Of a stretch of DNA of 64,000 nucleotides, positions 1 to 64,000 are shown one piece after another; the stretch's first letter is position 1, and the number at the start of each line of letters is the position of its first letter. Origin of the DNA: a virus (lineage: Duplodnaviria > Caudoviricetes). Position numbers and translations under genes: made by a program. The stretch spans positions 32,001 to 96,000 of the IMG/VR virus record IMGVR_UViG_3300013830_000002; one strand, 5' to 3'. The notes under the pieces were generated by a model. It was given only the letters and a program-made list of their open reading frames with translations, was not told where the DNA came from and made no database searches.

Positions 1-471
1 TGTTATACAGTAGATTTTTTAAAGTTTTGGAAGCCTTATGAAGAAGATGATAAAGTATTAAAGGATATAAAAATTGGGCAACTATATCAGCATACTCCTA
101 CAGGAATAGTTAGGAGAGTATTCTATGTTGGTAAGAATTATGTAGCACTACAAAATAATTCTAATTATTCTCGGTGCCTTATAAAAGATTTTTTAAAGTT
201 CTGGAAGCCCTATTATAAAGTTTCTGATGCTTCTAATGATAAAGTAAATCACCCTTCTCATTATACATGGCTTAAAGATTTATGTGGTATTGAAGTAATT
301 GATATTACAAGACACATGGACTTTAATCTTGGCAATAGCATTAAGTATATTCTTCGTTCTGGACATAAGAAAGAAGAAGGATATACTGATAAACAAAAGA
401 CTATAGAAGACCTTAAGAAGGCTATATGGTATATTAATGATGAAATCAGTATGTTGCAAAAGGAGAATTAA
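1..471 (+). CDS. DUF3310-family protein (T7 gp1.7-like), 5'-truncated by window edge, with N-terminal repeat
   Basis: Frame 1 is open from base 1 to TAA at 469-471. Motif DKVNHPSHY..IEVIDITRHMDFNLGNSIKYILR..EDLKKAIWYI. DFLKFWKPY occurs twice upstream. Confidence 0.8.
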   Translation, partial: CYTVDFLKFWKPYEEDDKVLKDIKIGQLYQHTPTGIVRRVFYVGKNYVALQNNSNYSRCLIKDFLKFWKPYYKVSDASNDKVNHPSHYTWLKDLCGIEVIDITRHMDFNLGNSIKYILRSGHKKEEGYTDKQKTIEDLKKAIWYINDEISMLQKEN

Positions 472-649
472 CTATGAGAAAATGGATGATTTTCCTGATG
501 TGGGTTATGACCTAGAGAAAAATGTGTGGTTTGTACCAGAAGATATGATAAACAATAAATAAGCTAATAATGTAGGTACTATAGTTACTATAATCACTAT
601 TGCATCTATAGTAGCTATAGTATCTATCACTACTTTAAATTTACAAATC

Positions 650-937
650 ATGGAAGATGATATAAAGACTATTGCATCTGATGGAATTGATAAAACTACT
701 CGTAGAATCAATGCTATAAAGTTTATGTTAAAGGTTATACAAGATAGAGAGTATCATTTGCATTTCTGTCTTAATGGTAAAACTACTTTTACAGGAGAGG
801 CTGGAAGAGTTGAGCATGACTTATTGTGTAGTTGTAAAGAAGATATACTTAATAGACTAAGCAAAATGCTCAAGGAAGAGGAAACTAGACTTGATACCTA
901 CTATTACTTACTAGCAGCAGAAAATAAGAAAAAGTAA
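650..937 (+). CDS. hypothetical protein
   Basis: 95 aa ORF in a tightly packed + strand gene run. Confidence 0.6.
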   Translation: MEDDIKTIASDGIDKTTRRINAIKFMLKVIQDREYHLHFCLNGKTTFTGEAGRVEHDLLCSCKEDILNRLSKMLKEEETRLDTYYYLLAAENKKK

Positions 938-951
938 AGAAATTATAAATT

Positions 952-1407
952 ATGGAAGTAATAACAACAACAGTTTTTAAAGCTTTTGATGGAAAAATAT
1001 TCAAAAGCAAAGGAGAATGTGAAAAATATGAATTCTCAAAGAAAGAAATAGAAGAGAATATAAAATACTTTAAGGTTTACTATCAACCAGAATTAACAGA
1101 AACAGGCTACTTCCAAAGAATAATGTTTGTAGCAGTTTATAGTGAGTTTCATCATCTTGATATAGTAACTAATTACTGTATAAAGAAATTTGGGTACTTA
1201 GGTCCTTCAGTACAAGGTTATGGTTTTCAAAAGTATTTTGAAATAGATAATATAAAGAAAGAAGAATTTTTTGAAAAGCAAGTTTCTCCTTTTAACAAAG
1301 AAATTGTAGCTTCGAGATTTTTAATCTTATCTCCCAAAGAACTTGAAGATTACTTCCCAAAAGATTCAATATATTTTGATTATATGAAAGAATGGGGATT
1401 TAAGTAA
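952..1407 (+). CDS. hypothetical phage protein
   Basis: 151 aa; N-terminal FKAFDGKIFKSKGECEKYE motif typical of small phage proteins. Confidence 0.7.
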   Translation: MEVITTTVFKAFDGKIFKSKGECEKYEFSKKEIEENIKYFKVYYQPELTETGYFQRIMFVAVYSEFHHLDIVTNYCIKKFGYLGPSVQGYGFQKYFEIDNIKKEEFFEKQVSPFNKEIVASRFLILSPKELEDYFPKDSIYFDYMKEWGFK

Positions 1408-1444
1408 TATCATATTATACAAAAAACATTAAAGTAAATAAACT

Positions 1445-2305
1445 ATGAAGATAATTGAACCAAAGGTAGAACTCTTGAGTGAGATAGGCATCTCTCTAGA
1501 GTCTCATATAGCAAGATGCAGTAGAATTTGCTATGGACATGAGGATAAGGAACCTAATCAAGAGGCTGATGAAAAGATGGTAGATGGTCTTATTAAAAGA
1601 GGACATCTATCAATGCTTAGGCATGCAAGTATGTATATTAGTCACTTAGAGGATATTCCTCAATATTTTTTTGAGCATATTAGAAATTCAGATTACTGGA
1701 AGTATGATTTAAAATATGGATATGCTTCTACAAACCTTCAAGAGTTTATGCAACAAGAAGTTGAGAAGGAGCCAGTAACAGTTGAAAGCAATGAACATGT
1801 TTTAGAGGAATGTTCAAAGAATCCAGAGCTTTTTGAACTCTATAGAATGACTTTCTGTATTACTACGCAGATTTCTACTAGTAGAGAGCTTAATAGATGT
1901 AGTCCAAATGCAATTGCAGAAAGGAGTACCAGATATTGCTCTTCAAAGGATGGCTTACTGATATGCAGACCTTGGTGGCTCAAAAGCTCAAAAGAAGATA
2001 TTGTAGAGGAGTGCTGCCCACTTAATGATTGTTCATATTATGAAGCAATGTCAAACATTGAGTTAGCTTATAAAATCCTTATTCATGATGGCATGAAACC
2101 AGAGGATGCAAGAGGTATTCTACCATTAGATACTGCTACTAAGGTTATCTATACTTATAGTATAAGAGAATGGCAGCACATCTTAGACCTTAGACTATAT
2201 GATAAGACTGGCATAGCACATCCAAATGTTCATGTAGTTATGCAGATGGTTAAAGACCAGATTAATAACTTTGCTAAAGAACATAATATTGATTACCAAG
2301 TGTAA
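1445..2305 (+). CDS. thyX: FAD-dependent thymidylate synthase ThyX, divergent copy
   Basis: SRICY, GHLSMLRH, SRELNRCSPNAIAERSTRYC (RHR replaced by RCS), PEDARGILP, WQHILDLR..AHP. Confidence 0.85.
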   Translation: MKIIEPKVELLSEIGISLESHIARCSRICYGHEDKEPNQEADEKMVDGLIKRGHLSMLRHASMYISHLEDIPQYFFEHIRNSDYWKYDLKYGYASTNLQEFMQQEVEKEPVTVESNEHVLEECSKNPELFELYRMTFCITTQISTSRELNRCSPNAIAERSTRYCSSKDGLLICRPWWLKSSKEDIVEECCPLNDCSYYEAMSNIELAYKILIHDGMKPEDARGILPLDTATKVIYTYSIREWQHILDLRLYDKTGIAHPNVHVVMQMVKDQINNFAKEHNIDYQV

Positions 2306-2608
2306 ATAATAAAACTATGAAATACATATTATATATTATATTCTTATTAGGCTATATATTTTTTGCAATATCTATTTTTACAAGTAAGGATAGTGCAAGT
2401 AGTGATTTTGCAATGTTTGGATTATTAACTTCACTTTATTGTCCTTTTGCAATAGCTATATGTAAATTGTATAATATAGGTTAACATAGGTGAAGGAGAA
2501 TGATGAAAGATAGTGTAATGTGGAGTATTCTTGCTGTAATAGGGATAATTTGTTTCTATATAACAATAAAGCTATTCTTTGATGATAATGATTAAAGTTG
2601 AATAAGTT

Positions 2609-2926
2609 ATGAATCATTTCCAAATAACTCTTAGGGAGTATAAAGATGATGGATTCGTGGGTCATGTACAAATGGGTACTGATATAAAATATCCAAATGA
2701 TAAACGTGTATATATACGTGACCTGTATATAATTAAAGCCTTTAGACACAAGGGTTGGGGCACTAAATTGATGTGTAGACTTCTTGATACTTGTAAGAAA
2801 TTAGATATTCATCAAGTATATTTATGGTGCTTGCCAAAACTAATTTCTTTCTATAAAGATTTTGGAGCTGAAGATACACATCTAATCAGTAAGGGGTATC
2901 ATTTCATGAAGATAAAAATCAAATAA
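2609..2926 (+). CDS. GNAT-family acetyltransferase
   Basis: LYIIKAFRHKGWGTKLM acetyl-CoA motif A; FYKDFG. Confidence 0.8.
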   Translation: MNHFQITLREYKDDGFVGHVQMGTDIKYPNDKRVYIRDLYIIKAFRHKGWGTKLMCRLLDTCKKLDIHQVYLWCLPKLISFYKDFGAEDTHLISKGYHFMKIKIK

Positions 2927-2939
2927 ATATCAATAAGTT

Positions 2940-3353
2940 ATGAAAGATGAGCAAAAAGTCTACATTAGAGGTAATGCAAAGAGATATAAGGAGGTAATTA
3001 AAACTCTGACAGATTTAGGAGGTCACATTTCTTATTCTTTCTATGATGGAAAGAATGAGAATGTGTATTATTTTATAGGTCCTGATGGAGAGATAAGTAG
3101 TGTATCTAAAGAAGAAAGTACACTATATTCCTTTATTAAGGAGTTCTATAAGGAAATCACATTGTCAAAATTGAAGCCAAAGGTAGGCAGTGCATATTTC
3201 TGTATTAATACATTTGGAAAAGTAGTAGTAAAAGAATGGGAGGACTCAGAAGATGATAATTTACTCTATAAATTTGGTAACTGCTTTATCACTGATAATG
3301 AAGCTGAGAAAGTTAGAAGTAAAATCTTTAATATGCTAAATTATGAAAGATGA
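2940..3353 (+). CDS. hypothetical protein, tandem paralogue 1
   Basis: Shares MKDEQKVY..EVIK.L..LGG..KEFYKE..YKFGNCF with the next gene. Confidence 0.8.
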   Translation: MKDEQKVYIRGNAKRYKEVIKTLTDLGGHISYSFYDGKNENVYYFIGPDGEISSVSKEESTLYSFIKEFYKEITLSKLKPKVGSAYFCINTFGKVVVKEWEDSEDDNLLYKFGNCFITDNEAEKVRSKIFNMLNYER

Positions 3354-3747
3354 GCAAAAAGTATATCTTAAAGGAGACTCAGAAAGAGGTGATGAAGTTA
3401 TTAAAATCCTTGAAGGTTTAGGAGGTAATAACCCAGAATGCCATACAGGAAATCTTGAAGAGGCTCTATACTATATAAACCCAAGAGGCACAATAGTATG
3501 TGTATTTGAATATGATTACTCGGAATATTCATTAGTTAAGGAGTTTTATAAAGAAGTTAAGCTACCAAGATGGAAGCCAAAAAGTAATGAGTGCTATTAC
3601 TTTATTGAGGATAGAGGAAAGACAATACAAAGTATGTGGGCTAACACGAATACAGATAATTTACGTTATAAATTTGGTAACTGTTTTAGAACACCAAAAG
3701 AAGCAGAAACAGTAAGTAATAAAATTAAAGAAATACTAAATCAGTAA
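3343..3747 (+). CDS. hypothetical protein, tandem paralogue 2
   Basis: Collinear similarity to 2940..3353. Confidence 0.8.
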   Translation: MKDEQKVYLKGDSERGDEVIKILEGLGGNNPECHTGNLEEALYYINPRGTIVCVFEYDYSEYSLVKEFYKEVKLPRWKPKSNECYYFIEDRGKTIQSMWANTNTDNLRYKFGNCFRTPKEAETVSNKIKEILNQ

Positions 3748-3812
3748 GTATATCAGTATTAATATTCATTATCAGAATAATAGTAGGTTACATATTGCTT
3801 GCAATCTGCTAT

Positions 3813-3820
3813 TATCTTTG
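3813..3820 (+). promoter_or_regulatory. possible Bacteroidetes -7 element TATCTTTG
   Basis: Matches TAnnTTTG in an intergenic gap after a small hairpin; no clear -33 element. Confidence 0.3.
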
Positions 3821-3841
3821 GAACAAATTAATGGAATAACT

Positions 3842-4279
3842 ATGATTACACTAAAGTATTGGAACAGCCTGTCTACTGATTGTAGAAAAGCTATAGTTAG
3901 AATAATAAGCAATAATTCTGACCATGATAATGAGATAGTCCTACCCTACCATCATAGCTTTGACTATGATATTACAGGAAAGAAACTAAAGGCTTATCTC
4001 AGTAGGATATTCCTTACTAAGGATAAGAAGCTTAGGGTATTCACTGAGCTTTTGCCTACCTTTGCACCTTCAGAAAGAACTATTAAAAGAGTTCAGAAAA
4101 AGCAGGTAAAAAACAATTATCCTGTAATGCACAGATACTACTTTAGAATGTACACTGAAAGTGACCCTGAGGATGGAGAGACTGTATGGGAGGATGCCTA
4201 TAGTGAGTCTGAAGCTAGAAATATGGTATATGATGACTTTCATAGTATTGCTGAACTTGATTTAATAAAAGTAGTGTAA
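3842..4279 (+). CDS. hypothetical protein
   Basis: ORF track 3818..4279 starts at TTG; ATG at 3842 is the more likely start. Confidence 0.65.
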   Translation: MITLKYWNSLSTDCRKAIVRIISNNSDHDNEIVLPYHHSFDYDITGKKLKAYLSRIFLTKDKKLRVFTELLPTFAPSERTIKRVQKKQVKNNYPVMHRYYFRMYTESDPEDGETVWEDAYSESEARNMVYDDFHSIAELDLIKVV

Positions 4280-4319
4280 GTTTAGATTTATATGTTATAT
4301 CTCTTAATAAACATAATAT

Positions 4320-4517
4320 ATGGCAAAAAACTATAAAAACTATGCTGTGGGGGATAAGGTAATTATTCTTCACAGTCACATTGATGATATTGGTCAAACT
4401 GGTGTAATTACAGAGGTAAGGCATAGTTTCTGTAAGATAGAAATTGCTGGAAAGGAAAGAAACCATACCTACGGCCAATTCAAGAAAGTTTCAGATGAAA
4501 AAGTAACAGATAAATAA
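4320..4517 (+). CDS. small KOW/SH3-like protein
   Basis: VGDKVIIL...GQTGVITEV KOW-like pattern. Confidence 0.55.
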   Translation: MAKNYKNYAVGDKVIILHSHIDDIGQTGVITEVRHSFCKIEIAGKERNHTYGQFKKVSDEKVTDK

Positions 4518-4529
4518 TTTCTGCCAGAA

Positions 4530-5390
4530 ATGATAGAAAGTGGATATTATCCTCCAGATATAAATAGAATAGAGGGTGAAGAGTGGAAGCCTTGCCCTGA
4601 ATTTGAAACAAAGTATCTTGTAAGCAACAAAGGAAGAATCTATAGTTGCGGTACTTATAATACTTGTAAAAGAGGGCTTCTAAAGCTACATCAGAAGCAT
4701 GGGAGGAATGGATATATGCAAGCAAGATTCTACGATAATGGTAGAGCTAAGACTATAGAAATTCATAGACTTGTTGCATTAGCCTTTATTCCTAATCCAG
4801 ATAATCTTCCTATGATTAATCATATCAATGAAGATAAAACAGATAACAGAGTAGAAAATCTTGAGTGGTGTGATAATCGGTATAATATAAGATATAGTAA
4901 TGCAGTCCCTGTAGATGTGTATAAGGAAGATGGAACCTTTATAGAATCTATTTCTGCAATTACAGATGCTTCTATTAAGTATAATATACCTGTCTCTAAC
5001 ATAAGTAGATGTTGCAAACATAAGAATGGCTATACTAATCATTTACAGTTTAGATACAAGGGAGAACCTTTCTGTTCTAAGATTAGAATTAACAGAAAAT
5101 CTATAGAATATCATATTTATCATGGAATACATTCGAGAGAGTTCTACTTTCATAAGATACTTCAATATTCTCTACAGGGAAAATTTATAAAGGAGTTTCC
5201 ATCTGTTGCTGAAGCATATAAAGAGACTGGTGTAGCGAGGTCAAATATAAGAAAATGCTGCAAAGGAAATATTTGTACCTCTGGTGGATTTATATTTTTC
5301 TATAATACTCCTACAAGGGAAGAGCTGGATAAAAGAATAGAAAGAATTAATAGCAAAAGAAATAAGCTAAAGATAGAGAAATATGTATAA
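4530..5390 (+). CDS. free-standing NUMOD4-HNH-NUMOD1 homing endonuclease
   Basis: EEWKP..YLVSNKGRI (NUMOD4); IHRLVALAF..INHINEDKTDNRVENLEW (HNH); two NUMOD1 repeats. Confidence 0.92.
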   Translation: MIESGYYPPDINRIEGEEWKPCPEFETKYLVSNKGRIYSCGTYNTCKRGLLKLHQKHGRNGYMQARFYDNGRAKTIEIHRLVALAFIPNPDNLPMINHINEDKTDNRVENLEWCDNRYNIRYSNAVPVDVYKEDGTFIESISAITDASIKYNIPVSNISRCCKHKNGYTNHLQFRYKGEPFCSKIRINRKSIEYHIYHGIHSREFYFHKILQYSLQGKFIKEFPSVAEAYKETGVARSNIRKCCKGNICTSGGFIFFYNTPTREELDKRIERINSKRNKLKIEKYV

Positions 5391-5847
5391 TAACTATGAT
5401 TATCCAATGGGTGCTGATACTCCAGATGCCCTTTGGAACCAAGAAGACCCTCCTGAAGTAGAAGTAGATGTTACTGCTTCACATACTGTCAGCAGGGATA
5501 CAACAATAACTACTACAGATTATACAGATACTTTTGAAAATGGTTTTGAATGTGGTGATTTGAATGGTGATTATGAAAGTCAACATAAAGGACCTATTGA
5601 GCTTATTAATATTCTACAAGAAGAGTTACTTCCTGAGTATAATAAGCTAAAGGAGAAAATAACTTTCTTTAAGCATCTTCGTCATAAAAACATGATGGCA
5701 GAACCTGTTAATGGAAGTTATATAAATCCTAAGATAAAATCTGCAGAACCTACACAAAGAGAATATAGAAGATTTCATTATCTTGCTGGCATTCTTGAAG
5801 ATTGTAAAGGTTGGGTAGAAGATGAATCTGAAGTAGTAATGAATTAA
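5383..5847 (+). CDS. hypothetical crAss-like protein (YPxGA..PDA.WNQ N-terminus)
   Basis: 154 aa ORF overlapping the HNH stop. Confidence 0.7.
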   Translation: MYNNYDYPMGADTPDALWNQEDPPEVEVDVTASHTVSRDTTITTTDYTDTFENGFECGDLNGDYESQHKGPIELINILQEELLPEYNKLKEKITFFKHLRHKNMMAEPVNGSYINPKIKSAEPTQREYRRFHYLAGILEDCKGWVEDESEVVMN

Positions 5848-5851
5848 TTAG

Positions 5852-6082
5852 ATGAATTTACTAGGAATTATAGCATTCATAATAATGGCATTACTGCTGA
5901 TTTTCTTTATTTCAATATTTACAGTCAGAAAATGTCCAAGGTGTGGAGGTTCAATGTATTGTATTTATACTGAAAAGGGAGTAAGTGGCAGTACACTATT
6001 TTCAATTTGGAAATGTGACAGTTGCGGATATATTGAAACAATTCACACGATTAATACAGGTATAGGCAATGACAGACATTGA
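5852..6082 (+). CDS. membrane-anchored zinc-ribbon protein
   Basis: N-terminal TM helix, then CPRC...CDSC. Confidence 0.65.
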   Translation: MNLLGIIAFIIMALLLIFFISIFTVRKCPRCGGSMYCIYTEKGVSGSTLFSIWKCDSCGYIETIHTINTGIGNDRH

Positions 6083-6536
6083 ATATGATTTTTTATCTCC
6101 TGGAGACACTATTATAAATGAAGGCAGTATTTCGAGAAACCTGCCTGCTGAGTTGCAAATACCGAATCTTGTAGTATACATCAGAGATATTGATGGAAGT
6201 TTTGCTACTCTAGTATTTAATGGCAAATCCTATCAGAATATTCCAAGGCGGGAAATAACTGCCTGTTTTTCAATGGGAAGTTGCAAGAGATACAATGAAT
6301 CCCTGAAGTGGGAAGCCTACGATAAGGATAATTGGTACTTCAAGACGAAATTAGGGTACATCGAGATTTTAAAACATAAAGACTATTGGATTGCTTCATT
6401 TTCCAATATGTTTATAAACAAAAGTAATGACCTTGATGAGTTGAAAAGAGTTGCCATTGAGTGGGTAAAAGATAAAGCAGCTGAACTCATTACTGATATG
6501 AGGGTTGCACTTAATAATATTTTACAAACAAAATAA
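6069..6536 (+). CDS. hypothetical protein
   Basis: 155 aa ORF overlapping the upstream gene. Confidence 0.6.
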   Translation: MTDIEYDFLSPGDTIINEGSISRNLPAELQIPNLVVYIRDIDGSFATLVFNGKSYQNIPRREITACFSMGSCKRYNESLKWEAYDKDNWYFKTKLGYIEILKHKDYWIASFSNMFINKSNDLDELKRVAIEWVKDKAAELITDMRVALNNILQTK

Positions 6537-6539
6537 ATT

Positions 6540-6833
6540 ATGTTCTACATTAATCAAAAGAAAGTAAAGGAAGCAATGGAAAAGCTTCCTGATTTGAAGA
6601 AAACTGCAGAAATGATGTCAAGCCCTGATTATAAGGAAAGATTCAAGGCTGAATACTATCAGTTGTACATCAGATACTACAAACTTCTTTCGATGGTGCT
6701 TAGCTGGGATGCAGGAACTCTTCAATTTACACCTACATGCCCACGTTCAACTTATGACGAACAGCTAAAGTATATGGAAGGTTATATGAATGTACTTGAA
6801 GCAAGGGCAAAAATGGAGAATATAGACCTGTAA
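6540..6833 (+). CDS. crAss001_48-like helical protein
   Basis: YKERFKAEYYQL.IRY..L..M...WD.G.L.FTPTCP...QL..M..Y...LE.RA pattern. Confidence 0.7.
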   Translation: MFYINQKKVKEAMEKLPDLKKTAEMMSSPDYKERFKAEYYQLYIRYYKLLSMVLSWDAGTLQFTPTCPRSTYDEQLKYMEGYMNVLEARAKMENIDL

Positions 6834-6850
6834 ATATAAAAAAAGAAACA

Positions 6851-7528
6851 ATGTCAAATAAAGTATTTTTAGGAGGTACTTGTAATGGTTCAACATGGAG
6901 AGATGAACTTATTCAAATGCTGAAGATAGATTACTTTAATCCTGTTGTACCTGACTGGACTCCTGAATGTCAGCAGAAAGAAATTGCTGAAAAGCAAATA
7001 TGCAAGATTCATCTGTATGTAATTACTCCACAGCAGAAAGGTCTCTTCACTCCTGCAGAAATCATTGATTCTTCCCATAATAAACAAGTGCTTACTGTTG
7101 TAGGAATGATAGGTGATTTTGATGAAGCTATGAAACGTTCAGTAAAGGCTGTTTGTGACATGGCCAAAAAGAATGGAGCTATTATCTGTGGTAGTGTTAT
7201 TGGGATAGGATATGTACTTAATGCATTTAAGTATACAGATATTAAATTCCGTAACAGACTACTTAGTCTTGGATGGAAAGAAACTGTTCACATTCATACT
7301 GATGTGGTTTATATAAAGTATGAACATAAGAATCCTGATTTAGATTTGACTTTATCAGGCGGTGGAGACATTATGTATCTTAATGGTAAACTCTACTGTG
7401 GAACTCTTGGAAATATACCAATTCCTACTCCAAATGACCTTGATAATATTCTGTATAGTTTAGGCTATTTTGCATCAGGGGACAAGTATGTTATGAGAGA
7501 GAACTTTAAACAAATGTTATCTAACTGA
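6851..7528 (+). CDS. nucleoside 2-deoxyribosyltransferase-like protein with extra C-terminal domain
   Basis: KVFLGGTCNGSTWRDELI..IDYFNPVVPDWTPEC. Confidence 0.8.
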   Translation: MSNKVFLGGTCNGSTWRDELIQMLKIDYFNPVVPDWTPECQQKEIAEKQICKIHLYVITPQQKGLFTPAEIIDSSHNKQVLTVVGMIGDFDEAMKRSVKAVCDMAKKNGAIICGSVIGIGYVLNAFKYTDIKFRNRLLSLGWKETVHIHTDVVYIKYEHKNPDLDLTLSGGGDIMYLNGKLYCGTLGNIPIPTPNDLDNILYSLGYFASGDKYVMRENFKQMLSN

Positions 7529-8028
7529 TGAAAAAATACATTTTTATAGACCTTGATGGTACACTTATAAATACTGTTTCAGGCAAGACTTTTGCAGAGG
7601 ATGTCACTGACTTCAGAATCAGAAAAAATGTTCTTGACAAACTTAAGGAAATGAAACCTGAATTTATATTTATAGTCACCAACCAAGGAGGTATTCCTAA
7701 GTATACAACTGAAGGAGACTTCAGAGCCAAGCTTTCAGCAATAGCAAAGTTCACTGGATTATATACCCGTGTTCCTACTCAGGCAATGTATTGTGCCTCT
7801 ATGGATAAGGACAATCCATATAGGAAGCCTAACACAGGGATGCTTGAAACGTTGCTTAAAACCTATGTCAAGAAAGTTCCTGATTTCAAGGAGATGTTGA
7901 TGATAGGAGATGCTTCTAGCAAGGAAGGGCAATTCTCTGACAGTGACAAGAAAACGGCAGAAAACTTCAAGATTGATTATATCGACGTTAAAGATTTTCT
8001 GAAAGAAGAACCAAAAGATGAAGTATAA
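7528..8028 (+). CDS. HAD-family polynucleotide 3'-phosphatase (PNK3P-like)
   Basis: FIDLDGTLINTVSGKTF, VTNQGG, RKPNTGM, MIGDAS..FSDSDK. Confidence 0.88.
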   Translation: MKKYIFIDLDGTLINTVSGKTFAEDVTDFRIRKNVLDKLKEMKPEFIFIVTNQGGIPKYTTEGDFRAKLSAIAKFTGLYTRVPTQAMYCASMDKDNPYRKPNTGMLETLLKTYVKKVPDFKEMLMIGDASSKEGQFSDSDKKTAENFKIDYIDVKDFLKEEPKDEV

Positions 8029-8078
8029 ATATGATATGCAATTTTATAAATTAACATGGTTATTTAAAGGAATGCAAT

Positions 8079-8267
8079 ATGGAAACAACAAATAAGTCAC
8101 ATAGAAACAATATATTCTGGATATTTGCTATGGTAGTGGTAGTTGCTTTTGCCTCTGTAAAAATAGCAGAAATCAAGTCTGGTGAAGATACCGGAATTCA
8201 ATATCAGCAGATATACCAGAAGCTCAACACTATTGAAAATAAAATTGACACTTTAAGATTTGACTGA
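8079..8267 (+). CDS. small membrane protein
   Basis: TM helix followed by a short coiled coil. Confidence 0.55.
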   Translation: METTNKSHRNNIFWIFAMVVVVAFASVKIAEIKSGEDTGIQYQQIYQKLNTIENKIDTLRFD

Positions 8268-8275
8268 TTAATAAC

Positions 8276-8578
8276 ATGAAGAAACTAGTATTGATAATTG
8301 TATTTACAATTCTATTATCTGCAGTTTTTATAGGTGCTATATTATATGTGGACTATAAAATCAAGGACAAGGGAAATACATATCTTATAGAATATGCAGT
8401 TTATTACCCTGATGGGCCACAAGTATTCAGTGATTATTCAAAAGGGAAAATAGACTATTACAGTGAAAGAGGTTCCAATAAACTGCTCTATATAGGCAAG
8501 AAATCAGGTGATTTGGAAGGAATTTCCACAACTTGCCCTGTAAAGATAATCAAATACAGGAAAATAACAAATAATTAA
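8276..8578 (+). CDS. membrane-anchored or secreted protein
   Basis: MKK plus hydrophobic N-terminus. Confidence 0.6.
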   Translation: MKKLVLIIVFTILLSAVFIGAILYVDYKIKDKGNTYLIEYAVYYPDGPQVFSDYSKGKIDYYSERGSNKLLYIGKKSGDLEGISTTCPVKIIKYRKITNN

Positions 8579-8586
8579 ATGCTGAT

Positions 8587-8700
8587 ATGACATTTGCAGA
8601 AGCAATTAAAGCTGTCTATGAAAGCAAAAAAGTAGTCCTCCCAGAATGAAAGGGCTACTGGTTTTTAGGTAAAGAAAGGATTGGAAAACAATTTAACTAA
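8587..8700 (+). pseudogene. truncated DUF2829-like fragment with in-frame TGA at a probable Trp position
   Basis: MTFAEAIKAVYESKKVVLPE*KGYWFLG; TGA at 8647-8649; only 37 codons. Confidence 0.45.
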
Positions 8701-8718
8701 TAAAAAAAAATAACGATT

Positions 8719-9222
8719 ATGAAAAAGTTTTTGATTTTAATGATGTGCTTATTGTCACTTACATTCATGACTTCTTGTAAAGAGCATTTTTCTGATGGTG
8801 AAAGAGTTGGTACAGTGGTAAAATTCTCTAAAGCAGGAGTTATCTGGGATTCATGGGATGGCGATTTAAATCTTACTGCCACAGGAATGAACACGTCAGG
8901 AGAGCCATTTGCATTCTCTTTTGATAATGATAGAAATGACCAGGACTCACTGATTAATCTGTTGGTTGATGCTCAGAGATATGGCTGGAAAGTAAAAATT
9001 ATCTATCATCAGGTTTGAGGATTGAAAAATATCTGCAAGAATCGTGGTGAAAGTGATTACTTTGTTGATGATGTTGAAGTGCTTGACAAGAACTTTGCCA
9101 AACCTCTTGGTGGAATAAGTTCTAAGTCAGAACCTGTCACAAAAGGAAGAGTTGTTGATACTGTTTGGGTAGTTATTGATAAAAGCCAGCTCCCTAAAAA
9201 AGGTAATCATGAATGCAAATGA
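8719..9222 (+). CDS. lipoprotein interrupted by one in-frame TGA (9016-9018)
   Basis: Signal peptide with lipobox FMTSC. ORFs 8719..9018 and 9022..9222 are in the same frame: IIYHQV*GLKNICKNRGESDYFV. Confidence 0.65.
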
Positions 9223-9347
9223 TAATATCCTTGATTTAAGAAGGCCCCTTGAGACAAATGACCCTAATTTAATTAGAGCTACTATAATTGTAGACAAGTG
9301 GGCAAACAGATATTTCAGATACTGCTAAGATTTTTAACAAAAATAAC

Positions 9348-10178
9348 ATGAAATTACTTCATCAATCAATTGAATTACTTCCTCAAGAACAAAATCTTGA
9401 GGAAGTTTACAAGAAAATAGAGCTTGTTGGAAGAACCTGTTATCAATCAGAATCTCATATAGGAGAAAAGCCTGCAAAGGATTTTGTTGACAGGATGATT
9501 AAGGCTCAGCATTTCTCTCCAGTAGAACATGGTACAATTTATCTTACTATACCTTATGGCTCAGAGGAAGTTAGTTGGTATGATAAGAACCCGTTTTCTA
9601 GAGTAACTTACTCTAAGGTAATAGATACTGGAGAAAAAAGAGCTCATATAACTACTAATCTCAGAGTTATTGCCGAATCTGGTCGATGGCTAGATTTAAA
9701 AAGGTACAGTTGTGCATGTTCTGAATTTCACATGAGAAGAGTTACTGTAAAGTGCATTACAAACAGACAGATTGCCAATGAGCTTGTAAGACACAGAGCC
9801 TTTTCTTTTATGCAAGAAAGTACCCGTTTCTGTAACTACTCTAAAGAAAAATTTGGTAATCATCTTACATTCATTATTCCTTCAAATATTCAAACTGACG
9901 ATGATATAAATCAAGAAATTTTAAATGCTTGGAAAAATACTGAGATGTCTTATCTGAAAGTAACTAGTGAATTTCATGCAAGACCTCAAGATGCAGCTCA
10001 GATTCTTCCATTAGGATTAAAAACCACAATTTATATGACTGGTTTCTTAGATGATTCAGGATGGAAGAATTTTATGAGTCTTAGATATTTTGAGAGTACT
10101 GGTCCAGTCCATCCTCTGATGAAGGAATTAAGCACTCTTATTTATAACAAAATGAAAAAAGAAGGATGGATTTCTTAA
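9348..10178 (+). CDS. thyX: FAD-dependent thymidylate synthase ThyX, canonical copy
   Basis: GRTCY, HFSPVEH, ELVRHRAFSFMQESTRFC (RHRx7S signature). Confidence 0.93.
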   Translation: MKLLHQSIELLPQEQNLEEVYKKIELVGRTCYQSESHIGEKPAKDFVDRMIKAQHFSPVEHGTIYLTIPYGSEEVSWYDKNPFSRVTYSKVIDTGEKRAHITTNLRVIAESGRWLDLKRYSCACSEFHMRRVTVKCITNRQIANELVRHRAFSFMQESTRFCNYSKEKFGNHLTFIIPSNIQTDDDINQEILNAWKNTEMSYLKVTSEFHARPQDAAQILPLGLKTTIYMTGFLDDSGWKNFMSLRYFESTGPVHPLMKELSTLIYNKMKKEGWIS

Positions 10179-10269
10179 GGACTCTTCTTATTGATTTTCC
10201 AATCTTGCTGATAGTAGTGCTTGTCACAGGTGCTATTAGGTCAAAATTGGAAGGAAATTTTATTTGGTA

Positions 10270-10395
10270 ATGGATAAGAATTATATTTTAGATTTGTATA
10301 AAAGTGGCTTGAATGTTGAAGACATTGCAGACGAAACAGGATATGAGGAAACTAAAATCCTGGAAGTAATAGATGAGTACGAAGGATTGGATTAA
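10270..10395 (+). CDS. 41-aa HTH-like protein
   Basis: MDKNYILDLYKSGLNVEDIADETGYEETKILEVI; below ORF-track cutoff. Confidence 0.5.
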   Translation: MDKNYILDLYKSGLNVEDIADETGYEETKILEVIDEYEGLD

Positions 10396-10543
10396 ATAAA
10401 AGCAAATGAAAGATTGTTCATACTTTGTTATCCTTTCAATTTAATGGCCTTTCATCAGGAATTTCCTGATGTAATGGTTCATAAGAATTCAATGGGAACA
10501 TTACTTTATATGCCAGATTTAAATAATAATAAGAAAGAAAGAA

Positions 10544-11416
10544 ATGAGTAAAAAATTTGATTGCTGTTTTTGGACTGACGGGTCATACAGGCCTTCTAAA
10601 AATACCGGTGGAATAGGGGTTATTGAAGTCATTGATGGTAATGTAGTCTGGAAGCACTCTGAAGGATTTACAAATACTACCAATAACAGAATGGAAATGA
10701 GGGCATTGATAGTTGCTCTTGAACAAATCACCGAGCACATGAACTCAGTGATTATCTATTCTGATTCGCAGTATTGTCTTGGCTGTATCAACAAAAACTG
10801 GAAACGGGAGAAAAATACTGAAATGTGGCATGAGTTTGATGCTGCTCTGCATAGAGCACATCAGAAATGCAAATATATATCATTCAGGTATACCAAAGGA
10901 CATGATACAGATGAGTTCAATAACCTTGTTGACAAACTTGCAACTGAAGCAAGTGCTACTGTGACAGAGACTGCAGAAGTAGACAATGTAAACAAACTTG
11001 CAGTAATCCTGTGCAGGGGTATTCAAGGCTCAGGCAAGTCAACATGGGCAAAGAACTATTGCAGTGAGCATCCCGGCACAATAAGAGTAAATAGGGATGA
11101 TATAAGGGCAATGTTCAGTCAGAAATGGTCAAAAGAATTTGAGGAAATTGTCAAGCATACCGAGCTTCAGGCTTTACAGAAAGCTCTGTCTGTAGGTTAT
11201 AGTGTAGTAATCGATGATGTCTCGAACATGAGCTCATACACTATAAAGAACATTAAGTCTATTGTTCCTGAAGGAGTGAAAATCATCTATCAGGATTTCT
11301 TTGATATTTCTCTTGAAGAGTGTATTGAAAGGGATTCAAAAAGAGAACATCCAATAGGTGAGGAAATAATCAGGAATACTTACGAAAGGTATAAGGATAT
11401 TATTGATAAAAAATGA
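10544..11416 (+). CDS. RNase HI fused to a P-loop polynucleotide-kinase-like domain
   Basis: WTDGS..TTNNRMEM..YSDSQY..KGH..FNNLVDKLA, then GIQGSGKST..NRDDIR..ECIERDSKR. Confidence 0.9.
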   Translation: MSKKFDCCFWTDGSYRPSKNTGGIGVIEVIDGNVVWKHSEGFTNTTNNRMEMRALIVALEQITEHMNSVIIYSDSQYCLGCINKNWKREKNTEMWHEFDAALHRAHQKCKYISFRYTKGHDTDEFNNLVDKLATEASATVTETAEVDNVNKLAVILCRGIQGSGKSTWAKNYCSEHPGTIRVNRDDIRAMFSQKWSKEFEEIVKHTELQALQKALSVGYSVVIDDVSNMSSYTIKNIKSIVPEGVKIIYQDFFDISLEECIERDSKREHPIGEEIIRNTYERYKDIIDKK

Positions 11417-11598
11417 TAGAACAGGTAACATTGTATGCTATTAAAACTCCACAAGGCTGGGCAACTCCTAATCATAGAGACACTAACCGTATTCAAAATG
11501 CCCAGTTTTATGGAAGGATTGGTACTGCTAAAACACGTTCAGAAGTTAAATATGGACAGGGAAAAGTAGTACCAATAAAGGCAACTTTAGAATACTAA
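11413..11598 (+). CDS. hypothetical protein
   Basis: 61 aa, ATGA overlap with upstream gene. Confidence 0.55.
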   Translation: MIEQVTLYAIKTPQGWATPNHRDTNRIQNAQFYGRIGTAKTRSEVKYGQGKVVPIKATLEY

Positions 11599-11601
11599 AA
11601 T

Positions 11602-12762
11602 ATGCAATTTGAAAAAGCATGTAAAAGACTCATCATCAGGGATGCCTTTTGGGGTATCCTGATGCTGGGGCTTAATAAGGAACATACAACAAAAGTAGAA
11701 ACACTTGCAGTTGCTAAGGAAGGAATTGGCTTAAAGCTTCTTATCAATGATGATTTCTGGAACTCATTAAATGATGCAGAACAAACAGCAATTCTGTTAC
11801 ACGAATTACATCATATTTGCTTTGGGCACATGCTTATGAGTCCAGATTTTCCTGACCATGAAAAGTTCAATTTAGCTTGTGATGCAGAAGTCAATCAATA
11901 TATTGAAGGACTTCCTCAAAACGATGGTCATGTTGATATTAAGCTACTTGGTCTGCCTGAAAAACAAGGAGCAAAATGGTATTATGAACATTGGCCAAGC
12001 AAACCAAAAGCCAGTGGTGATGGAAGTGATTCAAGTGGAAGTAGTGACGGTGAATTTTCACCCAACTTGATTGATGACCACTCTGCTTGGAAAGAATTTG
12101 AAAGAGCTTCTGATTCTCAAAAAGAGTTAATTAAAGCTCAAGTAGAAGGAATCATCAAACAAGCTGCTGAACAGACTCAAAAGTCAAGAGGAAAAATACC
12201 TGCTTATCTTAAAGAATATATTGATAATCTGCTTAAAGAAAGACCACGAATATACAACTGGAAAGCACAGTTCAGAAGAATGCTTGGAACTGAAATAGAC
12301 ACTACTATCAGAAGAACTCATAAAAGAGAGTCAAAAAGATTTGATTTTTCACCAGGAATTAAATTCAATCGAAAGATAAGTATTCTAGTAGCAATTGATA
12401 CTTCTGGCAGTGTTTCAGATGAAGAACTCTCAGAGTTTTTCAGCGAGATAATGTATATCAAAAGAGCAGGTGCAAAGGTAACTGTCTTAGAGTTTGATGC
12501 TGATGTTCATAGCGTTTGGGAATTCAAAGGATTTCAAAATATAAAAATTACAGGCAGAGGAGGAACTGATTTTGAACCTCCTGTTGATTGGTATAGACAA
12601 CATAGAAAAGATTATACTATGTTTGTAATGTTTACTGATGGTTATGCTCCAATAAACAATTTAAATGTTCCAAATAACAACATGACATGGGTTATAACTT
12701 CTTCTGGAGAAAGGAAGGATTATCCAGGGAAAGTAATCTATATTCCTGCTAAAGAAAATTAA
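11602..12762 (+). CDS. DUF2201-type metallopeptidase + vWA domain protein
   Basis: LLHELHH (HExxH), NLACDAEVNQ; MIDAS DTSGS..GRGGTDF..FTDG. Confidence 0.9.
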   Translation: MQFEKACKRLIIRDAFWGILMLGLNKEHTTKVETLAVAKEGIGLKLLINDDFWNSLNDAEQTAILLHELHHICFGHMLMSPDFPDHEKFNLACDAEVNQYIEGLPQNDGHVDIKLLGLPEKQGAKWYYEHWPSKPKASGDGSDSSGSSDGEFSPNLIDDHSAWKEFERASDSQKELIKAQVEGIIKQAAEQTQKSRGKIPAYLKEYIDNLLKERPRIYNWKAQFRRMLGTEIDTTIRRTHKRESKRFDFSPGIKFNRKISILVAIDTSGSVSDEELSEFFSEIMYIKRAGAKVTVLEFDADVHSVWEFKGFQNIKITGRGGTDFEPPVDWYRQHRKDYTMFVMFTDGYAPINNLNVPNNNMTWVITSSGERKDYPGKVIYIPAKEN

Positions 12763-12792
12763 GATGTTTAATTATAATTTTTACAACAAAAA

Positions 12793-15488
12793 ATGAAAGA
12801 ATTAACATTAGGAGAATTCTCTAAAATCTTAAGTTACATGATTGATAACAATCACAGACTTATTGATGCTGGGGATACCCCAATTGCTGTTAATATTGAA
12901 GGTGAAGCTGGTATAGGTAAAACTTCCGTAGTTGAGGCAGTAGCAAGAGAAAAGAAAATGACATTCGTAAAAGTCTGTTTGAGTCAGATAGAAGAGACCG
13001 CTGACCTTGTTGGATTTCCATACAAGGAATATCTTATTAAACTTAACGGAGAAGAGAAATGGATTTCTGCTGATTTATTAAAGGACATGAATTGTGACTT
13101 TGAAACTACAAATAAATCACGAATGTCTTATGCAGTTCCTTCTTGGGTTCCAACTGAAGAAAATCCTAATGGAACTATGCTGGTTTTGGATGATTACTCG
13201 CGTGCTAGTTCTATGCTATTACAAGCTGTGATGGAGCTTATTAATACTGGTTCATATATTTCATGGAAGCTACCAAAGTACACTAATATAGTCCTCACTT
13301 CAAATCCTGATTCGGGAGAATACTCAGTTCAGACCCTTGATAATGCTCAGAAGTCTTAAAATTTAAAATGTAATAAAATCTAGAAAAGGGACCAAATAAT
13401 TGCTGTTAGTACTTGTTATTTTTAAAATAAATCGGTATTATTATCATAGATAAATTATATAAATTCTAATAATTATATTATGATAATAGACAAAATATTA
13501 AATTATAAACAAGGTATATATGGCTTATTTATAGCTAACCATATTTATGTAGGTAGTTCCATTAATTTAGGGGCAAGATTACGTAGTCATAGAAATTATC
13601 TACTACACAAGAAACATGATAACCAGTACTTACAGAGAGCAGTTAATAAGTATGGACTTAACATGCTGACATATAAAATTCTGGAATTTTGTCCAGGAAT
13701 ATCCATTATGGATTTAAGGAAAAGAGAACTTTACTACATTAATTTATACCATGCCGACCTGAATCTAAAGAAGGACCCTACTACAGAACAAAATTGTCTT
13801 ACCACAAGTAGGACAGTTTACTAGTATGACTAGTATGGGCACCTAGTATAGAAATGGGTATCCATAAGTGAGGCCGCTAGACATTTTAAAGTTAATGTAA
13901 GTAATATTGTATGTTGTTGTTCTAAACCAAAACGATAGCAGTGGTGCAAAGGATTTTTGTGGTCTTATAAATATCCATATCCATTTAAACTTCCTTAGCT
14001 TATTTATTTATTTAATTTAGATGGAAAATTTGCTGGAGAATATACATCTACTTCACAAATAGCTGAAAAAGTATTTTCTGATATAGATAGAAAAACTGTC
14101 TTATCTCAACTTAAGAAAAAAATAGACTCTGGTATACCATATAAAGAGTATTATCTTTCTACCTCAAAAACATTCTCGGTAACAAAAGATATGTTAAAAC
14201 GGCATCCAGTTAAACAGCTATAGATGATTATTTAGATACCAATCCGACAATCTATATTTATAATAAATAGAGTGAGCTTATAGGTATATCTAAATTTAAT
14301 GATTTAAAACATTCTCATATAATCAGAATTAGAATAAAAAATGGTACTTCATATAAATACTCTCTAGTTAAGCGTGAACCAGGAACATTTCAATCCCCTA
14401 CTAGGAGATTTAAATGTAAAGTTCAGGATAGATTTACTGGAGAAATTTTTATATATGATACAACGGCAGAAGCTGCAGTAGTTCTCTTTAATGATAAAAA
14501 ATAGTTAGGTAATATCAGAAAACATGTTAAATTACATACTCCTTTTAGAGGATATTATTTTTGGGACTTATAAAATTCTGTGAATTGCTGGAACATCCTT
14601 AGAGCCTCTACAGTACATTAATTTTAATTAAAAAACTTTGAAAAGTTAGAGGATTGGACAATCAGCAGCCAAGTCTATCAGGGATGGTAGAAAGGTTCAA
14701 CGCATAATACACACGGTCTAGTTCAGACTATGAAGTAACACGAGTGCAGAACCCTATTTTATAGGTGATGATATATGCTGAACTGTATAGAAATATACAG
14801 AAATTGAGATAAAAACCTCAATGATAACATAATGCGACTTGTGACCTTTAATGGTAAGTTCGATATTCAACAGTGGGCTAAATGGGCAGAGAATTTTGGT
14901 ATTGATGGTAGGGCAATTAACTTTGCTCTCTATTATAACACAGAATTATTTGAACCTAAGAATAATGTAGTTGTTGCAAATGCAAGAAATTACACTACTT
15001 TCTGTAGGGCAATTGCTGGACTTCCAAAATGGAATGATGAGAAGACTCTTGAAATAATCCTTGAAATTGCTTCAGGATGCTTTCTTGACAAAGACCAAGT
15101 AGTTGGAACTCTCTTCACTCAGTTTATCAATAACAATCTTGATAAACTTATTTCACCAGAGAGGCTTCTTAATGGTGAATGGGAAGTAGTAAAGCAGGAA
15201 ATTCTTAACTGTGTTTATGCTAATGGTAATACAAGCTCCTATAATTATAAGGCAAATATTGCAAATATTCTTGGAACTCGTTTCATGAATTATTGCAATA
15301 AGTATCTTGGCACAGACAAAGCTGACTCAAAGAAAGTTGCAGACAGGATTGATAAGTTTGTTACTTCTGATATTCAGCTTTTCAGTCAGGATATTATGTA
15401 CAATATAGTCAAGACTATATGTAGCAATCATACAAGTCTTACAAACAGATGGTTTTTAAATAAGAACATTAGACAAATAGCAATCTGA
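12793..15488 (+). CDS. MoxR-like AAA+ ATPase, spliced (exons 12793-13356 and 14835-15488)
   Basis: GEAGIGKT, LVLDDYSR, LTSNP. Splicing restores LDNAQKS|RLVTFNGKFD, including the probable arginine finger. Confidence 0.88.
13413..13457 (+). promoter_or_regulatory. putative promoter for the intron endonuclease
   Basis: TTG-N20-TATTATTATCATAGATAAATTA; near-identical motif in the RNAP intron. Confidence 0.55.
13480..14573 (+). CDS. intron-encoded GIY-YIG endonuclease with NUMOD1 repeats (TAG=Gln; frameshift near 14215)
   Basis: GIY..YVGSS..R..H. Reading through TAG gives VY*YD*YGHLV*KWVSISEAARHF (NUMOD1). The C-terminal part continues in another frame to TAA at 14571-14573. Confidence 0.82.
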
Positions 15489-16672
15489 TGCAACACAACA
15501 AACTTAGTCTTTATGGATATGAAGGATATTAGATAATACCCTTCACTGGTTATTTCTTTAACAAGGACAACTGGAATCGTAGTTCATATCGTACAAAATT
15601 CATTTAGGATTATGGGATAGTCTGGGCAGGAAGAAAGTCCTGTCCGTTTATCCTCAGAACAGAAATTTCCAAAGCTATCATAGAGGCTTTAACCTCTTAT
15701 AAGGATAAAGAAGAAAAATTTATGAAGCTTGATGCTGTAAAGGGTAAAGAGTATATCCCAAAACAGGGAGATACTCTTTATTTTGACAAAAAATGTAAAA
15801 TTCCAAGAATAAAAATTGAGGGAATCTGGAATCGGACTACTAAAATAGAAAAAGCTGATATTGTAGTTATTCCCAAGATAGAGGGCTATCAGAAATTAAG
15901 TGACTATCTTATTTTCTGTGATGAAAATGCAAAGGTTTTATATCTCGGAAATGTTGACTCGAAGCTAAGTGACCACCTATCAGAAGGAATGACAATACAG
16001 CAGCTCCACAGTATTGCATTTCTTGGAAGTTCCTTTGCAGGCAACAGGGCTGCTGAAGACGAAAATTATCAAAGAGCAAAGGCATCCAAACTTATCTATA
16101 AAGGTGACTTGGTTGCTTTTCCTGAAGGCAACACTTATGCTTATGATATAATTGATGGTATTATACCTAAATTTATCTTTGAAAATAAGCTGATTTCTCT
16201 AATAGACCGGCCTGATGAAAAATTTGACGCAGAAGCTGTTGATGGAATAATCTCATTACTGGAAAGTAAGGATGATGAGTCTGTAAAAATGGGAATGAGA
16301 ACTTTGGCCAATATGGATTATACTCACTATATCAGTATTGCAAGATATATTTTGCATAGAACTGAGCATAACTGGAATAACCATAAGCCTTTCAATAGTG
16401 CTGCTAATTTTATGCTTGACAGCATCTACAAAGGAACCAGGTCAACAACACCTTTCTCTGATGTTACAAAGGAAGAGTTTGAGTTATGTAAGCCTATTAT
16501 TGAATCAATAATGAAAGGTGAGCTTAGGGATACTGTTAGTTATCTTTGTGACAGTACAAATTTAAAGCTGGATTTTACATACGATGTGAAGGTCAGCTAT
16601 CCAGAAAATAAGCCTGATAAGTCAGGATTCTCTGATGAAGATGTAAAGGAAATGTTTGAAGGAGTGGAGTAA
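15488..16672 (+). CDS. hypothetical protein, third gene of the vWA/ATPase operon (2 TAG=Gln)
   Basis: ATG at 15488 overlaps the ATPase stop (TGATG); in frame with 15722 through TAG codons 15 and 40. Confidence 0.75.
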
Positions 16673-17481
16673 TGAAATTCATTGATAATAAAGTAATACT
16701 TTTGAATCCTTCTGGTTTTGAAAGTGCCTTACCTAAAATTTCTGCAAACAAGAATGTCACAGATATTTCTAACAATAAGACACTCTCATTAGCTGTAGAT
16801 TATCTGAGAATTCCATTAAAAGAATTCGATGAAAATCAAATGTTTGAAAATTTCATGTGGGATGTTGAACCAGGTATAAGAATAATCAAAAAACCTGATT
16901 TTGTGTATATTACAGCTTGCCAGAATCTTATTACTCATAATCTTGAGAAATACAAGATAAATGCAATGCTTTATCCTGATAACTTTGAAAAGTTTTATAC
17001 ATTTAAGGTAAAATGTTCTAAGAAAGCATTCAGGGTAATGGAAGAATTGCATGAAAAGCTCACAATAGAGTTATTTACACTGTATGCTCACATAGATTAC
17101 AAGAAACCCCTCGAAGTTATTCCACCAAAATTCATCACTGATGAAGTTGAGAATACTGAGTTCACAGAAGAGGATGTTGCTCCTGACAGGGTAATCATGA
17201 CAATCATGCAGAAAAAATATTCTGCTGAAACCATGATAGCTGCAAGCAACTATATTGCAGAAGAAGCCTGCTTTAAGCAGCTTTGTACAATGCACCCAGA
17301 TAAACATTCTGAATATGAGGAATCTCTTTTATCAGAACAAATTTCCCTGACTGTATATGTATCAACCTGGGAAAGTGAGATATTACAAAAACATGATTCT
17401 ATCAGAAATAAGGAAGTCCTGCAAATATTGGATTCCATGAAAGAAGCTATAACTGAGAAGAATAATGATAAAAACAATTGA
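16672..17481 (+). CDS. probable catalytically dead ThyX paralogue
   Basis: Collinear with 9348..10178 by eye (DYLRIP~IYLTIP; KFYTFKVKC~RRVTVKCIT; LEVIPP~LTFIIP) but lacks RHR and ESTR. Confidence 0.55.
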   Translation: MKFIDNKVILLNPSGFESALPKISANKNVTDISNNKTLSLAVDYLRIPLKEFDENQMFENFMWDVEPGIRIIKKPDFVYITACQNLITHNLEKYKINAMLYPDNFEKFYTFKVKCSKKAFRVMEELHEKLTIELFTLYAHIDYKKPLEVIPPKFITDEVENTEFTEEDVAPDRVIMTIMQKKYSAETMIAASNYIAEEACFKQLCTMHPDKHSEYEESLLSEQISLTVYVSTWESEILQKHDSIRNKEVLQILDSMKEAITEKNNDKNN

Positions 17482-17722
17482 AAAATTTGGGGCAACATGG
17501 TGTGGGCCCTGTAGACAATTGGATAAGGTACTACTTGAAGTACCCGACACTATTAAAGTTATTCATCACGATGCTGATGAGGAACCAGATTTATTCGATG
17601 ATAAGAAAATCAGGAATGTGCCTGTGCTTATTTTTGAAGATGAAAGTGGTGCTGAGAAAGAAAGGCTTACCGGAGCAGTACCATACTCAAAAATTGACGA
17701 AATCATTAAAAAATATGCCTGA
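17465..17722 (+). CDS. thioredoxin-like protein
   Basis: FGATWCGPC, cis-Pro motif NVPVL. Confidence 0.92.
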   Translation: MIKTIEKFGATWCGPCRQLDKVLLEVPDTIKVIHHDADEEPDLFDDKKIRNVPVLIFEDESGAEKERLTGAVPYSKIDEIIKKYA

Positions 17723-18050
17723 TGAACAAACTTGTTAGATTTCATTAAGTCTTTATAACAGGCTTAGAGAGCTTGGAATTATTGACTCTTCAGACACGAG
17801 AGAGGCAAATGCTGGTACAAGCGATTATTCCAAACATACTATACAACCCTGGTCAATATGGATTGACTATAAACTTAATCCATTTGATGCTGATATAGTA
17901 AAAAGAATCCTCAGGAAAAAGGGTAATACCCATGAGGAAATAAGAGCCAACAGAAAACTGGATTATCAAAAGATTATTCATATCTGCAAAGAAAGACTAA
18001 GACAATTGGATTGTAATTATGAAACAGAAAAAAGACAAGTGGAAGGATGA
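17715..18050 (+). CDS. DUF3310-related protein (TAG=Gln at codon 8)
   Basis: NAGTSDYSKHTIQPWSIWIDYKLNPFDADIVKRILR..DYQKIIHICKERLRQL; missed by ORF track. Confidence 0.7.
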
Positions 18051-18168
18051 TTCTGATGAGCTAAGGCAACCTAAGCATCGTAAAATCAAGGAAAAAAGGC
18101 ATCATAAACCATCAATTTATGATGACTTTAATGATGAATAGTATGATGTAAATGGAAAATTCTATTAA
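18019..18168 (+). CDS. small charged protein (1 TAG)
   Basis: MKQKKDKWKDD..IYDDFNDE*YDVNGKFY. Confidence 0.4.
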
Positions 18169-18182
18169 ATTTTAACATAAAA

Positions 18183-18256
18183 AAGCTTGGTTTATCTGTA
18201 GAAAATCGGTATGATTGAAACTACTCCTTGTGGTATTTTACAGATAAACCAAGCTT
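18183..18256. repeat. perfect 18-bp inverted repeat overlapping a putative nrdD promoter
   Basis: AAGCTTGGTTTATCTGTA (18183-18200) / TACAGATAAACCAAGCTT (18239-18256); TTG(18187)-N20-TATGATTG(18210). Confidence 0.8.
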
Positions 18257-18314
18257 ATTTTTTAGATATTTTAAAACAAAAACAGATGCTTATCAAATAC
18301 AAGTAAATTATTTT

Positions 18315-20507
18315 ATGAGCAATCAAATCAATGTAGTGAAAAGGGATGGAACACATGTCCCCTTTTCTTATTAGAAAATTGAAAATGTGTTAGTAAAAGC
18401 CTTTAATGCAGTAGGTAAAAATCCAGTACCGACAGAATGGTTGCAATCTCTTCTTGATAGTATACACATCAGAGATAACATGCCAGTTGAAGACATTCAA
18501 ACAGAAGTTCAAAAAGCTTTAATGAAGCATGGATGTTACAAAACTGCTGCTGCTTATATTGCTTATAGAGAAGAGCATAAAAATACCAAACTTATAAGAG
18601 ATAAAATCAATTATATCTTGAAGTATAGTGCTTCATCAGGAAATGCGGCTACAAATTCAAATACTGATGCTAATGCCAATAACTCTGTAAAGAATGTTTC
18701 TTCTATTGAACCTGAAGTATTCAAGGACAAAAACAGACTTATTCAAAGACAGCTTATGAAGGATACTTTGAGTAAACTTTATCCTGAATCTGGTTTAGGA
18801 AAACAATACATTGAAGATTTAAATAATCATATATTATATCCCCATGATGAATCTTGCTCACCGATTCCGAAGGCATACTGTGGTGCATATACTTTGTATC
18901 CATTAATACAAGAAGGTGTGGGAAATATTGATGCAGTAACTCCTACTTCACCTAATGATATTCAATCATTTAGTGGTCAAGTTACTAATCTTATTTTTGC
19001 TCTTTCTGCACAAACTAAGGGGGCTGTCGCCGTTGGCGACTACATGATAGCATTGAATTATTATGTTATTAAAGAGTTTGGTCCAAAGTGGTATGACAAG
19101 CTTGATGAAGTCATCTGTAACTCTAATGTAGTTGATGCTAATAAGAGAACTATCAGGCGTGAAATCAAGAAGGGAATGAAACAATTCATATATGGAGTCA
19201 ACCAACCGCAAGGCAATAGAGGATTTCAGAGTCCGTTTACAAATATAAACATTTTCGATAAATATTATTTTCAATCTATGTTTGGGGAGTTCTACTATCC
19301 TGATGGCACCCAAGCTGAATGGAAAGCAGTTGATACTTTGCAAAGAATTTTTGTTGATTTGCTTATAGAAATCAGGACAATAAAACCCTGCACATTTCCT
19401 GTAGTTACTTTTGCACTTCTATATGATGAAAACGGATATAAAGACAAGGAATATGAGCAATTCTGTGCCGATGAGTGGGCTAAAGGAAGCAGCCACTTCC
19501 TGTATCACAGTAACAATGCAGATTCTTTAAGTTCCTGCTGCAGGGTTTCCAACAAAATTACTGAAAATACATTCAGCTCTACTACTGGTATGACAGGTGT
19601 AATGACTGGTTCCTGTAATGTCATTACCCTTAATATAAACAGAATAACACAGGATTATTTCAGAAGTATAACTACCAAGGAAGGAATTGAGAATGAAAAG
19701 AAATATCACTACCAGGGATTGCAAAACTACATTGCAGAAATCCTTGAAAGAGTATACAAGTATCATATTGCATATAAGACAATGTTGTATGAGCTTGAGG
19801 AGCAGGGAATGATTTCATATAGTAAAGCAAACTATCTTTACATTAAGAAACTTTACTCAACCATTGGAGTACTTGGATATTATGAAGCTGCTAAATTCTT
19901 GGGACTTGCTGACAACAGTGACGAATATGTTGATTTTCAAGCTTCCATAATGGGAAGAATCTCCAAAGAGAATAAAGCACATAGTATATATGATAAGAAA
20001 CGTCCGTTTATATTTAATCTTGAAGCTGTTCCTGGAGAAAATTTAGGAGTAAAACTCTACAATTGGGATAAAGCAGATGGATATACAGTCCCTGCTGACC
20101 AAAATCTGTATAACTGTTATTTCTTTAATCCTTGGAAGGAAAATAATGTTCTGACTAAACTGAAAATGCATGGTGGCAGAATTAGTGCTGCAAGTGACGG
20201 AGGGCAAGGATGTCACATTAATCTTGACACACACTTGTCATCTAAGCAATATAAGCAAATAATGGCTGCCGCCAGAAAATATAAATGTAATTACTTTACT
20301 TTCAATATACCTATTTCGGAATGCAAATCATGTGGCCATGTAGTAAATGGCCCTGTTGACAAATGCCCTATATGTGGGTCTACAGATATTGATTATTGGA
20401 CACGAGTAATCGGATTTCTAAGACCTATATCCACATGGGGTAAGGAGCGTCAGGATGAATTCTGGAAAAGGTATTTTGGAAAAGAACGAATACATCCAAA
20501 CAATTAA
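18315..20507 (+). CDS. nrdD: class III anaerobic ribonucleotide reductase with ATP cone (TAG=Gln at codon 20)
   Basis: True start MSNQINVVKRDG (ATP cone); SSCCR; CxxC..CxxC; glycyl loop TRVIGFL. Confidence 0.95.
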
Positions 20508-20518
20508 TTACTTTTACA

Positions 20519-20698
20519 ATGGAAAAAATCAAGACATTCAGAGGCTCAGATATAACTGAGCAAGTAAATGATTTCATAGAGAAGTATGTTGATACTTTGG
20601 TTTATATAAAATATAAACCATTAGTTGCAAATTTTTCTACAGCTGTCGTTGAAACTGCATTGCTTGTTTACATTCCAAAACAGAAATCAAATGAATAG
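20519..20698 (+). CDS. hypothetical protein, apparently ending at TAG
   Basis: 59 aa; ATGAATAG overlap with the next start. Confidence 0.5.
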   Translation: MEKIKTFRGSDITEQVNDFIEKYVDTLVYIKYKPLVANFSTAVVETALLVYIPKQKSNE

Positions 20699-20852
20699 AC
20701 AAGATTTGAAAGACCTTCTTTTGTTTGCACAGTCTCAATCTCTGATGTCAAAACCTGTTACAGAGGTAGTTCCATTATGGGATAAATGGCTTAGGGAATA
20801 CTTTGAGGACTGCGAAGCAGACTATTGGATAGGTCAAAATGATTTATGTTAA
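20691..20852 (+). CDS. hypothetical protein
   Basis: MNRQDLKDLLLFAQ..; ATG internal to ORF 20625..20852. Confidence 0.5.
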   Translation: MNRQDLKDLLLFAQSQSLMSKPVTEVVPLWDKWLREYFEDCEADYWIGQNDLC

Positions 20853-20976
20853 TGTACTATGACATATTTGGATAAGTATCCTGCTTGCAAGGGCTGCCCA
20901 CTGACTAAGTGGTGTGGCTCTGCTGTAAGCAGTGCAAGATGCTGCAATTCATACTCATCTATACTTAATTGGAAAG

Positions 20977-21183
20977 ATGACAGAGTTTGTGTTGCATGAA
21001 AAAGAAGAAGCCAAGGCACAAGAGTTTATAAGCAAACATAAACTCTGTGCTAAAAGGCATCCGACTACAATAGGGGGTCATATTACCTATAAGTTTACAC
21101 CTACCTCAATCGGGGTAGGTGTTTCCATCTATTGCAGTTTATGTGGAAAAGAAGAAAACATAACTAACTACAGCCTATGGTAA
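20977..21183 (+). CDS. small zinc-binding phage protein
   Basis: H..C..IGG.ITYKFTPTSIG....CSLCG..ENIT.Y..W. Confidence 0.7.
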   Translation: MTEFVLHEKEEAKAQEFISKHKLCAKRHPTTIGGHITYKFTPTSIGVGVSIYCSLCGKEENITNYSLW

Positions 21184-21346
21184 TACTTCTTAGTCTGTTT
21201 TTCTTGTATATGCTTTTTGCCTTGGCTATGATGATAACTTTAGCAGCTTGCCATGAAAACTGGAAGACAGTATTAATCTGGGGAACACTGTGGCCAACTT
21301 ACTTATATAAGTTGGTTAGCAGTATTAATAATAATGTTAATGAATT

Positions 21347-21871
21347 ATGAATATAGCTTTAGTTGCCCATGACGGGCGTAAAAAAGAACTTCTTGAATGG
21401 GTTAAATATAATGCAGAGGCACTGATGAAGCATCAGTTATTTGCAACTGGTACAACTGGAAAGCTCATTCAGGAAATGTTTATAGAAAATGATGATAGTA
21501 ATATGTTTCCTCTTGGAACCTCTGAGAAGAAAACATACTATGAGCAAAAGGTTACAAGGCTTTTATCTGGTCCACTTGGTGGGGACCAACAGATAGGCTC
21601 AATGATAGCAACTGGCAAGATTGATGTACTTATTTTTTTCTGTGATAATCTGCTAATGCAGGGGCATCAAAATGATGTGAGTGCATTATCAAGACTTGCT
21701 TCTCTGTATAATATACCTTTTGCTACCAATAGAACAACTGCAGATATGATTATGACTTCTCCGTTATTTGGAAATCCTGAATATAAGAGAGTCATTCCAG
21801 CTTCTATAGATAACTATGCTAACCGTCAATTAAACACAGCTAATGTTAAGAATAGTAAGAAAGTGGAATAG
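21347..21871 (+). CDS. mgsA: methylglyoxal synthase
   Basis: IALVAHD..K, ATGTTG, SGPLGGDQQIG, H..DV.AL.RLA, ATNRTTAD. Ends at TAG, or at TGA 21877 if read through. Confidence 0.92.
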   Translation: MNIALVAHDGRKKELLEWVKYNAEALMKHQLFATGTTGKLIQEMFIENDDSNMFPLGTSEKKTYYEQKVTRLLSGPLGGDQQIGSMIATGKIDVLIFFCDNLLMQGHQNDVSALSRLASLYNIPFATNRTTADMIMTSPLFGNPEYKRVIPASIDNYANRQLNTANVKNSKKVE

Positions 21872-22316
21872 GCCTGATTACTGTATAGGCAAACTTTATT
21901 TAGACAATAAATATATTTGTGATACTCTTGAAGACACTGACAGAGGACTACATTAGTAGATGTCAGAAGCCGAAATAAAGGCTAAAAAAGTTTATGGAAA
22001 AACTGCTGTTCCTGTAGGAACCTATAAGGTTGATATGACAATATCTCCTAAATTTGCATCGCGGATATGGGGAAAGCATTATAATGGAAAAGTTCCTCAG
22101 TTATTAAATGTGCCTGGATTTGATGGAATTCGTATACATCCTTTGAACACAGCTGCTGATAGCCTCGGATGTATTGGGTTAGGACAAAATAAAATTAAAG
22201 GTAAAATAGTCAATTCTACCAATACCTATTATAATGTAGTAGACAATTATATTATGCCAATAATTAGAAAAAAGGAAAAAGTATTATTAAGGATTGAGAG
22301 AGAATTTTATGTGTGA
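21843..22316 (+). CDS. DUF5675 family (L,D-transpeptidase-like) protein; TAG TAG = Gln Gln
   Basis: IGKLYLDNKYICDTLEDTDRGLH**MSEAEIKAKKVYGKTAVP..GIRIHPLNTAADSLGCI. Confidence 0.85.
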
Positions 22317-23169
22317 TAATAGAGACTCTAAAGGAAGATTTATAGAGGTACGATAGGAAACACCTGAAGAAAAAGCTAAAAGAATTGCAGCTATAGTAGC
22401 AACTAGACAAGCTAATCCCTCTTATCAAGCCCGTAGAAATTATCCTCAAATTTTTAATTCTTGGAGAGCTTTACAACATACTGTTAAAGGTAAATCTATA
22501 GGCTGTACAACATCTGAATGGAAAAAATTTATAAACTTTTTTAACGATGTAGTTACAACATGGAAGCCAGGATTAGAGTTTCATAGAATAGATACGTCTA
22601 AACCTTTTTCTAAAGATAATTTTACTTGGATGACTCATGAACAAGCCTCAACATAGGATAGAAAAAACTTAGTTTATCTTGATTATAAAGGCGAGAAATT
22701 AACTTTAAAGGATGCTGCTATTAAATATGATTAGCCATATAATGCTTTACGACAACGATATCACAAGGGTAAAAATTATACTGTAGAGTAGATTATATTT
22801 GGCAAAAGCGCCAATCATAATAATAAAAAGGTTAAATAGGCAATTCCTAATAGTTAGAAAGAAAGAGATAAAGCAAGTAAAATGATTGCTTAGTATAAAT
22901 TAAAGGATAAAAAGAAAGGACTGTCAATATGTGATTTTGATATTGATTGGATGATTTCTAATATTTTACGTAAACCGTGCATTTATTGTGGAGATACCCA
23001 TAGAATAGGGGCAGACAGAATAGATAATGAAAAAGGACATACTAAAGATAATGTTGTACCTTGTTGTTATGAATGTAATTGCACAAGAAATAATAATTTC
23101 TCATTTGAAGAAATGAAAATTTTAGGAAAAATTATTAGGTAGATAAAACAAAATAGAAAAAATGATTAA
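22309..23169 (+). CDS. HNH endonuclease with tandem HNH-like domains (8 TAG=Gln)
   Basis: Single 286-aa frame under code 15; HRIDTSKPFSKDN and CIYCG..DRIDNEKGHTKDNVVPCC..CN. Confidence 0.85.
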
Positions 23170-23176
23170 GTGATTT

Positions 23177-24538
23177 ATGTTAATTAGTTTGTCAAAACAG
23201 GGAACATCTGAATATTGCATTGATGTAGTAAAAATTGGTCAGGTGTTTCCGATTGAAAATTCTGATTTTTTAGCTTACACCAAGGTATTTAATGATATTA
23301 TTGTTGTAAGAAAAGACCAAGTGCATGAAGGAGACTTGATGTTCTATGCTTCAAACGAGTGTCAATTAAGCAAAGAGTTTTTGTCTGTGAATAATATGTT
23401 CAGGCATGGGGAGCTTAATACTAACCCAAATCAGACAGGATTCTTTGAAGATACTGGAAGAGTAAGGGCAATCAAGCTCAGAGGAATAAGAAGTTCTGGT
23501 TTTCTGTTTGGACTTCCTGAAATGCAAAAGTTCTGTCCAGAATTTACGGAGGAAGAAATGCAGTAGATTATTAATGTTGACTTTGATACTGTAAAAGACA
23601 AGCTTCTTGTCAAGGCTTATATTCCCTATACAAAAACCCCTCGGTCAAGTAATCAGATAAAAGAAAACAAAGCTGACAAGAAGTATGACCGTCTTGTAGC
23701 TGGAGAATTCCTGTTTCACTATGATACTGGAATGCTTCAGAAAGAGATTTATAAAATCAAACCTGATGATAAAGTAAACATTACTGTCAAACTTCATGGA
23801 ACTTCAGCCATATTTGCAAATGTTCCTGTTAAAGTGTATAGTAAGAATCCTATCATCAGATTTATAAACCTGTTCAGAAAGAAACCAATTTATAAAATAG
23901 CAAACGGTAATCTCTGTGCATCAAGGAGAGTTATCAAGAATAGGTATATAAACAAACATTTGACAAAAGGATTCTATAGTTAGGATATTTGGGAAATATA
24001 TAATAACTGGCTTAAAGACTATATTCCTGCGGGTATGACAATTTACGGTGAAATCTGTGGATTCCTACCTGATGGAAGTCCTATTCAAGGTGCTTATGAT
24101 TATGGTAATAGACCTAAGCACTCCTTCCTTATGATTTATAGAATCACCACTGATGAACAGAATGGAAAAAAAGAATGGGAAATCTCAGAAGTTAAGAAGT
24201 TTACTCTTAACTTAATGAAACTTGTTCCAGAAAACGAAAATCTAAGTATTCATCCTATAGATATTCTTGCGGAAGACTCACTTAGAAATCTTTATCCTGA
24301 TGTTCCTGTGTCAGGGCATTGGAATGAGGAGATAATTGATGCTTTACGAAAAGATGAAAAATTAGGGCTTGAAAAGATGGAACCTCTCTGTAGAAATAAA
24401 GTTCCAAGAGAAGGTATTGTTGTAAGAAAAATTGGTGATGTCATTCCTGAGGCTTGGAAACTAAAAGCAATTGCTTTCCTAAACAAAGAAGCTAAGGAAA
24501 TTGACAAAGGCAATACTAATATGGAAATGAATCAATAA
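23177..24538 (+). CDS. ATP-dependent RNA ligase (DRB0094/Rnl2-like; 2 TAG=Gln)
   Basis: Three same-frame ORF pieces joined at TAGs; RVRAIKLRG, TVKLHGTS (motif I), IYGEI, REGIVVR, WKLK. Confidence 0.87.
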
Positions 24539-25029
24539 TGTCCTTAAAATATGTTGATGTAGCAGTAACTTTTGCGGAAATACCTGATGAGACAACTCTG
24601 GCAATAAATATATCAAATTGTCCATGTCATTGTGAAGGGTGTCATTCAAGCTATTTAGCTGATGATATTGGCACTGTGCTTACAGAAAGTGAGCTTGAAA
24701 AGTTAATAAAGGACAATGATGGAATTACATGTGTTTGTTTTATGGGTGGGGATGCTGACCCAGAAAGAATAAACCATTTAGCAGAGTTTGTACGAGAAGA
24801 ATTTCCTGACCTTAAAATAGGGTGGTATAGTGGAAGACCTGAGCTTAGCCATGATATTAGGAAAATAAATTTTGACTATCTCAAAATAGGACCATATATA
24901 CCAGCATTGGGACCTTTGAACAAAAGAATTACTAATCAAAGATTATATCTAATCGAACAAAATTATAGTACCTCAAAGTGTATAGTTATGAGGGACATAA
25001 CAAGTAAGTTTTGGAAGAAAAAATGCTAA
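24538..25029 (+). CDS. nrdG: anaerobic RNR activating enzyme (radical SAM)
   Basis: CPCHCEGCHS, CFMGGD, KIGPY..TNQR. Confidence 0.92.
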   Translation: MSLKYVDVAVTFAEIPDETTLAINISNCPCHCEGCHSSYLADDIGTVLTESELEKLIKDNDGITCVCFMGGDADPERINHLAEFVREEFPDLKIGWYSGRPELSHDIRKINFDYLKIGPYIPALGPLNKRITNQRLYLIEQNYSTSKCIVMRDITSKFWKKKC

Positions 25030-25472
25030 GTAATACAATAAACAACAAAATTATAGAAGCACGCCGTAATTCTGACAGTGTAAGACTTACAGTATTGCAA
25101 CAGATTAAAGCAGCTTTTATGAATAAGGCTACCGAGCCAAAAAGAAAGTCACATGAGCTAACAAGTGATGAGGAAAATAAAATTCTTCTGAAGCTAGTTA
25201 AAGAGCATGAAGACTCAATTAATCAGTATAAAGCAGCAGGAAGGGAAGACCTTGTGAAATCAGAAACAAAAGAGCTTAATATTCTTAATGAATATGCTCC
25301 AAAAATAGCTTCTGCACAAGAAGTAGCGGATTATACAGATTTCTTGCTTGATTCTGAATTTGATGAGCCATCTATGAAAATAATGGGTCAGCTTATGAAG
25401 AAAGTAAAGGAGAAATATTCTACTGCTGATGGTAATGTAGTAAGACAAACATTACAAAAGAGAGTAAAATAA
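25023..25472 (+). CDS. GatB/YqeY domain protein
   Basis: LVKEHEDSINQYKAAGREDLVKSE..E..IL..Y.P..MGQLMK....ADG. Confidence 0.85.
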   Translation: MLSNTINNKIIEARRNSDSVRLTVLQQIKAAFMNKATEPKRKSHELTSDEENKILLKLVKEHEDSINQYKAAGREDLVKSETKELNILNEYAPKIASAQEVADYTDFLLDSEFDEPSMKIMGQLMKKVKEKYSTADGNVVRQTLQKRVK

Positions 25473-25531
25473 AAAAAAATAAGAGGTAACTGGAGAGAGC
25501 AGAAAGCTTTCTCTGGTTGCCTCTTTTTTTT
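25471..25531. terminator. bidirectional intrinsic terminator between convergent arms
   Basis: A-tract, stem AAGAGGTAACTGGAGAGAGC / GCTTTCTCTGGTTGCCTCTT, T-tract. Confidence 0.85.
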
Positions 25532-25538
25532 GATTTGC

Positions 25539-26351
25539 TTATTTGCTTTTTGAGAATGGAACCACTCCAAAATATGCTCCACATTTTGTACACTTGAATA
25601 TAGGTTCTCCTTGTAGAAAAACACCTATTTTACCACCACATTTAGGGCATATTTCAGGAACAGTTTCACCCTTGTCATTCTTTCTTAGTTTTCCACCTTT
25701 TTTGAATGAAATAAATCTAAGAAGCCCTCCCAGTTTCTGAGAAGGAAGAATAACAGGTTTAGCCACTCTTAAAGCATCAGGCTACTCAACTGTATGCTAG
25801 CTAACATAATCAACTGCGGGCTCAGGGTTAGTATACACTGACTTATAATAGGAATCGAAAGCACTGTCATATACATTTCTGGGTGCTGCATTCCATGCTC
25901 TTACACCAGCACGTTCAGTCCAGTTGAAGAAATTTCTTGTAGAAGGATTCCTGTAGGATTTATTAAGCAAATTTGCCTCATATCCAAGAACTCTGTTATC
26001 TTTATATTTAGCAGGATTCTAAGCCATATCATAAATCATGTCTATTTGTTGTTTGGCATTGTAATTTCTTGGAATCCAAGTTGCTTGAATCAGCCCATAA
26101 TGACTGCCTCTTCTTGCATTATGAATCATTCCACTTTCCTGCATTGCATTAGACAGAACACTTCTTGTAAATTCAAAAGGAACTCCAAGTTCTCTACCTC
26201 TTGTAATAGCATAATTTACAGTATCTCTTACTGCTTGCTCAGAAAGTTTTCCTTTTCTTTTAGAAAGACTTGCATACAGTGCTTTCCAAGCAGCATTAGT
26301 ACCCTCCTAAGCTATAAGGATTCCTCCATTTTTAAATATCAAAAAACTCAT
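25539..26351 (-). CDS. lysozyme-like (phage tail lysozyme) domain + C-terminal zinc ribbon (4 TAG=Gln)
   Basis: 270 aa; SNAMQESG...HYGLIQ; CPKC..CTKC. Confidence 0.72.
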
Positions 26352-26390
26352 TACTTATATTCTTTTTAGTTAGTATTACTTATCTATTTA

Positions 26391-26452
26391 CAATAATATC
26401 GAATTTAAACAAAAAATCCGAGATAGTTTTTATGCTATCTTGGATTATTTTT
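26391..26452 (-). terminator. intrinsic terminator overlapping a putative promoter for the downstream gene
   Basis: Stem AATCCAAGATAG / CTATCTCGGATT with T-tract, followed by AAATTCGATATTATTGTAAATAGATAA. Confidence 0.7.
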
Positions 26453-26463
26453 TTATTTTATTC

Positions 26464-29400
26464 TTAACTAGCAGATTTAGTATCTCTTTCATACATTGCC
26501 CAAGAATCTTTCATACTTCTGAAGAAAGCTTGACTTCCAGAGATTGTTTGCTTAAGTGTTTTGCCCCCAAAGAATAAATTATAGCTGTCATTAAGAATTT
26601 TACTTTGCACTTTATAAGTAGCAGGATTTGTTGAATTTCCAAGATATTCTACTATATTTAAAGGACCTTTGAATGTATCATAAGAACTGCCTGCACCTTT
26701 ATATATAAGTTCAACTCCTATATTTGCAAGCATATCCTTACCATCATCATTTTTCTTGTGGTCTTTATACGCTGGGTCTAAGAACATTTTAAACAAGGCA
26801 GAGAAGAACATCATTACCAGCAAATCAGTAAGAAGCCTTCTGTAATTAGCTCTGTTTCTTTCGTTTGCCCAGACAGTATTCTTGAAGTTTTTCCATCCTC
26901 CTGACAAACCGTCATCATCTACTCCGTTTACAAACTCTTTTAATGACTCAGCAAGTGTTTGCTTAATGCCCTATACCATTATAGGACAAGTTTTCATAAC
27001 AGGAACACCAGTGTCTTCTGTAGTTGTATTTCCATTAGGTAAAAAGAACAAAGGCTAGCCATTATAGTCTGTTTCCTGCATAGTCACAAGCTCACTTTGG
27101 CTTATTTGTCTGCCCTTAAAGTAGTTATCAGTAATACCATTCATCCAGGTAGAATAAAAGCAGAAGTTTCTTCCAATAGCAGTTTGCTCATATTTAGCTT
27201 TTGAACTATCATCATAAGCACCATAAATACTCTCTGAAATAGTTTTTATTGCTCTGATTTCTGTAGGAGTGTATGCATCAGGTAAGTCATCAGTATAAGC
27301 CAAATCAGTGCCATTTTCAATATTGAAAGCCCTTATTTTTGAAAAATATAATGACTGCTGTTTTTTATACTCAGGATTTGATGTATCTCCTGAAGCATAA
27401 ACTGAGAATCTTTTGTCCTTTCTCCAATCATATTTAATACGTTTTGTTTTACTGTCCAAAGAATAAGCATCATAGGCTCCATCGTGATGAAGCTTGGCAA
27501 TAAACAAAGTCATTCTGTTTAAATAGTCAGGAGCTCGTAATGTCCAATATAACCAGTTTTCACCATTAAGAATACCATATCTGCTGGATTTTAATCTTTC
27601 TGCTACACGAGCTGCATCAAAGTTGGAAAATCCGTATTTAACATTAAACTGATTAAACATTGTCATAGAATCAAGATTTTTCATGCTATCCTTAAACACC
27701 ATTCCATAGGCAAATGCTACGTCAGAAGCATTAATATCAGTTTGAAACTTAATTGCAGCCATTAAAAAGTTTTCTTGTAATCCCTGCAGAGTATCACGAA
27801 CAGCTCCTGCAGGATTAGCAGGGATGTACAAAGCAGTAACCATTTTTTTAAGAGGTCTTAGATAAGTATCGATAGCTTGTGTTTCTGGAGTCATTATTGA
27901 TTTTCCATAAACATTTTGATTAATGAAATCATCAATAGTCTTAATAGTATGATTTACCCCAGCAGTGTCTCCTTCAGCAACCCCCTTCAAAATGAGTCCA
28001 GTTTCAATGGCTTTTACCCTCATTAAAAGTTTGTTAAATTCATCACATTTAACATCCTCTTGCAAAAAATCAACAAAGATATTTTCAAGATTGGTTTCAA
28101 AATAGGATTCTCCTTTTTCATCAATCATCAAATCTCTTTCTGGTAAACTGGTTTCAGAACGAGTATATTTGTTATAGGTTCTCATCCCAGCAATAGCTTT
28201 ATCCCTGTTTTCAACATCCCCCTTACTTATAAACCCTGCTACCTCATCAATGACTTCCTTAGGATGCTGGGCAAATCTGGCAGTAGTTTTAACCCAGTCA
28301 ACAACCTGTTTTTTAAGTCCTCCATTAAGGGCATTCATTCTATGAGTTGCAGAGGATGCTCTTTGTAAAGGCACAAAAAGATAGTCAGCGGGCATTTCAG
28401 TTCTGAGTTTGCTGTCATTAGGACCTGTTATGTCACAAGGTTTGTGGTGCATATCACATTTGACTCTATAGAACTGGTAAAGTATGTTTTTAAGAAACCT
28501 TCTTTCATAATCCTTTAGGTAGTTTGTATTGCCTTCCTGTTCATAAGGATTTTTTAGAAGAAAAGTATTACTTCCATCGTCAGCCAGCTAGTATAAATTA
28601 TTATATAGACGAGCTTGGTCTCCAATAACTTTTCCTTCAACAGAAGTAAATCCAGCATCAGCATAAAATTGCTTGAATACTGGCATTACATCATCAAAGA
28701 ATCTGTCAAGTACCCTTGCCCTGACATTATCAATGGATTTCTAAAGAAGGTAGCCAACACGTCTGACATTACTGTTATTGATAGAAGTTGTTTTCATGAA
28801 GTATTCCTGCATAACACTGAACTGTTCATTGGTCATCGAAACATCACCATAATATTTTGAAAGGGCTTGTGTAGCTTCTATGTAAAGCTTTGCAATAATA
28901 ATATTTCGGGGACTTCCTTTACCTTGTACAAGGTCAGCTAATGCTTGAGGATTGCTGATGTCAATATTATTACTTTCTGCAATTGAGGTAAGCCTGTCTA
29001 CCAATTGACGAAGCTTCTGCATTTTCTGTTCAACAGTCTCCACTGTCATAAGGCCATCAGTGGTGAGACCTCCTGCATCTTTCTTTCCTTCAAAAATTTC
29101 ACCTAAGTTCTTGATTTCTGTCATATCAGAAACCATTTGATTATTCAAAATGTCTTTCCAGGTTTGATAAACTACTTCCTCAGCAGATACACATTTAATG
29201 TTATTTTTCCTGAAATTATTTTGGATATTAGCTGGAGTATTGCTATTTACAACAGAGATAATCTGCTGCCATACTGGAAGAAGCTGGTCAAATTCATAAC
29301 TTACGGCTTTTTTAGATGAGCCCCCACCCAAGCCAATAACTTGCAGGTTTCCTAATGTAATATCACCCAATGCTTTAGATTCCACTATTTGATTGATAAG

Positions 29401-31071
29401 TGCCATTGTCCTGATAGCATTTATATTTCCATAGGTACTTTTCATCTGAAAACCTAAATTGTTGGAATCAGGTAAATAAAATCCAAGAAGATTATCTCTT
29501 CTTTTGAATTGATACTTTATATCAGGGCTAATTCCAGTAATAGTAAAAACATCTATTTGTCCTTCCTTATTTTTAAACATTATAATATTAGCTTCATCCA
29601 AGGCAGGAATCTCAATTAATTTCCATTTGTAGTTACCATCAGAATCCTTTTCATAATATTTAGAAAATTGTCCTTGAAGATAAGCTGCATCAGGACCTTT
29701 GATATTAAGAGCAAAGAAATCCTTTCCGTAAGCTTCTTGTAAGGCGGTTCTGATAAAGTGAGCACTTTGATTTCCTGAAGAAGCATCAATTATCTTTCCG
29801 ATTCTGGCTTGTATAAGCTTTACTAATTCAGCATTATGGGAGCCTTTTCTAACATCAGACAAGGTAAAGGTTTCCTGTGTTTGAGGAATAGTGATTTCCA
29901 TTTTACCATCTTCTGTTTTGTTGTAGTAAAAATGCTTCCAATTGGCATCAATCCATTCTTCGGCAGTCATCATCATACCCTCAGCCATTACATTTTTTCC
30001 TGGGAAAATATGCTTAAGCTACTCAGACACCTTTACTAAATCAGAGCTTCTTACTGCTTCAGTATTAATATTAGACTCTATAAACTATTTAGCTGCCCTG
30101 TCATATTTATCAAATGTATATTGAGTACCATTATAGGTAACATTTTTCTCCTGCTCAACGTTAATACTCTCTATACCATTAAAATCCTCATCGTATTTTA
30201 TCTGAACAGGGATAATGTGCATTACGATGTAGTTAGTAGAAATACCATGATTTGCAAGCATCTGTTTAAGCAGGGCTAATTGATATTTATACTTCTGCAT
30301 TTTAGCTGCTGACCATGTGTTGAAGGGCTCTGTAGAAGTCTTTACATTATAGAGTTCAATTTCTCCATTTTCCTTTACTACCAGATAATCAATGTGTCCG
30401 AGAATTTTTTCAGTCATTCCTTTCAGTTCAGACTCAAAATTAAGATTTTTAATAACCTTACCACCACCTGTTTTATCTGCTTTTCTTCCATGATTTTTCA
30501 TTACTTCTTTCCAGATGGCACCTTCAGCATCAATAACTTGCTGAGTGGCCTCATCAAAAGCAGTACCTTTAGTTGCTTTTACCCACTCCTCGTAACTACT
30601 TTGATTATCATGCCCCATAATAAGTTTATGAAAAACAGTTGCATTTTCAGCAATGTCCTCCCATTTGCTCTTAATAGTGGACGCCCAAGTTTTCATTTCT
30701 TCTTCTGACTTTCCAGCTTTAATCTGTTGCTCAACAACTCTGGCAATATAGTCATCAGGATTAAGTCTGAACATAAAGGGATTCCCCTCAACATCCTTAA
30801 AGTACTCTGAATCAATAAATGTCTAGGTAGTAAAATGCTCTTTGTCACTTTCCAAGTCAGGACTTCCGTCTATCATGTGCATATTCTGATGGTCCAGTTT
30901 AGCACTCTTTTTAAAGGCAACGATTCTATCATACACAGCTCCTTGAATATCGGCATCATCAAGACTAAACAGAATATCAGTTGCAGTGGCTCCATTATTG
31001 ATAATCTCATTAATCAATTCTGTATATGACTTATATTGCTTTCCATTATATAAATAAATACATTTAGGCAT
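26464..31071 (-). CDS. ~1535-aa virion/ejected protein with degenerate PD-(D/E)xK domain (TAG=Gln)
   Basis: ORF pieces 31071, 30774, 29988, 28452 and 26907 share one frame and break at TAG; GHIDYLVV..IELYNVKTS..KYKYQL. Confidence 0.85.
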
Positions 31072-33799
31072 TGCAGTTCTCTATAATTTTATGGTCTTTA
31101 ATCATCTCTTCTACAGCATTAGTAGCAATACGCTACTTCTACATCTGAGTTGTTACATTATCATTAGTAACCATTTTTTTAATAAACCCGTCAAAACCTA
31201 TATCAGAATCATTTACAGCGGACTTATAATACTCAATATGACCTAATATATCATTCATAGTAGTATTAAATAGCTGTGCATCAAATTCTTTACTTGTTAA
31301 AGTTTGATTATCATCTAGCTATTTAGCTATCATATCGGCTACAGTTTCTTCTGCAATATCACGACGTGCAAGATTAGGATAGCTTCTACGTTTGTAATCC
31401 ATACTAAGCCTGAAATTACCATCATTCATATAAGTCTGAATAATTCTGTCATATTCCTCAGGATTATTTACCTTTATAATTCCAAGTACTATATGTGCAA
31501 CTTCATGGTATAAATCTTTCAAATTAGAGTTGCTGGTATTTATATAAATCTGTCCGTTATATATAAAGGCTCTTGTTCTTTTTAATTTATAGTCAGGAAT
31601 GATGCCTTTAAATTCCTCTTGCAGCTCTGAAAAAGTTCTTTGATTTATTGGAACTCCATACTGTTTTTGAATATGTTTGCAGGCAGCATCCATTATCTGA
31701 GTTACATAATCCCCGATATTTGTATCCCCGATTTTCCGACCATTGACATCAAGTTTGCTTTCTTTGTCTCCTATTTGTCTTAGTGTAACAATAGGAACCC
31801 CAGTTTCTTTATTTGGAATTATCTTCTCAACTATATAATTAAGTTTTTCTGCATTTATAATCTCATTAATATAGCTTTGTATTATATCTTCTGGAATTGC
31901 AGAGATAAGGTCATAGGGTGAACTTCCTTGAAGTTTATTTTTCTGTATATAGTCAGAACATTTAGCTAAAAATGCAGCAGCCTGTTCTGGAGTATATATA
32001 GTTTCAGTTCCTGGAATATTCCTGAGTACAGAATGAAAATATGTCATTGGTTGCCTGAACATTTCTGATATTGAAGGGACCATACTCTTAATTTGTGTAG
32101 AAGGTACTTGAATGTCAGATACTGTAAGAATCTGTCCAACTCGTAAGTCTTTCTATTGAACACGAGTTGTCCTTTTATCAGGAGTTTGCTTAAGTGTAAA
32201 CAAAGAGTTCTCCAAAATAGTGGATGAATTGTTGGCAGTTTCAATAGCTTTTTTAGCAGCCTCAATAGTAGGAACAAATTTCATGTGTGCTGGTGGAGAA
32301 ATAATGTTTCTTCCAACAGCATAAACAGTCTTACCATTGATTAGTCTTCTATAAATATACATTCCCTGATATTCTCCATTATTAACTCCTTCTTCATTTA
32401 CTGGAGAAAACAGATACTCTGTATTATAGCCAAAATCGTAAATCTCTCCTATTGATTCATAAGGGAAACTAAGTGTAATATAAGAAGTAGATTCTCTCGG
32501 AGCTACTTTAACTGTTTTAGTCACTATGTAATCATAGTTATAAACAATTTTTCCAGTGCTTCCAAGATGTGCAGTAATTACTCTGGGAAGAATTTGCTTC
32601 TCGTCATCTTCAATAGGGATTTCAATTTTATTACTGGTAATAAAGTCAATTTTTTCCTAAGCAGATAACTTATCAAAATCAGAGTACTTTCCCCATAAGT
32701 TTTCATTCCACTTTTTCGCAAGCAGCTTTGCACTTACCTATGGACTTCTGTGCTCTGTAATTGTTTTTACTTTATCCTCAGCAGTATCATTAGGCTGACT
32801 AAAGGTAATATCTGAAAGGGCTGCTCTTCCTAATTTAGGAAGTCCCAAGAACAAACCTGGATTTTCACCATTTTCATCACTGAATAATAGTTTAGACAAA
32901 GTATCGTTATCAGCCTGCTTAAATGCCTCCCATGAAACTTTATCTGCAAAATCAGGAATGTACTTTGCAAGTACATCATAAAAAGCCTTCTTAGGTATTT
33001 TCCAATCAAACTAATTATCTGACTTAACCGTTATCTGCTATAATGCCAACTCTAAATCAGTAAGATTATTATCAGAATTCCAGATACCATTTACTTTAGC
33101 TAGAATATTACCTAAAAGCTTTCTTGAGTTATGCACTTTACCATCACTTCCAACATAATCTGTAATAGAATCTCTGTCGTTAAGATACTGTATCAAAAGT
33201 TTTTCAGGAGTATTTAAATTTTTAGAGGTCTTTTTGTAGTCTACCAATTCCTGAAAAGTTTTCCATAATTCTGGACCAACAATCTGTTCAAGACTTCCAT
33301 CTTTCAGAGCTTGAGCTATTCTCTCCTTAGACTTAAGATACCTTAAAAACTTCTATGCATCATATTTGGATTTAATTACAAAAAGCTCTTTTCCATCAGC
33401 AGTAATAACCCGTCCGTTATATTCAACATTATTCAGTTTGAATTGATTACATCTGACAATATTATACGAGTTGTATAAAGACACATCATTAAACTAAAAT
33501 TCATTTCCTAAACCATATTCATCTAACAGTCCTTGAACCGTTGTATTACCGACTACTTCTCCTGAATTAATCATTTTAATAGTCAATGGTATTGCCTTGG
33601 CTCCTGATAGACTATCAGAAATTTCCTTTAGCTTAACTTTGGATTGGTGGCCCAAAATTTGAGCCACCTATTCCATAGTTAATTTAGTATTTTCGTCAAT
33701 ATCTACACCTTCAATATTATCGAGCTATATGGTTTTAGATTCCCGTTTTTTAGTTTCTTGGTTATATACTGGTATTTGTAAGTTTACTATACATGCCAT
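31064..33799 (-). CDS. ~911-aa protein with C-terminal zincin-like metallopeptidase (TAG=Gln)
   Basis: Starts MACIVNLQ; pieces 33247, 32524 and 32083 in frame; RAFIYNGQIYIN..LYHEVAH..IAEETVAD; ends KIIENCNA. Confidence 0.82.
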
Positions 33800-33800
33800 A

Positions 33801-36800
33801 TCAGCATTTCTTTAATATTAAAATTCTTCCAGACATTGACTGGTCAATCAATGTATCCTTTATCTGTTTAATCTGAGCTTCACTTGGTTCTCCTTCAAAA
33901 ATAAAGGACTTAATCATTGCAATGGTCTTGGCCATTGAAGGCATTTCAAACGGACTATTTTTCATATAATTCATTCGTCTTATTTCCTTCTGCTCTGGAG
34001 TTTCCTCTGTAGATTTAGTAGGAGGAAGTATTGCATAAGGAGAATATGAATTATCAGAATTTCTCTGATATACTATATAGGTCCAAACAGGGTCTTTTAC
34101 TTTAACAAAAGGCTCAGTATGAAATTTCATAGCATATTGTGAAATAAGTGGAGCTGCATTTATCTGGTAGTCAATTAGCTTGTAATCAGGTACAAAGTCA
34201 TAATCATAATCTTTTGTACCAACAAAATTGAAGTACTTGTTCAAAATGCTGGTTTGCCGTGAACAAGCTTTGAAAGCAGTAGTAAGTCTTTCACTTCCAT
34301 ACTGGTTTCTGTTGACAATAATATTATATAATTGCAGGACATCAGCTATAGTCATTGGGTGTTTATTGTCAGGGTAATCAATAAAGTTTTCTCCATTTCC
34401 AAATTCAGTACTCTCAAACCTTGCCATTCCAGTTAAGATTTCTCCATAGTCAACTTCTGATTGAGAAGTAATATTAGGATTCATCAAGTCAATATCTGTA
34501 GTGAGAAGTGGTTGATTTCCTATTTCTGTAAGAGTTAAATGTTTAACCAGTGGATTATTTTTATAATTGTCTCTTAGATACTGTAAGAAAGTAGTCTCAA
34601 CAAAATGTTTGAATCCTGCTATACCTTCCATAGTAGACAAATCATAGCTGTCAACCCCACCTGTAATCTCTGCAAATGAAGAGTCATATCCTACAGAATT
34701 CATGCCTTCAGGTAAAATAAACTAAGGAAGAGACTTACAGAATTCGTAGGAATTAAGTGCATCAACATACCTTATTACTCCCTGAAGTTGTTTATCACTC
34801 AGATAATTTTCATTCTGTGTAAGTTTGATAATCAAACGGCTCTTCATTGCTAAATTATTGGCTGTCACCAATAATTTCAGACAGTTCATAATCTGAGCAT
34901 AATGAGGAATCTGATAAACCATGTCGATAGCATTGACAGTACCCTTAAGTACATCAAGATAATCCTTTGCAATCTTCCTATAATTACTGTCATTCATCAT
35001 TTTAACAGGGTCAAAATTATTGATTATATCTGCTTCATTTGCAGCATCAAAAGCCCTTACTATCTTGTCTTCAGTTAAAGTAGGATTGTTTTCCTGCAGT
35101 CTTTCTACAAGATTCTGCCAAGCAGCAACAATTTTTGCCTGTTTCTTCTCATCATTAGAAGTTTTTGGATATAACTCTGATTTTTTGACCTCAAACAGAT
35201 TTTCCCTGTCAGATATTACCCTCTTTATGCTTCTTATTCGTTTGAGAATGTCCAATTCAGAAGTAGGCAATCCTTGATTTAGACCTAATACTGCTGAAGC
35301 AACAGTGGTCATTTCCTGAGAATAGTTATATATTTTCTGAAATTCATCAGCATCTGCAATCATGTCCTGTTCAGGCATTCCAAGTGCCTTATAGCTTTTG
35401 ACAACATCCTGAAGCTGCAAAGTCAAATCCCAGCAGTTTCTGATGTAATTGACTACCTCAGGGTCGTCATTCAAGGTACTGTCAAAATTCATAAGTTCTG
35501 AGTATAGATTAAATGTCTGATTATATACTTGAATATCTGGCCTTTTAGCTATAGCTTGAATAACACCACTCATAAGAGTATTCAAGTCAATATTGTTGAG
35601 TGCATCAGGGTCAGTCTCACTTCCGTTAAGAAGAGCAATCCTGACCTCCCTTTCAAGTTGGTCATTAGCTTTAATAAAATCAACAAGAGTGTTCCTTACA
35701 ACTTTAGATTTCTAAACTGGAGGATAATAATCCCCTGTTACAGGGTCTTCATATCCAGGATAACTTCCATGAATAAAGTTATTTGCATTAAGAATACCTT
35801 TAGACAATTTAATTGCCGTAGCAGCACTTACATAACCATTTTCCGTTTGGAACATATTTACATTAGACCTGCTGTCAATAAACTCTCCAATAGGAGAAGT
35901 CATAAAGGCAGCAATATCATCAATACTGTATCCTTGAACAATCAAGAATGCATACATTTTAGCATAATTGGTTCCTGCATTAAGTTTGGCAAGAATCAAT
36001 TCCTTAGCGTTCATTTATATTAGTAAATGTATATTTACCATACTTATATTTTCATATAAGATTAGACTATATCATAACTTCTGTTGAAGTTCCTTGTACT
36101 TCGGAAATTTTTCCTACTCTACTCGATTTTATTTCAGTCTTTCGATAGTCGTTGCTCCTTCTTCTTATTTATATTAAGAAGCTTGGGTCAGGGTTGTCCA
36201 ATTTTTAAACTTATTACTATATCTAAACAATTAATTTAGCCCTATAAATATTACTATTTATAGTTAGTATTTAAAACTTTAGGAATTTCCCTGAGTTCAC
36301 AAGGTTTTTTACTACGGACTCCGCTTATTTATATTTTAATTTATCTATGGTAATAATAGTGATTTAATCATCATAACCAAATTCTTTCAGCGCAATATTT
36401 TTCTTAAAAATTGTTAAAAACACTTTAATCCGTAGCGGCTGAAAGCATTTGAGAAATTGCCTGGTCAACATATTTGTAACCAGCCTCTTCAAGTGCTACT
36501 CCAAGTTTCTGAGTTAAAGCACTGTTAATTTGCTCATCAGTTAAATCAAGGTCAGGAAGTACTCGTGTAACACTTTCAATAGGAGCATTTTTTGCTCTGC
36601 CCTTTATTCTGTTCAGAGTTACCTGATACTTGAGGTATTCTATAGCTTTTGGATTTCCAGATTTTAGAATCTTAGTCCAGTAATAATAATCGTTAAACCA
36701 GAATTTTTCTGCATTTGCAAAAATACCAATATCCTTTTTACCTACCAAATTCTGGTATTGCATTACATATTTGGTAAAAGGATTAAGCATATTAAGATGA

Positions 36801-39800
36801 GCGGTCTGCTCCCCTTTTGGTGAATTATCAGCTGCTCTACGTGGGTCACTCATACCGATAGCTGTGTAAGCTTGGTCACGATTTCTGATGTCACTTGATA
36901 CAGCATAGATGTTTGCAGAAGCTACATTCTTGTAAGCTTGTTCTGCTACACTTTCAGGTATTTCATAACTTTCCTGCAGAGCAATGGTTCTCCTAATTTG
37001 GTCTATGACAGACTTGCTTATATTTGAGTCTGAGATAACATAATAACCACCATTTTTCTCTATTTTCAATAAAATATTTTTAAGATGCTTTAGATAATTT
37101 ATTCTTTGTTTTTCAGAGTACATCTCTGAAGGTCTGATATATTGAGTTGGAACTTCCTTTCCATTGCCGTCTACTTCAGAAGATTCAGCATTTTCAAGGA
37201 GTCCTATAACATCCTATGAAATATCCAAGTCTTCTTTGGTGAAATTATCATAAAGGATTTTACCATTTTTACTCATTAAATATGGAGTTCCTGTTTCATC
37301 TAATTGCAGCAAAGTGGTTTTAATACCCTTTGGAATCGGAAGTTTCTTACTTTCCTCAAGAGTTTTCACTGTCGTAAAATCAAAGAAGGGACTCCATTTG
37401 ACATATACAGAATTAGCACTATAATTCTGACCCATTATATAGGCTTTATCAATATCATAGTCAGAACCCTAAAGGTATGTTTGGAAGTGACTTACATAAG
37501 CCATATTTTTACTATTTTCTGTCCATCCTACCAGTTTCATAGTCATAAATGACTGAAGAGTCTGTGCAGGAATACGGGCAGCAATGAACTTCAAAGAGTC
37601 TTGGAATGAAACCCATTTTTTATGAGCTTCTTTTTCTAAATAATCTCTTTTTACATTTACTAAATGCTGTTTCTTTTTAGCATCATCACTGGAGAGCAAG
37701 TCTAACTAGTCTTCAATAGCACTATGAAGATTGGGGTCAAGAGTTCCTTGACCGAGCACTTCAATTAGTGAATTTCTGATAGCATTGACCTTGCCTTTCT
37801 GAAGTCGCTTCTCTCTGTTTATTTCAACATATTTATAATCTCCAGCATTGAAGATAGAAGCAATAATATGTTTTTGCTATCTTAAAGCATCAGTATTTTT
37901 AGTATCATCAGTTACAGTTTTCAGGTCTTTTTCAGTGTATCTAAGAGCTTCCTTAATTTCATCTAATGTAGCAACCTTGTACATTATATTATTTTTAAAG
38001 AAGTCTACTCCTTTAACTGTGCTTTTTGTCTTTATGTTATATCTGGTAACAAAATTTATCTTTCGCTGTACAATTCCGTCTTTTACTCTGTACATAGATT
38101 GGTCAAGTTCCTGATTATCCTTAATAAACTTGCCATCTCTATATTCTACAGAACCATCATTTACCCATCTTCCTATTTTAAATGACTTCTTTCCTCTTTC
38201 TACAGCATATATGTCTGCAAAACCTTCAGCATTATGCTCCTCAGTAGTAATATTGGTAAAGGGAACTTCTGTAACGGTTTGACTATCCTCAGTTACATTT
38301 CCAATAGTAATTAATGTATGTTTTCCATTTTCTCTTAAGAAAGCATAATCGTAAATATTATTTTTAGGGGCTTGTAAATTTTCTGTTTGCCTACGGAAGA
38401 AATCCTCTCCATCACTAAGAATTTGGTCTAATGACTTACCATCAGGAACTCCAAAGGTATTCTTATATGGGTTACTCATTATCAATTCAGCATCCGTATT
38501 CTCTAAAGTGTCTGCTTTCATTCCAGTCAACCACTCAGCATTTTTGTTTAGTTTACTTATAGCATTAAAATTTCCCTCTGATGCATTGTAAACATCATTT
38601 AGAGTGGCTTGAACTTCAGCCCTGTAATTAGGACCTCTGTTCTCCCAGGAATTCTTAATAGCTGGAGTATCAAAAATATTCATCCAGTGGTCAGTACCAT
38701 CAGCTCCAGTGTATTGCCATCTGATAATTGAAGGTCTCAGGTTATTAGGAGCAGTAGTACACTTTTTCAAGACCATATCATGCATTATTATTGTGCCATC
38801 AGGAGCAATTCCTTTCTTGAAATTATAATAGGTTTTTAAATCCTTAATATCAATGATTAAGTCATTGTTATTTTTATCCTTAACAGCTGTACCATCAGCA
38901 TTGAATACTGCTACAATATCAGATGGCATAAAATATTCAAGACTTCTTGCAGGCTCTTTTGCCTATAACTGTTTCAGATAGATTTGAAGCATTTTCATGT
39001 TGGCCTCATGCGCATCATCTACGTTATGAATAGCATCATAATATTTAGGAAGCCTTATTTCTGCAGGAGTGCTTCCATTCTCTGATTTCTTTGATTTATT
39101 CTCCTTGTTTCTTAAGTTAGCAACCTGTTCTGCTTTCTTTTCAAGTTGGGCAATTCTTGCAGTACCAATACCGAAACCTTCTTCATCAGTAGCTTCTTTA
39201 ATAATATTAGTGTTAGCATTACCACTTTCATCAACAGGATGAGTCCCATATTGAATCAGAAAATCCTGAAGTTGTCTTCTGTAGTCCTCTTGAGCAAGTC
39301 TGATTACATCAGAAGCCATAAGTTTTCTGGGCCCATTATCAGTACTTATTTCAAAATACTGTTGCATATTATATGCAGGAGCCATGACAGCACCAGTGCC
39401 TGGATGTTTACGTTTAATAGAATTCTTATTTATAGTTGAAGCAAGGGTAGCAATGAAGTCTGAGTAAATATTAGCATCACTAAATGGAAGCTTGACTTCG
39501 TCTTTTTCATGGTTACTATATTTATTGAATACATGTAAGACTGCCTGTTGGATTATATTGGTCAGATTTTCATTGTCCTTGATAGAACTATTCATAAAGA
39601 TAATTCTGCCAATTGCATCATAAAGGTCTGATTTAGCCTGACTGATTTTGATTTTATTCTTGGCATCAGCTTCCATTGCCTCTGTATCAGTCATTGGTCT
39701 TGTATTTCCCTGTGCATCAGTAATTGTATAATCAGTTTCTGCAGCCAAAGCATCTAAGAATTTATTTACTGCAACCAATGGCTGCTGTGATGCCTGAAAT

Positions 39801-42800
39801 GCAGTTGAGGCAAGGCCTTTAAAGATTTCATTACAGTTATTATAGGTAAATCCATAGGCTGAAGTAGCTGCAATAACCTGACTGAACTCAGTAAGTTCAG
39901 AGTCTACAATATCATGGTCTGCATTCATCTGCATTCCAAGACCATCAGAGTCAACCTCAAACCATGTCAAGTCTTCATCATCTTTCCATCTTTCTTTCTA
40001 ATTTACATTTTTAGCACCATTTTTAACAGCTGAATTGTTCAGGATATATCCTATCTGATACTGTTTCAGAGGTTGCGTATAAGTAGTCTGGTCAATATAT
40101 GGAGTACCTTTAATTCCTGGTTTCTTGCTTCCTATATTGCACATATAATTGCAAACTACCTCATTGTTATATTCACCGAATATACCTTCCTTGTTGCAGC
40201 TGTTTATTCCTCCAAGGGCTGAATGCAGTTCGAACAATGAATTAATGGTGTGAGCCCCCTGATGCTCAGAGACAAATTTAGCTGCTTTTTGATAAGTGTC
40301 GAAAGTATAGTGTTTCGATTTGGTAATGTTTCCGTTTTCATCCACTGAATCATAGAAAATATGGTACTTATTGACAGTGTTACCATAAGAATCCTTTTCA
40401 ACAGTATAGTAATACTTAGCTCCATCTTGTGTAACAGTCCTGTCAAGAAGCTTGATTTCCATTATGTTACCATACTTATCTTTATAGCATAATGGCTGAT
40501 TGCATGTAATATTCTTTGCAAACCACTTTTGAAGAGCCTCTCCTTCAGCTCCTGAAATAGAAGCTTCCATTGTAATAGGTCTGGTCAAATCAATATTGTC
40601 AGCAGGATTCCACTATAAGTTTGTTGCTTTCCTGAACATATTATATAGTCTGACACTTGCGGCAGAAGAGCTTCTCATAGCTTCATTAGTCATTGTATCA
40701 GTAGCAAATTTAGCCAGAAAAGCTGTTCCAGACTCTCTGTCATAGCTGTGCCAAATAGGTTTCTTAATAAATCCTACTGCCTGAGAGCCAAGTGCCCTGT
40801 TTTCCAAAATACATTGGAAAGGAGTAATTTGAGCAGAGCCATCACAAGCATCAATATCACCTTCGTGGTCTCCTCTATAATTATAGACAGGAGCCTGGTC
40901 ATCCTTTACTACTGCACACTTGATTCTTGGTGGAATACCATCACGGGAATTCTGTACACAGTATTGAAGTGTTGCAGGAATGATGACATTACGCTTAAAT
41001 TGTGTACTTTGTCTGTTATTTAAAATCTGAATGTTTGACGTTTCCCATAAATCCTGCAAGAAAGAATGTGCAGAATCTGTTTTCCCTTGCTCAGAATATA
41101 GATAATTTCCCAAATCATTCAGGTCATTGAACCTGAAAGCCTAATGAGCTTGATTAAATATATTGCTGTCAGTTATGAATTTTATGTCAGAATAATTTTT
41201 GTCTCTCTAATTTTTATCAAGCTATGATTGAGAATCTAACCACTATTTTACCTAATCATAGGATGTGAATTTATGTGCAGCAACTCCATTGTATGCTTTA
41301 TGCAGTTTATCAAACCATGTTTTGGTTTTTATAGGATGATTAGTTTCAAATCCAGTAAGTGTATAGCGAAGCTGATTGCTTAGGAATCCTTCAACATAGA
41401 AGAACTTGTCTAATAATGGATTTAGTTCTACTTTTTCATTAGGATTAAATCCATCACTCAAAGACATTATATTTCTGCCATTTTGTTTAGCAATAATCAA
41501 CTTACCAGTAGACTCATCAACCCAATTTTTAAAGAACTCAGTCCTAGCTTTGATTTTATTTTCCTATTTATCACAGTATCCTAAAATAGTCTTAATAATA
41601 GGATTCTTTGATTTTACGTTACTGTCAATAGTATCAGCTTCATATTGGCTAACAGTATCACCATCAGTTAAAACCTGATAAGAGCAATAGTTCTAAAGTA
41701 GTTGCTGAACAAAGATAGCCTTCTGTTTTTCCAAAAGTCTGTCAAGCATTCCTCCTTCAGTTGTGGAGTTATAAAGTTTCTGGTTAAACAGCAATGAACT
41801 GTCCAATTGGCAGAACCCTGATTTTAGTCTGACATAATCATGGTTCAGGGTTACAGAAAGGTTCATTTTCTGTGCTTGTGTCACAAGCTGGCTTTCTGTA
41901 ATATGATGAAGCATAGTATTTAAGTCAGTCTGTGGAGTAGATGTATAGAAAAATCTATTCTCTCCTTGATTCAGGAAATTGTCCAAAGCTACTTGCTTGT
42001 CTTCCTGCTTTTCAGTACTATTTAAAATCTCCAAAGCCTTTGCCTTGACTCCTGTAGCATACGCCTGCACAATTTGATTTAATTTACCTGTGCTGGCATC
42101 AAGAATTCTTTTAGTAGTAATTCCCAAAGTTTCGAAGTACTCATTGAGGAGCTCGCCTTTAGACATTGTCATAAGGTTCTTTCCTTTATAAACAGGGTTT
42201 AGTTCCCAGTTCAGGAAAGTGGTTTTATCCGAATATGTAGTAGGCTGTACAATTACATGTCCAGTAGCCAAATAAGAATCCCAGAATTTATTAAAGATAG
42301 CATGGAAAAATAGCTCTCCGTTTGTGAAATCAGAAATAGCCTTTGTTTCCCCCTCAGTATTAGTAACTTCCAAATCATGAAATGTTTTTACTATCATGTC
42401 TGGATTCTGAGCAAAAAGTAAGAATCGTACCTTTGAGTCTTCAGCAGCTTCTTTCTGTAGATAATAAACAAGGTTTGTACCTAGCTTAGCCACTGTATTA
42501 TTAGGAATTGAATTACCCGCAGAATCTTTAGTGGTAGCTTTTGATGCTTGCCCTGATAAAACAGACTCTGCATCTACCCATTGATTGATTGTCTGGTCAA
42601 AAGTAGTTGCTACTACTGGTCTCAAATCATTGAATACTTCAGTAAATGACCTGTTGGATTTTTTGCTTCTAAGATAAGCCATGTAAGCTGCATTACTTGT
42701 ATCTGACAAATATTTAGCCAAAGGCTTTCCTACTTTATTAGCATCGAGCCTCAATTTTTCAGCATAAGCAGATTTCATCGCCATCCTAAGCAACGGCTGA

Positions 42801-45157
42801 ATGAAATAATGAAATCCTTCTATAGGACTGTAAAGTTGTTGCAGTGTTCCTAAGACCTGAAGATTTTTACTTGGATTGGAAAGCAGGCCAAGTCCTGTGG
42901 TGTCATCAATAAATTGGAGTACCCCATTCAGCAGCCTTGCACCTTCACTTTCAAGTGGAAGGGAGTGCATTTTAGAGTATCTGAAATTAGTTGCAATTCC
43001 TATATTGGGATTTGATATTTTCTGAAAGAATTCAGATGTAACATCTTTTGTTACTTCTTCCCCTTCAGGAGTTATTTCATTTTTTGTTACCTTAAAGTAC
43101 ATTGTGCCTTCCTAACCAGGCCTGACCGTCCCAAATATTCCAGCCTTAATGTTATTAGATACTATTAAGCTGATAGTATAGTCACCTATTTTAACTGAAT
43201 ATTCTGTATTCTTACCTATTTTAGCAAAGGAATCACCAAGCTGTCCTTCAGTAAGTTGATATTTGTCAGCAAGACTTTGAAGCTTGTCTGTAGTCATTGA
43301 GTTTGCAAATCGGTTAACTCTTGTTTTTGTATTGAACTGGTCCTTTACATTGAAGAACTTTTTCTTGGCAGAAAGCTTCATCAGCCCTGTACTGTAATCA
43401 AACTTTGATTCAAGATAGTCAGCAACTGCATTCCTGTCTACATATCCTGCAATCTCTTCAAGAAGCACATTAGCAGCTGCATTTTCACGTCCTGCCTTAT
43501 TAGAGGCTTTTGCAAAAAAGGAATTAGTGTTTTCCCTGTCAAAAACAACATTATACACTGATTTCAGAATATTCAAATCATATCCAGTAATTTGCTGGTT
43601 TTGAATATCAATAGCATCTACAAGAGCTTTTGACATACCAGGTTGCTTTGAGAAAAGCAGTTCAAGGATTTTCTGAAGATTCCCAACAGGATTAGCATGG
43701 AAGTTTCTGGCCAAACTGTATAGCTCATTGGCATAGTCATTTTTATTCTTTCTTCCTTCTCCTGGGGTAGGAATATATTCAGAATCAACCTTAATATCCT
43801 TGAATGTGATATTATGTGTAATCAATGCATCCATAAGATTTCTGGAAGCAACAATCAATGATGTACTATTTACACGTCTATGTGTGTACTCTCCTGTTTT
43901 ATAGTTGAATACACCAATCATATCAAGCACGGTTTTTGTAAATTGTGATGTGTGTTTTTCGGCACCTACATCTTCTGATGTCTGCCACCCCTTAACCTCG
44001 TGCTTTACATCCCTGTGATATGAATATTTGGTATCAGAATCAAATTCTGCATTCTCAAGGCCTTCCTGAATGTCTATATTATCACCAAAAGTTTCCTTTA
44101 TAAGCTGGTCAAAATGAGTAAGCATTGTATAAGCCTATGAAGCACTTAGTAATGACGGAGACTCCTTTTCTATTTCACTAATAGCTTTTTTATCGTCGTC
44201 ACTGCCATATTTCTCAATATATTTTTTCAAGAAAGCATAATACTGAGAGTAATTTTCTCCTTCATATAGCTTTGTAGGTGCCTGTCTAGCCTTGAATCCA
44301 GTAAATTTTTTATCAGCTCTCTTTTTAAATTCATCCGATAAATATAATTTATTCCAAAGAGCTGTATATTTATCAGTTTTTTCCTTCTTTTCCTGTTCAA
44401 GCAAGACATTGTTTTGCTGAGTTTGCAATTGCTCAGAAAAATCGTCTATTTTCTTTACTTTATCATAGAAGAAATTAAGGGCATTATAGTAGTTAATAAG
44501 GTCAAGCTTTCCATCCTCATCATACATTTCTGACTTGAAGTCTGCTGCCTCTTCTCCGTATTGCTGCTTAAGGTATTCCACAAGAGACTTGAACATTCTT
44601 GCTTTTTCATCCATTATTCTAAGATTCAAAGTATGATTGTCAAAGTCAGTCATTTCTCCAGTAAACTGGTCATAATATGTAGCAGTTGAAAGCCTGTCAG
44701 AAAATGTTCTCTGTAATGCCTGAATTATAGTATACGAATCCAGGCCATAAAATTCTTTATAATGCTCAGTAAGGTTTGCCCTGTTTTTATCCTGAGCTTC
44801 AAATTTTGTTTTCGTTTCATTGTCCTAAGACGGAATATCCTCTTGGGTATTGTCCATCTCAAAATTCATGACATCACTGATTTTCTTTTTGATTTCAGAT
44901 ACTGACATATCTCCTGTATATGCAGCCAAGACAGAGTCAATAGTCTTGTCAAAAAGTCTTAATGAGTCAGCAATTTCAATATCATCATCTGCTTTGCCTG
45001 GAGATAATCTAATCTGATTACCAGGATGTCTAAATTGCTTAATGTAAGAAAGGAAACCATTAAGGTCTCCTTTCTTTAGACTTGCATTAAGCTTAATAAC
45101 TACGAATTTAACCTGCTTATCATCAAACAGTTTTAATCCACATATTTCAGCGCTCAT
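33801..45157 (-). CDS. virion-associated crAss-type RNA polymerase, ~3650 aa, spliced (exons 45157-36428 and 36011-33801; TAG=Gln)
   Basis: ARIPAQTLQSFM...YL*GSDYDIDKAY (DxDxD catalytic motif); DGS.Q; SAATD|NAKELILAKLN restored by splicing. Alternative start at 45163. Confidence 0.9.
36012..36427 (-). mobile_element. ORF-less group I intron (416 nt) in the RNAP gene
   Basis: GAT|TAA 5' site; terminal G at 36012; GTGAACTCAGGGAA (P), AACCCTGACCCAAG (Q), GCAACGACTAT (R), ATGATATAGTCT (S). IGS AGTCCGTAGT pairs with exon GCTACGGAT. Confidence 0.92.
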
Positions 45158-48100
45158 CAGCATTCAGTTAATTTATCAAATAGTTCACTATCTATTTCAG
45201 CTATTGGTTCAAGAATATCAGCATATTCTTCCACCCAATCATTAAACATCTTATCAATCTCAGATTGTGGAAGCTGTGTATTTCCCACTATCTGATTGAT
45301 AGTATCCACAAAATTAGTAAGTCTGTTTTCCTCGATTGAGTATTGCTTAAACTCCTTTGAGTTAACAAGTTGCTCAAGTATCTTTCCAACAGTACTATCC
45401 CTGAAGTTTCTTCTTAAAATTGAGGTATTTTGCTCAGTAGGCTCTGATGGCTACTTGAAGGTATCCTCAAAGCTGGACTTACTAACAACAGTTATATCAT
45501 TTTTATTGATGGAATAGGTGCCTGGCTTTAAACCGTTTGTCTCATTGTCAATTTGCACCTTTATAATTCCATTTTCTAATTTAACGTTTTCTATAGGTAC
45601 ATTGTATTTGGTGGCAATGTATTCTTTATAAGTAACAAACCTATTATTTACGACATCAAATGTTATAAAGCTTGTATCTGACATTAAGTCATCAGCACTC
45701 CCATTTCTGTAAGAGGAGCCAAGCATTTTTTTCATATCTGTCATATAGCTGTTTGCCACATCATTCATGTCCTCAGCATCATCAAAATATGAAGAAAGTG
45801 CAGGATAAATATTTGGATAGTGCTCTTTGAATGTATCAGCCAGTGATTTTGGCTGCTCTCCAGAAGGCCCTGTTTCCTATGGTGTAGTAGTTTCCACAGT
45901 GACAGGATTAGTTGTAGCTTCCATTAATTTTGATAAAGGAATTCTGATTCCAGCTGTTCTCAAGTCAAGGTCTGACGTAAATAATGCAGGATTAGTACCC
46001 AGTTCAAAGAATAAAATAGTAGGCTGTATCTGTCCTTCTTTAGCAGCTGTAACAGTACTGATGTCTGTACTTGCTGTACTTGACTTCTGTCTACTTAAGT
46101 CTGGATTAATAAAGAAGCCATGCTTAAAGTAAGCATCGGTAAGCTACATGACTTTCTTTTGATGAAAGTCTTCAACTGTGCCATGAAAGATAAGATTAAG
46201 CATATCAAACAAGCTATTATCAATAATACCGTTTTTCGTTGGAGAAAGTAACGGTTTAGAGCCAGAATTTCCTGTTAAAAATTCAATTAAGCTTGACTTA
46301 ATCACATGCTCATCCACAGTACTGCCCTGACCGTCACTTGTATAGAATTTACAAGTCACATTTAATTTATCCTCTGGTGTAACGGCCATGACTTCAGGAT
46401 TATGCTGATAATAGGCAATTGTCTTAACCATACCAGAAATCAAAGCAGGAACAGCTGACCAGTATTCGCCCTAAGTGTACATTACCTTTCCTGCCTCACC
46501 TCCAATAGTAATAGTACCACTGTTACCTTTAATATCATTGATGAATCCTGATAACGACCTTCTGACAGCTTTTCGTGTATCAGCTGATTTACTGTTAATA
46601 TCAATATACTCATTGGCAAGGTATGGAGTTTTTGTATCTGTATGCATTAATGCAAGGTGCAATGAATACATTTTTGTGTCAGTACTCAAGCTCTCTCCAT
46701 CATGAGTATCCTTGTCAGTAACCATAGGATTAACCAGGGCATCAAGCATCTGCTTGAATTGTCTTGCTTTATCCAAAGTAATCGAAGCAAGGTTTACATC
46801 AATATCAGGTTTTGTATAAGCAGTTGTTCCCTTAAGGCTGAACCTTTGAATATGGAAACCGTTTATATTTGTATTATACCCTATCCTGAACATAGGAATA
46901 TCCTTACAAGTCTTTTCGGTAAATTCCCTAAATAGTTTATAATAGGAATTTTCCTCTATGTTGTCAGTATTGACATTCCCAAAAGTCTATAAGATTACTA
47001 CTGCTTTCTTAAGAGCCTCAGAAGCTTTTTCCTTATTCTTTTCTGTCTTACTTATATAGATATTGTAATCAGCCTCTGCCAGTTTGTCCATTTGCTCATC
47101 AGTAATATTATTATCTGATTTCCACTTATCATAAGTATTAAGCAGATTGACCAGGGAAGCTCTTGCATTCCATAATGACACAAACATTCTTATACCAGTA
47201 AAATTCTGTCTGTAAGGACGTCTATAGCCCCCTTCACTTCCTTGCATCTGACTTATAAACCTTTTATTTGTCATTTGTGAAAATGATAGTCCGTAATTAT
47301 TAAGAACTACCATTTTTACTACTGGTTTATGATGCATAGGGTCTTTGATTTGCTCTAACCATTTTTGTGCAAGCTGGTCAGACTTCAGTAAAGTGTCAGA
47401 TGTAACAAATATAATAGCCTTGCCTTTTAAGGTTCTGTCTATCTGGAACATCGGGTCATTCAAATCCCTACCTGAGTATGTATAAACAGGAGAAAATACC
47501 ATATTCGGATTATGGTCTATCAAAGTGTCAAGGTCTGTTGCATCCTCAACTTGCTCACCATTCTCAACTGGCTATTTGATAGTATCAGGATTAATTCTTC
47601 CACCAAGTCTTATAGGAACAGTTCTATGTACTGACCAGGTTGTTTCTGTAAGGTATTCAGGATTTACATTTCCCAAATCAACATCATAAGAGCCATTCTG
47701 TCTGAATTTTGTAAGTTGGTCGTTAAACCAGGATGTGTATCTTGTAGCTGCGCTGTTAAGATTATCGGACATTGACTGTAATTTAGCAATATCCTTTTTA
47801 ATTCTTTCAGCAGTTTCAGGTTTAATATCAGGAGCTTTAAGCTTATTCTACAAATTACTTATTTTTGCTGCCAATGACTTAGTCAGTTTTCCATCAGGTC
47901 TTGCATTTTCCATGAATGTCTTAGGGTCAGTAAGGCCAGCTAAGTCAATTTTACATATACGACCTTCATCGTTTTTGCACTCAAATACTATATTAACATA
48001 GTATGGAACAGGCTTTCCTCCTTCATCAATATTAATCACTCCGTCAAGCATCCAAGGAGCTTTTACACTATCATCAGCAAGTCTTATTTCAAGTTTGAGT

Positions 48101-51100
48101 TTTCCTGCTTCCCAATTTTTTCTTGAAATCTAAGACTGCACTGATGGAGGGAGCTCATTCCAATCATGCCCAAATAAAATAGCAGATTTGGTAGCATACA
48201 AATCCTTTAACAGAGACTGTTTATCACTGTAAGTATGATATTCATTTCCATCTTCCCTTTCAAGAGTTATTGCCTGTAGATTACGTAATACTCCTGTTTT
48301 AGGGAATTCTACTTTCCAAGGCTGTCTTTTCCCTTTGTGCTGAACACCATTTACAGTGTATGTAAATTCTTCTTCAGGAAGTACTGTTACAGACGTGACA
48401 GTTACTTTTCCATAGCTTTCAATTGGATAATCCTGCCATCCTTCTGCACTATTTGTATCAGGAATGACCTCATTGCTTTGCTCTTCAGTATCAGCCTGTG
48501 CACCCAATGTATGCAACACTTTTTCAGAATCAGTATCTATTGTCTTTGTGTCTGGGTCAGCCATATCATCAGCTGTAACAATTTCCTCTTTAGTGTGGTC
48601 TTGACCGTCATTAGTGTCATTGCCCTGTGCAGGTTGAGGTTCCTTCTACTTAGGTGCTTCTGGAGTTTTATCTTCTTTCTTTTGTGCTGTAGGCTCTTCC
48701 TTTTCCTCTTCATCCTGCTCGAATGTAAGCTGATTAAGAACACGTTTTTTAGCTTCAATCAAATCTTTTATACCAGCTTTAATGGAAGGAGCAGGGGTTT
48801 TCTGATTGGATATGACATTTTTTCCAATTATATCAGAAAGTCCATTATCAATAAAAATTGAAGCTTCCCTTGCACGGGTCATAAGAGTATACAGTTTCTG
48901 CAGCTCTTGATAAGCAGGACCAGTGGAATTAGGTTTAGTGAACTTTTCATCAATAACCACATAATCAAATTCCTGTCCCTACATTTCCTTCATGCTCATT
49001 ATATTTTCCTTTGGTATGTTTATTCCTGCTTCAATAAGTCTCTGTAGGTGGGCAGAAGAAGTACTTCCAATGAAAGCAATAGTAGGCATTGTACCGTCTG
49101 CCTTCTTTGTAGCTAAAGATGCCTTTATTTTATTTATGGTGTCTTCATCTAAATCTTTAGTAATAAGGTCTCCGTTCAGAACTGTGCTTCTGTAGATTCT
49201 GAAGTTCAATTTGGACATTTTAGCCTGAATTTTTGGAAACAGACTTTCATATTCTGCCTGAGTAGAGTAATTCCAGGCTTCAAGTACTTCATTTAATAAA
49301 CCTCTTACATCATCTTGATTTTGGGTTTTCTGCAGATTAGCATCCCTGAGTGATACAGACAGCTAAGGAGTCCTGACTGCCCATACAGAACCGACACCTA
49401 TATTGGAAACTTTATTATTCCCATTATATGCACCATTTTGTGCAGGGTCTCCTGTCATAAATACTTGAGCTCCTGTTTGTCTAGCATATTCACTTATAAT
49501 TTCAGCTTCTGCAGTGCTTAACTAAGTTGCCTCATCAATATAAATAACTGATGGAGTATCATCAATTTTATTGAAATGAATTTCATCTTTATGCAGCTCA
49601 ACTGTGTTGATTGCAAAAGGTGATTCAAATACCTTAAAGTATTTACTACTTTTTCCTTCAGGAACTTTCCTGAAGTCATCCATTATTTCCTTATATTGTT
49701 CCTTGCCTAAGATTTTTTCAAAAAGTTCCTTAAATGTTATGGATGAATCTCTGCCCATAGATTTTTGCATAGCTAACGCCTGTGTTGCAGTAGGCCCTGC
49801 AACAAAAGCAGTTTTATCCTTGAAATTCTAGTCAATTGTCTTTAAAACAACCTAAGTCTTTCCAGCACCAGCAACACCAGGAATAATGGTTACATTATCC
49901 AAGAAAGGAATGTTTGTCTTACTTTGGTTATATGCCTGTTTTACAATTTGCCTAAAAGTGTCCGTGGTAGAGGCAATGGCTACACGAGTATCGTATTCCT
50001 AAACTGTAATAGGAGCAATTGTCTCATTTGACTTTACTCTTGCTGCTAGTTTTGAGAAGAATGTATTTGGATTGTATGAAAACAGAGTTGCAAAATAAAC
50101 CAACTTGTCGTAGTCAGACATTGAATCCAGCTTAATTTTATCATTTATTTCTGAACTCTGCTGTCTTGCTGTCTTACTAATATCAGGAATTATTTTCTGA
50201 ATCAGATTACTCTTTTTAATGAATTCCTCAGTTGATAATCCAGAGTCTTTTAGAGCATTCTAAAAATTTCTGTGAATTATCTTTTCCATTTCAAAAAGAG
50301 GAATCTGAACTTCATCAGTAGAAGCCTTTGAAGTATCTATAGAAGAAGCCCCATCTATTAAATCATATTCCTTGTCACCTACTTTTACTTTCAAATCAGT
50401 ATTAGAAACCAAATCCCATAAAGCCTTATTCAAGATAGCATCTGTACGGGCCATCTTTTTGAGCTTGTTGGCAGTATTCTCATCACTGAATTTTACCCAC
50501 CTTTTAGCTTCTTCCTCATATTTATCAAGTTCAGAGCTAAACAATGTAGCATAATCATCCCTTAACTCTGGAAGTGGTTTCCACTCTGTCCTGAGCTTAT
50601 CAGCATGAGCTTTGGCAAAATCATTGATAGTTGCATTATGGCCAATAGGTGACATACCAGTTAATCGTTTAGTAGTTGCAGAAGCTATGTATGCCTTGAC
50701 AAGATGGAAATAGTTTATTGCCTTTTCTATGTCACTCTTTTCAGCGTCATTGAGTTGTAACTACTGAATATCATTAATATTATCATAATTATCCTAAATA
50801 GTGGAAATAATCTTTTCAAGATTAGGAAGGTTATCACCAGCAGAAGCTGCTACTTGTTGAATAAACTCTGTAATAGGATTTTTGATAGAGGTATTTATTT
50901 TCTCCTGAAGCTTTACTAGTGGATTGTTCTTGACATTAGCTACTATATTGTCTATCTGAGATTGTGCAAATGAGGTATTTTTGCTTGCCTGTTTAATAAT
51001 GGCATCCTAGAACATTCCAGCACTGATAGTTCCTTGAGCTAAATCTCCTAAGGTTATAGTAGCTATATTCTCTACCCCACTATTAAGTAATGCCTCAATA

Positions 51101-54100
51101 TGAGAATTTAAACTTTTTACTGTATCCTCGTCAAGATTAACAGCATTGCCATCTAAAACTTCCTGAAGTGTTAGATATGAGTCCTCCCCCTCATTAGCTA
51201 ATTCATCATTATTTTGAGCTATAGTAGAAATAGCATTTAATTCATTTTCTATATTACTGGTAAGCTATTTTACTTCAGTATTTGAAATTTGCTGCTTAAT
51301 ATCCTGAGTATTATTAAGCTCTGTAGTCAGTCCATAGGCAATGGCTTTCTACTTATCATTAAGCCCAGATAACTAAATTTCCCTTGATAACTTGTCCTTT
51401 ATTCTTTCAGGTAGAATATTTTTTATATATCTAGCTGTAATTGGGTCTACTTTATAACCAACTTTTTTAAGTTCATCATCAATTTTAGCTGCAAATTCAG
51501 CATCCAGATTTTCATTATATGCTTTAATTTTAGCAGCTCTAGTTGTCCGGCTGTTAGCTCCAGTAGTTTCATCAATGGTAGCAGTATTTCTGTTTTGGAA
51601 CTCTTCATCGGATTCATCATCTAATTTGTCATCCCAGCCCTTATATTTTTCTACTTGTTTTTGAGGATTAAATTCATCAGAAGTAAATAGCTTTTCTATA
51701 TTCTGTCTCCATGTTTCATATTGAGGAACTTCCTGTGACACTTGCTCCAAATGTGGATTAACAAGTTTTTCCACTTCCTTGTATTTCTTCCATGCATCGT
51801 CAAGCTTTGTTGGAAGTTGCTCTTTGACATAAATCCCCCACTGTTGGGCAGCATCTGCAAATTCATCAGGACTTAACTGACTTAATGGTTTGCTGTATTT
51901 ATTTTGTATCCAGTTTTCCATGTCCAACCCCATGAATTCCTGATGGATTTGGTCATCCATAGCAAAATTCATTTTACGAACATAGTCAACTGAATTTTCT
52001 CCTGCCAGAAAATCATCCACTGCTTTTTTGGCAGTATCTCTCTTTTCCTGCATTTCCTGTAAATTAGCCAGTCTAGCTTGCTATTGCTGTTCAGTAAGTT
52101 TATTTAAAGAAGTGTCCTGCAGAATAGGCTTACCATTTGGCAGGCCATCCATTGTGTTCTGAGCTTGTTTTAACTGCTGCTCAGCTTTAATCAGATTATC
52201 AAGAACTTGAGCAAAATCATTGTAATAATTTGTTAATGGTGCAATGTCCTTATACCTATTGAACCTTCTTTCAGATAAAACCATATTATCAAAAAGCTAA
52301 TCATCAGAAAGATTAAATCTATCCCCAACAATTACCTCTTCGATGCCGTCAATTTTATCTCTGACAAGATTGGCAACAGCTTGACTCTATGATTTTGATT
52401 CATCATCAGTTGTTTTCCAAGTCAAATTATTGTCATCACCTACTTCATACTCTGTAGCAGAAAGTGATTTACTTGCACCAGTTTTTCCTTCTTTTTGTAG
52501 CTAATCAACTTGGTCTCTAAGCTCATCCGCATGACCATTTCTAATTAAAGTAGCAAAATCCTTATCAAGGTTTCTTGACATTGCTCCTGGATTTTGAACA
52601 GCTTCTACGCCATAGAATAATCCTCCACCAGCAGCACCACCTGAGAAGTCCATTAGATACTTTTCCTGCCAGTTATCCCAAGCACCAACATCTTTGGCAG
52701 AAGTATCAAACCCAAACTTGCCTGCAAGTTGATAGGTTTGCTTGGCAAGGTCAGCAATAACATCCTCACCAACCTCTTCAATACCTTCACCAAAAGATTT
52801 TTCGGCAAAATTAGTAGTGTGATACTTTACATCTTCAAGAAATTTTCCAAAGCCTTTCTTACTAACATCAGAAGCTTTATGAATTAGCTTCAGAAATTTG
52901 TTTCTTTCAGGAACACTAGCTGTTTGAATAGCATTAAATGATTCTCTAGCTTTTGCAAACTCATCCTTGACTGCTTTTCTTGCAGCCTTTGTTACATCGC
53001 CAGTGGCATCGTCAAAAAACAATTCACCAATACCAGTTTTATCAAATTTGTACATTCCAAGAGTACTTCCCAATGCAACTGCAGCTGCATCAAGTTTAGA
53101 AGCACCGTGGTCAAGCATATCCTGATATACGTCTGTATTGCTTACAATTGCCATATAAGCAAGGGATAAATCTCTTCCAAGCTGGCCTGATTTAGCAGCT
53201 ATTTTTTCTGCTTCAGGCATAAACTTATTCAAGCAAGCTTGTCTAAGCTCCTCACTTGGACCAAGTTCAGCAGCTTTTGCCATATACAGATTTGCAGCAT
53301 TTTCCTGTGCTTCCTTAATAGCTTCAGGGCCAGCTTTTTTAAGCTTATTAAATGTGTTGGCAATTACTTTTTGTTGCCCCCATTGAACAGCTACATCAGC
53401 CATCAGGTTTCCAAAATTCTCAAATGAGAAGGCATTTTGCTGAGCATAGTCAGACGTAGAAGTTGTCCCTGCCTATGCTTTAGCAGCAATGGTGTTTATC
53501 CATGAAGGAGTTTCTGAGTCTGAAAAAGCAGTAACCATTCCATAAAGCATTGGCAAGGATTTAGCCATTTCACGACCAATCAATGCAGCGGAGTATACTG
53601 TACCAGCAGGCCCCATGAAAAGTGGTGCAACTGCTGCAATGCTTTTTGCAATAGTTCCTGGGATTGACTTCTCCAAATCATCTGAATCAAAGAAATCATA
53701 TTTGTTTAATCCCTTTCCATCAACAGTAAGAACATCTGTTGCTGCCAGTACATCCTTTCCAAGAGGAGACCTTCCTCCAAGGGTTTCATAATAATATGTA
53801 CCCTCATTGTTAAGCTTTGGGTCTCCTTTTTTATGTTCCATTGTCTCGCCTGTAACAGGGTCAATGTGTGTACCATCATTATCCCATGTAGCAAGTACAA
53901 GAGGGTCTTTAGTAAACATGTCTTTCAGGAACTCAAGTGGTTGCTCAAATAAGGCATGGTCATTTGGTGAGTAATTCTCATACTTTCCAGTAGAATAATT
54001 GAATACCTTACTATTTTCAGCAATTTCCCTTCTACTAAGTTCAGGGTCTGACACTATGTTTACTCCCTCAATACCAATGGCCTGCCTATCAGGATTATAA

Positions 54101-54438
54101 CCTCTTTTTACAGAAAAATGTACATCAACTACAGGAGTCTCATTAGTTCTGTCTATGTCAAACATGTCTAGTGCAGGCCCCTTATAGTAGTCACCTTTTT
54201 GGAACTCCCCAAACTCCGATACCTTCTTTTTATAGAAGGTATCGAATTTTGATTTAGAAAACTTGCCGTTTTCATCCTTAAAGGCATCGTTGTTTTTAAT
54301 GAAATTTGACTTTAGATATTCATCCTCACTGAGAAGCTGAGTATTATCTACAGTCATATCAGCAATATTGCTGAAATCTTTGACAGTGAAATCAGGATTG
54401 TTAAGTCCTGCAACTATCCAATCGTTTGCCTTTGCCAT
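45157..54438 (-). CDS. ~3093-aa virion/ejected protein with SF1 helicase-like domain (TAG=Gln)
   Basis: All pieces from 54438 to 45768 share one frame; PGVAGAGKT, YIDEAT, TGDPAQ, *GQEFDYVVID, LYTLMTRA; ends KLTEC-TGA. Confidence 0.87.
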
Positions 54439-54446
54439 AGTTTATA

Positions 54447-56381
54447 TTAATTATTAAGTACATCTGAAGAATTTCCTGCTGCCCTGCCATCCCTGACATA
54501 CCATTTATTTTGATTCCTTCTTTCCATTTCAGAAGCTTCATCATAATAATCAAGTTTCTGTCCATCAGTTCTAGCTGCAGTGACAACACTGTCATCAATA
54601 GGAATGTAGATTGCTGCCTTATACACTTTATCGTAATTATAGCCAGCCCGTTCAACAGGATTCCACCAGTTCTTTTCATCAATGTCAGGAACATTAAGTT
54701 TCTTTCCATCAGCTGTTTTAGTAGCTAAGCTATCCTTGATAAGCTATACTGCAGAATCAGTATCTCCTCTGTACTCTTTAACAAATGAGGAATCTTTGAC
54801 TCCAGAAAGTTTATCTGTAGTGTAGCCCTCAGTTACCAAGAATATTCCGAATTTATGCTCATTAAGACTTCCATCAGCCTTGAATACATCATACAAACCG
54901 TATTTTCTTGCCAGAGCATTTTTCTGAGTAGTGCTCATTCTCGGACTAAGAGCTAATTGAGCTTCAAATTTACGATATTTGTCAAGCAAACTAAAATCAA
55001 CACTTCCATCACTCTTGATAGGAAGAATTGCCCTTGTTATACCGGTATCGTTATATGTAATATTTTTGAGTTTATCAGGAGATATTTTCTGGTCTCCAAA
55101 TGTGATACTCTGATTATTTTTGACCAAATTAGCAATGCCTGATTTAGTCATCATATCACGCAAAGAAGTATTTCCTACTGCCTTACCATCAAGGTCAGTA
55201 ACCATACCCCAGGTTTTTCCTGTAACGGACATTTGTACTCCATCACCTCTGTCAACTGTGATAGGCTGTTCAACACCTCCGATACCTTTAACAAATTCTA
55301 TAAGCTAAGAGTCCTTAAAGTTATCCATGCCTTCATTGTCTTCAGAGCTTTTTCCTGACTTTCCTTTCTTACCTGATTTTGTACCATCATCATGTGCAGT
55401 AAAATCAAGGTCAAATTGCGTAGTAGTACTAAGCTGTGAAGCTATCAGTGTTTGTATTAGTTTTTTTGCACCTTCATCAGTTAAGTCCGACTTTGACTTC
55501 AGAAGAGCTTTTGCGTTGACTGGAAGTGTATTGTATATATAGGCAAATGCCTCTGCTGCCTATTGCTTTTGGTCTTTGGTAAGATACTTTGATTTATAAA
55601 GTTCATTTACTGTTCCATCATAGGTTTGTCCATCAGCTTCTTGAACAGCTTTTGCAAAATCTTTAAGTCCACGAATTATCCTGCCTTGCTTTGTACTAGT
55701 GTAACCTTCCTCTGAAGCTTCAGAAGTTCCAAGTTTTCCAAGGGCTTGATTAATCATGTTTGTAACAGTCTCCATTCCTATACCATTTTGTACTACAGAA
55801 AGAAGCTGATTTTTGTTGGCTAAAGTAACATCCTGAGCACGTTGATAAAGAAGCTCTGAATTAGTAAGTGGAGTGTATTTTCCACTTGATTTTCTGAGTT
55901 CTTCAGGGGTCATTGTTTTGAATTCACCCTTTTTGTTCATACAGATAAACTATCCTCTGTCAGTAATAGCATACTCATTTAAACCACCTTTTGACTCAAC
56001 ATGTTTATAAGCATTATCATATTCCTACTTGTTAAACTTGGCAACTTTAAGTTGATTAATGATTCCTAAATATCTGACGGCAATATTGGAAGTGTTTATT
56101 GTATTTCCACCCAGACCAGGTAAATCATTGGACAAATAGAAGTTTTGCAGCTTGTTTGTCAAAACAGCCATATCACTTGGAAGGCCATCCATATCTTTCA
56201 ATAGCTGAACAATGTCTTTATCAGTAAGATTTTCAGATTTTCCTGAAGAAGATGACTTTGATGATTTATCAGAGTCACTTACTGCAACATTTTCTGAAGC
56301 TGTTGAAAGTGGTGTATAAACAGCATAAGGAGGAGTCCATGCTCCCCCTTGCTGTAATTTTTCAATAAAATTCAGTTTCAT
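54447..56381 (-). CDS. 644-aa putative internal virion protein (TAG=Gln)
   Basis: Pieces 56381, 55940 and 55232 in one frame to TAA at 54447; starts MKLNFIEKLQQGG. Confidence 0.82.
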
Positions 56382-56382
56382 T

Positions 56383-59300
56383 TTATTTAGTTTTCATTCC
56401 TCTGATATAATCACGTGCAGTCTTGACAGAACGGTCTTGGTCTTTTTGATAGTTTTTCATTCTGTCTTTTACTGCGTTCTAAAAAATCTCTAATTTTTTA
56501 ACCCTTCCACGAAGTTTCTAAATAGCAACTTTTTCAGGGTCTCCAAACACTCCACCTTGCCTTGCCGAAGCCACTTCAGTACTTAATTCTGTAGGAGTAT
56601 ATCCTGTACCTCCTGTAGGAGCAAATGGATGATATTCAAACCCCCTTGACTTATAGTAGAGCTGCAATGATTTATCTTTGATTGCAGACATAATAGATAT
56701 ATATCTATTACGTTCATCATCAGTGAGGGTTTCAGATTTCTTCTTTCCTGTCATTATGTCATTGACAAGTTGCTGGTCAGCTTCTGTAGCAGGAGCACCT
56801 TGAACCATAACACCATATTGAGACAAGTTTGCAGTAACGGCATTTTGAATATTTGACTTGTTAAGAGCATCTGCTGTTGCCTGATTTTCAACTTGCTTAT
56901 TTCTTGCTTCCTGCTCGAATTGTGCAAGAAGTCCGTTAAGGGATTCATAATTTGCTCTCTTATAAGCAGCAAGTGCTTGTAAATCAGAAACTTGCTTATT
57001 AAATATATTAGTTCTATTAGTCATTGCAGTTTGCCATCTGTTATCATGGTTAATCATTTCCTGCTGGACTTGTCGGTTACGTGTATCTTGCTGAGCTGCC
57101 CAATCCTTATCATAACCTTGGTTTACATAATCGTTACCTTTCATAGCAGCTTCAAGATTACCAGCAGTATATTGTTCACCACTTGAAGTTACCGGAATCG
57201 AAGCCATGTGCTGAAGGTTTCCACGGTTTGCATATCCGTTCTGAACAGCAGTCTGATTGCCCATTACCCAAAGCTAATCTTCTTTAGGGTCTTTAAGCAA
57301 AGTTGGTAATCTTCTTGCTATATCAAGTTGTTGCTTGTTATGGCTTCTTGATGCTAAATACCTGCTGAAAGCAAGCATGTTAGGAAGCAATCCTCTTACT
57401 TCAGCAGCAATGTTCAATGGAGACTTTGCTGGAGTTTTCTCCTGTTCAAGAACTTCTTCGGTCTTCTTTGGGCCAGAAGGAGTTCCATCTTCTGGATTTG
57501 ATGGGGTAGAAGGTGAATTGGGACTTGCTGGAGTTTTTGAATATAATCGTCCAGTAGGGTCTTTCACTATTTGCCCTAAAAATTTAACTACATCTGCTTG
57601 TTCAGGAGTAGCATATTTTTCTAAATTAGGAATAACATCCTAATCAGTAATATCAATACCTCTCTGAGCAGTGGTTCCACCATTCCAAGATTCCTGTTTT
57701 TCTGAGTAACCAAATACTTTATGTTCTGGATTATCATCCACAGGACTGTCATTAGCAGTAGAATAAATGCTTCTGTGAGTTCTATTGAAATCAGTAACTT
57801 CCTGACCATGTCTATAAGCATTTTCACCGCTGTTTTCTGGCAGTGACATGTCATGCTTATACTGATACATACTGTCAATACTGTTATTATAGTTTGCAAG
57901 CAATTGGTCAATAGTACCCTTAGGATTATCTTTGAGCCATTTCGAAGCATAATTTAATAAAGCAACTTCACGAGCTCCAGGAATAGCCTGCCATTTAGCC
58001 CTTGCTACATCAGTGTTTTTTTGAGCATTTGTATAGTCAGAATTTTCTCTGTTTACTGTAGGCCACAGATTAGTATCCCTTGCGTTGTTTCTTGCATTTT
58101 TTATTCCAATGATATTTACAGGACTAGAACTTCCATACTCAGAACCTCTGGTATCAAAAAGATAGGGGCTATAACCAGTACCATAATTCCTTGGACCACT
58201 ATACTAAATTCCTGCCTTATTCATAATTTTGTCAGCTTGCTGAGCAAGGGAGGCAGTTGCTTTATTCCAATCAACCTTTCCATCTTGTCCAAAAATAGAA
58301 TCTTGGTTTTGCTATTGCTGCTGCTTTTTAAACTCATCAGTATTTACTCCCCACTAAGCTTTAGCAATTTGTCTTACTTTTAAAAACTTTCCTCCTTTTT
58401 TCTGATATTTGATTCCAAAGAAATTATTAGCAAAGAAATCCTAATAAATTTGTCTTGTATCATTAGGATTTTCCCTCATCATTCGAACAATATTTTCTAA
58501 GTCTTCTTCTGTTAAAGGCTTTCCTGTCTTAGGGTTAGTAGGAGTAATCCTAAATCCATGTGGATTCATTATTCTTCTAGCAGTTTCGGCAGGATTAAAG
58601 TGAGGGTTAGCTTGGGGTTGCTGTTTGGGTTCCTAAGCAACAACTGTAGCAGGCTTAGGAGTTGGCACTGACTCATTAGCTAAAGTAGAACTAGGAGTAG
58701 GCTCAGGAGCTGAAGTAGAACTAGGAGCAGGTTTAACAGCTGCTGTAGGCAAACCTACGTCATCAATAATATCAGCCCTATTTTGTGCAGCTTTTACAGC
58801 TCCATTAAATCTATATAGTCTTCCATATTTTTGCCTTAAACCAGCAAAATCAAGATACTCTGTTTCTCTGACTGCTCCAGGTTTTATTTTGTCAGTCTTA
58901 ACGGCTTCTCTGTTCCAAGGAAGTTTACTCTTCCATCCAGTAACACCTTCTTTAGCCTATGTCCCAGTTTTTACTGAATTGGATAACACATCATAGTCTT
59001 GATAAGAATTATGGGAATGAATAACATCATTTACAGTCTTAACATCCTTCGCTTTTTTTAAAGCCTCAACATCTTTTTTTCCTGTAAATAATAAAGTTTT
59101 ATTTTCCCCGTTTTTATTAGTAACATGTACTCGTACAGCACTTGTGGAGAACCCATTTCTAGCTTGTTTGGTAGCCCTAGTGGTACGATATATATTGCTT
59201 CCTCCAAGAGCAAGTGTAATTAAAGTTCCTATATTTCTCCAGTCCTATACAGTCATTTCATTCTATGGGCCTGGTTTTCCTATTTTACTAAGGGATTTTG

Positions 59301-61359
59301 TATATTCTCTGGCATTTGAGAGTACTCCAGCAGCACCTGCAGCTAAGGCTACCTTGCCTAGCTTAGGAATATACTTTGTAACAGTCCGAATAATTTTAGT
59401 CCCACTCCCTAAAGCATCACCAACAATAGGAATTGCTCCTAAAAGACTTAATCCTGTATTTGCAGCAAAATTACCAAGAGCAGCTCCTGTGCTTACTCCG
59501 TCTTTTAAATCTGCATAAAGGTTTGCTCCACTACTGGCAAGTCCTAAACCAGTAGCTGAAATAGCCTCAGGGTCAACAAGTGCAGCAATATCGGCACCTA
59601 TAGCACCGAGTCTTGCATAATCAGCAGATGTCCATCCTACATTAAATGTATTATGTTCAGTATTTCCAAATGGCTTTCTGTTCTGAGGATTAGACTAAAA
59701 ATTCTTTACTGCTGTTTTTACAGAATTTGAATTGGCAGTAAATCCTGGATTAGCAACTTCAATTAATGAAGCATCCTTTAGATTGATTCCACCACCTTGC
59801 TGATACTCAATGGTTCCACCTTCTTTTTTAAGAACATATCCAGCATAATTTCCAGTACTAAAATCCTGCTGTGCTTCATTCTGCTTTCCTTTATTATAGA
59901 TAGCTTTGATTTTATCAAAGTATAAGTTTCTTCCTGTTACATCAGTATCATAAAGACTGATACGTCTTACATAACCTGTAACAGGATTGTATGCTGGGAC
60001 TGAACCAGTGTAAGGATTAAAGTAATTTGGAAGGTATTTCCAACCATTCCATTTTCCGCCAACCACAGTTTTTGCAGAAGGAGAAAGACTTATAAACTGT
60101 CCTAATTCTGTAGCTATAGAATGATAACCTTTATCGTTGTTTACTGATTGTGATAAATCTCCCTGCATTAATGCACTGTTATTACCATAAAATAAAGGGT
60201 ACATTCCATTAGAATTTATAGCCAGTTTATAACTTTCCAATAGCTTTGTTGGGTCACTGGTATCATAACTAATATAATGTCCTCTATTCTTCCAGCCTAA
60301 AGCCCTATTCCCTGAATAATGCTGAGCTTCATAAGTATGCCAGTTGTTATACATTTCCTGACCTAAATCAAGAAGGCCTTTTTTAAGAGCAGCAGCATCT
60401 CTTGCTGCTTGGGCTTCTTGAGCTTTTTTCTACTTTTCAAGCTCAGCTTGCTTGGCAGCCTCAGCTTTTTGCTCATCAGTCATTCCTTCTGTGCTGTCAG
60501 CAGCAGGCTAAGCAGTGGCAGGCTGAGCAGCAGGGGCAGCACCCCCTTCAGTGGGTTCAACATAGGTTTTGCCAGTAGTAAAAAGCCTGTTATAAATTGA
60601 TGGGTCCATTCCCAAATTATTCATCAATGCTCTTGCCTTTGGTCCTACTCCACCATTTGCCATTTCAGTCTGAAGTGCATGAAGTGCATCAATATAAGCC
60701 TCTCTTGTCTTGTATTTAGTATCAGAGAAATCAAGGTTATTGGGAATATCATTAATATACTAATTAATTGATTTACTGAAAAGATTGGCTCTGTTTACTG
60801 TAGAACGTCTCTTTGCTTTATCATTATAAGCATCATTTGCATACCAAGCATCATAGTCAGGTTCACCACCGGGAAAAAGATACTTGCTTGCAATAGTGTC
60901 GAGTCCGTTGGAATCAAAGTCAAATTTTGTCTTTGGTTTATTTGCTTCTTCTTGTTGATGTTTATAAAGACCTCCGGCAATGCTGTTTACAAAGTTGGCA
61001 ACATATCTGTTAGGATAGAATTTAAGCTGATATTTGTCTCCTTTCGGATGTTTTGCAAAGTATGCGTCAGCTACTTCCCTTGAGACAAAGTTGCCATGTC
61101 TATCCTCATAATCTGAAGGGCCATTATCAAGCTATCCAGCACTGTCTATCAGGCTATGGTCCTAATCTGTAGAAATTCTTCCTTCTCCAATAGCCTTTTC
61201 GTAATTTCCAAGAGCATCATAAAAAGCATTTGCTCTTACTTCATCCCAGTTATTATATTTGACAAAAGATTGGGCATTGTGTTTTAGATTCTTTAAGAGT
61301 AAATCCCTGTCAATGTCTGTGTCAATATACCTGTATGTATTTTTTGTAGTATCTGCCAT
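56383..61359 (-). CDS. 1658-aa putative ejected (cargo) protein with Gly/Ala-rich hydrophobic segment (TAG=Gln)
   Basis: One frame from 61359 to TAA at 56383, broken only by TAG where traced; hydrophobic stretch ~59640-59320. Confidence 0.82.
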
Positions 61360-61390
61360 AATTTTTAATTTGAATTACTTTACAAAAATG

Positions 61391-61436
61391 AAAAAGTGGG
61401 AATGTCTAATAGACATTTCCATTGACATTCCCACTT
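61391..61436 (-). terminator. intrinsic terminator or attenuator
   Basis: AAGTGGGAATGTC / GACATTCCCACTT stem followed by a T-tract on the - strand. Confidence 0.75.
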
Positions 61437-61443
61437 ATCATAA

Positions 61444-61740
61444 TTACGCTTTAATTCTACGAGAAAGCTTTCCACCCATCTTGAATACAGGTTCACCTTC
61501 TGCAGGGGTTTGCTCTGCAGGAGCTCCACCTTCTTCAGCAGGAGCCTGCTGCTGTTGGGCAGCTTCCTGTGCAGCTTGAACAAGGTTCTGGCATACTTGC
61601 AATGCAAGTTGGCCATCATTATTCTGAACTGCCTGTGCAGCCATCTGTACAAGTTGCTGCATTGGGTCTTGTGCTTGCTGTTCCTGTGTACCAGCCTCAG
61701 CAGGCATTTCGCCTCCTTCTTGTAAAAATTTTAACTTCAT
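61444..61740 (-). CDS. small Ala/Gln-rich putative virion protein
   Basis: MKLKFLQEGG...QDPMQQLVQMAAQA...FKMGGKL. Confidence 0.8.
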   Translation of the reverse strand: MKLKFLQEGGEMPAEAGTQEQQAQDPMQQLVQMAAQAVQNNDGQLALQVCQNLVQAAQEAAQQQQAPAEEGGAPAEQTPAEGEPVFKMGGKLSRRIKA

Positions 61741-61791
61741 TTCTGTTAAATAATTAAGTTGATAAATTGCAATTCATCTTAGTTAATAAAA

Positions 61792-62412
61792 TCAGGATTT
61801 CTTACCCTTATTTTTATCCTCAGGAAGTGACACATACTGAGGGTCTCTATGGTCTTGTGCATAAAGCTCCTTGAAAACAATCTTGCCTAAACGTTTGCAG
61901 TCACTTTCATAGAGCTCTTTATCGTTTCTGTGAGCAAAGGCTTTTTTAGCCCTGCTTATAAGTTTACGAGTTGAGATTCTGGAGAAAATTCTTTCACCTC
62001 CCTGTAGCATACCTTGTGCAGTACCATCAGGAGCGAGAATTTTCATCACATATTTATCCAAGTCAGTGTCTTCATCAAGTTCAAAATCGTCACCTTCCCT
62101 GATTCCTGAATCAGCACTAACTTCAAGTATATATTTGACATTAGGATAAGGAATAAGCTCTTCAGATTCTGGTTTAGGAGTATATACTTGACTAACCATA
62201 TCAAACTTATCAATTCCTATAATGTCAAGAGGAATTTTTGTGTTTTTCATCCACATTTCCGGTGTTTCATCAGTGTCAGAAAAATCAAACAGCATTCCTT
62301 CATCAGGAGCAAGATGCTCTCTTCCACTCAGGCCCTTATGCCTGTCTTCAGAGGATTTAGCAAACTCACACCTATAAGTTTTATCACCAATATTTACCAA
62401 AACTTTGTTCAT
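61792..62412 (-). CDS. DUF192 domain protein with C-terminal extension
   Basis: GLSGREHL..DEGMLF..WMKNTKIPLDII..YILEV. Confidence 0.87.
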   Translation of the reverse strand: MNKVLVNIGDKTYRCEFAKSSEDRHKGLSGREHLAPDEGMLFDFSDTDETPEMWMKNTKIPLDIIGIDKFDMVSQVYTPKPESEELIPYPNVKYILEVSADSGIREGDDFELDEDTDLDKYVMKILAPDGTAQGMLQGGERIFSRISTRKLISRAKKAFAHRNDKELYESDCKRLGKIVFKELYAQDHRDPQYVSLPEDKNKGKKS

Positions 62413-63556
62413 GTAGATTTCTTAAATAAGTAAATTTACCACCCTGTTTTGCAGAAGGACGAAGATAGCTTTGAATTCTGTCAGCAGTACCCGCAATGCT
62501 TGCATAATACTAATCAGGTGTTTGTGATGGATTATATTTATAATTTCCAATATAAAGGCTGTTCACAAAATCCTTTAAAGACCTTGCTGACATAATCGGC
62601 CATTTGTTAAGTGTTTTCAGATGAGCTTTTACAAAGTCATCAAGAGAGCCATAATACACTGTCTGCCCATTAACTTTATGGCCACCATAGTTGAATCCAT
62701 TTGCTTTTTCCCCATAGCCACTTTCCAATGCAGCTTGTTCTGTCATATATGATGCAATTCTATTATATGTGCTATCAGTATAATAGTTACCATATTCTGA
62801 CTTTAATCCTCGTTTGAATGCATTGAAAACAGTATTTGTCCACTGTGCTTTTTTATCTCCTGAATAGATTTTAGGATTATTACCAGTATTTCCAAGCCAT
62901 TGGTTCCATGTCAGAACAGCGTTTGAATCTGGTCCTATATGGAAATGCTTTCCAGTTGCTCCTGTTTGTCTCATGGTAGCAGGATTTGTCTCATCCAGAA
63001 CTCCAAGACTGTTATACTTGAAGAAATTTCTGACGTTATCATTAGACAGCATTGCCTGCTTGAGCTAGTCAAAAGTCTGCCCTTCCACTGGAACAATGTC
63101 CACTGCATTTCCATAAACATGATTGCTTCTCACTCCTGCTTTCCCTGCCTAACCAGGCTTACGTTTTCCAGAAGTAATTCTTGCCTGAATACCATTTTTA
63201 TCGAAAAGTTTCTGGATTTCAGAAGCAAGATTACCCCTGTTGTAACGGGTAATTGAAGCATTGTCAATCATGCCTTGCTCATCGTAGTCATTGAGGTCTT
63301 TCAAAAGCCAGTCAAGATTACCATAATCAGGTTCAGCCTCATATTCCTATTGCTGCTGTTCCTGCTCTTGGGCAAGAGCCTGTTCTTCTGCTTGTCTCTC
63401 TTTTTCAAGCCGTTCATTTTCTGCATCTTCAAAAGCCTGTAATCTGCTTTTTACACTGGGTGCTATTGTTGCTGTATTTTGCACAGCCGTTTCATCTTCT
63501 GGGTTACTTGGTGCCACACTCTTATATGATACAAATAAATCTGCCAGTGTTGCCAT
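62384..63556 (-). CDS. putative dual peptidoglycan hydrolase: M15-like peptidase + glucosaminidase/lysozyme-like domain (TAG=Gln)
   Basis: 390 aa; ITSG.R..SNHVYGNAVDIV..HFHIG; QAALESGYG..FNYGG. Confidence 0.75.
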
Positions 63557-63564
63557 TATTTTTG

Positions 63565-64000
63565 TTATTGTGGTAATTCTACAGGATGATAGCTTTGACC
63601 AGATATAGTAGAAGTAATTAATAAAGCTTTATTGAGGGCCTTAGCAAGTACTTCTGTTTGTTTGGTCAAAGTTACAACCTTCTGTTCTAATTGGACTACA
63701 TAGTCATACAGTTTATTGTCCTGAACACTTTCATCAGCTTTGTCCACTTTAGGTACTATGGCTTTTTGTACTGCAAGTTCTTCTTTCTGTTTATGTGAAA
63801 GTTGTTCATCTAAAAAAGCATAGGAGGATGCTTCAAACCCTGCATTGAGCTTGTAAACATTATCCCTTCCTCTTTTTTCAGTAACTATATATCCTAAATC
63901 AGAAAGCCTTTTTATACTTGTCAGTACTGTTACAGGAGAAGAACTTGTAAGCTTAGCCATTTTAGAGACTGAGACAGTTGATTCCCCTGTAACACTATTC
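63565..64000 (-). CDS. winged-HTH + coiled-coil protein, 5' end outside window
   Basis: Frame open to window edge; SVSKMAKLTSSSPVTVLTSIKRLSDLGYI..RGRDNVYKL. Confidence 0.7.
   Translation of the reverse strand, partial: NSVTGESTVSVSKMAKLTSSSPVTVLTSIKRLSDLGYIVTEKRGRDNVYKLNAGFEASSYAFLDEQLSHKQKEELAVQKAIVPKVDKADESVQDNKLYDYVVQLEQKVVTLTKQTEVLAKALNKALLITSTISGQSYHPVELPQ

Follow-up and report, generated by a model that had tools for sequence, protein, structure and literature searches.

Each of the six termini that face one another along a series of four giant phage proteins carries a Cys residue, and this conserved pairing suggests an end-to-end tether that is undescribed in the literature searched. 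The proteins are encoded in the window, i.e. the whole 64,000-nucleotide stretch of DNA that was analysed (positions 32,001 to 96,000 of the IMG/VR virus record IMGVR_UViG_3300013830_000002), by a minus-strand block, A-B-C-D, which we identify as the RNA-polymerase cargo block of a gut phage of the crAss-like type (Crassvirales). The terminal Cys pattern at the facing ends is genuine and lies far above chance. Each facing pair probably forms a specific end-to-end joint, a docking contact that is most likely locked by one interchain disulfide (probability of roughly 0.55).

Organisation of the cargo block

When the block is read with translation table 11, it falls apart into ORFs of 150-470 aa. 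When TAG is read as a residue, the minus strand contains the ORFs of A, C and D (Table 1) and two ORFs for B, B1 (36425-45163) and B2 (33801-36014). The initial annotation had treated the block as recoded and spliced, and both points were upheld. The reading of TAG as Gln in the block is supported by the TAG positions of D, which correspond to Q at conserved columns of its homologues, and by a tRNA with the anticodon CTA that is present elsewhere in the 166,778-bp genome. The predicted splicing of gene B, by which one group I intron is removed, is also supported. The Rfam family Intron_gpI (RF00028) matched positions 36043-36328 of the minus strand along its entire model (1-253 of 253) with an E value of 8e-8 and 42.9 bits, which is below the gathering score of 50. 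A U precedes the 5' splice site (the exon ends with GAT) and G is the last intron base (the intron ends with ATG); the apparent stop of B1, TAA, is the first intron codon, and the apparent start of B2, ATG, consists of the last three intron bases. Removal of the intron gives a continuous frame encoding a protein of 3,648 aa, and the exon join (...SAATD/NAKELIL...) is exactly colinear with the uninterrupted B homologue of a related locus, L005 (...LLSAATD/NAKELILAK).

Table 1. Positions of the cargo-block features and of the two upstream genes in the window
Feature	Coordinates	Strand	Description
Protein A	45157..54438	-	3,093 aa under TAG=Q; first link of the proposed chain
Protein B, exon 1	36428..45163	-	residues 1-2912
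Group I intron in gene B	36012..36427	-	416 nt
Protein B, exon 2	33801..36011	-	residues 2913-3648; stop TGA
Protein C	31064..33799	-	911 aa
Protein D	26464..31071	-	1,535 aa; last link of the proposed chain
up1	54447-56381	-	644 aa; 1 internal Cys; upstream of A
up2	56383-61359	-	1,658 aa; 0 Cys; upstream of A

The genes of the block abut or overlap. The region 54447..61359, which carries up1 and up2, is syntenic with the block and lies outside the Cys chain; in L001, L002 and L087-L091, the counterparts of these two proteins contain at most one Cys and none at a terminus. Their synteny suggests that up1 and up2 are positional counterparts of the crAss001 cargo proteins gp45 and gp46.

Domains and likely functions of the four proteins

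A PHROGs search returned no family for A-D, and the Pfam search of A-D identified a helicase in A only. This SF1 helicase domain occupies residues 1514-1862 (AAA_30, E 6.7e-13, 49.2 bits against a cut-off of 27; Viral_helicase1, 32.2 bits against a cut-off of 21), and UvrD_C_2 fell slightly below its cut-off of 27.4 (E 9.2e-6, 25.9 bits). B is identified by motif as the RNA polymerase of the phage; its polymerase motif, DYDID, is at residue 2568, the corresponding motifs are DFDID at residue 1361 of phi14:2 gp077 and DFDVD at residue 1483 of crAss001 gp50, and introns are located inside the polymerase motif in relatives. A phmmer search of PDB sequences with B exon 1 gave no match at E <=0.01, and neither D nor the C-family profile gave a useful match there.

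C contains a zincin-like HExxH at residues 765-769, ca. 140 residues before its C-terminal Cys, and this motif and downstream acidic residues (H765, E766, H769, D814, E817 and E818) are invariant in an alignment of 45 C-family sequences. Foldseek found no match at E <=0.001 for a model of the zincin-like domain, which was built from a relative (pLDDT 67.6). VIA-align of this model gave middling values for Certhrax (4fxq_A, Z 6.7, rmsd 4.5 A, 151 aligned), the N-domain of anthrax lethal factor (3kwv_C, Z 6.6, 4.7 A, 144; 6psn_L, Z 6.5, 4.5 A, 144) and Pro-Pro endopeptidases (6fpc_A, Z 6.1, 3.5 A, 128; 9g0j_A, Z 5.6, 3.8 A, 130). D has a putative PD-(D/E)XK-like nuclease domain at residues ca. 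110-290, with GHIDY...ExK-like conserved residues H226, D228 and K257. When the N-terminal 300 aa of a relative's D were modelled (pLDDT 61.9), Foldseek matched AddA (E 4e-4) as well as AdnA, Exo5 and the Cas4 family with a probability of 0.9-1.0. In the isolated models, the Cys-bearing ends had a pLDDT of <50.

Terminal Cys residues of A-D

The termini were exactly as written in the initial annotation, with Cys at six of six facing ends and at neither outer end. A starts with MAKANDW, which lacks an N-terminal Cys, and ends with ...FDKLTEC, where Cys3093 (TGC, 45160-45162) is the last residue. B starts with MLMSAEIC (Cys8) or, from its second ATG (45157), which overlaps the TGA of A as TGATG, with MSAEIC (Cys6); the Cys codon is TGT at 45140-45142. 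B ends with ...SGRILILKKC, and this last residue is encoded by TGC at 33804-33806. C starts with MAC (Cys3, codon 33791-33793) and ends with ...DHKIIENCNA (Cys909, codon 31073-31075). D starts with MPKC (Cys4, codon 31060-31062) and ends with ...DTKSAS, without Cys.

A-D had also been described as Cys-poor, in agreement with their 38 Cys in a chain of 9,187 aa (0.41%, compared with 1.26% genome-wide). The chance of finding Cys within 8 residues of all six facing ends is ca. 1e-9, and none of 200,000 random placements matched the six-end pattern. B contains another 18 Cys in its interior, so this block has not been purged of Cys in the way that the phi14:2 block has.

Conservation of the terminal Cys across the order

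A survey of orthologous cassettes, including fused and split variants, showed that the rule is conserved order-wide. Among 82 related loci there were 57 distinct sequences of A-to-D junctions, and all 57 had both Cys; the four up2-up1 and up1-A junctions had none. Five further A-B junctions, fetched from the genomes of relatives, also obeyed the rule; the alignment of B N-termini was too divergent as a search seed. The C-terminal Cys of the A family was found in L001, L002, L087-L091, phi14:2 gp078 and crAss001 gp47, and that of the B family in 80 of 80 IMG/VR loci. A single-protein query of IMG/VR loci with C gave no match. Among full-length C-family representatives at <=50% identity, 95 of 101 had both terminal Cys. 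Of the six exceptions, five turned out to be artefactual (a frameshift, three overlooked GTG starts reading MSKC and one overlooked upstream ATG reading MKC), and the sixth appears truncated. The only invariant columns in the alignment of 45 C-family sequences were C3, Y783, C909 and the six zincin-like columns given above, so C3 and C909 match HExxH in their invariance. In the D family, the N-terminal Cys was present in 36 of 37 homologues (motif MxCxYxxNG, with C4 and Y6 invariant) and a C-terminal Cys in 0 of 37.

The C-terminal Cys is usually followed by 0-2 residues (up to 8), and the N-terminal Cys is usually preceded by 2-3 residues (up to 7). Split inteins, which would place an N-fragment behind the upstream extein and a C-fragment with a final HN ahead of a Cys/Ser/Thr, were considered and rejected, as the 0-8 residues after the C-terminal Cys and the 2-7 before the N-terminal Cys leave no room for such fragments. 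The tail pattern that the initial annotation had found shared by B and C holds only in a loose sense: hydrophobic-x-hydrophobic-x-x-C occurs in both families, but the motif of the C family is G.I.E.C and that of the B family I.I.C or L.D.NC.

The distant relative MT835470 (ca. 29% identity) has a single Cys in A, 5 residues from the end, only Cys3 and a last-residue Cys in C, and only Cys3 in D. A 30-codon ORF starting with MACTVE follows D in this genome and was set aside because of its shortness.

Terminal Cys in the cultured phages phi14:2 and crAss001

The three phi14:2 proteins gp078, gp077 and gp076 have 4 Cys in 5,398 aa, all of which lie <=3 residues from facing ends (chance ca. 2e-12). 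These GenBank tags correspond to gp67, gp66 and gp65 in the preprint of Drobysheva et al. (10.1101/2020.03.07.982082), so that gp077 is the gp66 crystallised there, whose solved structure has two double-psi beta-barrels. In crAss001, the only Cys of gp47 is C2339 of 2,341, gp50 (2,412 aa) has three, C5, C2404 and the internal C1334, and the only Cys of gp49 is C5. Mass spectrometry detected cargo-block proteins in the virions of both phages (PMC10172136; 10.1101/2020.03.07.982082), and the crAss001 study assigns gp47, gp49 and gp50 to the capsid cargo zone and states that constrictions of <50 A can be passed only if these proteins unfold in part (PMC10172136). Neither Bayfield et al. 2023 (PMC10172136) nor the Drobysheva et al. 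preprint mentions cysteines or an inter-protein link.

The crAss001 (gp47/gp50/gp49) and phi14:2 (gp078/gp077/gp076) blocks resemble the present one in the order of the giant genes, which follow two Cys-free proteins, in the DFDxD-type motif of the middle protein, in the HExxH zincin-like domain and in the terminal Cys rule. They differ in having three proteins, whereas the present block has four, reads TAG as Gln and carries a group I intron in the polymerase gene. Synteny, motifs and homology with crAss001 and phi14:2 virion proteins suggest that A-D are virion cargo in the present phage as well; direct sequence searches found no detectable similarity between A-D and the crAss001/phi14:2 proteins.

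Since the genes abut or overlap, the terminal Cys might be a by-product of nucleotide signals at the junctions (translational coupling or start/stop overlap), or a chance occurrence in a few related genomes. Such an overlap does leave a trace: ATGA fixes the last codon as NNA, and the Cys is consequently often second to last. However, the Cys codons and their neighbours vary (TGT/TGC; Ala GCA/GCT/GCC; Ser AGT), indicating that selection acts on the protein; the up2-up1 and up1-A junctions are equally tightly coupled without having Cys; and crAss001 gp47 retains its C-terminal Cys even though it is encoded on the strand opposite gp50. In addition, the rule is kept among representatives at 25-36% identity. 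The nucleotide-signal explanation was rejected on these grounds, and together with chance it is scarcely credible.

Terminal Cys at gene splits and fusions

In MT835492, A is split, and the new ends read ...EACKVIA and MQSNC...; fused A proteins have no Cys near that site. In L033-type genomes, C is split into two proteins with the ends ...RKGCE and MAC.... A fused B+zincin protein, P0152, has only C3, C3755 and C3884, none of which is at the junction. ORF breaks caused by introns have no paired terminal Cys, and in gene B of the window neither end of the intron-interrupted ORFs has one. One apparent Cys-bearing break, in the intron-split B of L015 (...RQNCSL and MGLC...), was discarded after comparison with the unsplit L017: the first Cys is intron read-through and the second an internal residue. 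As judged from these sequences, a Cys pair is gained at gene splits and is absent from fused forms.

The order-wide conservation, the gain on fission, and the absence in fusions and at intron-caused breaks strongly support the view that the facing termini are functionally paired and that A-B-C-D constitutes an ordered series. The initial annotation had interpreted the block as a chain linked by disulfides or shared metal, threaded through the tail and released in the cytoplasm; its paired termini and order are borne out by this comparative evidence, and the bond chemistry, the packaging in the present phage, the threading and the release are inferred.

The pairing could be only apparent if each terminal Cys acted independently, as a packaging tag, as the target of some other covalent modification (thioester, lipid or ligation) or as a cysteine switch of the zincin. 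Latency through Cys-zinc ligation is known from matrix metalloproteases, and the invariant HExxH of C, ca. 140 residues before its C-terminal Cys, would suit such a switch. However, A, B and D have terminal Cys without an HExxH of their own, and independent roles leave unexplained both the joint loss of the two Cys on fusion and the absence of an N-terminal Cys from A and of a C-terminal Cys from D in every genome. We thus regard independent roles as improbable. The Cys might also be matched otherwise than junction by junction, for example with B and C self-closed and A linked to D, since the equal numbers of N- and C-terminal Cys and their joint loss on fusion fit any perfect matching. Circular proteins would, however, be harder to pass through a tail, and new Cys pairs at exactly the two ends made by a split are explained most simply if those ends stay together. 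Such alternative matchings appear very unlikely, also in view of the complex prediction for a neighbouring pair described below.

Nature of the proposed link

Complex prediction of cognate and control pairs gave a weakly positive result for one C-tail/D-head pair, that of the standard-code relative L039. The cognate pair (last 230 aa of C and first 300 aa of D) scored 0.60, compared with 0.00 for the best of three controls; the runs agreed in at least 40% of contacts, and the partner pLDDT was at least 70. Of 80 solved complexes, 58 attain the mark applied, as do 2 of 110 mismatched pairs, and scores of <=0.60 were obtained for only 7 of the 80 solved complexes and for both passing mismatches. 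The prediction weakly supports docking of the cognate C tail and D head.

Several disulfides between tail and portal-vertex proteins are present in the crAss001 structure (PMC10172136). Because disulfides have been seen experimentally in crAss001 virions, a disulfide is the most economical reading of the facing Cys. These bonds could stem from aerobic purification, since virions assemble in the reducing cytoplasm and the gut is anoxic. No Erv1/ALR sulfhydryl oxidase was found in the genome, a search that was equally negative in all control genomes, and no glutaredoxin was found in the genome.

A metal-bound joint would form in the reducing cytoplasm and in the anoxic gut. Here, docking would be non-covalent and the two Cys would bind a shared metal, perhaps with the Glu of the C tail (ExC) and the frequent Asp after Cys (CD), or the four termini of two chain copies would build a Cys4 site. 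E907, two residues before C909, is nearly invariant, many C-family N-termini read MxCD, and the predicted L039 docking suits such a joint as well. On the other hand, no more than one Cys is universal at each terminus, a Zn or Fe site made of just two thiolates is poor, and the Glu and Asp are family-specific, being absent from the tails of A and B and from the heads of B and D. With both variants taken together, a metal joint seems unlikely.

In the preferred reading, that of disulfide-locked joints, the C-terminal Cys of each protein would pair with the Cys that the following protein has at position 3-8, and the disulfide would lock the joint once the particle is outside the reducing cytoplasm. 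The joints from A to D would thereby yield a pseudo-continuous thread of ca. 9,187 residues, in which a terminal disulfide replaces the peptide bond wherever an ancestral giant gene is split. Since the Cys are at the extreme termini, the side stubs would be only a few residues long, and the joined chain could pass the narrow tail channel partly unfolded. Each protein would pull the next, giving a fixed order and a 1:1:1:1 ratio, and the reducing cytoplasm of the host would then open the links and release the helicase-like, polymerase, zincin-like and nuclease-like enzymes. We see an even chance that this holds for Crassvirales at large, i.e. that their enzyme cargo of ca. 1 MDa is a single covalent, ordered thread joined by terminal disulfides and split by reduction in the host cytoplasm.

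Comparison with known systems

The structural disulfides described for crAss001 (in the tail hub, the ring proteins R1/R2 and the gp57 dimer; PMC10172136) are likewise interchain bonds in a purified crassvirus particle, but they hold fixed structural interfaces, are not at chain ends and involve no cargo proteins. The ejection proteins of N4-like phages, T7 and P22 are similarly large, stored in the head and sent via the tail ahead of or with the DNA. In N4-like phages, continuity is achieved through one polypeptide, a single virion RNA polymerase of 3,500 aa. For other podophages, we know of no description of covalent head-to-tail linkage between separate ejection proteins, and a literature search for such linkage found none. 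No paper describing the terminal Cys rule was found in our literature searches either, in line with the initial claim that it is undescribed.

By analogy, the docking domains of polyketide and non-ribosomal peptide synthetases may be compared with the proposed joints, as these short terminal elements join a C-end to an N-end and fix the order of the polypeptides, and splits and fusions of modules are interchangeable. They differ in that their contacts are helical bundles, non-covalent and lacking a conserved Cys pair, and in that they channel substrates instead of serving transport. Von Willebrand factor and gel-forming mucins also form long linear threads of separate chains through terminal disulfides. 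Those threads are homopolymers linked tail-to-tail and head-to-head by whole Cys-rich domains in the oxidising secretory pathway, whereas the links proposed for A-D would consist of single Cys and be heterotypic, head-to-tail and of fixed order.

How podophages store and export proteins much wider than the tail channel is an open question in the field, and a conserved joint at every junction makes this question of cargo delivery cheaply testable in two cultured phages. If the proposed thread exists, it would account for the fixed stoichiometry and delivery order of the machinery for early transcription in those phages that are most abundant in the human gut. A split giant gene would still deliver a continuous chain through the tail, and in evolutionary terms the reversible disulfide at the termini would be equivalent to a peptide bond after fission. 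The Cys rule is also an aid to annotation, as it indicates where proteins truly end; applied to public gene calls, it revealed missed GTG/ATG starts, frameshifts and intron-split genes.

Gene organisation and decoding of the predicted cargo block

The window belongs to a 166,778-bp IMG/VR virus record. With table 11, translation of the minus strand from 26 to 62 kb gave a series of short ORFs, and reading TAG as a residue turned these into a row of giant ORFs in the 5' to 3' order up2, up1, A, B, C and D. The TAG columns of D were occupied by Q in 22-29 of 31 homologues at conserved positions, and the genome carries a tRNA gene with anticodon CTA (158340-158415 of the whole record, G000) that would decode TAG. 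These observations support the assignment of TAG to Gln in the block. All 29 tRNA genes lie beyond the window, 28 of them, including this tRNA and a tRNA-Cys, clustered at G000 150307-164256, and one at 186-260.

Proteins of the predicted RNA polymerase cargo block, in window coordinates
Feature	Position	Strand	Product
up2	56383-61359	-	1,658 aa, 0 Cys
up1	54447-56381	-	644 aa, 1 internal Cys
A	45157-54438	-	3,093 aa
B (two ORFs)	36425-45163 and 33801-36014	-	spliced 3,648 aa
C	31064-33799	-	911 aa
D	26464-31071	-	1,535 aa

The 410-nt gap within B contained a match to an Rfam group I intron over the whole model (36043-36328, E 8e-8), whose score of 42.9 bits is below the gathering score of 50. 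The uninterrupted homologue of a related locus (L005) reads ...LLSAATD NAKELILAK..., corresponding to the last residues of the first ORF and those that follow the apparent initiator Met of the second, and the splice sites have U as the last exon base and G as the last intron base. Based on this colinearity and these bases, the intron was placed at 36012-36427 (-), giving the 3,648-aa B. Many relatives have a different intron of ca. 1 kb within the codons of the catalytic DYDID (...WLQGSDY / DIDKAY...; e.g. L001 26031-27066 and L020 4972-6063), and other relatives have a B gene without an intron. Judging from these genes, the polymerase gene is an intron hot spot at more than one site.

The ORF 3' of D (25539-26351, -, 270 aa) has two CxxC pairs near its end (Cys235, 238, 254 and 257). 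It looks like a zinc ribbon, has no terminal Cys and seems to stand outside the chain.

Cysteines at the facing termini

The N-terminus of A has no Cys and its C-terminus reads TEC. B begins with MLMSAEIC, or with MSAEIC if translated from the ATG overlapping the A stop codon (TGATG), and terminates in KKC. C runs from MAC to ENCNA, and D begins with MPKC and has no Cys at its end. The recoding and splicing of the initial annotation proved sound in view of the support for TAG=Gln, the Rfam match and the L005 colinearity, and the resulting translations of A to D bear out its observation that all six facing termini carry Cys and both outer ends lack it (hereafter, the Cys rule). A to D contain 38 Cys in 9,187 aa (0.41%), as against 1.26% over all ORFs of the genome. 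The chance of finding Cys within 8 residues of all six facing ends was ca. 1e-9, and at most four of the six ends carried Cys in 200,000 random placements. The terminal Cys codons (TGT/TGC) and adjacent codons were variable, and it is highly improbable that nucleotide-level or chance effects explain the pattern. Where genes overlap at ATGA, the last codon is forced to be NNA and Cys is second to last; elsewhere, Cys is usually last. Cys thus stays as close to the terminus as the gene layout permits.

The rule was also found in cultured phages. In phi14:2, the only Cys of gp078 (1,797 aa) is its last residue, gp077 (2,180 aa), the crystallised RNA polymerase called gp66 in the preprint (10.1101/2020.03.07.982082), has Cys3 and Cys2179, and gp076 (1,421 aa) has Cys3 only. 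Thus, all four Cys in 5,398 aa are at facing ends (chance ca. 2e-12). In crAss001, the sole Cys of gp47 is Cys2339 of 2,341, gp50 has Cys5, Cys1334 and Cys2404 of 2,412, and gp49 has Cys5 only; the rule holds even though the gp47 gene has the opposite orientation, and is therefore independent of gene adjacency. The counterparts of the block in both phages were detected in virions by mass spectrometry (PMC10172136; 10.1101/2020.03.07.982082), and those of crAss001 are located in the capsid cargo zone and need partial unfolding for exit (PMC10172136). From synteny, A to D are probably packaged likewise in the window's phage.

Conservation among relatives

The initial annotation had proposed surveying orthologous cassettes, including fused and split variants, for terminal Cys. 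Both Cys were present at the A-to-D junctions in 57 of 57 distinct sequences (80 IMG/VR loci around C homologues and two GenBank genomes), and the pairs followed fission and fusion; the Cys are thus conserved. Five further A/B junctions from diverse genomes all obeyed the rule. In the same set of loci, Cys was found at none of four up2/up1 and up1/A junctions. The up1 proteins have a conserved end, ...(V/I)LNN*, and the A proteins a conserved start, ...NDW(I/F)VA..NNP (window 54447-54470 and 54410-54438; L001 10260-10330; L002 7250-7320); through these sequences, up1 could contact the first chain link without Cys.

The rule was kept in two GenBank phages at ca. 29% identity. MT835470 (standard code) has an A of 2,967 aa with a single Cys five residues from the end, a B starting MAC and ending INC, a C with Cys at residue 3 and the last residue only, and a D with Cys3 only. 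MT835492 (TAG=Q) has A divided into two proteins with Cys at both new ends (...EACKVIA* / MQSNC...).

A search of C against 1.84 billion representative proteins gave 367 matches. Among the matches listed, 95 of 101 representatives of at least 700 aa had an M-x(1-6)-C start and an ...E-x-C-x(0-2) end. Five of the six exceptions were resolved on their contigs: one was a frameshift (the frame beyond it terminates in ...VIEEECK*), three were missed GTG starts (corrected to MSKC) and one was a missed upstream ATG (MKC). Public gene calls had chosen a later ATG and so missed the MSKC or MKC head. In the sixth (704 aa), the best-scoring matched stretch stops near query residue 653, suggesting that its C-terminus is truncated. 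Several relatives have a C gene that starts at a GTG within GTGAGTAA(A/G)TGT overlapping the B stop codon, or at an upstream ATG (L093 2780-2800; L095 1390-1410; L096 1335-1355; L094 1480-1500). The rule is thus usable for correcting start calls of C genes.

In an alignment of 45 C-family sequences, the invariant columns were C3, H765, E766, H769, Y783, D814, E817, E818 and C909; the terminal Cys are therefore conserved equally to the HExxH columns. In the D family, the N-terminal Cys (MxCxYxxNG) was found in 36 of 37 homologues and a C-terminal Cys in none of the 37.

Fission, fusion and the nature of the proposed joint

In some loci, C is divided into proteins of 333 and 549 aa with the new ends ...RKGCE* / MAC.... 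In fused A proteins, the 60 alignment columns on either side of the MT835492 split site were free of Cys, and MT835470 A has no Cys other than that near its end. P0151 and P0152 are fusions of B with the zincin domain; P0152 has only Cys3, Cys3755 and Cys3884 of 3,885, and its junction has no Cys. In phi14:2 gp076, HExxH is at residue 245 of a protein extending to 1,421 aa, and Cys3 is the sole Cys. ORF breaks caused by introns, many inside the DYDID codons, provide an internal negative control and lacked paired terminal Cys. The Cys rule thus tracks true protein ends. Taken together, the data call for selection on a pairing of each protein's C-end with another protein's N-end, and for a pairing that can be dispensed with once a peptide bond joins the two. 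That each terminal Cys has its own independent role is, beside this coupled gain and loss, quite unlikely.

The simplest reading is a link junction by junction, most likely formed by a single disulfide. This chemistry is favoured because one Cys per end, and no more, is universal, because several interchain disulfides occur in purified crAss001 particles (PMC10172136), and because other Cys are scarce in the block and lacking in that of phi14:2, in keeping with avoidance of mispairing. A shared metal site at the joint would likewise unite the two ends, and is considered unlikely. With Cys at the extreme termini, the joined chain would be nearly linear and hence threadable. We assign a probability of roughly 0.55 to the whole reading, that is, a junction-by-junction link, probably a single disulfide, giving a near-linear threadable chain.

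The initial annotation had also proposed predicting cognate tail/head complexes. The C tail and D head of L039 (cognate, standard code) scored 0.60 against 0.00 for the best of three controls, which weakly supports pairing, as scores of 0.60 or lower were given by only 7 of the 80 solved complexes and by both passing mismatches; the mark was passed by 58 of these 80 and by 2 of 110 mismatched pairs. Contact agreement between the L039 runs was at least 40%, with a partner pLDDT of at least 70. In isolated models, the Cys-bearing ends had low confidence. Another pairing topology, e.g. B and C each closed on itself, would also pair terminal Cys and is very unlikely.

Among the plus-strand genes, window 17483-17713 (+) matches the thioredoxin family (Pfam PF00085 at 43 bits, above the cut-off), and the product may act on cargo thiols or solely in nucleotide metabolism. 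Searches of the genome gave no glutaredoxin and no match to an Erv1-type oxidase, and the control genomes likewise had no Erv1-type match.

The block, the polymerase, the zincin-like domain and fused forms have already been described (PMC10172136; 10.1101/2020.03.07.982082). Cargo cysteines or a link between cargo proteins are absent from the crAss001 structure paper and the phi14:2 preprint, neither of which contains the word "cysteine", and a full-text literature search found no description of such a terminal-Cys joint. A to D are rated as putative virion cargo or ejection proteins with a probable, hitherto undescribed end-to-end joint. The covalent thread, if confirmed, would be a new principle.

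Domains of proteins A to D

Pfam AAA_30 (E 6.7e-13) identifies an SF1 helicase domain in A. The polymerase motif of B is DYDID, at residue 2568, and its counterparts are DFDID in phi14:2 gp66 and DFDVD in crAss001 gp50. The zincin-like HExxH of C is already in the literature for this block (10.1101/2020.03.07.982082). A model of this domain from a relative (pLDDT 67.6) gave no significant Foldseek matches, and VIA-align gave middling matches to zincins of the anthrax lethal factor and Pro-Pro endopeptidase types (Z 5.6-6.7, rmsd 3.5-4.7 A, 128-151 aligned residues). The N-terminal 300 aa of D, modelled from a relative (pLDDT 61.9), matched AddA, AdnA, Cas4 and Exo5-type nucleases in Foldseek (E 4e-4). 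The helicase domain (window 48900-49900) and the AddA/Cas4-like nuclease domain (30200-30750) are thus on the first and last links. AddAB/RecBCD-type machines combine these two predicted functions, and the chain would bring both along with the polymerase.
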